A DNA stretch of 64,000 nucleotides from Catajapyx aquilonaris (taxonomy: Eukaryota). A program made the translations under genes and the position numbers. Below the pieces are notes generated by a model that was given only the letters and a program-made list of their open reading frames with translations, did not search any database and had not been told where the DNA came from. Shown here in pieces: positions 1 to 64,000 of this stretch (its first letter is position 1; the number at the start of each line of letters is the position of its first letter). Location: the NCBI GenBank assembly GCA_000934665.2, contig JYFJ02000722.1, positions 1-64,000 of the forward strand. Reading direction: 5' to 3'.

Positions 1-222
1 AGGGTGGGTGGGAGGGGATGTGCAAAGTGCAAGTGCAATGTCTCTAATCGTCATTTTGTGAACTCCCCCGGGTGGCTTAGTCTACCGGAAATTGCCACCC
101 GAAACGAAGCCAGAGATGGCCCAACTCTGCACGAAAGAAGGTGGGAACCCCGGGTGGGGATTGAACCCGGGACCTTAACTTCCGTGGGCGCGCGCGTTAC
201 CGCGGCGCCACTCCGTCTCCCC
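1..222 (-). mobile_element. tRNA-derived SINE (head near 220, running off the window start)
   Basis: The minus strand reads ...GAGTGGCGCCGCGGTAACGCG...GGTCCCGGGTTCAATCCCCACCCGGG. This gives a Pol III A-box-like (TGGCGCCGCGG) and B-box-like (GGTTCAATCCC) pair at tRNA spacing, followed by a non-tRNA body. It is CpG-rich compared with the flank. Confidence 0.7.
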
Positions 223-1252
223 ATTATCACAAATATTAGATGCCAATATTAGGTTGTATCCTTTTTAACCACTCAATGTGTGTCTAACATATAGTACATT
301 TTCTGAAGAAACTTCACATGAGTCCGTGTACCAGCAAACATAGGTAGGCCTTACTACTCCACATGTAGGAGTGTGACTAATTTCTTCTCATCTGCCAGAA
401 AGAAATTGGCAGGCATTGTACAACTGAAATGATGAACTGCACATGGGTCCGGGTTTGGCTTTGACAATTTCTGCATAACCTGCCATAAGCTTTCCGTGAC
501 CTGACTGCAACATATACAAAAATTAATTTCTTGCCATGCAACACACACAATGAAACAATATATTGCACGATACAGTGTATATTTCTTTACTCCACTAAAC
601 ATTTAGCACAAATATTGTTTTCAATAATTAAGCGGTCTTGCAGCATATCAAGAAACTGACAGTATTTCTCTGATATTTATCATTTTTATGACTTCAAATA
701 TGGTGCTATTGTAGCCAAAAAATGATTTTCATAATGCATCATTGCAACTGCATAATTATAAGTTCCCCATTTCTATCAAAATCAGTGAGATGGTATTACA
801 TAATGGAAAAATGAAGACATGAAACACCTTTTTTTGCAAACACTGCTTGACGAAAAAATACAATTCCCAGCTTTCTCAAGGCCTCTGCAATGCAACGCCT
901 TGAAAGAAAGCAGTTACTTAGGTATTGAATTTCTTTTTGTCAACATGGAAGGTAGCTAGGTGCCACAAATATTGGTCTGCCACGTGCACTTCCCCAAACT
1001 GTCAAACAGCAACTTGGGCACAGTGCATCCAAATAGTTCCACTGCACAGGGGAATAGGGTAGTCTCAAACAAGGAACAAGAAGATTAATTAAGGTTCCAG
1101 CACCTGTTTCGCCAGAGCAGTACTACTCCATTGGAACTGGGCATTCAAAATTTTCTCTGCAACCACGCATGACACAGTCTAGATAATGATTGGAAACATC
1201 CACTTCACTGAGGAACAGTGCACTGGAAAATCACTGGACCACCACTTGGGTT

Positions 1253-4200
1253 TTATCTTGTAAAAGCCCTGGCATGTCGTATGTCCCTCCTGGCTCCCCC
1301 TCCTCCTCTCCTTTCCCTGTCCTTCCCTCTTCCCCCAAAACCATTTCCCCCACCTCCACCCCACCCTCTGCTATTGCCTCCAAACTTGTCCTCCACTGAT
1401 CTGACCACCGAGGCCCTCACATCCCTCACATCTGGTGGAGTCCTGAAAGAGGGCAGGTTTCTCTGTCCAGACATGGAAGTGACCTCCGCTGCCCTGAGGG
1501 CTGCCCATAGCGATGGAATCCCTGGGGTTGTGCCCCCTACACCTCCTCCCCCTCCCCCACCATTGCCACCTCCACCCACTATGATCCCTCTCCCAAATGT
1601 GACCTCCCTGGTCGACTCTCTTCGGCCTCCGAAGAACCGGCCACCTCTCTCTGATCCAAAGCCTCGCCCTCTGCTGCTAGATGATCTTGATGCTATCAGT
1701 TCCTATAGAAAACCAAGAACAGTTTTTCATTATTGAAATAGTGGATCCATTTTTCTGCTGGCAAGTGCACCACTACATGAATTTTAAAAATCCCAAACCC
1801 AGCTTATTGCAATTACTTGACATTACATTAATTCAACAATTTCTTGGTTACATCTATTTCATTTCACAACATCAGTAATCTGACTAGCATATGGTAAGAA
1901 CAAAAGCAGGTCCCACCTTGGCTGCCCTCATGGACATTTTGTTGTAACCAGTTGGCCCAGTGGGCTGCTGTCCTGCACTCTCAAGCTTGACAAAGTCGTC
2001 CACATGCAAGGAAGGTGGACGAGATGTGTTTGGAGGACGCGATCTGAATGGGTCGCTCCTGGAGCTGGGAGGAGGGCGGCCAAACCCACGGGCTCGGTTG
2101 CCACTCACTGAAATTATTCGCACCATATAATTCCATATGCTGAACATGTTATGGGACTACTAGAAATCTTGCAGGACACTCACCAAATGCCTTCTTTGGT
2201 TTGATCTCTTTTGGTGGAAGTACTAACGTCTTCTGCCTTTCCCTATCCCGGAGGTCTCTCCTGTCCCTCCCTCCCCTGTCTCTGTCCCCCCTTTCTCGAT
2301 CATCCTCCCTCCCTCCCCCAACAATTAACCCACCAGTTCCGCCACCTGAGACTCTTCCCCTATCCCCAAGCTCATCCCGAGGCTTGCACAGCTGACGTGT
2401 GGCTCCTGCTAATTCCCAATCACCCAAATAGGTATGGGACAACTCCAGCAAATTGCATGGAACCTGAAAAACAGTCAATATTCAGGATTAATCTTTCCCA
2501 CCTAACACTGGGAGTACATTTTAAGAGGCTGTATGAAGTTCTAACCTGTTCTCCATCCTGATCAGCCTCATCAACTGGAGGCGGGGACAGCCAGAATCCA
2601 GCTCCTAGCCTCTCCTCATCACAGTCACTGATCATAAACACAGGACGAGTAGCAAACTGCACTGCTAGAAGATCAGCTGACGGCAAAATTGGTTCAGCTG
2701 TGTCTCCACTACTCCCCTCAGCTGATGTTCTACCCTCGTCTTCCAACAGACGAACCAGAAAAGAAACCTGTTCTGCCAGACTCTCCATTGCTTCCTCTTC
2801 ACTGCTCCATTCCTACACAAAAATCGGTCTAATCACTTAAGTACTTGGAACTTAAAACATATTTCCTGTGCTATAGCAGATCAACCTCAGTAGCAAATTT
2901 CCCAATTATGTCCAGTACACATACAAAAAATTTACCTGAAGTTGCTTTTCCAGCAATAGCACTGGATGCTTTGGCTTCTCTGCATCTGGTGTCTGTTCAT
3001 CTTCTTTGTTCCACTGCAGCACAACAGCCAGCTCTGCGGGAGTCAGACTCCCAGTCCTTGGAGGCAAGGAGAGTCCTGTGCTAGCCCCATCATCTTCTTC
3101 TGGAGCCAACAACAATCGAAGAAGTTCAAGTGCAGTTGAAAGTGTTGAGAGGCAGTCCGAGCTGTCCTTGCTGAAGCTGCAGCTGATTTTGGAGAAGAGG
3201 GCTGAAAGTGCACCCGACTGTTTTTCGAGACAGCTCTTGAGGTGATGGAACCCATAGTCATGCTCAGTGAACATGACCAGAGTGCGCAGGGTTGGCAGAA
3301 GTGTGGTGAACCCATGGTCTAGGTTGCTCACATGCTCTAACATTGCAGAGCACATCTGGAGTAGTTGTTCTCTGGCTGGGAGTGAGTTTGACAGGTATGA
3401 CTCTACCTGACTAGGGGTTGAATCCTCCAGAGCTAATAGTGATATCTCAGTGTCACACAAGCATTGAAGTATTGATACAACACATTCTTGTGCCTGGATG
3501 TGATGATGCGATCCTTGTGGTGGTGGAGTTAACAATACACTGCTCAGTGATGGCAAAAATTCAATGTACTTCTCATCTGACTTGGATCCTCCTCGACACA
3601 AGTGCAGGACACCAGCTTTAACTGAAGCATGTGACACTAGGCATGCCAAAAAGTTAAGGAGACGTGATGTGTGGCCAAGGCAAAGAGTGCCAACTTGCTC
3701 CACAGGTTCAGCTTCAGGTGCACTTGGCGGTGTGACAGCAGCCCTGTCACTTTCCATGCTGGCAGACACTGTGTCCAACACAGCTCGGCACACCACAAGG
3801 GAAGCAGGAGCAGCCAAATCTGCCAGCTGGACACACACTCGGCGTAGAAGCTGGAGGAGAGGCTGAAAGCTGCTCCCACTCAGGCGAGCTATGAGCTCCT
3901 GGATGGGGGAGGCCAGTGGGAGAAGATGGGCACTCCAGAGTTTCCGGCTGAGAACAGCACGATTGCACTCATCTTCCAGGAGGGGCTGGGAATGTACACC
4001 ATAGAAATATAAGTCATGTTTCATGAAGTCTAAAATGCACCTTGTGCAACAACAATCCCCTTTGAATTGCTTCAATTACAGATACGAATAGAGAATGGGA
4101 GTCCGCAGTTAGCTGTTGACAACAAATGAATAGAACAGTAAATTTAAGGACTCACTTCAGCTAAGTGTCAGTATCGCTTCACACACACACACCCAGTTTT

Positions 4201-7200
4201 AAAATAAAGGAGTTGACTGCATTTACAATGCATTCCCATATTTGGGCCCTTCAAAAAAGTTTATAAAAGCCACATCAACCAACCTGCTTAGTGTGAATGG
4301 GCAGCGGCAGAGGCAACATCTCAGACATAACCAGTAGGCTGGGGATGAACCTGTATGGAGCCGAGGTGACAAACTTGAGCACTTCTGCCACCATGAGTGT
4401 CCACAGGCTCTTGCTGAGTGCATCCTCAGAATCGCCTGCATCCAGCACTGGTTGTGTATATGCCAACAGCGTTAAAACCACTTCCTGACAAATCTCTTGG
4501 GCCTGGGTATATGATGCTGCAGCCCCTGGGAATGCATGCATGAACACATATGTCTGTAGAAGGGTGGGCACAGCAGTTAGGTCCCGAAAGGCTGTGTTTC
4601 TCGCATGAATAACACCAGTCAGCATCTGGCGCACCAAATGTATCAGGGGAAGGACCAAGGCTGTCAGTAAGACACCCTGAGGGCCAACATACGTAGCAGT
4701 GTGCAGAGCAGGCTGTTCGAATGCATTGCACAGATTCTGAAGGATGGCCACCGAATTAGTCAATCCATCACAAGACACTAATTGTGCCAAAGCATACTTG
4801 AGCTTCAACTCAGTGAATTCCAAGTCCTTGGAAGCACCATTACAAGTTGGTATGGCCAGGTACTGCAACAAACGGGCGGCTTGTATGAGATCTCCAGGTA
4901 GGTTGACAGCATCTTCTACGCCATGCTTGAGGATCTCACTCAAGCTGGACACACCATCCACTGTAAAGTGCTCTGGATTCTCAGCTACAGATAGCCATGA
5001 GATGAGGTCCCGGAGCTTGGAACTTTCCTCCTGCCGACATATCTGCAAGTGAAGGGCAGCAATATAAGGTTGTGCAGTGCCCTGCATACTCTATACACAA
5101 CCCAATTTAATACTGTGCAATGTGTGATTCTTGACAACTCTTTAAAATCCAAACACTCATAATACAAGCCCAATTACATAACAATTATGGCATCAGTTTG
5201 GCTGTTCCAAATTAGTACAGAACTGATCCTCCAAATCTCCCTGTTGATGACCAGACTACTCTACCCCCAGTGTGTGTATTGCTTGACTTAATTTTTATAA
5301 TTTTCCATAGTGTCAATAGCAGTTTAATTGCAATTTGTGTATGCTCTTCCTGTTATTCAACCGACTACCCCTCTTACACAAAAATGTCCTGATGGATACG
5401 TACTCCTTTTCAAACTCAAAACTTACTTGAAGAAGAGTGTCTCCAAACCGCTGCAAAAAGGGTGCATAAGTAGAATGCTTGACAACTAAGGTGAGAAGGT
5501 CCACAGCATAGCCTCTTGCTGCTGACTTCTTCATTTTGGTGTCCAGCTCCTCCTCACCACATGGTCTGCAACAAGGGCACCAAATTTATATTCCATCAAA
5601 ACAATGAAAGCTGTATGCACGTAGAAGGCATGCCCATCTGTCCATGGCTGGAGACCAATATTTTGAATCCAAAGACACAAAATTAAGCATATTCATACAT
5701 CACTCCTGAAGATAGTTACATGGTGGTAAGGATGGCAATCTGACAATTTAATAATTGGCTCAATAATTTTTTATATTTTATATCAATATCTCACCCACTT
5801 TGCTCCATAATCAACCGAAACCAATTGTTTTCCTAGCAACCAAGAGTAAAGAAAAAGCTGGTGACAAGTCTGTATACCTTATGAATGGCATCAGCATATT
5901 TAAGTTGTCACTTCTGGACATGACATGCACAAGAGAAAGCCTCCCAGGCTGACTGAAGAGCAGGTGGTACATCCCTTGCAGCACATCTAGCACCTCTTGT
6001 TCCTCCTCGTCCCCGTCACTTTCCCCACCATTGCTGGATAGTTCCACAAGTGTGTCAACCCATGATAGAACTTGTAGGCAGTGAACCATGTGCAAGCCAG
6101 TGTGCTGCAGCTGTGAGCCCTCCTCAGAGCCAAGGGCCTCCTCACCTCTCCCATTCTCCTCTCCTGGGATGGATGGGAGAAGTGCCCTGGCCACACCCAT
6201 CACCACCTCCGCCTGGGAGAGCAAAAACAGCATCCCTTCCTGGCTCTCCAGAAGTGCCTGCAAACATGCCAAATGAAATACACGCCATTAATACAATGAT
6301 TGAGCTGAGAAGTAAGCTGACAGCCTGACACTAACACAAGTAGACAACAATGCTTTAAATGGAAAGCCTTTTTTATGCCCAGGTCATTTTCTGCATGAAA
6401 TAATAAGATCCATCAAGGTTGTTCATGTGACTACACAACACATGGTTGTCATACACTTCAGAATGTAGTGACATGTGCCTAGTGTGGAGGGGTCACATAC
6501 GCACCTGCAGAATGTCTTGGATGGCAGCAAGTAGCTTTGGATGTATGGCTGTGGATGGGCATGTAAGCAGAATGAGGATTGATTCAAGTAGTTGTTGCTT
6601 TCGCAACAGTGAATATATGGCTGGGCGCATCTCAGGATTGCTAGTTACGAGTTGATATTGTACTGAAGCAGGCAGGAACAGCTGCGGATGGCTCAGCAGG
6701 ATGTCTGCCTTGGTGTACAGGCTGATTATCTGGTCAGAACACAACAACAAGTAAGTAACAATGTACTTGTACAACATATTGCAGTGTTCATGCACAGCAA
6801 AACACAATACTCGTATGTGTCTGGTGATCTGAACAGGTTACACAGTGTGAAGAATACAGACCTCTTAGAAAATCAGTCTGGTCAAATACATATTTGTAAA
6901 CTAGGAGAGATTATCCACATGCAAGAAGGTCTTGATTGCAATTCATGATGAATGCCTCATGGCTGGGGGGTGCCAACTTACTTCATCTAAGCAGGCAATA
7001 ATGGACTCAATATCTGGTTCCTCCCCTTCAGCTTTAGGTGTTCCCTCCTTCTCTCCGTCCCCATCCAGTGGGTTGGACTGCACGAGCACTCCTACCATCT
7101 TCTTCAACTTGGACAGCATCTCATACAGATGGACACGCTGGATCAATGAAGTCAAAGCAAACTTGGCTCTGCTTGGTGCCTTCCCAAGAATCAGTTTTGC

Positions 7201-10200
7201 AGTGCATTGGTAAGCTGTTTCATCCTTGGTCTCACCAAACTTCAAACAACAAAAATTATTCATGTAGCTTCATAATTAATAGTGATCTTCAGGAAAAGAT
7301 GATGGAGTGGAGAAAGTCAATTCAATGAAACCATTATGTTTTCCTTTAGGCTTATATAAGCATCACAAGCAGGTGCCTTATTTACTTTTTCTCGGCAGTG
7401 CTTCCTGCAGAAGAGCTATGTTCAGTTAGCTTATTCTGAATGTTCTGAATTACTTGTTGTCATTATTTTATATTATTATGGTTTCTGATAAAGATCCAGG
7501 TCACAAACAAACAAAAGAGTCACAAAATAGTGTGCACATTACTTGAAGTGCAATTCTGAATGTGATGGCAAGATTTAATAGTATTAGATTAAATATTTTT
7601 CTTCACATACCAGCACACATGCACACTGAAAGGTACACTTCACTAAAACATTATGTTAATATCATGAAGTCCCAACAGTAGCACTGGCTTCCCCATATGG
7701 GAACTATATTTTTTTTTAAAGGCTCAAAGACCCTTAAAAGGTTCGTACCTTCTCCAAGAACATCTCAAGTCCCTCAAGAGAGTGCAATGTGGTGTCCAGT
7801 GCCCTGATAATCATGAGGCGTATGGAAACTGCCATGTATTGCTCGCCATACAACTGCAGAAGTTTCCATTGCACACCCGAGCCCAGCAGCCTGTTCAGTA
7901 GGCGTGCCCCACATGAAGTAGCAGCCTGGGCCAGGCGCACCCCAGCTTTGATGTGGCGGATCTTGAATGCTGCCTGAGACTGATTCATGGCAAGTTGGAT
8001 GTCCAGTCCCTTGGACACCCAGTCCGAGAGAATGTCTTCTGCTTTCTCTCTGTCTTCAGAGGAAAGAGCAGCCAGGCCTCTACTCAAGATAGTTGGAAGC
8101 TGCTCTGCAGACTCAACCCACCGCTCACCCCAGTCTTCTTCAGATGGAGGGACTTTATGCAAGATTTCCTGGAGTTTTTCAGCCTGATCAGATGGAGGAG
8201 GAGTTCCTGTGCGACGGTTTGCCTGGGATAATGCAATCTCGTATGGTGTCAAACTGGGGTCATGAAAGTGCTGAAAGAAACAAGAGCATGATAATAGGTG
8301 TGTAATTAATGGATATTTGGTGTGAACAACTGTGCCTTATAATTCATATAAATATTTAGTCTTTCTGCTTATTACATTGGCTTGAACCAGACTCATAAAG
8401 TGAAAGGGTAATTTTTCATCTCAATTTGTGCAGCAATGTTACATCACACATAATACAGATAAGGGTGTTTCACATCTATGTGATCAAAGTTTAAATGGCA
8501 GTAGAAAAGTACCATGGTGCGATTCCTGGGCGAAATGGGCCTTGGTGAAAAGCCCAGACCAGGACACATCGGCATAGTGTACGAGACAGTTGCACAGTGT
8601 GGCATGCCTTCAAGAATAATTCTCTTTTGGGAAGGGTACATTGTTGCTCTTTCCAACGTGGAATATACGTACAGTCAGATCAGGAATCAGTGTGAACTAA
8701 AAACTTTGACCATGCCAGGCAGATGGATCAACGCTGTGTTGAATCGTAACAAATTCGCCACATCATCTGTTGCTGGTACCTCAGGACACGGCCAGAAGTG
8801 ACACCCCACACTGCGCCGAACACCGGAGGTGACGAAGAAAAGGCAAGTAATGGTGACAAAGGAGAACCCTCACACCCAAGGGCACATTGCATCATGTGTG
8901 GCAGTGTCAACTGTTCATCGCAAGATCTGAACTTTGAAGTACGTCACAAAATCCAAGTTACCGAGTTACATTGCAGAGAGCAAGACCAACTGCAGAAAGC
9001 TGTACAAGAGACATTTAGCTGGAGAAAGATAAAAACATATTGTGTCACTGGATGAAGCATGGGTGTACCTAACTGACTGCAACAAGGTACGGGCCATTTA
9101 CTACCGCAACACACGTCCAAAGCCAATTTGCATTGGGTGCGTGGGTGCAAAAAAAGTTACGCACGCGGTTTCATGGTAGTGACAGGATACTGCCACAGAG
9201 GCAAGGTCACTGCACAGATTTGGCAAAAAGGCCATGATCAGTTCTGCCTGCAACCAGAGGAACGTACTGACACCATTGTATCAACATGATATCCCTTGGT
9301 TGCATGGCTGGGACACTTCAAAGGTGTTGATGCACCCCAATAAGCATTGAGTCATACGTCTCGATCGACAGTGGCCTACGTGATACTTATGGAGATTGAA
9401 ATGGGGAAACATTGCATGCTGACACCCGACATCCCTGCCAAATCTACCGATACCGCTCATATGGATTTTTACTGGTTTGGTCTGCTAAAAAGGACCCTCA
9501 TGAGGAGACCCACATGGTATCTGGCAAGCATTTGGAAAGTCACTCATGTGTGGTGGGACAAAATTGACCTTCCTAATTTAAAAATAAGTCTCATAGAATG
9601 AAAACTTCAATGTTGGCTGATAGTCCGACTACAGGGGTATCACATACAACGTCGTCGTTAGTGGCGAATGGTTTCACACGAAGTTATTTCAAATCGCAAT
9701 TTGATCACATAGAGGTGAAACGACCTTCTGTATTTGTGGCTGTGTAATAATTACCAAAAGTGACAGTTAATGAAATCAATAATATTTCAACCCTGGAAGC
9801 ATAGGCCAGCAGTACTGCAAGCATACGTATTGAATTAAGATAAGTAGAAGTAGAAAGAAAAGTGTGACACAAAATTTTGGGCTGTAAAAATTCCTAGACC
9901 TTTCAATATACTCCTGTGGCCTGTTGAAGAACAGGTATCTCTTGGTGGTATTTCTTGGAATTGATTGATTGACAGCAATTAGGTTTCACTGCACACTTAA
10001 TTACCTAAACTTCCTAACACGGGCCCTAGACAAAACTTACCACAAGAGGCTGTGCTTCCCAGTTGTATGGGTTGAATGTCTTTGCTTGAAACTCCTCCCA
10101 ATACTCCCCAGTCTCGTAATCCATTTCCTGCAATAGAAAAGTATGCAATGCAATTTCCATTATGAACAAAAGTAAGCCACATTTAATGCAACTACTTACT

Positions 10201-12822
10201 CCATCCTGCACTTCATCCACAATGTCCTCATCACTGACTATCTCCTCAAACTCTTCCATTTCAGCTGGTCCACCTTCTTTCTCAGGCTCAACCTCTACTT
10301 CTGCTTCCGGTTTCGGAGGTGATGCCTTCTCAGCCACCGCTCCTGCTGCTGGCTCCTCCGCTGCCTCTGCCTCTTCCTCCCCTCCTGAAGGTGGCTCCAC
10401 TTCTGGAATCTCACCATCAGATATGTCCTCCATCCCACCAGGAGAGAGAGGCTCAAACATGTCTTCCTTCTTGTCCTCTACAGAAATTATAAAAAGGTGG
10501 GCTTTGAAAAACGATAAAACTCAGACCGTGACAGCATGGGTATAATAATTTGCAATAATGTTAGGCTAAACCGATCTTGCTTTGCAAAGCGCATAAAAAT
10601 AATTGTGATTTCAGTTCACTGTCATCTATAACTCACCTTTACTGTCTTCAGCAGCATTGGAGGGCTGGTTCTCAGGTGGTGCTCCAGGTGTAGCCAACAA
10701 TGGTTGCTGCACAGGCACCGTCATTGGCAGTGGTAGAGGCAGACCAATTGGCAATGGGAGCAATGGCTGTGGATGATCCTGTGGAGGGGGAGGTGGTGAC
10801 CTTGGCCTCTTACGCTCCTCCCTCTCGGCAGAACCATCCCTCTTGTTTCCCGGTTGATTTCGATCCCACACTCGATCCAGTGGCAGAGGGAGAGGTAGAG
10901 GAAGTAAAGGCAATGGGAGTGGCAGGGGAAGAGTTATAGAAGAGTTTGGCTGATTGTTAGGTGGAGGTGGACGAGTCCAGTTGCGTCTTTGCTGTGGCTG
11001 TGGGGGAGGCTGGACCTGGAGTTGCAGTAAAGATGGTGGAGTATGTTGTTGAGGTTGCTGCGATGAGTCCCAGTCATCCTGCTCTATTGAGTTAGATCTG
11101 TCACGCTTGTCCCTGAAGCGATGGGGTTCCCAGTCGTGATCTTTGGACCACTCCCGATCACCCCCATCTTTATCCCACTCCCTGTCACGGTACTCATGCT
11201 CCCGGGAGCTCCCACGAGAGGAGCGGTCTTTCCTGTCTCGTTCCTTGTCCCAGTCACGTCTGTCTCGATCGTCCTTCATGCGCTCCCACGGGGGCTTGTC
11301 CTCTTCAAAACTTTCCTTGGCACGGTCATACACCTCAGCAGAATGCCCACTCACCTGGAATCCAAAAATCCATTTATGACATACAGTACAGTAAAATTGC
11401 AAGTGATTAACACCAACATATCATACTCCAGTGCAGTGGCATGGTAAAGACACGAGCACCAATTTGATTGCTGTGCATAGGCCTATAGTTTAACTACTGG
11501 CAGTGGCATACTTGGACTTAATAACATTGATGTCCAAAATCATCTAAAATGAACAAAAGCACGCAAGAAAGGCAACTTACCTGTGACTGTTGACTCCAGT
11601 CATCTTGGTACGAAGAACGATATTCTGGGGGTGGTCCATGATGTGGCCCCCTGGATGATGTGTAACTATCACCATATGCATCACCACGAGTGTCAGGTCC
11701 TTCCAGAGGGAAGCGGGACACTTCCACAGATCCCTCGGATACCTGCAGAGTCACATATTGAGTACATAATTAATGGGGGGAAAAAGGATGACTGACTCAC
11801 TGGTGGGTGTGAAGGTGGCCAGTCTGCAGAAGGAGGAGGTCCTGAGACATCACCCATGAGGTGCACCTTGTGGGGTCTTGGTGGGTGGGAGAGGGTAGGT
11901 GGATGGGCATGAGGTGGGGGATGAGGGAGTGGGAGGGAAAGTGGCAGGGGATGCGGCGGAGCAGGAGGGGGAACCTTTGCACCAACTCCTGCAGGGGTAG
12001 GCTGGGGTGTGGCAGTTTCCTGAACAGATTTGGTAAGGACTCCGTACACCGCCAGTGTTATGGTTGAGTACCACCCTCGCAAGACCAGGCCGTCAGTTGG
12101 AATCTGCAATGGTTAGAGTCAGTGTTACATAGTTTGCCACTTACGCAGGTGTATGTGCCCAAGGGTGGGGAGCACCGAACTCACTTGTCAGTAAAACAAA
12201 TCTAGCCAGATTGCAATAATATCATATACAAACCCGCTTCTCACACTCCAGCTGTATATTCCCATTCTGCCTGTATTCCAAGGCTCCCAAGCTCTCGAAG
12301 GTGGACGCTCCTGGTTTGCTCAAGTCGTTCACAAAAAACTCGATTTGAAATTGGGTTGGATTTGTTGCTCTGTAGGGAAGAATGCAAATTACTTTTTAAA
12401 ATACAAAGGCTGGTCAAGGTCCACTAACTCCCTAAGAAGGCTGAGTAGGCATATGTCATAACATAGGTAAGTAGCGTCCATCTGCTCATTCCGTTGATAA
12501 TACGTACCCAAGGCGCACCCCTCCAGGGAAGTCCGCCTGAACCCTGGCCCCAAGAGGTATGATGCGCACCTCGCTGATGAAGACCGGCTTCGGAAACTGA
12601 ACCAGGTCCAAGTTCAACTCCTGAAATGATTGAGCATTGGAGTGATATTGTCAGCAAGAGACGGGTTAAAATTCGGCCCGACACACGCCGGTTCCCAGGC
12701 CAACCCCCGCATGCTGTCACTCCCTTCCCGCCCAAAAGTCACCCAGGCCCCGAAACCACACCAACCTCCGAATTTTCGTGTGAAAATGTGTCGAAAAATA
12801 AAAGCTCGCTGCAGTCCGCCAT
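1253..12822 (-). CDS. vir: Protein virilizer / VIRMA (m6A methyltransferase complex scaffold), 19 exons, ~2124 aa
   Basis: The N-terminus MADCSELLFFDTFSHENSE-ELNLDLVQFPKPVFISEVRIIPLG...FQIEFFVNDLSKPG...IPTDGLVLRGWYSTITLAVYG matches the VIR_N domain. The C-terminal DPFRSRPPNTSRPPSLHVDDFV motif and an RGG tail are also present. Exons (all GT-AG, phases consistent): 12766-12822, 12508-12620, 12234-12369, 11801-12103, 11581-11742, 10637-11354, 10200-10477, 10041-10127, 7749-8270, 6982-7239, 6505-6729, 5878-6257, 5427-5565, 4284-5042, 2936-3985, 2546-2812, 2184-2463, 1917-2107, 1253-1702. Confidence 0.95.
8514..9660 (+). mobile_element. Decayed Tc1/mariner-superfamily transposase remnant in vir intron 8
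   Basis: Frameshifted fragments give ..VTLDEAWVYLTDCNK-like (~9045-9090), GFMVVTGY, SHTSRST, DIPAKSTDTAHMDFYWFGLLKRTL (resembles the P-x-SPD-x-P-x-D third-acidic-residue motif), WDKIDL and ..QGYHIQ. It lies antisense to the host gene. TIRs were not clearly identified. Confidence 0.75.
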
Positions 12823-13296
12823 CTTTTTCCTCGCATTTTTTCGTCCCCTCTGGCTTGCCCATAGTTACCATGAAGTCATATCTCAATTATTACATTTAAT
12901 TGGGAGTGCTATATCTGCAGCGAAATGATAGGCGGAAATTAAAACATTAATGTTAATGCACTTATTTAATCGTATTTTAATGATGAGACAGAGTTTGGCT
13001 GTGTAAAGGCGACTTGTATGCTGGATCCTGATTGGCTGCGACTTGTTTTGTGGCGAACAGGCCAATCAAAAGGGTCCTCCGCAGCGGCCCTAGTGGGAGT
13101 GGGAAGGGTCGGTGTGGTGGGGAGGAATCCAAGGTGGCGGCGCGGCGTTGGCTGTCTGAATCTCGCTCTCTCCCTGCCTGATCCCCCCCCATCAGCGGCC
13201 ACCGGCTAGGTTTCAGCAGCTGGGTGGTTTTCCGGGCGTTGCTGGACCGGGAGTGGTGGTGCGTGTGGTACAGCCTCGAGCGGTTCGGGAGGAAGG
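12823..13296. promoter_or_regulatory. Bidirectional promoter region between vir and the RPRD1-like gene
   Basis: The start codons diverge with 474 bp between them. Opposed CCAAT boxes are present (ATTGG at 13031, CCAAT at 13062), and the segment is GC/CpG-rich. Confidence 0.7.
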
Positions 13297-14968
13297 ATGG
13301 CGGGCTTTACGGAGACGGCGCTGGAGAGGAAGCTGGCGGACCTCAACAACTCCCAGCAGAGTATTCAGACACTCTCTCTCTGGCTCATCCACCACAGGAA
13401 GCACAACCAGCCCATCGTCAATGTCTGGCACCGGGAGCTGATCAAAGGTATGTACCAGGTGTAGCTCACATTGGGGACCAGATGGTGTGACGCACACACT
13501 CATGTCAAAGCATGCGCTTGTGGCACTGGTGCACTTTTGGAAATGTGTGTGAGCCCTACTCTTCTCATCTGCAGCTAAAGAGAACCGGAAGCTAACCTTC
13601 ATGTATCTGGCCAATGATGTCATCCAGAACAGCAAAAAAAAGGGCCCAGAGTTTGGAGTTCAGTTCGGGAAAGTGATGCAGACAGCATTTGAGCACCTTG
13701 GTAGCCTGGGAGCGGATGAGAAGACGGCCAAGGGGATCCTCCGCTTGCTGCAGGTCTGGGAGGAAAGGGGGGTGTACGTCAGAAATCAGATTGCAGAGTT
13801 CAAGTCTGCATACACGACTGCAGCGTCCCGGAAGCAGAAGATAACGGCTGAAATCCGAGACAACAAGGGGGGAGGGAGAATGTTGGGAGGTGGGGGGCAA
13901 GTGCCTCTCGGTATTAGGGGTGCTGACGGGGAGCTCCTGGCCAAGAAGGCCAAGAAAGAACTTCCTCCTCCTGCAGCTAGGAAGCGGCCAGCAGGGGCAT
14001 CCCTGAAGGAAGGTAGACCAGTGGTCAAGAAGGAGCGGAAGCATCTAGAGACTGAGGTGGAAGTGGATGGAACCAAGGAGGTGCATGTCAAGTTGTCTCC
14101 ACAGCAGCCACCAGGTGATCCACCAGAGCCAGATGAGATTATCAAAGCATTACAGGTGAGGATGGAGTGATTTCTCAAACTCATTTCTTATCAGTATCTC
14201 TTAAAGACTGTCATCACCTTTGTTGCCATTGTTATTTGGCTTGGCTGGTAATAAAAACCTGAGATTGCATCACTCTGAACTGACTGTAACACCATCTTCA
14301 CTTGCAGGACTTGGAAAATTCAGCATCGGGTGATGCAGTAATTCGTGAGCGTATTGCCAGCCTTCCCCCTGAGGTGTCCGAGGTCTCTCTTCTCAGCAAG
14401 ATACAAGGGGACAGGAACAGCGCAGAGAAACTTTCCCTGCAGGTCTCGGATGCAGTGGAGCTGCTCACATCCTACAATAAACGCCTCCAGCAGGAGATGG
14501 AGGAGAGAAAGTGTGTCTCCAGGATGCTGCATGACTTTGTCCAGGCACAGAAGGACTTGCTTGCGCAGGCAGAAGACAGGCTAGAGGTCAGTTCTGTGGA
14601 TAGAAACCTAGTTTAGCCATACTTATTCGAAATCTGACGACATGTAAATCCGTCTTCCAGGGACATTTGTCCCCAAATTAATTTAAATTTTTCTGTTGTA
14701 ACTTTAAGAAATTTTTAGTCTTTTGCATAGCATTGTAATATTTCATAAGTATTATTGGACTCCTGTGTGATTCTGCATTCACTTGAAGTTACTGTTAACA
14801 TACCTACCATTACAGGAGTACAGAGAGAAGCTGAAGAAGGTTGAGCAGGTGCGGCAGGAACTGCAGTCACACCTGCAGAACCTCCCAGACCTGACAAAGT
14901 TGCCGAGTGTCACTGGGGGACTGGCGCCTCTGCCTTCTCCTGGCGACTTGTTCAACATCCAGACGTGA
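13297..14968 (+). CDS. RPRD1B: Regulation of nuclear pre-mRNA domain-containing protein 1B/1A-like (CID + CREPT coiled coil), 4 exons, ~387 aa
   Basis: MAGFTETALERKLADLNNSQQSIQTLSLWLIHHRKH...KLTFMYLANDVIQNSKKKGPEF is a CID domain. LQDLENSASGDAVIRERIASLPPEV and the C-terminal LPDLTKLPSVTGGLAPLPSPGDLF are also present. Exons 13297-13447, 13575-14155, 14308-14586, 14816-14968. Confidence 0.93.
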
Positions 14969-15729
14969 TCACAAAAAAGTTGGGCATGAAAGAACATAAT
15001 CTCAGATCTTTTTCAAACATTCAGTTAAAGATGTGTCCTTCCCCCCACCTTACTCCACACGTATCCGGAAACATATGGGCAGCCAGCGTCACAGTTGACT
15101 GGGGATTCCTTCCTCCTTAGGCATCTGTGTTATGCAATGATGGTGTGCAATTGGTGTATTTGATAAAAGTGTATATGCGGACATGAGTATGAGCGGATAA
15201 GTCAGTACATGACCTGTAGAACGGCAACTAATTTCTATCGGAATGATCCTAGCGTGATCACGGATCGAACTGGTCCCACCGTCATTTTTAAACAGTGGCA
15301 TTGAATTACAGTACTTTTCTTCGTTGTTTTATGTTGTTGATTGCTACAGTATTTTGCATAATAAAGTCTGTGTAGAGAACAATGGTGCCTTTTCTTAATT
15401 CCGAACTCTGCTTTTGAGAGCTTCCACACTTGAAACATAACTAAATGCGTGCCAGTTAATGGACAAGCTGATACTTTGTTCTGCAAAATACTGGAATATT
15501 TTCTAACTTGTGTACGTACATGTATACAGACAGTAGATTTGCTGATAGATGCTAAATCAAATAGGGGGAGAAAAAAATTAGCTACACAGATGTGCACAGC
15601 ATCCAAAAGTAGGATGTCGGATTTGAATTATTGTAAATGCAATGTATGATAAAAAATATACACATGCAATTGTTCTTGGCGTGTTTTTCTTGGTGTCATG
15701 AAGGGATGACCTTAATTTCCAAAGTCTTG

Positions 15730-15735
15730 TTTATT
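15730..15735 (-). terminator. Candidate polyadenylation signal (AATAAA, minus strand) ending a ~3.5-kb ZNRF 3'UTR
   Basis: TTTATT on the + strand at 15730-15735, at the end of a long non-coding stretch downstream of the ZNRF stop. It converges with the RPRD1B 3'UTR (AATAAA on + at ~15360). Confidence 0.4.
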
Positions 15736-18700
15736 TCTTGGCTACATTACAATCACAGCATGGATAAATTACACATTTCCCCTTCCTGAACTGTAGATAT
15801 ATATCCTTTTTTTCCTGTTACTGAATTTGTATAAAACGACAGCCCCAAACACCAAAATGAGAACTAGAGTGTAAATTTTTCCCTTCGTGTACTTTGTTCC
15901 TTTTTTTTTGGCAGCCAATTGGTTCTACAGTGAGATGGCAAAACAATAAGATGCACATGTTCTTAAAGTAACAATTCTACTTTACAACCTTTGTCAATCA
16001 CAGATGCAAAAGTTACAACCTATGTTTCCAGGTTTCTTGTGATTATGACCAGCATGTCACAAATGGGGAACCAGGAGGGGAGTGAATTCTTTTTTTTATT
16101 ATTATTTCTTTTAAATACCCAAAGTCAGTATTGTCTGCGAGTAACGTCCATGTCCCAACATTGCTAACTCACACTTCTTACGAAAACACATCCTTCGGCC
16201 AGAACCACCTTACAGCAAGAGGGTTTTTACTTCAGTTTGTGTAGGGGATGATGTGAAAAGCATTTCAAAAAGTTCCAACATATTAGTTGCCAAAAGAACA
16301 ACGTGACACCTTTTTTTTTCTTTCACTTTTCATTCCTCATGGATACAGTTAACATAAGACTAACAATACCTTCCCAACATCTCTCTAGTATTCTTTCTTT
16401 CAAACAGCCTGTTCACACGAACCACAACTCTTGTCAGTACGAACTTACAAATGTGGAACTTTTTTCTTTTTCTTCTTTTCTCTTTAACAATAACAAAGTG
16501 GGGGGGGGGAACAAATAGTGTAACCACATCCCTACATCTCTATACAAACCCTGCATTAAACCCCACAAATCCTACCACTTTGTATTTCAATAAATCCGAA
16601 ACTGGCTGCCTCAATTGGCCCTTTAAACTTAAAAAAATAACCAACAAAGAAACAACCAAGGGGGGAATTAGAAAGTCATAACTTACTGACCATCAAGTGA
16701 AGTAGATTCTGTCAGTCGCAAAGTCCATTTTGCGGAAGCTACCTTTGAAACAGACCAGATGTCACGCGGGAGGGGGGAGGGAAGGGGAGGGGGGGAATCA
16801 AGTATATCAAAGGCACAGTGACATCCTTTTTTTAAAAAAATTTAACTACCGACAAGTTCCACATGGCTTGAAATTAAGTTCTCCCAACTTAGGAAAAATG
16901 GCACGTGATTGGACGACACATTTGTTATGCAGAACAAATTCCCTACAAATTATCTCGCAAGCTTGTCTCATACCACAGTCACTCGTATCTATAAAACAGT
17001 GCATCAATTCCATAGTAACTGTGCTTAGCACTCCGCAAACCACAAATCAGTTCCTCTGCATCATGTTGTTCTGCACTCTGCATTACCAAGTATATGGCGT
17101 AAAAAGAATTAACATTATGTCCTGGACATGCAGGTTTCTAGAACACTTTCATCCTGTCCTGCTTTTGGCACTACTTGTCAAGTGAAACAAGTCCCATGGC
17201 AATGGAACCAAACAACTACATTTGCAAAAAAGTCCTACAAAAGACAACAGTGCGAGTCCCAATGTCCCTGAATAATTATCACTTGATAGCCAGCAAGTCT
17301 GCAATTGTTTGCACACACAGTGTGGGGGGAAAAAACATAACTGTTGCACTGTACATAATTTACAAAAAATGCAGAGGTGACAAAAAGCTGACAGATTTCA
17401 TGATCTCAAGTCTCTTAAATACTCAACAGCGATGAGCTTTTTTGTAATCCTTCAGAAAAAACTTCAAACTGAGCATATGTGGGTGGAGCAAGACTTCAGT
17501 CAAACGTTCTGTCACAGGTGCAGCTAAGCAAGTGAACAGCAAGTGGACCAAAAGTATGGGATGTACACTGACAAGGCTGGACGTCCCATGTGTTTAGAAA
17601 TGATCTTGACCACACCTGACACAAATGTAAGTAGCGTCTACAAAATGGTATGTGCATATTAGTGTCATTTCCCCCCAAAAAGGTTCCTTATGCTGTTATA
17701 GGCTACTAAGCTACAAGGTTGGATGAGCTGATGCCCAACATTGTCAAAACCTCCCATGTTATTTTAAAAAAGGGTACAGTACTAAATGGTTGTTGAAAAT
17801 TGGTACATGGTTATATTTTCTGAATTTTCTTTTTACATACAAAGTTGTACTGCACAAATATTGAAACACTGCTGTGTTAGGTGGTCAAGTTCGATTCCAA
17901 ATACTGCAGAATACCCTTCCTTGTCAGCGTATGTTTCAGGAAAGAAATTAATATGCATGGGAAGGTATTACTACCATGTAAATAATACCGTATTCAGAGG
18001 AGTTGCATGAACTTGTATGCTCTGTCCATTTTTGTTTAAGTACAGGTAATTTTAGAATTGGGCAGATATACACATACACAGCCCAAGTCTGTACTTTTGT
18101 TCTACTGCCTATTATGTGAGACTCATACTGCTGTGGAAATATAAATGAGGAACAATGAGAAAAAAAAAATCCTACAAAACCGGTTGGACCAATTACCTGA
18201 ACAAAATTGCTCCCGACTAGATATAGATCTGCCAAGTGAGACAGTTATAATCTTTTGCATTCATGCACATGTACAAACTCCACTGCAGGCCTGACCTAAC
18301 CAAATAAAATTGCAGTGTTGTTTCCTTGGGGGTGGGGTGGGGTGGGGGAGGGGACTGGGTCAAGTTCTCATCTAAAGGCAGCATATACAAAAAGCAGTCA
18401 AACTCATATATCAAAGGATGTATCAAAAATAGCCCTGTCCTGCAAAGTAGTATGGGGGGAACCCACCTCTCTTGGTCGTCTCCACCACTCGTCTGCCAGT
18501 GGACTCTACAGGGGGAAAAAACAACAAGGAGAGAAGAAGAGATCCTGCCCACCCTAACCCCGGGACAGAATCCTCTGCTACTTTCCTCTTACATGAGTCA
18601 TCCTGCATTTATGCGTGTACGTGCACGTGCCTGTGTGTATGAAAAGGCATGAGTGCATGTTCCCTCTGACATCCCCACACACAAGCACATGGAGTTCCTC

Positions 18701-19255
18701 TTCTTCCTCTTGCAGTAGGTTGTGAGCCAGAGTGAATCTTTGTTTGTCCATGGTCCTAGGAACTATCCCACACCTTTTAAGTTTGGGGCTCATGAGTTTT
18801 CTTTCCTTCATGTCAGTTGGTTGTTTCCAAGATTATGTGCTTCGTCACTGTTAAGTGCCTTTCACCGCTTCCTTGGACAGCACTTCAACACACAACCTTT
18901 CCTGGCTTGCTGTCCGATGCTAAAATATAGAAGTGATTACTAAAAGTCCACTACAAACCTAGCCAACCAACATGTGTTAACTGGCAGAGGAGTCACCCTC
19001 TGCATTTTCTCCAGTTATTTCAGTCCTCCGTAAGTCCGGAGTGAGCCCCCCACCCAAATGAACCACACACACCTTCAGTCTTGCACATTGAGTCACATTA
19101 TTTTGTGTCCTGTTTACTTCTTTGTAGGCTGGAGGGTAGGTTAACATGCTGTATGTGTATTTATGTCTGTTTGTTGGAGAAACATGGTAGGTGGATCAGT
19201 AAGTTTGGGTTTCTCAAAGTTGCTGCATTGAGAGATATCTACAGGCCCACTTGGG

Positions 19256-22200
19256 TTAGTCACCAGGATGTTCAGGACAGGAGCGGTTCACTTCAAACCA
19301 CCGGTCGATACAACTGAAAAAGTAAATTTTAAAATTTTAAAATCGTACCACCAACAATACATAATCTGAGATAGAGTTCATTTACGTATGTACAGTAGCA
19401 AGTGTGATTGCACAATACAAAATCTCTATTTAACTCAAATATAATTCATTTACCGGGTGTCTGGTATTCTGGTTTATTTTGATCTTTGACGTAACATTCA
19501 AGTGTCAATTTAGTGTCTTTAGCAGGCCCCAATCATGAGCATGAGGGGACAGAATGCTTACAATTAGGTCCTGCACTCAAGTTTTTCATTTCGCTATAGT
19601 ATTTCATTTCAATGTGCATAATTTTGAGGTGTAAGTCTAGAAGTGAAAGGAAAAATCTGTTATATTTAAACACATTCTTACAATAGAAGGAAACCACAAG
19701 TTCTCCTCGCATGGATGAATAGTCCATGAACTGAACTGGCTGTTTCCCAGCTAAGTAAGCCACGAGCCCCTCAGACATCAAATTGCTACTCATATTTAGC
19801 TGTAGAGAATGTCAGGCCACCGCTAGTGTAACATTTGTTTGTCTTTTCCCATAGAACTGTCCACCATTTCCACTTACCGGAATATAAAAATTCAATGAAT
19901 CCTGCTCGTTATTGAATTCAGAATATTTTTCAAAAATTATCGGGTCTCTCTGGAGGACTTTCAATGCTTTTGGTGCGTATATAATAGAAACCCATTCACA
20001 TACCGTACCAAAAATGTTCTCTGAATGGGGAAACTGTGCTCGAGGCAGGTATCACTGTGATTTTAACATGCGCTAACAACATAACATTAAATTACTTTTC
20101 CTATTCTGTAATTGTCTCTGTGCAAAGTGTACTAACCCATGAACAGTTTCCTGCTGAAAAAATTGCATAATACTTGCACTGACTTATTTTCCCTATTTTT
20201 CACACAGCACCATTTAGCAGACAATAGAGACTGCAATATATGCCCTTCTCCATCTGTATTTGAAGCAAATCCAAGCCCCCCAAAAATCATAATTATATCA
20301 GACACTGTATGGAAAAACCTTCCCTCTTATACCATCTGGTTTGGAAATTGCAATCTAAGGACAGTGGGAAACTTACCATGTACCTTTGGTAAAAATTAAA
20401 ACAATGCATTGGATATAGGACATTGCATTTGATTGGAACCTCCTATATACTTTCAAGAGCCCCTTTCTTTATGTCAGCTACTGTACTACACTGGGAGCAG
20501 TAGAGCAGCTATCCTGACTAATTCTCAACCATAAAGAAGACCTTAGAATGAATTACCTTTTGTGATAGATGCAAAGGCAGGGGAGGCGTGCGATGGTGTC
20601 TCCTTGTTGAAGATCTTCCAGGCAAATAACACATTCTCCCTTGTCATCTGTCAACACATCCTCTGCAAGAGATCCAGGTGAGCAATAAGAAAACAATGGT
20701 TGTCAATCTTCACATCATTTCATATTCTGCAATATCACTCTCTTCACCAGACAACTGCTGCCTTCCTCGATTGCTGGCACAATCGCATGTGCACATTCAA
20801 TAACCCCTCAAGAGCAAACAACTGACGAAAAGCCCCCTCATTTAGCCTATTCTTAGACTTTTCCCTGCACTATTGTTTCCTAGAAGTGTGCGTAGTCCGT
20901 ACCTGCCATGCCACTCTGCTTTTAATGAACCTAACTTTACACCAACTCCGCCCTCAAACTTTTATAGTGCTTCTGAAACACACCAAAAAATTTCCTAAAA
21001 ATTAAAACTTTGCTTTGACATATTTGATGCACCAGCTCACCAAGTGTGGAGCAGGGCACCCAGCAAAGCACCCTTTGAACCAGTTTATCATTCAGCCTGG
21101 GTGGATAACACATATCCAGTGTCAATGGCACATACAGACATGGCTAATGCGGGTTTGTGCCAAAACTGAGCGCATGCTACTTGCCCCAAGGCCGATCCTC
21201 TATATTTTCCAAATAAAAGCTGGCTATTGATTCGCACTTCTGGGAGCCACCCGGCATTAAGATAGTCCCCAGCTTTTGCAGGAGCCAACTTCGCAGATTA
21301 GTGCCCAGATTTAATTGCATTTTCCCAGCCCCATACAAACTTTGGGTTTATATACTCAAAACTTACCGTTATAAATGAGGCGAGGCTTCGTGAGGCACAT
21401 GACAAGGTGACACTCGATGTCATCTGGTAAGACAAATTTGGAGCACACGGGGCACTTGATCCCTGCAAAGAGAAAAAAAAATACAATATTTATTTTTTCA
21501 TTCAAATACTTCAGGTTCATGTCCACATCCTGCATATAAATCAATCCACCGGATGTATACAATTTGGGTGAATTCCGCTCTACCTCAACCTTCCAGCCTC
21601 CATAACATTTTTCGGGGAAATCCTGGCCCCAGTCCAAGACGGACACGTTGACCTGTCCGTGCGTCATTCTGGCCCAACAAAAATCCCAGTGCTTCGCCGC
21701 CTATTTTCGGGTTCCTGTGACTTGTCGATTCCACGAATAGGGAGGGCCCGAATGGGAAAAGAGCGGTTTGTACAACGACCTGGAGATTGCCAGAGATAAA
21801 AGACAGAAAAAAGAGGTCACGAATATGCCCAACAAGTTCAGCGACACGAGTATGTCCACCGACATGCTGACTTACCATGTCGGTATTGCAGTGAGACAAA
21901 TTCAGTGTACAGTGCAACGAACTGTTTGGAAGAAAAAAAAATCAAATACTTTTTTCGCTATCTTCCTAAAAATGGTGTTTAGTGTACCATCATGTGTATT
22001 TTCCCTGCAACTGGTATGACTGGTGCCATATTCGTGACTGTGTAGCTCACGAACTTTACCCGCCACTTTTTTCCTCTCGTATGGATGGATACCTCTCCTG
22101 CACAGCCCAATCTTCATATATGGCGACGTTTCAAATGATAACACAGTCCAATGTCCATCGGTCCAGTCGATATGTACATACCCTCAAGCACTCAAGTTAT

Positions 22201-25200
22201 TAATAATAATGCTTAAAAAATGGCATTAGGTCCGTAAAATATGAGCCGAAAATCAATGAGGCATTGTCTGCGTACCATTTGCATACGCACCGTGTACGCA
22301 GCTCAGGCAAAAAAGTAAGTGATCGATTCCTAGGGCCTCTAGGTTTCCCCATCAGTCTATCAAATATTTGCGTTTGCTTCGTCCTGTTCGGTTCCTTTTT
22401 ATGGGCGTAGGCAGAACTACGGTTAGGGTGGGGGTCGGGCAGGGTTGTTCACCATTCACTTCATATAACAGACCATGGCTAGTGTATGTCTGGGAGGGAA
22501 ATACTGCGAAATTAACGGGATTGGTGTTCATTTTGGCCATGACCACTAACGAAATCTATAAACACGGACGTAAATATATCGCTTTCTATACGACTCTTCC
22601 TCATCCTTTTTTGCAAGCACGCGATAACGTTAATCTAAGACTGCGCAAATGTGCCTATTTTTTTCACGCGTTTCCGCGCATAATATTTACACGTACACAA
22701 TCGCACTAAATAATTCACATATCAAGGCAGTAGGCGCTGGCCAAGAATATTCGACAGTATCGAGTAGAATTTCAATAGTCATTTGTTCTCATCGGAAAAT
22801 GGATTTGGTTATGCTGTGTGACGTTCAGTGTCTCGTAACTGGACTGCGCCATGCTTATAATGGCCCTATGGTTATATCGTGCCCGATTATCCCCATAACC
22901 CCTGCTAGTTCTCACTGACAATAATGAGGTTTTGCGACATAAGCCCTTGCAGCAAATGAATGTGGAGAATAGCGGATGTCCGTAATAAATTGCAAACTAG
23001 GCAGAGCGAACAAATTGAAAGGCCGAATTGTCACACCTGCCCATTGTACTCGTACATCCCGTTTCTGGTAGCGACATGTAAACATCAACGTGAAATTGTG
23101 CGGTCTTTTAAAAAAAATCCGATTTGTTTTTCCCATATGGAGAAAATCGTTAAAAAATCCAACGTCAACAACATATGGTATGGTCGAGACAGGAAGTCAG
23201 AAATGGCCAGAAAAATCACAAGGACCGTACATGGTGGGAAAGTCGCCATACCGCGCGCTCTTACAAATAACCAACCAACCCGTTCAAATCGTCGAACATC
23301 CGCTAAAAATACAAGCATTCCGGTATCTCGCAGCATACCGGCTGGAGAATGCAATACATGGTAATGCCTTGAAAGCCACGCGGAGAATTTGGGGGCGACT
23401 ATAAACATCACGGAGACAAATAGACAAACAGCGCAGGCAAAGCTTTATAGGCGTATAAATGTCATACGACCCTCTCCTGTTTTCGCATATCCTGTACAAA
23501 CACCAATAAAAGATTATACACAACTTGGCTGCACGTAGGCACCAGTTACACAAAAATATATTTGTCAATACGACTGTACGAATGCTACCAGGTTTATTAA
23601 TAGATATTCCATTTTACAGATATTGCCTGGGATTGGATCCAAAATGGCTGCGGGCTAGTAGCATTCGCCAATCTACATTAAACCCTCTGGAAATTTCTCT
23701 CTTCGTGTCATCACAAAATATGCGTACCGTAGAGCACGCGGCGGATGCGAGGGGGCTGCCCCGGTGCGTGCACAATCTCCGGCACCAGCAGGTGCGTGAA
23801 GGCAGCAACCGCATTCCCGTTGGTGTTGGGCACCGCAGGTCGTGGCACCAGCAGTGCCCTCCCGCCCACCCCTACCGACGAGGTGACCGACGGCACCGAC
23901 GCCCGACGCCCTTCCACCTGGGGCTGAACCGTCTCACCGCCGCCAACCACCGACACCCCGGAGCTTGATCCTCTTCTCATCGCCGCCGCCGCCGCCGCCG
24001 TCACCGACGACGACGACTCACTCCCCCCTCGCAGGCCCCCTTCCTAACACCAATGTCACATCACATCTACCATGCATTTTGTGGCATACTCACATTTAGA
24101 TATGCAAAAATACCCACGATTTTCCCGGAGTTTCCTGATTCGTGACGTGCACACAATAAATACCAGAAATTATGCAACTCCAGGCGGAATTTTATGAGCC
24201 AAACAGGTTACGTTCTACAAGGTTAGCTTTTACAGCGTCCATTCAGTGCGGTCAGCCGTAGCAATCAAAACATGGGACGGACAATCGGAGTTAACTTGAA
24301 GCTGGCCAGCTGTAAACCATGTTATACAGTGTGGACAAGGTCAGGAGAGAGGGGTTCTCGTCTTATATATAGCGCCCTATTAATCAAAGGGATCAACGAG
24401 GATCAGACCTGGCTTTGTCCGGGTGCATATGAAATATCCGGGAAAATACAGTAGGTACTAAGCCACACATGGTAGACGTTCGATGTAACACCATAACAAA
24501 AGCCATGGAAAACGTGGCGGAAAAGTCAATAATTTAAACACGCATCACTTGAACAGTTCCATAAAAGATACAAACATTCGGCTAATTTTAGCCGTTGCAT
24601 AAATCCCAGGTTGAGTACCGCCCCTGGCCTTAAACTGCCACGCAAAATGTGGTCCACGCCCAAATAGTCGCAAATTTGTACCGTCCCACCCTGAGGACAT
24701 TCGGTGCCAAAACGCCGTTTCATTTGCTTGCAAAATCGAAGCACCGATTTGGGGGCTTTGTAGCAAAGCGGCAATAATTAAGCGACGGAATCGATTGTGA
24801 ATTTCCCGGAACCCTCTTCACAGCAAGATTGTCACAATGCAAGTGCCATTTCCGACACATCCAAGTTTCGAATTCAGACCTAAGTAACAGTGGTTCCTTT
24901 TTTAAAACATGAAAAACTGCCAGATCGATTCTCGGATATCATTGGAACCTGGAACAAAAGGCTGTGAGGTACTTTCGGCACAGAACTTGTGATTTCATTA
25001 CTTCCGCTACAGCAGGCAAAATAATGCGGTCCATAACCAAACGTATTTTTTGCCGAATTTCGTGACAATTTCAGAGCTGGACTTTCAAGGTTGATAATTT
25101 TTTTGTGTGGACCGCAATGGTATGATTTATGAATGGCTAGGCATGAAGTCGAAGGCACGCGAGGCTAAGTTATGACATGCACCCATTAAACTTTATGCAG

Positions 25201-28200
25201 AATTGGCGGATTTTCTCCTCCTCGGCCCATTACTTGATGTGGCATTGCACTTGTTCCCATGTCAAACTAATATTTTGAAAACTTGACATCCACTTCGCCT
25301 GTACGATTATAGCGTCAAAGATAGCGCTTCGATAAAAAATCGATGCGCGTAAACAACTAAACAAAGACGGTTTCAAAACTGTTATCGCCCCATTTGCGTC
25401 ATGTTCATCAACAATATCCGCAGAGGATTTACGTATCGAAAAGAAAGACACTAGCACGACACGCGACTTCATTTTGGTCCGACCCTGAAGACCGGTCCTA
25501 AAATATAGCATTGATTTCTGTCAAATATTTGAGCAGCCTGAATAAAAAATTGATGTTCGGTCCTGCAGTTGTTTTTACCTATCGAATAATGTACTTCATG
25601 CCCCTGCACATGATCACAAGAAAATTACCACCACCCTAGAGCCCAATGATTGATCTGTTTGCTCCAGCAGTCTGTATGAATCCACAATCGATTCACACCA
25701 TTTTGAATCAAAACTTCAGGTTTCGCCCCAGAAGAGCATCGACATCAATGCATTTTCTACGCTCTAAAACCGGTCCTATCGAATCTGGATTTCCGCCAAG
25801 TTTTCGCACTCTTTCCACCCTTAAAAAAAATAACAAAATACTCCCATAGGTCCCCTTACCGGGTCCTGAGCCACACACGACCCGATGATAATCCCCATCC
25901 CTCAGCAGGGTCCAACCACTGCCACCGACACAACCATCCTCTCAGCACAACCATGGTCTCAACAACCACCCTGTCCCACTCATCATCACAACCCTTGTCA
26001 CTTGGCAAAGACAATCTTTGAACAATCCTGGAGACAATACCCAGGAGTTAGTCACTTCCCATCTACTCAGACCTGAGTGACTAACCCCTGGTATGGCCAG
26101 CAGCACCCACTGTCGACGACCTGCTGCCCTCAGAGTCTTCTCGACAACTCACGTACCACAAAGGCTCACCTGCGCGCGGCGGGTCCTCTTTTGCCTGGTT
26201 TGCAGCGTTGCCCTATCGATCCCTCTAGCTATTCCACCGACACTCCCCCGCACGCCCGACTTTCGAGCCCTCCCACCACCATATTGTTGTGTATGTACCA
26301 TGGGTGCGGGGGAGGGGGACCATAGTGATATAGGTGTCTGATGATGCCGAAGAAAGAAAAAGAGAGGCGGCTTTTTTCACAAATCTGCCCGTCTCCCGGA
26401 AGGATCGGGCCGAGCTGACATCAAAGTATGGGAAACGAGTGAAGGAAAATGGAAGAATTTCAACAAAAATGGGGAAGGAAGGAGAAAGACCTGATTGCAT
26501 GCTCCCAGAGCTTATACTCTTTTTTTTCCAATTCGCTATGAAAGCGGGATGGGATGGAAAAAAGAGGACATAAATCCTTCTAACCAAATAGCACAATAAC
26601 CTTACAGTATAAGCTGAAATTCAATTTTTGAATATTACTTCAGGTGATCTTTAACGTGGTGTGGTGGTCATATTGTTATGCTTTGACCATCCAAGCATCA
26701 GGTCAATGGTTCGATCCAGGTGGCCGATAACTATCTTCTGCCAAATCCCCCTCGACCCGTATAAGATTTGCGCGTCTTTGCCCATTGGCAAATAAAAATG
26801 TCTGGTGCAAGGAGGATAACAGTCCCCAGCGACCATATAAAAAGGACAGTGATTCTCCTGGAATCGGCCTTCCAATACATTTACAGAAAATTACACCAGT
26901 AAAACACACTAAAATAACAATAAGGTGCATGAGAGATGCATTGGGCCAATTATTACGCTTTATGCAGCTTGCTGGCCAAGATTATGAGGCTACTGCGAAT
27001 ACAAGCCGGCTAAAAATATATTATAATAGATTACATGAATATGTGATATTCATGGTGAAAGGAATACTGCGAGCACCTGTATCATTATCCGTGACGCCAT
27101 TCACATGCGCCCTATTTCCAACACCACACCTGCGCCGTAATCATTAGACCAAAAACCCACTGTGGCACACCGTACCCAACGACATCCTCCCCGTAAACAA
27201 TCGACCTTCTGCATAACTCGATCTTCCACATACAGCTGTTGAATCGACTAATCTTCTCTTTCTTAATTGCCTCAAGCATTATGTGACACCGTGAAAACTT
27301 TCTTGGATTCTCTGATTCACAGGATGTCCCCTGAATGTCCACTGAATGTCCATCGTCTCATCCTGTGAATCAGGCTACCCTTGTGCTTCTCTTGCCCACC
27401 GGGAAGAATACACTTCAGGGGCAAAATTCGAGCCCAATGTCATTCAGTATCCCATTCCCCAGGCTGTATTGTTCCGCAATAATGGCCTGCATCTGTGGTT
27501 AAGAGCGGTGCAGGTGAATTATCTCCGGCCAAATGTTAGTACCGCACAAGGCCAATATTACCGTTTCTGCACAGCGATTCAACTCTGTGTAAACCTTGGG
27601 CGTGAGAGTTAATGCTGATGCAGCGTTGACGCCAGCTGTGGACTATCTAGCTGCTCCTGGATACATAGCAAGAGTTTGTTGTTTTTGCTGCCCATGCCGC
27701 AAATTCAGATCCAACAGGAAGTCCGACGGTGGGAAATCCCACACGCGGCCACTGCTGTATAATCGTTTATCTGTTGTTGACTGGACGCTGTCGTTGTCGT
27801 TATTAATTTATGGCAATGTTTTAACCGCCAATTCGACTTGTTTGCAAAATCAGGCGTTAAGTCGGACACGTTTCGTGGTGTATTAAACTGGGCGGTTCCG
27901 AAGAAAAAAACAAATGTGCCAGAAAGTTGTAAATAACACATCATAAGTTTACTGTTCAGCTTGAACTCGACATCATTTTTGTTTATTTCGTCGACAACGC
28001 ATAAAGGACAGCGATGTCTCATATGTTGCATAAAAGTTGCAATAAATTCCGACACGTACACTGTTTGCCAAATTTTAATTAAGGCTGCCAGCTATGTGAC
28101 TCATATGAACCTGAACATGATCAAAAACAGAAAAGTGCATATAAACTTCATAATTACAACCCTTCCCCTGGAAACATAACATAAAAACCGCATTGTGGGT

Positions 28201-31200
28201 GCAGATTCAAGGTGAACTAAGCTCTATCTAGAGCACTGAAACACGGAAGTGTTGCCAGTATACCGGTGATATGATGAAACAAGGCGCATGTTGGGCCCTA
28301 CACCAGCAAATTGATGACGACAGCTTTTTGGCCGGGGTACTGGGTTAAATATGTTCACCTCCGCCTTCCACCATGATATATTACCTGCATGGAGCTACAC
28401 AGTGACTCAGCTGATCCTCCTAATCATTTTTTCCCCTTTTCCCTTCACATCAATCCGACACTACATTGCGCCCAATTCGCAACGGCGCATCCGATGTAAT
28501 ATGTCGGTTCAAAACCTCCTGACATTAATCATAAATCCATCGTTCGGAATAACTTTTGGGTTAATATGGTGCAGTGAACCCATTTTCCGGTCTGGAACAT
28601 TCTTGTCCAAGTTCAAAGGACTGTACACTCACAACGAGGGTCATAACCTCACAAGTCAGCTCAAAGTGCAAGTGGAACTCTGCAAAAAATAATTTAAAAA
28701 AATAACAACCCATTTAATCACTCTGTGGTGACATATGGTGCAATATGGTCTGGAATAAATGCAGTCTGACGAGAACAAATTGACCAAAATTAGCACCTTT
28801 AATCGGACAACTCGTCGAATTACAATCAAAAAAGCCCTAGTGAAAGTTCAACTATTCGCTGGCCTCTCTCCCACAGTTTCGATCGATTCTGATGTAAATA
28901 ACCGATCGCCTCTGACTCCACAATGGCACTGCGGTCTTTTCAGTACCTTCCCTCACCACCTCCATAGACTGTCAGACCCCGTTTTATTCCATCTTTCGAT
29001 TTTCAAAAAAAAACTATTTTAGACTGTACTTTGTAATTTAACCAACCTGCTGGGCCGCTTTGGCTCGTTCCAGGCTGAATCCATGGGGAAATAATGGGCC
29101 TCACATTTTAGACTTGTTAGGAGCACTTTCGATACATATAAACGATGTAATGGCCGCGGTTACGACGTGCATGGCACACCGCGCCCAAAAAAAACCCACG
29201 GCCTCCGCTCTGGTGATTAGTAGCTTGCTTCAAAATCCGCTTTTGTTGCTGCATGTCCGGCAACAATAGTGGTTTTTGAGATATGGCCCGGTTGTACATT
29301 GTGTTACGATGAGTCTCTAGTAGGTTTAACAGTAATGTCGATACAGGAAGTTGAATAAACAATGATGAGAGGTATCATGGTTTATTGCTTCCATAGATAT
29401 AGAGAAATATAGGAGGACCTTAGCCCCGCCCATCTATTTTCTCCGTTCAGGCAGCCAGTCGCAAGTGCCGTTTTCTGTATACAGAACACTTGTGTTATGA
29501 CGAATTCTAGGCACATGTGAAATTACACATGTTGGGGCAATGCCCAAGACCCAAGTGTAACAAGGGATTGTTAACCCCAGCTATACCAGTTGGAACGATC
29601 ATTCACTTGCCGCAATTGTTGCGGAAGTGAACATTTTATTCCTTCACCTACTCCCTCTTGAACCGAGGACTGGAGCAGAGCACCTTGTACAAATTAATTC
29701 ATATAAATTGCCCCAGCCAGTCTGTCCAAGAAGAAAAGGTACAACCATGACTTATTCTCCTCTGCAAGAATGTGACTGTCACGGTGAAGTACTGTTGCGT
29801 GATGCGTCTGCTACAATAATCGGCTCTTGGATACCAGCCAAGTACTTAGCCGCTGCATAAATCCTCAAGATCACTACATCTTGGTGACATGAACTTTCCA
29901 CCAGGGTAAATCCTTCCCCGTTAGAGAGCAGGCACCTGCTCATGAACAGCTCCCCATTCAGACAAGAGTTGATGTCTGTATTACTCCAATAAAGTAACCG
30001 TATTGCAGACAGTCGCTTGGGTTCGTGATGCTTTATGAGTGGAAATTGGAAAGCAAAAAAATCGGCGGAAAAATGTCCTTATCTCCCGGGCACGCTCGTT
30101 TAGAACCGAGCCGGTTCTCTATATTGAATATCATTGCTATTAGAGAGACCCACAAGAGACGGTGCACTTCCATCAGCGTTCTCTTATCAACTGTATAAAG
30201 CGAGCAATGACTCTTCTGAACCCAATGAGCACATGAACATGATATAATATGTAAGCGAATAATCACGGAACTGCTGACATAACCGTACGATGACGAAATG
30301 TCATGCCTTGACAAACATCACATGTCATCTACATAAGACATATCCGCTGGTAACCGAAATGCATAAGGAGCCCTTCGCAAAGTGCAAGTTGCCAGTTGCA
30401 CTTACACTGTAATTTAACCAATCTTCGCCTCATGGTCCATCAAGCTCGCAGCCCTCCCTCGACATCAGTCCTTGACCCGACGGATATTTCACACATCATT
30501 AGACATCCTCAGTGTATGTGCACAAACGCGACGGTTTATGTGCCATAAGCTGTATCTTGCCAGTGGCAATGGTGACGTCCGCCTCAGGCGTCATCCTAGT
30601 AAATAAGAATATCTCTATAAATACACCAAGGCCAGCAGTGCGACGGCTGACTTGCTTGTTCCTTCGATCCTCAAACCGTTCTCATTTTTTTTTCTTTCAC
30701 TTCCACCTTCTCCCCTGCCATTTTTGCTCTCTTCCATTGATTATCCGTCGATTTTTCATCAATCAGTGGTCTGGACACTTCAAAGAGAAAACTGCTGATG
30801 GCGGAAATTTTAAGGAGTGGAAATACTGTACAGGGTGGGTCATGAAGTCGGCCGGATATGTCGGGTCGTTAGGGTTGGGGACTTGAGAGTGCCAATACAC
30901 CAAAATAGATGTTTGAGATGTTCCGCTATATCAGAGTCCAGAATTGCCAGGAAGTTATTATATAAACTGCCAATAAGTATGACGGAGGTTGGCGGAACAG
31001 AAAGGCTCACCTTACCCATTCTGCTGATCGATTGTCAACGTCAAGGAATTCGGATTAGCAGCAGTAGCACATCTGCCAGCCAATAGGTAAAGCTCTCAAT
31101 ATCCTGACCAAGCTAACCCATCATTAAAACACATTCGCGCATTTTTTTTTTAAAGAGAGAGAAAAACCATCATGTTTACAACTAGCAAATGCATTTTTAT

Positions 31201-34200
31201 CAGCATCAATAAATCCATATCTCCCAACCGCATTTACGGCGCAATATCCCAGGAGGTGCAGGAATTTCGACCACCCTGTACTATAACAACCATGCAAAAC
31301 GTGACATTTCAGCAGTCCCCCCCCCAAACAAAAAAAATGTCAATATGTGCCTCTATTTCCGTTCTATTTTTAAATCCACCATGGGTCTATCGATAGTGAA
31401 ATATCGGGAAAATTCCAGTTCGTTACACGGTCTGCCTTTTGCTGCAGGCGATTCCGACTCGTACTGTTTCCTCGTATTTCGCTGACCACTTCCAAGAGCC
31501 CAACCTCGGTAGGGCCCCCGGGTTAATAACCTGCATTCAAGTCTCAGTTAGAAGGCAACAGAAAAAAAGTGTTCAAAGTCGAGGCTGTTCACTTTGCAGA
31601 CCTGCGGATCATTTTTTCGCCTGATTCATTCTCGCAAAAAAAGCGCAAAAATGTCCTAGTCTGCGAATTAGCACCTAAGGTAGAAGAAATTGAGGTGTAG
31701 AAACCGCACGCAACCTAATTACAAGTCGTCAATAATCGCTCAGTCAAAATTAATATGAGCAAACGGTATGATTTCCCAGAGGTGGAATCCATAACTATTA
31801 ACATATTAAAAAGGTTAATCTCCCTCCAAAAAATTCTGTAGTTTTCGGTTACAAATTGCGCAGATGCGGTATTCACACGGTATTCCCTTTGTTCCTTAAT
31901 TCCGCGTAATCTGCATGGGGCTTAACTGAATCAAGATCCTTACCGGCACGTAATTACGCGTCGCCCATACGTACAACCGATAGTAAGCAGACAATAACGT
32001 CGAACACAGGGTCATCACGAGACCTCCCCCAGCAACGTAGTCTGATCGATTGCGACACGCCGTACTTTGCCAACGCACGACCCTTTCCCGTGCATCTACG
32101 GAAATTCACTCACGTGTCCCCCATAAAAAATGGACAACCCACGCACTTTATGATGCCCCGCGCAAATGACTCGGATTCCCATGACGATGGACAACGTGGG
32201 TGTGGTTCACCTAGCGTGTTCCGTGTTATAAACGGGGTCAAGGGCCCTGCTGGGCTGCGGGAACCCATTCCTTCACGGCAAGGACGCAAGAAAAGGTCAA
32301 AGGTCGTACCGCCTTATACATTCGGATTACACACTTCCGCTTTTAATATCAAATATCAGCGACATATATGAGAGCATTTTCCACCTGTGGACGAACAACC
32401 AATTATGTGGGACATGATACATGGTGTCGTTCAAAGTCTAGCTCGAGTCATCTAGTGGAAGTGGAGTTTTAAATTTTCAGAGTGGAAAATGGGACGTCTA
32501 GGGAGCGGTAGGGGTCAGATGTAAATGGTAAATGTGGGATCAATTGACAAAATTAATGGGGTGCAGGAGAGGATGGGCTCGACAAGGTGGATTGAGGGAG
32601 GTCAAGTGAGGTTACGCTTCCAGCATGGGCAGCGACCGTTTTATTTAAAAAAATAATGAATATGGGATTCACTGATATATAGCTCTAAACTTGTTTTTAT
32701 TCCCATAATAGCCTAAATATTAATGCCAGCACGTACAGAATTTACCATATTTTTCCACTACTGTAACCGCAGAAACGGACATGTAGGCCATTTTAGAAGC
32801 AACTGCTGTTGACGTCAATATTTCTGTCGGGGGCTATTCGAAATGGCGCATTCCCTGAATTTGCAAAAGAAATTGATGCCTGACCCCGCACCCAACTTGC
32901 CTAATATTCTCCGGATGACCTTCCCACGGGGAGTTTCAGACGACCCCCGAAGATTAATCTTTTCGTCTCTTCAGTGTAATTACCTACCCACATAAATATC
33001 GGAACATCCCCAGGTCGTCTGGCGTGTCCATCAATGGCTTTGAAATGGTACGTCACGTAATTTCAAATATGGACCACGGACGTTGCACGTAAAAAGCGTC
33101 TCCCATCTACCCACAACGCGTTGGAACCTCCCAACATCAAAATTATTCAGCCCACGTAACGACCTCTACAGAGAGTGAAAAACACGGAATAGTTAGTGAG
33201 TCTAACATTGTACCGAGGACGTATGGGATCTTTTCTTTCCAGTCGCCATTATACGCCAACAAATCTAGTCACTCATCTTAAATGTCACTTTTTTATATAT
33301 AAATACAGAAACAATGTCTAAAGGTCGCAAAGACTCAGCACTAAAATATCGTGGTACAAATGAGTCACAAGGGCACAGATGAGGATAACGCTTTGTATTT
33401 GGCACACCGTGGTTTGTTTCAAATGCGTCATTTTCTCAGCTTAATATGTATATTAACATAATAAAAACGGATCAATTTTTAAGGATGTCATTTATGGGCA
33501 GGCTCTGTATACGTCTGCCTGCCAGGCATTTATTATTGACTTGCGTAGTACGTCAATTAAAGCCATGAAGCAACCAAGCCTTGCCACGTGTCCAGAAGTT
33601 ACAATTGTGGTCTGTACAATTTCGCACCAACAAAGTTATCAAGTACATTTTCCCAAAAATCCCGTTAGAGGAAATAATTCAACTCCGCCGAATAGGCCAG
33701 AAATATTCATACACGTTTCACAATAACTAGAATTGTCAATTTATGACATTACGCTCGACGGGAAAATTCGTTTTATATCTCGACCCTCGTTCCCATGATA
33801 TACACGTGCACCATATTGATAGGACAGCAATCAAATTACTATCGTGAAGCTTGTGGAAAAGAACATTCTCGTCCCTTTTAAAATCAGATTGCATGGCACG
33901 CTACATTCCACTTCTTTACAATACAAACCTGACCGCTTTCAACTGTACCAAATCGTCTGTCAGTAATCCGATGCGGGGAATCGCCGCCAAAACTTCTCAA
34001 GTACACAATAGTTGAGTACTCCCACCTCTTAAAGAAAAGAAAAGCTGCCCCAATTTTGAATGCATCACCCCCCTCCTCCTTGGAAAATAGGTCAGTTGCG
34101 AAGGTCAGCCACAATGCATTTTCGCCCGAAAAATATTTCTGGCACTTCGCGTGCAGACGCCGAACGACGGTCGGGCGATAAACAATCGGAAGTTGGTTCT

Positions 34201-37200
34201 ATCCAAGCGGTGACCGTGACGTCACCAAAAGTGCCTCCCTTGACCTAAGTGGCCCATTCCCCTGGATTGCCTTTTACTGCGACCCACACGCTGGCCAAAG
34301 TAAATGTCGGCGAAGGTGGAGAGGAAATGTAATCCCCCAGAGTTCTATTTCCGCCATTGCGACCTCCACTAACTGGACTAATAGTCGCGACAAGACCCTC
34401 CCCACTGATTTTTTTTTCTAAAAAAAAAAAAAAAGGTCGTGACGTAGTGTTGTCGTCAAAAGAACCACACCTCGACCACATAAATCATTTCCTTACCTTC
34501 TCACGCACTGCAACGTATGCAACGTGTGGGTGTGGCTGTTACTAAAATAGACTAGGAATTCTTGATGCGACCATTAATAAGTATACGAATTTTGAAAAAA
34601 TAATTGAGGCGCTACATTATTATTGCCTGAACCTGCATATCAATAGAACATGATATGGACTTTAGCTTCCAGATAAGCAGTACCCATTACGCAAGTGTTC
34701 GCATATTTATAGCCATATTCTTAGACGTCAGAATAACACAATTTAGATCGTCCCATACATTTCCCCGAGCCATTCTCACCCCCCAAAAAACAAATCCACC
34801 ATTAGTAACTTGGCCATGTAGCCTGGAGAGTGTCGGCGAAAAAGCTTTTTGGCAGTGTAGGCCGCTTTTCCAATCATGACTGTAATCGAATTTTACAAGC
34901 TAAATGGGTCCCCGTTGAAGCCATGGAGTCCCCGTGCCAAACTTTCCGGTCCGGCGTAAAATGTCAACAGGTGAAGCTCCCAAAAGCGTCCTGACATATT
35001 TACTACAACATTGCACTTCCGTCAACACCCATCAGTCCTGAAGCTGGGTGAATCAGCCGGCAAGGGTAGTCAAACCCTTTCAAGGGGAGGGTGCCTATGC
35101 AAGGAAGAGTCGATTCTGTCTCGACACATGGGGAGCCATATGTGCGACCTATTTGCAACACTGCGGTTGAGGGTTAAAACACTCCAGAGCTCTTTACGTC
35201 ACTGTAACCTTGCCGGTTGATGAGTAAATAAATTTCCTCTGCAGAAACTGATTTTTTTTTGGAGGCCCAACGATCCCTTCTCGTTATGCACATTTATGCA
35301 GATGGACAAATCAGCGCCTAGCAAGGGGTCAGAAAAATAGAAAACGTGTCTGCTCTTTTCCCTAGGTTCTGATTCGATTACTGCAATTAGTAAGTTACAT
35401 TGGATGGTTTTTCCCGGATCCTTCTGACATATTTTGTACCTGCTAATAAAGAGTAATGACGCAAACTGTACATTGCCTGCAGGATTGAGGCAATAAAAAA
35501 CGCAGCCGTGGTGTAACTATCGGCAATACAGACTACTCGATTCTCTGTACTTGATGTGCTAATTTGCGCCGTTTCCGTGCCTACTAACATCTTCGAACAT
35601 GCATACGTAGGTGTCACTGACGTGTGCTTGAGCAGTATCGTGTACACAACCTATTACATACCTCACCTGTACAGCCATCAAATCAGATATTAAAGCAACT
35701 TGCTAATGCATGTTTTTGCAATTTTATACTGCCACATGAACGAATCGCACGCTACATGCAGACGAGTGGATAATAATGTGAACTGACAAAAACCGCTTAA
35801 CATGGCCGCAAATTTAGGTCAAAGTGCCACAAAAACATCCTGATACACACTGCATTATATCTCCATCATCTAATCAGTCTGGATGGTTTTACCCAACATG
35901 CAGTATATTATTTTTGCAATCCCAACCTCCAGATAATGCATCGGGGAACACCCTATACAGACAACCCGTATAACTGGAACGGGGCATACAAGGCCACCGA
36001 ATGTTAATATTAATTGCAACATAAATAACCGCTATTGAGAAACGATATTAAGCATTTACGCCCTACTTCGGCACAAAAAGGCCGTGACACTGCTGCCATG
36101 GGTCAAGCACCAGAATAGCTCCGAACAATGTCTGCCTTTCGCCCCCAAAACAATGCACAATGAAACGCCACCACTCTTTCCAGGCTACAGCAACTATTGC
36201 TACCAATCGCACTTGCTATTGTATTCAATTTGAAAAATTAGCCCGGTATCCACGCACTTGCAACATACCAACAACCTGACAATTAACATCCAAAAGAAGA
36301 TAAGTCTGGGTATTACACCCGGTTATAAGATTAGGGCACCCCAATCCGCCAAGCGCTGATGAGCCCCCAAATTAATTTAAAATGAGCGCTTATTGGGTGC
36401 CCAAAAATAATACCAGGGCTGGAAAGACTTGAGGGCTAATGCCCTTGGAAAAGAAAAAGGAGGAAAGGATGGAATCATGCCAGGTAGGCAGCACCTTCAA
36501 CCATCACCATGCATGGATATTACGAACCACCGCCCAATATTGACAGCGTCCATCATCAGCTGTTGACCTTCGTCTTTTGTCAACACTACATTGTTCGACT
36601 GGAGTCAACCGGTCCCAAAAACTACCGTATTCATTGAGCTTTATCCCTGGCGTTAACCCGACTTTATGAGACCAGTTCTTTACGTAACGGGGGGTCAAAA
36701 CGCCGATTCTGTCCAATTATGGCCTGGAACTTTCTGTCGTTGCACCACTTTATGACCCTGTGTGCGAACTGCGAGGTATTGTTCAGGGTAAATACTGCGT
36801 TTTAAAAAAAATGGTCAGTACTGGGGTCAGTAATCGCGATTGCCCCTGAGCTGACTAATCGATAACCCAGCTCAAATGGCAGAAAAATATACTTACATTG
36901 CACGCGCTCTGGTGTGTATCCCCGTTACCCATTACAGTGCAATTCCTCCCAAGCAGACTGCCAGATCGCTAATGGAGATCCGGAGCCAATACTAGGATAG
37001 CAACAAGAACACGGGGTCCTTCCCAAATTGAATTCGAATGCAATTTGGGAGTGGCGAGTGGGCCTGTTTTCACCCGATAAACCGTTTGGAAACCCCCGGT
37101 GGATGATAATCCATAGCAAGCTCTCCCAATAATCCCACCCTCCTACCAGATCCTCCAGGGCTTGGCAGGAGCAAAATAAATCACACTATTCCTGCACGAG

Positions 37201-40200
37201 GTATCCCACTCTCCACGTGACAAAGTGCAATTCCGTTGAGAGCTAACAACAACACCAGCGGGCCTTTTCATTTTCGCCCAAATTATATGCCCAGGCGAAC
37301 CTGGAGGAATTCCGTACCTGTCCCTTATCCTACCACCTCCCATGTAATCTGCATTTTATGACCACCACTGAATCCCAAAGCCATAATGGAAGCTAATTTG
37401 GCAGTGATTTTGGGGGTGTCCTAAAACACTGTCAGTTTTCAACCAAAGCAAATGGTAATAACATTTTTAAGAAGTTAGTACTGCTGCTTTCCCTTGTGTG
37501 TGAGGTAATAAGCTGACGTGACTTGAGCTTCTTTTTAATCTTGAAAGTAGCAGTGTTCACACCCCTTCCCTTTCTGAGAAAACTGGGTCACCTAATTTGA
37601 CTTATCATTAGTAGCGGCTTACTGAGGAGCACTGCTCTGCTTCTGTCATTAGTCTAAGATCATTAGTTTCTTAGCCTTGCCTCTGGAAGAGATTGACTTC
37701 TGTCTAGAAAACCAATAAATACTATAGCGTCGTAGTGCAGGCTGGAAACTCTACAGTGCGCAATAATCAGGAGCATCAGCTCTGTCTTAATTATGAACGG
37801 AATCGTTTCTCTGCCTCTAATAGCGTGAGCAAGGTCTTGCCTGAATGCATCAATCTCTCGGTGCCTTCTGGTATCAGCGGTTTTATCCCCAAGGCTGCAA
37901 CCTTGCAAACAACGTCAAAGTTGCTGGGGAAAAAGCCTCGCCCTCTGCATACAAAACTCTGATCTTTGCTGCACTTATTACTCAGATTTGCATCAGGACC
38001 AATGTGTCGGTATTTTAGAAAGGTAGGAAGGCAGATTGACTTACCATTCAAGGACCAGATGTGTGCCGGGAGTGAGTGGGTGGTGTAGAACCGGCCGAGG
38101 CCAAGGTGGGCGGCTAGCGGACTGTCCAAAATGTGGTCCTCTGGGGAACTTGTGTCGGTCTCAGGTGACTCTGCCAGTTGTAGCGCGGATGCTGGCAGCA
38201 TCAACGGTACTGGCACTGATAATGGCACGCCGTCGTGGTTGGGCCTCGTGTCCGGGACACTGGATGGAGACGACAATATTTTACCCATGTCCAAACACAC
38301 AACAATGACTACAATTTTGAGTAACACTATCACACAATCAGATAAATTATGCCAATTTGTGCCGTCAGGCTTTCAAGCGTGCACTAGGAAAGTTACTTTC
38401 TTATGCACTCATGCAATAATGCTTCCTTGCATATTGCTCATTTCATGCATACAGCACAACTGGTCACTGCCATACTTGTATCCCTTTCCTAATCTGCTAA
38501 AGGTCATACTGTCATGGTATTAGTCATAACTAGATCTCTTGACATCTCAGTTTTCCTAGTACTGTCATTTATTTGTCATTTTCACAACTGCAAACAATGG
38601 CCAATAAATGACTCATCAAAAGGTTACTGCCTCTGACATCTCATCATATGTATCCTCATCTGGATTCTGGAAACAACTGAAGCATGGCATGAACACATGC
38701 AAAAAAAATACTATCTCTCACTACCTGGGTGTACCTGGCAATGCTGGAAAGCAGTTAGTTAGGCTTTCGTCCTGCAACAGCAGAGCTGACTACTTCACCA
38801 AAAACATACATATGTTGTGTATGGTATGTTAACTCATATCAACTATGATGATGATGCAATAAAAATGGGTAAACTGCATAAAAAATATGGTTCTAAAATA
38901 AAACATCTGGTAAAGCTAAGTAGTGCGCAATAGATACAAATATGTAGGCTATGTTCATTAACTGTACGCATATTTTTTTTTAAAATTAAAGAAGTCAACA
39001 ATCAAAACTTATTGCAAAGTAAATCACATGGCACAACCTGACACTTGATTTTATTTCCTGCTCAGAAATAATATTGTAGAATAATGCATACTGGAAGGAA
39101 ATGAATCGCTTATCTTGATCAGAGTCCTTCAACTGTACAATATAGCAATCACTCAACCTAGAAATCAGCTGTTGCAACTCACAATTCAGCACCTGAGATC
39201 TGCATTAATGGCAGCAATGACAGCAATGGCACGCAATCAACACACAAAAGAGGAATGCCAATGTCATTTCCACATACAGAAAAGAGTGACTTGCAATTTG
39301 CTCACACAAAAAAGTAGACTACACTTCAACGTTAGGTGATTCCATACACTCTAGTTCAGTTTCCACTTACAGTTAGTGGGAAAAAGGTTTTCGTCCACTT
39401 ACTAAATGTAAACTGAACAAGAGTGTAGTGACAGGGTACACCATTTGAGCTTCGCTGATTTGCAATATTCCCGAGTATGTCCAACAGACACACGGGTGTA
39501 TTAGGCAGACAATTTTAGAGTAACTTAAGTATTTTATTGCAATCCTTAAAGCACACATTACACCACTTAAATAAGATGGGCTATTTGCCATTTGTAAGTA
39601 CTCCCATTCAAATCTCAGATAGAGGGTTTAGTTGGCTCAAGACTGTGGCCAAGGCTATGCTTGCATGGGCTTCATATACTTTCATCATCCATCACATCAT
39701 TCATATACTTGCAGTTCTCTTGTCAGTACTGCATCCCTGGTGCATTTTAGTGAGGATTGGGTGCAGACAAAGTACATGAAACCTTGGAGAGCAACACTAC
39801 TCCATGTTGCCTATGTACGAGAGCCAACCAGACTGCTGACAGGATGACATCAAAATTGACAGGATGCATCAAAATTGTCATTTTTTTCCTTCCTGTATTG
39901 CATATAGGTACTGTATTAGAAAATTGAAATATAATGTGTTCCAAGTATATGAATTCCTTTAGTTAAAGGAAGTTTCACTCGAAGTTGTTCATTTTTTTTT
40001 AGCTTTTGCACCCCTAACCCGGCAGCAACTGCTACATTCAACTAACGGGGCTCCTGGATAAGGGCACAACAAGCTACACAAAAATAACTACTTCAGGTTA
40101 TATTAGCGATAACTAAAATTGACCCATGAACTTGGGACACCCTGTATAATTGAGAAAGGCGTGGTTGTTAGGTGTGCATTCATCAGTAGTAACATTGGGA

Positions 40201-42069
40201 GCAAAACAAATATGTCCCACACTGCAACTTTGCCCATTAGTCCATTACTGAGAAGCAGCTTGAGGTCATTAACTACTTCTGTACTTCAGGACAAAGAGTC
40301 CTAAACCTGTGATTCTAAGTACCAGAGAGAGAGAGACAGATTTATCACAAGATAGCTCTGACCTTGTGCCAAGTAATTTTGCCCTTTTTGGATGGATAAA
40401 GAAGGCACTGCAGGGATGAAAGTTCAAAACTGGATGAGGAAGTGAAGTCCACCTAGGTGCACTAGCTCCACAATAATATTATAACTTCATAAGCCAAATT
40501 TTGCACTAGACATTTTCAAACCTATGTGGTGTTGTGACAACTGCAACAATCCAAAGGTTTGCATGAGGAGAAGTCGTGTTATTGTTCAGTTTTCAAATGA
40601 AGTATTAAATTTTCTCTTATATTCAGTGTAGGATAAAAGAACAATTCACTTTCTCTACTTATTGAAATGCACAGGCTGTGATAATACAGTGCAAGGCAAG
40701 GTTCCCATGCTATCTGTCCATTGAGTATGGATGGTTTTCATATCAGAATAAAACACCCGTATATGTCGGGCAACACTTGATAACGCTGGTACCCTAGTGT
40801 TTCAAACAAAGTCTATGGCGGTTCAAACTAGCCTTAGAAAAGGTACTCTTCACGCTCTTCTGCACATTCTACATATGCCAGGAAATCCGCCTAATGCATG
40901 AAGCTGCCAAAATTAAATAAACCTTGCTCCGTTAGTGTATAAGAAATTGACACGCTACCGTCTGTAATACAAATCACAGTATCCTTTTAATTGCAGATGT
41001 CAGTCAAATAGAAAGTGGACCATTTGTATACACAACAGGTGCCACAAAGGACTTATAATCAAATTCATGAGATAGTGACAGTCCACAATGAAAAATGATC
41101 CATGCTCCTGCACCCTGTATGTCCTTTATATCTATTGTATGACCGCATTGTTACAGGCATCATCACATTATCATCGTGTGTACATGTTGAGATGTGGCGT
41201 ATGTGTCTACTATCCAGTTGCAATGTTGGAAATGAAGAATTTATTCTCAGACACATTCTGCATACCATTTCCCACATTCTGGCATCCTTGTCATATGAAT
41301 ATCACCATCTGCTCTGCTGGTTCTTGTTATTTACTTAATTACATTTCACAACTGACAGCTGCAGAATAACAATGCCAATCCTAGAATAATTTGGTATTTC
41401 GTCCAATCCGACAAATCCTGTGGTCATTTCAAGAAGATAATTATGGCCCATGCATTACATGCACAATTTTTCCACCATGACGGCCAAAACATCCTACTAA
41501 AATCCCTGCATGATCGCAAGCTCTGCTTGTGATGGGTAACCAAATGGAACCCCTTTCCCTGTGCAACCCACTCTGATGTCAAGGGACACAGTTGCATGAG
41601 TGAAAGCACTCATTCTCGGTTGCCTTTTTCTGACAACACTGACTCGTGCAGCAAATCTCCCAAATTTCTTCAGTTGACAGTCGCCTCAATGTAGCTGAAT
41701 CTGATGATTTCCCCCCTCTCTTTCCTTGCAACACCCAAACCCAGCGTAGAGCAACATGTCAACGCACCTTGAGAGCGACCTAGCCCTGTGTCGCTCCGGC
41801 CCTCCTGTCCCACCACCTCCACCCTGCGAGGTTGGCCTGAGGAACCCAAACCCCAACGCGGCACCTCCTCCTCCTGCACCTCCCCCTACAGTGGCACTAG
41901 AGTGGTGTCCACGCAGCCCGTTGCTGGTGGCACCATGGTGTGAGGACATGACCTCCGCACTGCTGCTGCTGGAAAAGGTCCTGGCCCTGGGGCTGAGAGC
42001 CCCTCCACTGTGGTGTCCAACTCCATTCTCGCTCCCTCCCCCCACAGCCGTGCTCGCCTTCGCCCCCAT
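19256..42069 (-). CDS. ZNRF2: E3 ubiquitin ligase ZNRF1/ZNRF2-like (N-myristoyl motif, C2HC zinc finger, RING-H2), 5 exons, ~258 aa
   Basis: The start is MGAKAST, with RARTFS and RARSLS motifs. The zinc finger is GIKCPVCSKFVLPDDIECHLVMCLTKPRLIYN. The RING-H2 is EDVLTDDKGECVICLEDLQQGDTIARLPCLCIYHKSCIDRWFEVNRSCPEHPGD*. Exons 41768-42069, 38045-38259, 21367-21462, 20557-20662, 19256-19313. ZNRF1 and ZNRF2 cannot be distinguished here. Confidence 0.93.
21876..21921 (-). other. Candidate 46-nt cassette exon in ZNRF intron 2
   Basis: The acceptor is TTTTTTTTTTCTTCCAAACAG and the donor is ATG|GTAAGT. Entered in phase 0 it reads FVALYTEFVSLQYRH+G. Entered in phase 1 it reads VRCTVH*. Confidence 0.5.
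23728..25898 (-). CDS. Candidate alternative 5' coding exons of the ZNRF gene (25860-25898 and 23728-24043), giving a ~204-aa isoform
   Basis: ATG GGG ATT ATC ATC GGG TCG TGT GTG GCT CAG GAC CCG|GTAAGG ends in phase 0. It joins TAG|GAA GGG GGC...CTC TAC G|GTACGC (316 nt, open, phase 0 to 1), which is in frame with the G|GGATCAAGTGC zinc-finger exon. Confidence 0.62.
27312..27373. repeat. Perfect 15-bp inverted repeat with a duplicated 11-mer in the loop
   Basis: CTGATTCACAGGATG (27312-27326) pairs with CATCCTGTGAATCAG (27359-27373). The loop carries CTGAATGTCCA twice. Confidence 0.8.
30829..31280. mobile_element. Putative Tc1/mariner-type MITE
   Basis: The ends are TA-CAGGGTGGGTC and GACCACCCTG-TA, i.e. 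CAGGGTG termini flanked by TA. No coding capacity. Confidence 0.5.
39929..40148. mobile_element. Degenerate Tc1/mariner-type MITE
   Basis: The right end is CTTGGGACACCCTGTATA. The degenerate left counterpart is TATAATGTGTTCCAAG. Confidence 0.35.
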
Positions 42070-42989
42070 CTCCAGTCCTGCAGCTTCTTCTCCTCTCCAC
42101 ACTCACTTTAATGCACACTACAACCACAGCGTAAAATGTCAGTATCCACAATATATCAGGGCGGTCGGGCAATAAGGGGGGCTGGATTGGCAAAGCAGGC
42201 AGGCTAGCAGGGATAGAAAGGGGTCGATCAATCGGGGTGATGCCACGCCGTCCCCGCACTGGTATCGGCAACTGGGCAGACGACGAACCGAGCAGGGTGC
42301 ACTGGACACATATTCTCCCTGGTCCCCAACCGGACAGACAATCGCGGCACACCACTACTCTCCGGCGGCGGTCTCCAGCGTCACTCGAGGGCTGACTGGT
42401 CCGGGTCGGATGGATGGGTTTGTGTGGATGGAATGGGAGGCGCAAATGGAACGTTGCCCCGACCCCCAGAGTCCACCCGACGGAGGAGGAGGAGGAACTC
42501 TAGTGCTGCTATGACGACCGAATGAGTAGTTGGCCAGCTGGGGCGCCAGGGGGAGAGACCTCGGGCCACACCAGGAGACATCTGTCGCCCAAAAGGAGCA
42601 GGCCTCACCCAAAACATCAGGACAAAAGAAGGCAGACGGATGGATGACTTTGCTCAATTCAGGCTACGGCCTTAAAATTTTATAGTCATTTTAATTGGTG
42701 AAATTTAGGCCAAATGGTTATTACTGATCTGGTGTGTACGCGGGCGTAATTTTCATACATTGGGCACTATCGTCATCAGGAACTGCCGCGATTTTTAAAC
42801 TTAATGCCCTCTTTCCAATGGTAACTAGCACAAAAATTGCACAAAAATTGGCATAACCCATTTGAAGGTTGTAAAGGCACTTTTTTTACTTTTAAAGGGG
42901 AGTTAAGGATTGGCCAGCCAATTCGGCTCTGCAGTCTCTCATACCTGGTTTACTAACCAATATATTATTACAATGATGTTACACCGCTC

Positions 42990-43680
42990 TTGGTTACACT
43001 GATTCAATCAATCATCTCAGCCAGAACTGAAATCACATGCGGGCAGAAGATGTTGAAAGCTTCCCACATCTCTCGCATCAGTCTTCAAAGAGCAGGGCCA
43101 ACCATATTCCCTCGTCACCACCGCTCGTTGAAGACGGGCGGCCAGCATCCCAGGAAGACTACATCGCCAAAGGGCAGCATCCTGGACTTCATCACCACAG
43201 GGACACCGGTCATCATCACCGTCACTTCCACCAGCATCCATCAGCAAGCCAAATCTAACTAGGTAGGCCCAAAAAGGCCCATGTCCTGAAACCATTCTGG
43301 CCACATGTCCATGCACATGCCGGTCCAGGGAAACATTAGGAAAGAAACCAAAGTACCATTTCCCCCGGGCCGCCTCCCATGACCTCTGCCAGTCCTCCTT
43401 CGCAGCAACGTCTCCGAAGGCGGTTCTGGCAAATAACTTCGTTCATCCTCAAGAGTAGTCGCCCGTTTGGCCTCCTGGTCAGCTAATTCATTACCTTGAA
43501 CACCTACGACATGAGCCTTGACCCACCCCAGATGAGTACTGTTCGGTCTGTTACCCCTAACTTGTAAGAGAATCAGCGCTCGAACTGCAGTGGGATCAAC
43601 AGTGTGAGAGTTGCTGATAGTTTGGAGAGAGGACAAAGAGTCCGAGAAGATCCAAATCCTCAGCCATTTGGATGGCACGA
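42990..43680 (-). mobile_element. 5'-truncated non-LTR retrotransposon 3' end (RNase H + C-terminal Cys motif; R1/I-like), frameshifted
   Basis: IFSDSLSSL...WVKAHVVGVQGNELADQEAKRA is the RNase H C-terminal half. After a frameshift comes VSGHGPFWAYLVRFG...CPCG...WRC, typical of LINE ORF2 C-termini. Confidence 0.85.
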
Positions 43681-44724
43681 ACTAACATAATATATGTAAA
43701 AGGCACTGGGAGACTTCCTACCAACCAGGCAGTCAATAGGAATGTAGGTTAGGAAGTGCATCTCACACATGGCGGCGCATGGAGGTGATCAAATAAGTAC
43801 ACATAACGCATTGAAAATGGTGACTTCATGTTTGAATGCATACATTTACAGATATGTGACAGCAGTAACAGGGATTTGGTAATATAAACATGTCACTTGG
43901 CAACAGCTAAATCAACCACATAACAATTATGCATTGAGTTTAGCTTTGTACTCAATGAGTATGTTGCTAACCAGTGGCGTTTGGGATTTCTGAGCTCTTT
44001 GTTGATGGGCATGGGTTGCCAGGCAAAGGGGTAGGGATTGTTTACAGTTACGTCTGAGGTTAATAGTGGCCATCTTGGAAAAGCAGAACTAGGCAGCAAA
44101 AACACTGTCAATCTCACCTGAGATTGACCAACAGGTGAGCTCAGCAGTGTTGACTGCTACTGGTTCCACAGCTAAGATTAGCAACATATTCAATACAATG
44201 GGAAGCTTCAAGGCGTGTGACTGCTTCACCAAGAAAGGAGCCGAACCTGGTGTAAAAAAGCCAAGAACCATCTTTACACACAATGCCACACCAAAAACCC
44301 CAATATGCAGGTACAGTGCTAATGGCAAACATTTTGAATCACTAATCAATCATGCAAATTAACATTTTACAAATTCCAGGTGCAGCAAGTCCACTTTCAA
44401 GTGGTACTGGCCCATTATTATCGAAGGAAGCGACTGCCTGCTCCCTGTATATATCTTCAACACACTGACGTTGCTGTACTTTGTGTTTCTGGTGTTGGTG
44501 CAACATTTCTTCGGCTCCAATGCAAGATGCAGCTATGAACATTTTCGTCCACGCTGCCAAGAAACAACATTTTAGACATACAAATACGTCATGTATGATG
44601 GCTCGATTGCACATGTTTTCAGTGAGTCAAAGTAAAATTCCACTGAATATATACACATGATGAAAAAATTGACACAGTTTTTTGACTTTGGGGTTGAAAG
44701 CAGTTGAGAAAGCTTTGTGGGGCT

Positions 44725-48045
<3,321 letters not shown>

Positions 48046-48856
48046 CGTCACAAATAGGGGCAGAATGAACTAGCTGAAACGAAGCAGCAAGTCTGACAAA
48101 GAAGGTCACCCAGACAATGTCATTTCAATGTTCCCATGACGTATTTGAGGCAAATGAATGGCTTGTTCGATCGGATCAGACTGTAGAGGTAGCCTACCTT
48201 CAAACTCGGTGGTTTCTGGTACTGCGCCTTTGAGATTCGCGATTATATTCAAGGAGATGTGGAGGAAAACAAGTCGACGGGTCACGGGAAAGTCGCCATT
48301 TTTTACGTCACTTGTTGCCAACAGGAAATGCGCCCTATGTTGTCATTTTTCCAGTGCAATTGAATTATCTGGGCAGCACTACAATTAGGCCTAGTATTTA
48401 ATTAGTAATCATAGAAGAATATTGTGAAATGTTAATATTACGCCAATACGTTATCAATGATAGTAAATCTTGCCAATCGCTTTTGAAGCCGTGTTTTGAA
48501 GGTCGAAAAAGTGAATTTCAACACCATCTAGCGACCAATAGTGGAGTAGATAAAAACCGTATCTTTCGCGCTGCTGCCACCATGGATGGCAATGGTTGAG
48601 CCACGGGTTGAGCAATATGAAGCGCTAAAATATAACTTCTAAGTTTGGAAGAAAACTTTACATAGCTTAAATTAATGCCTTTACAAGCTAGTGCTTTGAA
48701 ACCTTGCATAGATCGTTCAAGCCAAATTAATCACAGATGTATTTCCGGTCCCTATATTTCCATGGCGACTTTCTGGCAATCGATCCAACAATCTTGTGGA
48801 GTCTGCTACCCTACATATCACCTACCAATCAGTCTAAACAAGAAAGGACATTAGCA
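48046..48856. promoter_or_regulatory. Divergent promoter region between Beclin-1 and TTLL1
   Basis: The start codons diverge ~810 bp apart. There are CpG-containing patches and CCAAT motifs (~48444, ~48473, ~48535). Confidence 0.55.
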
Positions 48857-50598
<1,742 letters not shown>

Positions 50599-51024
50599 TC
50601 ACCTGGTGGACACAGGTATAGTACATGAGCAAAGCAATGAAAATATATTTCATGTAAATTGTCACATGTGGTGCAATAATGCTAACAGAAATCCAAACCA
50701 ACTGTACCAGATCTTAGAATAAAAATCTGAATGTTTCAGCTCTGTAATCACTTTTTGCGTGATTGACCCTAGCAGATAAAAGGACGTTTTTCGGGGAAGT
50801 TGTGCATGAAATCACTTCTCAGTTATGTTTGTGATTTACCTGCGTCAAATCCAAAGGTAGCTTAAGAGAAATCACAACAGATAATTTACATGACAGGTAG
50901 GATTAGCTACTTCCTGATTGCTCACGCGTAATCCTGCGCATAAAAGAAAATTAATCCGTCTCATCAATCAACATGTCAAACTTGTGGTAGGTCAATGGCA
51001 TTGGAGGGCATTTTTTTGGATAAT

Positions 51025-51293
51025 CATAATTGAAGGGTTCGGGAGAAGAAGGTGATAACCCTCAAAATTAAAAGTTCCGCCATCTTGGAATCTTGTGGCT
51101 TGTTCCCTTTTACGTGCACTGCTTGCATGTATCACTGCTCTTTGACATGCAGTCCTGCCCTCTCTGGTCTGTTTAGGAAACTAAACAACCTTCACAAAGG
51201 AAGCTCCAGGGGGCAGGATATAATTGCATTTAAAAACTCAATTACGACCCATTTGAGGGTTATCACCTTCTTCTCCCGAACCCTTCAATTATG
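51025..51293. mobile_element. MITE with ~42-bp perfect terminal inverted repeats
   Basis: CATAATTGAAGGGTTCGGGAGAAGAAGGTGATAACCCTCAAA at the left end; its exact reverse complement lies at 51252-51293. Confidence 0.85.
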
Positions 51294-52439
51294 TAGATAG
51301 CCGTGACTTCCTGCTGGTCTCAGAGCCAACATGTCACTGGATACCTTGATACTTATTGTCTTTTCAATAATTAGCCGAATAAAAAAATGTTCAGGTGTTA
51401 TACGCATCACTATACGCTTATCATTTTGCTCAAGTCATACACCATTTAAGGCATGTGCGTTATCTCATTGTGTACTCACACACTGCCAAGTAATTACGTA
51501 TGACATCAGTTCCCGGGTCCACAAATCCCGTGATAACTTTGTTTCATCACCGTCACGGACCGCAGCGTATACTGTACTCTTACGTAACCTCTCTCCTCTA
51601 TCAAATTAAGTTATATTCCTCTCCCCCGTAATGGGTTGTTTGTACGTGCGTAGCAGCTTTTCAAAATAAACGGATGGAATGATGAAATTTGGACAATAAT
51701 ATGCAATATAATATTATTATAATAAGCTCATTTTTTCATGGGAATGGACCCATAATGGTTTGTTTGTAGTCAGACACCCAGATTCAGATTCAGTGTAGTA
51801 ACGTGCATAATGAATTATTGCATGGTTTTCTGCAGCTACCGGTGCACATTGTATTCGAAATCTGAGTTATAATAGTTTAGTTGATATGCCAACAAAATTT
51901 TAGAGCATCAATAAATGAAATGTTATTTTATCAAACTCTTTGCTGGTGTCTATAGTTTTGCCGCCTTGGCTGCTGCTTAACAAACATTATGATCTATATG
52001 GATTAGAATAATAACACACAAGGAGAGCTTTTAACTTTAGTAGCCTTTATAGCACTTTATAGTCAATGCAATAGATTGCGATTTTTTTTTCAAGCGTGAG
52101 TAAGTTTAGGGACTTAGGCGTAACTGATAACATGAGTATTAGCCTGTGACTGATTTTGTGTACAGGAATTCCAGTGGAAAGGGTCCTTATGTAACTTTTT
52201 TTTTAAAAAAATAACCATTTGGTGCAGTCAGATGCATAATTAATATGGCGTTGATTTGCAATAACTAAAAGGATCCGGAGAGTGTACTGTACTTTGAATT
52301 CAAAACAGGGTGTAAATCCTAAGCATGTCACCAGAAAAGATGGTGGTAGAGGACGCAGGTGTGAGCATTTTTGCATAAAGTAATCCGTGGTAAAAATGCC
52401 GCATCTGGTAAAGCAGCAGCAGACTTCGTGAAAAAAAAA

Positions 52440-52745
52440 AAGCATTTAGACTCAAAAAAAAGTGCCGTTTTCAGATTTATTCTGATGTTTGTTTGACAAG
52501 CTCTACAAGCACACCAAATTTCAGCATCCTAGGACCACTGGAAGTGCCGTATAATTTTGATGATCAGTGAGTCAGTCAGTCAGTCAGTCAGTCAGTCAGT
52601 GTCATATTTTGGCCGTTTTGGGAGTTTTTAGGACTTTTAAAGTCGGAAATGAAAAGAGATATGAACATGGAAGTAAGGGGGGTATTATTTTTACCCGATT
52701 TTTATCTACCCAAATAAAATTTTTGAAGCCACCTATGTTCACTAG
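52440..52745. mobile_element. Possible DINE-1/Helentron-associated (HINE)-like repeat with a (GTCA)n microsatellite
   Basis: AAATTTCAGCATCCTAG is followed by a (GTCA)n tract at ~52564-52600, an arrangement resembling insect HINE elements. Boundaries are approximate. Confidence 0.4.
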
Positions 52746-53172
52746 TGCGAAGATACGAGGGGGTCAAAATGACGTGTGTTGTGTCGGGTAAAGGTGGTCC
52801 GGCAGTGCGGCGAGAACTTGGCGGGGGCACTGCCGTACCCCCTAATATAGAACATGCTGACACGCACATTACCTGCACATATTATTTTTGTTTCTTCATA
52901 TCTGGACACTGGTATACCAGTCTGCACATGTTGTAGACACACATAAATTCATATAGCCCTGTTATTAACGGAATCCAGTAATCCACATTATCGCAGCAGC
53001 ATCATCATTCATTTCTCTTGACAAGAGAAGATAGTTGTACTGTCGCAATATCTGCCCCAAGGGTTAATAACAAAAGATCTCTCACAATAGTTTCAGTTCA
53101 GTGCGGTTCAGTGCCAGGAGGAGTAGCCTACAAGTAGCCTACAGGGTAAAGGAATTATTCGAAGACTCCGAT

Positions 53173-54846
53173 ATGGGACTTAACTTGCATTTTATACTTC
53201 GCAATCGGACCTGTCTAGTTGCTTTCTTTCTCCTCCCGATACTCCTGGAATGCAAATCGGATGTTATCAAAGTTTTGGATCCGGAAGTGAACAATACTAG
53301 TTGGAAATTAACAGGTCTTACATATGTCAAAAGTGCAAAGGATATTGACAAAGGCATATTAGCCATTGAGCCGAAAGTCGCAAATCTAGAAGGGGAAGGA
53401 ATTTATTGGGCCTATATGAGCGGGCAAGTGTACGTTGCGAGAGATCCGAACGTAGCAATACACAAAGGAGTCCATGTAAATGTGAGATATTACATCTACG
53501 GTGATAATCAAATCACCATAGCCCCATTACATGATGATCTTTCTGGTGAATGCCACGTGAAGTACACTGAAACGAGCGTGCGCTGGCAGACCGTCAACCA
53601 GACTATTTCTCAATATCAGGTATACGTATACTGATAGTTTCTGTAGCCTATCCAAAACTATATATTCTGTGATTTTAGTAGGCTATTTTGTAACGTATTC
53701 AATGCTAGTCTTGTTCTTATAATTGTTGTTGTCGTTGTTGAGTCAGGCCTACGATATGGAAAACTTGCATGTCTTGATTTTGATAAAAGAGGGATGATTT
53801 GTGCTTTATTCCGACGAATTCAGCAGTCAGTCTGACTAGGCTTAATTCGTGTAGCCCACATGATTAAAGTTCAGGATTTTTTTTTAAATCCACGCTGTGC
53901 CACATAATTCAAAAATTAAATCCTCACAAGTTCAGAAGTTGACCACGTCGATTAAATCAATTTATTGGTGAATATCTGACGTGCGCCTGCCTTGTTTCAG
54001 TATTATTATTCCGCCACGGAGATCTTTTAAACTATGGTACCCTTTTTACTGCAGGGATTTTTTTTTGCTATTATGTGTGTAATGTTTCAAATATTCAGCA
54101 TGAAAAACAGCTATGCGTAGTACCAGTACCGACGAGTACAGTGCTGTATGTGGTAAAATTTGGGAAACATTGGAACCTATTTCTTAACGTACTGGTACAT
54201 TTAATTTTGTCTCGTTTTACGCCGATGCTGCGTTGTGTTGCTGGAAATTACCGGCGTAAAACGGGTACTATACCTGCTGTACAGTATTGTGTAGCAGACC
54301 AGTATAGTCTGCAGCAGGACATAATTTTGTACGCAGGGCATATGTTACTGAATATATTGTACAACATTATTATGTGCGTGTTTTCTGTGAGCAATGAGAA
54401 TCTGACTTGAAATTAAAAGGTTTTGCACAGCATTTTAATAATTAGTCTAATGAAGTCAGTGATAATAATTAAGGACAGTTACTAGAGGTTTCTCTACCGA
54501 AGCAGGTTGGCATAGTGGATAAGGCGTCCGACTGCTAATCGGGAGGTCCTGGGTTCGAATCCCGGGGCCGGCAACTCTGACCGTGGTTTTCTGGGTCCTT
54601 CCAGGGAAATTCCGGAGTTGCTTCCGTAATTAATAGGCCACAGCCGCTTCCTTCCGTCCCTATCCTATTCCAAAGAGCACAGTAAAATGAAAGCAAAGAG
54701 TTCCAGGCAAAACAAACTTCCCCCCTAAAGAGCCGATGGCTGATAACGGGGTATGAATTATTATTATTTATAATAGAGGTTTCTCTGTGATGTGTCTCTG
54801 CACCATCCTACATATGGTCAACTTCACCTCTTGCTGTTGTTGTTGC

Positions 54847-54885
<39 letters not shown>

Positions 54886-55959
54886 GCAATCTCTTTGCCA
54901 CAAATATCAGTAAATCACATTTGGTTGAATAATTTGTTACAGTTTCGCCTGCAAGACACCCTCTCCTATTCCACTACATCTGTATTCATCCTTATCGAAA
55001 ACATTCAATTGGTACTGACAGATGATGTACCTGAATTTCGAATGCCCTGTCAAATTGGGCCAGTACCTTCCACAACCAGTGCAACAACCCACAGTTCCAC
55101 GCATATAGCAACAAGCGCAACAACCCACAGTTCCACGCATCCAGCAACAAGCGCAACAACCCACAGTTCCACGCATCCAGCATCAATCGCAACAACCCAC
55201 AGTTATACGCATCCAGCAACAAGTGCAACAACCCACAGTTCCACGCATCCAGCATCAAGCGCAACAACCCACAGTTCCACACATCCAGAAACAAGTGCAA
55301 CAACAAGTAGTAGTTCATCTCATAAAACTGCAGTCACCAGTACCACATCAACAATAATATCCACATCTACAAATGGCAAATCAACAGAAACACATTCATC
55401 AAGCAACCCCTCATCCTCTGCTTCATTGCCTTCAACCCACCCCACTACAAGTACATCATCAAAACACACAAAAAGTAGTACTACTAAAAACCCTGTCACT
55501 AGCATTAGCACCAGTGCACCCCCTCCTCGTTCCTCCAGTACACTACCTCAATCCTCATCCACTAGCACTAGTTATGTTTCGCCCACCACTTCCTACATCA
55601 GTACCACAACGAATGGTCCAGTAAAACCAAAGCCACATATTGGGTTGGGATATCAGGAGCACATTCTGGTAATTGTGTTTCCTCTTCTATCACTGTGCTT
55701 TCTGTTCATGGCAATCATTCTGGTATTCAAACGTAAGACCAGGAGGCAAGAAAATGTAGATGATACTGTAAAGGAAGACTTAAATCAAACTAGATCCTCC
55801 ATCAGCAGGATGTGGAAAACAAATTCATCTAAAGTCTCTATTCTAAGCTTTAACTGGAGGATTCCTCGAGTGCAGTTGCATGGCAATAAGCAATCCAGGA
55901 CCTCATCCTTGACGCTGGAAACACTGGAACAGTTCAGGGATAATGGCATGCTGTATTAA
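53173..55959 (+). CDS. Uncharacterised type-I membrane protein: signal peptide, divergent MAM-like beta domain, Thr/Ser/His mucin stalk, single TM, ~75-aa tail; 2 exons, ~487 aa
   Basis: Exons 53173-53619 (CAG|GTATAC) and 54943-55959 (TTACAG|TTT) join in phase 0. The hydrophobic leader is CLVAFFLLPILL. The TM segment ILVIVFPLLSLCFLFMAIILVF is followed by KRKTRR. Confidence 0.8.
54496..54773 (+). mobile_element. Full-length tRNA-derived SINE with a 13-bp target-site duplication
   Basis: A-box TGGCATAGTGG, B-box GGTTCGAATCC, and an (ATT)n tail. TAGAGGTTTCTCT is duplicated at 54483-54495 and 54774-54786. Confidence 0.9.
54831..54885. repeat. Intronic (TGT/TGC)n microsatellite
   Basis: About 18 trinucleotide units upstream of the 54943 acceptor. 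Confidence 0.95.
55078..55300 (+). repeat. Coding 36-bp tandem repeat (~6 x SATTHSSTHPAT)
   Basis: GCAACAACCCACAGTTCCACGCATCCAGCA recurs with a 36-nt period. Confidence 0.95.
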
Positions 55960-58273
55960 AACTGTTTTACTCATTCAGTGCACAAATACTCAAAGTTCAG
56001 GAATGTAGGCTAAATGTAATTTTTTATTTATCCAGAGAATAGTAGCGATGTCACAGCGGGCAACAATGACTGTCGACAGTTTCAACAATGGAACAAATTA
56101 TTAAAGGCTTGTGATATCACTACCACTCTTGTCAGGTTGAATGATTTTATCATGTGCCATAAACCAAGGAATGTTGCAGTGTTCCTGTGTTAATTCTGGC
56201 AACTGTAACTGCATCAACCTACTAATGTACATGTATTATCATGCAGTGTTCAGCTACAGTTCAAATAATATCTGCATATTCCCTGGCATAAAATATATGA
56301 TTATGCCATACCCTATGTATGTACATATAATTTATACAGTATCGTACTCTATTCAGTATGATGTGTTATTATTTTAATAACCCAATATCATGCCTCATGG
56401 TCTTAAGTTAATTTCCCCAAGATTCTATAATAAATCAAACTTCTTCGACTACCTTAGTACACTAATGGTGAAATATTATAAAATATTCTCACATTCATGC
56501 ATGGCATTTTTATGGTTATGTAAGTAAAATGTGCTACCATTGCACATTCTCATTTGTATTTAATTATTTTTTTCATAAGTTACACTTTCTTAATTTGCTA
56601 GCACAGTACCCGTTCCCCCCTCCTCCCCAGAAATTTATGAATTAATTTCATTAACATTTTTTGTAAAAGTAAAACATGAATACAGCTGAGTTACTAGCGC
56701 TGAGAGAATGTGAACATGCTGTGTGCTCAGCGGAGTGACGGATTTTATATTTATCACATGAGCAATACCTGTTGTGGCCCGAATAGGGGTGTGCTGCAGC
56801 CAGTATGCCACAAAATTAGCAATGATATGATCCATTGGCCTACAGTACTAACATTGTTGGACGTGATCTAGATCATCTAGACTAGTGTCATTGAAAGTAC
56901 AGCACTGATGGAGCTTCATGTCCATTTTGAAACCTTGTTCCTTGCAAGCAGGCAGTAAGATAAATTGTCGGAAAGGAAGAACAAACATCTTCGACACGCA
57001 GTGAACAACCAAGGAAAAAAGCGCAACAAAGTCAAACAGAAGACAGCTCCAAAGCAGGTCACTTTTGCCTCACTGTGATATTTATTATTTCTCACCACGT
57101 AGCCCTAATGGGTTTATCGAGTTAAAAGAACTCAAATTCTGGACTGTTGACAACTCTTCTACCTGTTCCAGTGACAAATAAACTTCCTGTTTCAGATAAT
57201 TGATCTTGTAGTTTGATCTTGATTCTACTGTTGTCGGTCAAGTAGTTATTTGCTTCAGGTGCAAAACAGTCATGCAAAAATACGCAATTTTTCTATTTGG
57301 AATTAACAAACTGTTCTTCCTTCATTCATAAAGCTACCTTAGTTCCAGAGAATGTGAAAAGCATGTCAACAACCTAAAATTGCACTGGCATTTTATTATA
57401 GCCCTGCACATCAATGTTTCACACTTCACACACCTGGGAGAGAGAGAGAGAAAAAAAAAAACCCTCACCAGCTGGATGCTCAATTGAAACTAGACAATTC
57501 TTTTACGAGAAATAATTTACTAATATTAATTCGTTACAGGTAAGTCAAAGCACAAAAAAAAACTAAGATTTACTCTCTCAATCACACAAGACTCCAAATA
57601 ACATTGGGATCAATCACTGAACACGTAGGACAAACTCAATGCAAGAGTTGACACCAGGTACACTTTTCAAAGGGGATCACTATTTCCTTTCATCATCACT
57701 TCGGTCCACAGTTGTGCCCAATGCATATACTTGTGGTCATTTGGCATTTTCCATCCCACAAATGGAATGACAAGTCTTGGCACCACACTAGGTGCAACCT
57801 TTCACCTTTTGAGTCACCAAAATATACGTATGCGTAGATACCCGAGTTGCTGCAATAGAAATATGCCTCTTGAAGCATTGAGTTATGGTCCAAACTCGTC
57901 AACTAGTGAAATACCATTATAGTCTCCTCTGGATACATTCCACTGGATAAGTTCCTACTGGATAACGAGATAATTGGCACACATCACAGAGAGAACTGAA
58001 TACTATTATGCTCACAAGTACAATGTTATCTGCTTCAATAGTTGAGGTGTAGCTAATACCAGCAGTTATCTTGAATGACATTTTTAAAAGGAAGGGCACA
58101 GGAGGCTCTGACAATCACATGAAAGCACACAATTTTTAAAAAACTGAGCTGAAGTTACATGAAGGGACAGAACCTGAAGGAGATCTGGAATCACATTGTA
58201 AAATACAAGCCAACTCTGGTCACTAAAATGAGAAGAAGCTTATTGCTGATTGACCTCTGTGCCACCAATCACT

Positions 58274-61200
58274 TTATATGTCTGTCTGGGGGCAGTTGGG
58301 CATGCCTATGGCAGAGGGGTCCACTTCCACTGCAGCACTCACTGTTGTCACTTCTGGAGGCTGCAGCTTCTGCTTACCAAGAATTTTTACTGCTGACACC
58401 TTCCCTCTCTGGTACGCTATTAGAGTGCTGAGACCCAGAAACCGGAGACAAATGTACTGCACAATGGCAGAGAGTCCCACAGCTAAGATGCGAATCCCAG
58501 CACTAGTGAAAAGCTGGATAACAGCCCAGGCACCGGCCAGGGCTAGACACATGATAGTAACCAATGCCCCTACTTGCAGCCCCTGCTGGATTGTCATTCC
58601 ACCTGACCACCAGAATTTAGAGGTCTTCTCCACTTCATAGGATGATTTGCACACACTACATCGTAAGCTGTCAGGGTTGCCCGAACACTGTTAAGAAAAT
58701 AATAACTGGTAAGCGAATGTCCAATCAAACTATCAGACCCACTGAGCACTGGATTAACTTTTAGTTAACCTTTGAGGACATTTCCAGCGCAGTAAAAGCT
58801 GTTACATAGTATCGAGTTATTCATTTTTACCAAGGGCACTGGCTCACTGCACTAGAAATGGGCTGAATTTCCTGAATGCTTACCTCTGTCAGCCACCTTC
58901 GCAGACAGTCATGATGCACACAGCTGATGTCACCTCGACACAGACAAGGTTGAATTAGGGGACCTGCATCAGTCCTCTCTGAATCATAGCAAATCCAGCA
59001 CTCGGCAGATGATGTAGACCTTAGGGAAGTCTTTTCTCCAGCCTCATCCTCATCCTCCTCTTTGTCAAGTTTCTTCTTCTCCTCTACTGCCTCCTTCCTC
59101 ACGGCTTCTACCTGTGAGGTGGGTGACTCCAGTTCAAGCTGCCTCAGGATTTTCTTTGGATTCAGAATCCATAGTTCGTCAGGCCTGGAAATTAGTAATA
59201 GCAATACATATCCACCTCTTCCTTATTTGCACCCTCTACTCACCTCATACAATTCCACAGCACACAGGGAAACCACAGAACAACACCAATCTCCACCACT
59301 CTATAGATGACGCTGTAGCAGTTGCGACCCACCATTGGAACTCTGATTAAGTAAATTAGTAAATTTAGTACTACTTCAAAACCTCAATGGGAAAATTTAA
59401 GCAATGTGGAGTACACATACCCACATAATAAAAATGAATTACATAAGAATTGGTAGCTATTCATGACATATTTAAGTCTACATTAAAGAACAAGTTCAAC
59501 CAACAAGTTACGTGTTCCTAGCACGTAGTAAGCAAGTGCTGGTAAAAGTGCTGTACAGTTTACGACCTGCTTATTTTGTCTTGATGAGAGTCAAGCATGT
59601 GAAGGCCAGCCACTCACTCCAGCCAATCCCACCCAGCCCACTTGAATTTCCCCCCAAGTTAGAAATAGAGTTCACGCAGCACAATTTGACAATGTTTTTA
59701 CCACATGCTGGCATACAGCAAATATAAAAATAAAATGTTATGACAAAGACTTACTTGGACTTCCAGAACTGTCCCAAGACTTCACTGAGGAGAAATCCAA
59801 TGACAACCAGCAGCATAAAAGCTTGGGAGATAAGTCCCAGCCTAGACTGATGCAGCTGAGAGCGATCAGTACTCTGGGATGCGTCAGGGAGAAATGCTCC
59901 TTGCACCTGTTCAAAAACAGCAAGTAACACTACGATAAAGAAAGTAGCAGCAGTGCCAGTGACTTTAAATATTACACAATTTGAAGACATTTGTGACAAT
60001 CAAAAACCATATAATGAATATGACTTTGTGCATAAAAGAACATTTATGCCATACCTTGGATGGTAGTAGAGAAAATTGCAGAAATGAGTGATTCTGAGTG
60101 AGTTTCAATTAAAGCAAAATCATAATGACACTCAAGTGAATCACAATCCCCTTTTGTATGCATGTTTATAATTACCTTGTTATCTTTATGATATAACTGA
60201 AAATGCAATTATGTGGTGATAATTTTGGTTGGGATAGATGCCTATGGCTTCATACTTTATCATATTAATCAGTTTATAATGTTATAATCCCATATATTTA
60301 AAATGATAACTTCTGAATTTGACACCTAAGCATTGCCAAGAGGCATGGCATAATAACAAGTGAACTTCTGATAATTGACCAAAGCAAGGTTTTCCATGTC
60401 TTTACAAACCATGGTTATTCACACAAATAGGAACTAATACTACTAATGTCACTCCATTACGCAAATCAGCAATTGTTATGCAATTAGCATAGGTTCCCAA
60501 CACCTTCTCAAATGGTTTTGATGCAGGCACAATCTTAAGAAGGCATTACCCAACCTAGATTTGACATGTAACTCATAATTTAGAAGCATCTCTTCAACTA
60601 AATATATACATATATATATTTTTTTTCTCCATTCCAGCCAAAATTTGATCTGACACAGTAACCGAGATTTTGGAGCAACTCCTCAAAGTTGCCTTTCAGC
60701 AGGAACCATCCAGGCTGTTAAGGTGTATCTAAATTGCAAGCTCACTCTTATCTATGCATGGTAATACTTATTTTAAATAGCCACTAGATTAATTCTCTAT
60801 GTGCCTTGTCTCAATCTCATCAGACATTTCACCATTTAAACTGCTGACAACAATATCAAATTAAATAACATCAGCTGCTGTGCAGATTGTTCCAAGTTAA
60901 CATGAAATCATCCCAGATGCTAACCATGCAAGCCAAAAAGCACAACAAAACAAAGCAAAAACCAATTTATGCAGGTCATCCTCAAGTTGTGATGTTCCTT
61001 TCTCCAATCCAGAAAAATAAAAACAAAATGCAAACATGCCTTTGGGGTTGGCTCCACCAGCCGTTCAGAGGCTGGGTCTTCTCTGGGAGATTCAAGAGGT
61101 TCCGGAAGAAATCCGCCTCTCACCTGCCAAGAACCCCCCTCTCAAAGTTAGCCACAAAAAAACAAGTCCATTCCATAAATCAATCAACTGCAAAATAATG

Positions 61201-61743
61201 CAACTCAAATCAAGTCTAGTCTCCTAATCAGCTGTAACTGTACCTTGAAATAGACTTCAACTCCATAGACCAAGAAGAAGACAACCACAATGAACATGAG
61301 TGCAGCATAGCAGCTTCCAAACACGTTTGAGTAGTAGCTCCTGTCATGCACTGAAGTGCTCCCGTACTGGTTGAGAATGAACTCAGCCACCAGCAGGGAG
61401 TACGTGATGAGATTGAACGTCAGGAAGGCCAAAAAGGACTTCGAGAGGAACTGGGACCTCTCCCAGCGGATGTCGCGCAAGTGGAATATCTGATCAAGAG
61501 AGATGGAAGCAGTTATGGGGGGGAGGGGCAAAAAGTTCAAACCACTTTCACTTGATTTTTCTAGGTCACCAGATGGTAAGGGGAAACAAGGAAGGGCGTT
61601 TTCATTTTCTAATAATAAAGCTGTCTGCATGTCAGGAGTTTACTCACCTCAGCCCAGAAACAGACCAGGAGAGAAGCACCCGTGAGCATTATTGGGTAGT
61701 AGGCGCTGACTAAAGTCGTAGACCACTCACCATCTGCGTAGTC
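58274..61743 (-). CDS. Multi-pass membrane protein with RING-CH (C4HC3) domain and C-terminal TMs, MARCH-like E3 ligase; 5' exons unresolved or outside the window
   Basis: The RING-CH is CWICYDSERTDAGPLIQPCLCRGDISCVHHDCLRRWLTE|CSGNPDSLRCSVCK. Several TM segments precede it and 2-3 follow it. Exons 61648-61743, 61244-61489, (61040-61123 optional), 59755-59906, 59244-59342, 58884-59184, 58274-58687; phases are consistent. Confidence 0.88.
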
Positions 61744-61880
61744 CTGCGAAGAAAATATCACATTTTTACTCCTTTCAAAAACATCCACATGGCGACATTT
61801 CAATGTCCACCTTTAAAAATTTGAAACATTTCACAATCACAAGATTTCCTTCGACATCTTACACCCGTAATATTTCTTAA

Positions 61881-62123
61881 CCCTTAACTGGTAACCTCAT
61901 TTAGCCATGCTTAACTGGTAATGTGGGGTCCTTTTTGGACCCCCAAGACGACTAGTGAGCGTTTAAATGATGTTAACTCCCTTTAGAATTTTTTTTCAGG
62001 TGTGAAAGAGTATATTTCAGGAATATAGGTGTGGGAATTTTCATTTTGACAAAAACCTGCATCAAGGTGGTGACATAAGTATACCCTGGGGTCCAAAAAG
62101 GACCCCACATTACCAATTAAGGG
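61881..62123. mobile_element. piggyBac-like MITE
   Basis: The left end is TTAA-CCCTTAACTGGTAA..., with TTAACTGGTAATGTGGGGTCCTTTTTGGACCCC at ~61911-61944. The right end is GGGGTCCAAAAAGGACCCCACATTACCAATTAAGGG-TT. The CCC/GGG termini have a TTAA on the left and a degenerate TTGC on the right. Confidence 0.7.
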
Positions 62124-64000
62124 TTGCGTGGAGGGAGGTGAGGCACAGGCAAGTAAGAAGCACATGAAAGTGAACCTGAGTGAGATGGCCAAGGTTAGCG
62201 ATGTGATCTGATCTGTGCAATGCCTTCAAAGCAGGGTGACCCGTGTTGTAAAAATCTTGGGAAAGCTACTCTGACCACATTCAAAATGATCACGTGCAAT
62301 GATGAAAAATGATCAAAATGTACACACATGCATGTGAGACACTTGACTAATGCGAAGTTGTGTCACACATTTATGAAGGCCGTGTCTATATCACATGTTG
62401 CAGGCCTTGCCTAAGCAGTGTAAGTTCCTTAAAAAGCCTGTGAAATGTATTCTCAATTACATATTAATGGGCCACAATTCATTCAGGTGCGAAGAGTCAT
62501 TTTGTGAAATCCGTAATTTGCAATTTTAAAATCTTCTGGATACCATTTATATATGGCATGCCCTATGACCAACTTTGTGCAATATCTAACGAATATGCAT
62601 GCTGCATTCAAAAATAAATGGCACCAACTATTACTTTTTGCGTTTGTCACACAAAAGCACCACAGAATTAGCACAAGTTGCACAATGATGATTTTACAAG
62701 ATTCCTTGTTTCAGTGTAAATTATAATCCCTTTCCTACTAAGCTAGTACCTATTATGTGCTCAAATTTACAGTATTATCAGTTGTGACTGCCAATTTCTC
62801 AAGCAGCCTCTGCATAAATCTGCAAGACCTTCTAGATCTCATGGGTACATTTTGAGCCGAAAAAATTTGCTTAATTAACTTGAGCACTAGCATTCAAACC
62901 TACACAGTATTTTTGTTCACTTGTTCAGCACACAGGTGACAGTGACTTATGCCATGTTAAATGCCCTGAGAGTTCCTGTCCTAATTCTGGAGTGATACAG
63001 CTTGGGGAAGGGTTGACTCATGGCAAGTGAATTCCATAATGCGGTCAAGCAGTATGAACTTTTAAATCAGCCATGTAGCCATATTTTTAAAAGATGAATT
63101 TGCTATAAAGCACAATAAATTCTACTTCCTTTTCTCTCCAGAGATGATATTGTGGAAAACAACTTAGAAACTGTTGCAGCAAGAATGAAGGGGGGATTTT
63201 TCCAGGAAGATGAGTGAATTAAGTGAGTTCCACTTAATGCTATTTTGGGAAGGCAGGCATCCTTCTCTCTCATTATGGTGTTACTTCAAGAAAGTGAAAG
63301 GGAAATAAATTTTTCAAAAGCACTGTTGCATAACCTTGATTTCTGGAGTGAACATGTGTGAGAGGTGTCCAGATAGCAATAATTCGGCAGATTTGGAAGA
63401 CCAGTGGGGGTAGGCAAGTGCAAATAAATCATGATAGACAATTAATAGAAATGAACTGCCACATGATCTCTACTGCACAGTAGCCATATCCACATGTCCT
63501 TGCCTGTGTGACTCACTGGCAGACAATACACAGGTGAGAGTGATGAGGAAAATATTCATATAATGCCTGCACTCCCAGAATAACAACAGCAACTCATCAC
63601 ATTTCCCAATAAGGGATAATCCGTCATAAAAAGGGAGACACATGTTACCCCAATAAAACACCAATACCATCGCACCACTTAGAAAGGATGGTCAGTGAGG
63701 AAAGAGATGCAAGTCAATGATGAGCATACAACACGAGCAAGGATTTCATGGTAACGTGTAATTCCTCTGCCAGTCTGCCGATCATAGCTGCAGAATTTGT
63801 CCCGTTTGAATCTGGATTAATGGACAAGGTGGTCCCAAATATAACTCACAGAATAACTCCCTAAAAATTCATAAATAACATTCATAATGTCTTGATGTCA
63901 TTGAACTTCAGGTAATTGAGATGCTACTGTAATTTGAAGTTGGCTGAAATTGTACGTGTCATTTGCTAAATTTTCTCTTATGTTCATATCCTGGCATTGT

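Follow-up and report, generated by a model that had tools for sequence, protein, structure and literature searches.

A ZNRF1/2-type E3 ligase gene of Catajapyx aquilonaris was found on the minus strand of contig JYFJ02000722.1, from position 42069 to position 19256 of the window (the whole stretch of 64,000 nucleotides that was analysed). The encoded protein carries at its C-terminus a UBZ-like zinc finger (KCPVC...H...C) and then a RING-H2 domain, as is typical of ZNRF1/2. Its 86 C-terminal residues read the same as those of a transcript-derived homologue (P0002) bearing PF17123 and PF13639, the peptide of the zinc-finger exon being identical to the matching part of that protein, and the ZnF-RING region had 1081 relatives at E<=1e-20. 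In Pfam searches, the zinc-finger exon by itself gave weak hints only (zf_UBZ, E 0.085), and canonical exons 1 and 2 matched 0 families. The canonical product, composed of exon 1, exon 2 and the ZnF-RING exons (Table 1), is 258 aa long and ~60% identical to the canonical proteins of Megalurothrips and Thrips palmi (the two thrips listed). The MGAKAST start of exon 1 was found in eight of the eight homologues matched, and a canonical Met-Gly myristoylation signal is present at 42069 (motif only). The zinc-finger exon begins at 21462 with a strong acceptor and requires entry in phase 1; the intron that precedes it (38044..21463) spans 16,582 nt, in agreement with the 16.6 kb given in the sequence-only reading that was followed up here.

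Table 1. Coding exons of the ZNRF1/2-type gene and candidate features of its large intron (window positions; a slash marks the exon-intron boundary)
Feature	Position	Strand	Description
Canonical first coding exon	41768..42069	-	Starts MGAKAST; RARTFS and RHRARSLS motifs; phase 2 out
Canonical exon 2	38045..38259	-	...SPETDTSSPEDH...HSLPAHIWSLN; phase 1 out, donor ATG/gtaagt at 38045; skipped by the predicted alternative isoform
Donor-like site	26161..26172	-	CAG/GTGAGC, exon end 26170; in a GC-richer stretch (0.53-0.55 at 25800-26400); putative
First coding exon of the alternative form (coding part at least), 'mini-exon'	25860..25898	-	ATG + 12 codons, MGIIIGSCVAQDP; phase 0; donor CCG/gtaagg
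Alternative second coding exon, '316-nt exon'	23728..24043	-	316 nt = 105 codons + 1 base; GC 0.71; acceptor ttag/GAA; donor ACG/gtacgc (phase 1)
Internal in-frame ATG (rival start)	23978..23980	-	Met35 of the 204-aa form; 170-aa product if the 316-nt exon were its own first exon
Zinc-finger exon, common to both isoforms	21367..21462	-	(G)IKCPVCSKF...RLIYN; phase 1 in and out
RING exon, common to both isoforms	20557..20662	-	EDVLTDDKGECVICLEDL...CLCIYHK
Last coding exon, common to both isoforms	19256..19313	-	SCIDRWFEVNRSCPEHPGD; TAA = 19258-19256

Within this intron, a 13-codon Met-Gly exon ending at a phase 0 donor, and an open, GC-rich exon of 316 nt leaving in the phase that fits the zinc-finger exon, had been proposed from the letters alone. 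Both were recovered when the sequence was recomputed and, joined to the common exons, they gave a complete ZnF-RING protein of 204 aa, the length that had been predicted (~204 aa). The 86-residue ZnF-RING core is common to the two predicted isoforms, and everything before the core differs: relative to canonical insect ZNRF, the MGAKAS signal (MGxKxS), the pair of RxRxxS sites and the LPxHIW motif are replaced in the alternative form by a hydrophobic Met-Gly start with a cysteine at position 8 (MG-[IV]-[IV]-[IL]-GSCV), which is followed by a linker of low complexity and the basic junction R-I-R-R-V-L-Y.

Inside the 316-nt exon the claimed frame alone is open, the other two sense frames being interrupted by 2 and 3 stops. 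The exon is a GC island relative to the intron (~0.43; 0.42-0.46), canonical exon 1 having a GC content of 0.66, and in the claimed frame GC3 exceeds GC1 and GC1 exceeds GC2, a ranking also seen in exons 2 and 3. The 24043 acceptor is weak, with pyrimidines making up 50% of the last 20 nt. ORFs of 58-152 codons are also held by other frames and by the plus strand at 23.5-24.1 kb; because the GC content is high, long ORFs easily arise here. An in-frame TGA lies two codons 5' of the mini-exon ATG (25898). Two further ATGs within ~60 nt upstream of this start codon were counted against the alternative isoform, since they would hamper translation unless transcription begins very near the start codon. 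The donor-like sequence that had been suggested to end a possible upstream non-coding exon is present in the window (Table 1).

The closest known protein was the NCBI automatic annotation 'ZNRF1 isoform X2' of Frankliniella occidentalis (P0023; 208 aa), which begins MGVVLGSCVPDEP-E... and the pre-finger part of which ends ...RARRNLMYG directly before IKCPVC. A start of this type occurred once, in Frankliniella X2, among the 120 ZNRF relatives listed of 1081. The mini-exon peptide and residues 1-13 of Frankliniella X2 were identical at 7 and similar at 11 of the 13 positions, Gly2, Gly6, Ser7 and Cys8 being found in both species. When the N-terminal part of Frankliniella X2 was used as a tblastn query, the best match in the window was the mini-exon, aligned over residues 1-13 with E 0.087 in a search of the whole window, and in an ungapped BLOSUM62 scan with residues 1-13 the mini-exon scored 50 and the runner-up 30 (127,918 six-frame positions; mean -16.6, sd 7.8). 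The same 13-residue start (MG-[VI][VI][LI]-GSCV-..-P, then Glu) was found upstream of the zinc finger in both forms, which further share a low-complexity linker of ~105-110 residues that bears basic Ser motifs, an RR-x-L-(x)-YG junction of basic character onto IKCPVC, the same ZnF-RING core and a similar length (208 and 204 aa). The linkers themselves, however, are unrelated in sequence, being acidic and Glu/Asp-rich in Frankliniella X2 and Gly/Ser/Ala/Val-rich in C. aquilonaris. Global alignment of the two N-terminal regions, the score of which was equalled by 1 of 500 shuffles, revealed no similarity to Frankliniella X2 in the middle of the exon, and only the last linker residues (RR-x-L-YG) were alike. 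The junctions differ in length by one residue, and because of this indel the Frankliniella junction 8-mer ranked only 25th in the ungapped scan.

At the 3' end of the 316-nt exon, the best window match to the eight pre-finger residues RVRRVFYG of a Polistes exclamans model (P0105, named only 'hypothetical protein') was located at 23749-23726 (RIRRVLYG, with a split Gly), exactly at the donor, with an ungapped score of 35 followed by 22 for the next of 127,948 positions. Among annotated arthropod ZNRF genes, alternative pre-finger N-termini or added exons occur commonly: segments that follow exon 2 and precede the zinc-finger exon, or that replace exons 1-2, are carried by Tribolium X1, Leptinotarsa X2, Gonioctena, Dendroctonus, Polistes exclamans, Hetaerina X3 and Lepidoptera X2. 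Four beetle models (P0055, P0117, P0090 and P0048) have an added exon with an internal MGQ-x-x-S, and Hetaerina X3 and two lepidopteran X2 forms have other, non-Met-Gly starts. The beetle and wasp models keep the canonical N-terminus and carry the segment as a cassette after it, whereas the C. aquilonaris form is predicted to be a new start. When alternative N-termini of beetle, odonate, lepidopteran, locust, mirid and cockroach proteins were compared with the window by tblastn, no convincing match fell within the intron. The interpretation put forward in the sequence-only reading was upheld in part: a second Met-Gly start on the ZnF-RING core is supported by the start, length and junction of Frankliniella X2 and by the Polistes junction, whereas the RRxS sites are out of alignment between C. 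aquilonaris and Frankliniella X2, because the exon middle is not conserved.

The 316-nt exon encodes a low-complexity linker that contains RRGS and RRASVP sites; its peptide produced 0 matches at E<=0.001 in a HMMER search against 1.84 billion representatives and 0 Pfam families. In a word-index search, which covered proteins above the 58-184 aa range, 0 of 1000 word-sharing candidates reached E<=10; the Ala/Ser/Gly runs of the peptide may have displaced true relatives in this search. Two other ideas on the exon were considered and dropped, BLASTP having given nothing significant for either: descent from a copy of exons 1-2 that has since diverged (against canonical P0002, E 38), and correspondence to the odd Ala-rich tail of a Gryllus model (P0003; E 5.5).

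The exons, their phases, the open frame and the conservation of both ends across species are direct observations. The feature exceeds what chance would produce, since a sole open frame and a GC island coincide with two ends that are both top-ranked outliers against relatives' proteins. It is very improbable that the intron contains no functional coding exon here and that the open frame simply follows from the base composition of a GC-rich island, whether regulatory element, non-coding exon or decayed ancestral exon. The high GC, the ORFs in other frames and on the plus strand, and an exon peptide with neither a homologue nor a Pfam family would fit such an island, but stops interrupt the other two sense frames inside the exon, both boundaries fall on splice signals in the required phases, and both ends rank highest among ~128,000 positions.

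Given a coding exon, its place in the transcript could differ from the one proposed. The 316-nt exon, or its 3' part, could be an in-frame cassette between exon 2 and the zinc-finger exon, instead of or besides a new N-terminus, in line with Polistes P0105 and beetle models P0055 and P0117, which carry an added segment after the ...IWSLN of exon 2. Among the internal candidate acceptors, an AG at 23873-23872 has the best tract of pyrimidines (65%) and would set an exon start at 23871 in the right phase, giving a 144-nt, 48-codon in-frame insert that ends RIRRVLY. Entering the 24043 acceptor from exon 2 or exon 1, however, leads to stops within ~10 codons, the Polistes model bears only the name 'hypothetical protein', and a cassette leaves the conservation of a separate Met-Gly mini-exon with the thrips isoform unexplained; we regard this arrangement as unlikely. 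It also appears quite improbable that the 316-nt exon comes first in a transcript that starts separately between 25.86 and 24.04 kb, in which case the internal ATG (23980) would yield a 170-aa non-myristoylated protein (MRRGSSSG...) and the mini-exon would be unused in C. aquilonaris. The weak acceptor at 24043, a TATATAA upstream at ~24370, the closure of the frame of this ATG upstream by the acceptor's tag, which acts as a stop, and the non-Met-Gly starts of the Hetaerina and Lepidoptera isoforms are compatible with such an exon. The 21 codons upstream of Met35, however, are open in the claimed frame only, and the mini-exon is a single outlier match to the thrips start, with ATG, frame and GT donor all kept, which is hard to explain if it is unused; the internal ATG is disfavoured as a start because the mini-exon is conserved.

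The preferred reading, to which we assign a probability of about 75% on the basis of sequence comparison, is that two or more N-terminal proteoforms arise from the gene, among them the canonical 258-aa protein and a differently anchored 204-aa form on the same ZnF-RING core. A second mRNA would begin at a separate transcription start in the 16.6-kb intron, just upstream of 25898, and would be spliced from the 13-codon exon to the 316-nt exon and from there to the zinc-finger exon. The alternative form would be anchored through an N-myristoyl Gly2, possibly with an S-acyl Cys8 in addition, and would be without the canonical Akt/14-3-3 release switch; its new sites may be phosphorylated. Targeting and regulation would in this way be exchanged and catalysis retained, with a different localisation as the predicted result. 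Alternative 5' exon pairs giving N-terminal proteoforms are a known kind of arrangement, and the thrips case had already been annotated automatically.

In a myristoylation signal the initiator Met is followed by Gly2, position 6 holds a small uncharged residue, in the textbook case Ser/Thr, and position 7 is not Pro. The Gly at position 6, in place of Ser/Thr, was counted against the preferred reading. The N-termini of Src-family SH4 domains and G-alpha subunits are dual-acylated (myristoyl + palmitoyl). They resemble the alternative form in their Met-Gly start and a nearby Cys able to take a second lipid, and it differs from them in having this Cys at position 8 rather than 3-6, Gly at position 6 and no basic cluster after.

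The background assumed in the sequence-only reading, myristoylation and phospho-regulation of ZNRF1/2, agrees with two papers (PMC4889327, PMC10869362). According to the first, ZNRF2 is membrane-tethered through N-myristoylation and released once Ser19 and Ser145 are phosphorylated, its 14-3-3 binding is mediated by Ser19/Ser82, and it needs myristoylation to bind mTOR, V-ATPase and Na+/K+-ATPase (PMC4889327). According to the second, the fly homologue detour/CG14435 regulates autophagy and retains the myristoylation motif (PMC10869362). Human ZNRF1/ZNRF2 and detour/CG14435 belong to the same family as the C. aquilonaris gene, with the same catalytic core, a Met-Gly tether and a disordered N-terminal region that holds basic phospho-Ser sites (PMC4889327, PMC10869362). 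The word 'isoform' has 0 occurrences in the main text of the detour paper (PMC10869362) and in the eLife ZNRF2 paper (PMC4889327). Among the open-access papers listed, none was found that describes an alternative ZNRF N-terminal isoform, first exon, promoter or palmitoylation, nor one on CG14435 isoforms.

A broader interpretation, possible but doubtful, is that insect ZNRF genes hold a conserved kit of interchangeable lipid-anchor N-termini (MGAKAS, MG-[IV][IV][IL]-GSC and MGQ-x-x-S) for one ZnF-RING core, and that the basic junction R-x-R-R-x-[LF]-Y is a functional element beside the ubiquitin-binding finger. In such a kit, MGAKAS would correspond to a myristoyl anchor only, with the Akt/14-3-3 release switch, MG-[IV][IV][IL]-GSC (C. 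aquilonaris and thrips) to myristoyl plus Cys8 acyl without that switch, and MGQ-x-x-S to the beetle form. The junction is common to wasp and C. aquilonaris.

For the gene model, the preferred reading of two proteoforms adds two coding exons that would otherwise be left within an intron, and the automatic isoform call in the thrips F. occidentalis is now backed by conservation in the distant C. aquilonaris. A knock-down or rescue designed on the canonical cDNA only would miss the alternative form. The action of ZNRF1/2 ligases is confined to the sites of their tethering, and a second conserved N-terminus without the release sites and with a different putative anchor would provide insects with a version of the ligase whose targeting is constitutive or different. 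If the kit interpretation is true, promoter choice would post one ligase, constitutively or switchably, to different membranes.

The pair of predicted exons lying in the 16,582-nt intron that separates exon 2 from the zinc-finger exon in the minus-strand insect ZNRF1/2-type E3 ligase gene most likely represents alternative 5' exons, which on sequence evidence would give the ligase a second N-terminus. The canonical product of the five coding exons is 258 aa. A search with the exon-2 ORF retrieved eight proteins, every one of them starting MGAKAST, and the canonical gene model was confirmed by the agreement of these relatives. The exon order is identical in P0002 (a relative's protein from an assembled contig of 1358 nt from a public sequencing run), which shares 86% identity over its full length with the canonical window protein, and the latter shares ~60% identity with proteins from thrips, stick insect and locust.

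Features of the ZNRF locus and its surroundings, in window coordinates
Feature	Position	Strand	Remarks
Exon 1	42069-41768	-	MGAKAST...; ends phase 2
Exon 2	38259-38045	-	...HSLPAHIWSLN; ends phase 1
Mini-exon (predicted)	25898-25860	-	ATG at 25898; ends CCG/gtaagg; TGA in frame two codons 5' of ATG
316-nt exon (predicted)	24043-23728	-	after ttag; ends ACG/gtacgc
Zinc-finger exon	21462-21367	-	common to both forms
RING exon	20662-20557	-	common to both forms
Last coding exon	19313-19256	-	TAA at 19258-19256; common to both forms
Third in-frame Met-Gly start	38286-38291	-	just 5' of exon-2 acceptor 38260/38259
152-codon ORF	23510-23968	+	overlaps 316-nt exon, opposite strand
CID-domain protein exon, neighbouring gene	13553-14170	+	E 5e-20
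Two overlapping ORFs	43017-43681	-	between ZNRF 5' end and Atg6
Beclin/Atg6 exon	45430-46182	-	APG6 BARA domain E 3e-57, coiled-coil E 8e-12
400-codon open frame, Ser/Thr runs (mucin-like)	54757-55959	+	no Pfam family; low-complexity tblastn matches
RING-variant (MARCH-type) domain exon, neighbouring gene	58827-59222	-	E 2e-13

The Beclin/Atg6 exon shares the strand of the ZNRF gene and lies ~3.4 kb 5' of its start. Detour, the fly ZNRF homologue, regulates autophagy according to PMC10869362; the linkage of ZNRF and Atg6 may be a coincidence. Of the two overlapping ORFs between them, one matched RNase H weakly (E 2.5e-4, short of the Pfam cut-off) and is probably a retroelement fragment.

Re-reading of the sequence bore out all that the sequence-only reading had stated about it. 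The 13-codon Met-Gly exon is present with its donor; its thirteen codons read MGIIIGSCVAQDP. The open, GC-rich 316-nt exon leaving in phase 1 also held: it has one base over, which is the phase of canonical exon 2 and fits the zinc-finger exon, and its GC content is 0.71, the window as a whole being at 0.44 and the intron on either side at 0.42-0.46. Among its sense frames the claimed one is open and the other two contain 2 and 3 stops, and codon-position GC in the claimed frame follows GC3 > GC1 > GC2 (0.78/0.73/0.62), the same order as in exons 2 and 3. The joined product, from MGIIIGSCVAQDP-E... to ...RIRRVLYG-IKCPVC, was computed to be 204 aa, in agreement with the ~204-aa isoform on the ZnF-RING core that had been predicted. 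Counting against the exons are the high GC content of the 316-nt exon, which makes open frames cheap, the several overlapping ORFs in its region, the poor pyrimidine tract at the 24043 acceptor, and two ATGs within ~60 nt 5' of the mini-exon start codon. High GC is also the most likely reason for the 152-codon ORF that overlaps the exon on the plus strand.

When exon 1 or exon 2 is spliced into 24043, stop codons follow within ~10 codons; together with the stop 5' of the mini-exon ATG, this means that the alternative protein needs an mRNA lacking the canonical start. A separate transcription start would then be expected, most simply in the GC-richer stretch at 25.9-26.4 kb. Just ahead of exon 2, ATG GGT at 38288 would yield MGKILSSPS..., in frame into exon 2 and fitting M-G-x-x-x-S; if the exon-2 acceptor region were a transcript 5' end, this would be a third putative myristoylated N-terminus. 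Such a start was found in none of the eight proteins retrieved with the exon-2 ORF.

A search with the last 86 residues of P0002, a conserved query that retrieves relatives whatever their N-terminus, gave 1081 proteins at E<=1e-20, the best 120 of which were sorted by pre-finger sequence. Most of these 120 begin MGAKxS or a close variant, and a single one, P0023 (NCBI 'E3 ubiquitin-protein ligase ZNRF1 isoform X2 [Frankliniella occidentalis]', 208 aa), begins MGVVLGSCVPDEP-E... and carries SRASRARRNLMYG immediately before IKCPVC. When the thrips N-terminal region was searched against the window (tblastn), the top match was the mini-exon, residues 1-13 falling on 25898-25860 with 7/13 identical and 11/13 similar (E 0.087, counted over all six frames of the entire window). 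Ungapped scoring with BLOSUM62 at all 127,918 six-frame positions gave 50 for the mini-exon and 30 for the next position (mean -16.6, sd 7.8); the match also has an ATG, a GT donor, the right strand and the right intron, none of which the scan required. An independent scan with the last eight pre-finger residues of P0105 (a Polistes exclamans model), RVRRVFYG, placed the best of 127,948 positions at 23749-23726 (RIRRVLYG; 35 relative to 22), exactly at the 316-nt exon donor. The Frankliniella junction 8-mer ranked 25 without gaps, because the junction length differs by one residue. P0023 and P0105 are gene predictions and represent one relative each for the start peptide and the junction motif.

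When the N-terminal regions of the thrips and window proteins were aligned globally, 1 of 500 shuffles reached the observed score, the similarity being confined to both ends. Conservation in relatives, raised by the sequence-only reading, was seen in the start peptide and the junction end; the middle of the exon has no alignment. The proposed Met-Gly start on a ZnF-RING core has the same architecture in P0023 (208 and 204 aa), whereas the linker is acidic in thrips and Gly/Ser/Ala/Val-rich in the window. The 316-nt exon peptide gave no matches by HMMER against 1.84 billion representatives, none among 1000 candidates at E<=10 in a word-index search of longer proteins, no Pfam family, and nothing significant by BLASTP against canonical N-terminal regions. 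P0003, a Gryllus bimaculatus model, runs from exon 2 into an Ala-rich tail (…GMRNASAAAAAPAPAANAAL…) and lacks the zinc finger; the tail, not significantly similar to the 316-nt exon peptide (BLASTP), is possibly a mis-joined GC-rich exon of the same intron.

Alternative front ends on the ZnF-RING core are common in arthropod annotations. Four beetle models among the best 120 of the 1081 relatives (P0055, P0117, P0090 and P0048; the four are Tribolium X1, Leptinotarsa X2, Gonioctena and Dendroctonus) carry one more exon after exon 2 and before the zinc finger. It contains a conserved internal MGQ-x-x-S (MGQNISS, MGQSLSY, MGQSFSP, MGQSIST) and has the look of an alternative myristoylated start that annotation has turned into a cassette. 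In P0029 (Hetaerina X3, a damselfly) and in P0076 and P0103 (Lepidoptera X2, moths), exons 1-2 are replaced by unrelated, non-Met-Gly starts that are alike among themselves (MAYRRTVVTT... / MYRRRYRTT...). By tblastn, the intron in the window holds no counterpart of the beetle, Hetaerina or lepidopteran segments.

A cassette may also coexist with the alternative 5' exons in the window, as splicing at an internal AG would open an exon at 23871 in a fitting phase and add 48 in-frame codons after canonical exon 2. This arrangement resembles the Polistes and beetle models but leaves the conserved mini-exon unexplained. That mini-exon, conserved and intact, is equally unaccounted for if translation began at an internal ATG (23980), a possible reading in which a 170-aa product would leave it unused. 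A non-coding GC island is unlikely in view of the open frame, of the phases at the splice sites and of both outlier matches. The kind of form described by the alternative 5' exons is already known, an orthologous isoform being present in public automatic annotation; no description of alternative N-termini of ZNRF ligases was found in the open-access literature, and the word 'isoform' is absent from the main text of PMC4889327 and PMC10869362.

The alternative form would keep the entire ZnF-RING core and gain a hydrophobic Met-Gly start, with a Cys8 common to window and thrips, giving a putative myristoylated N-terminal peptide myristoyl-GIIIGSCVAQDPEGGLR. It would also gain a basic junction and the motifs RRGS39 and RRAS62-V-P, the latter presumably a 14-3-3-like R-x-x-S-x-P. 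It would lack the MGAKAS signal, the LPAHIW motif, and the RARTFS and RHRARSLS sites, which by N-terminal position may correspond to Ser19 and Ser82 described for human ZNRF2 in PMC4889327. According to the same paper, binding of ZNRF2 to membrane partners requires myristoylation and phosphorylation releases it; by analogy, the alternative form is likely to be a differently anchored and regulated pool of the same enzyme, with putative lipidation and phosphorylation. The recurring Met-Gly theme supports, as a hypothesis, the idea of a 'swappable targeting module' on the ligase.
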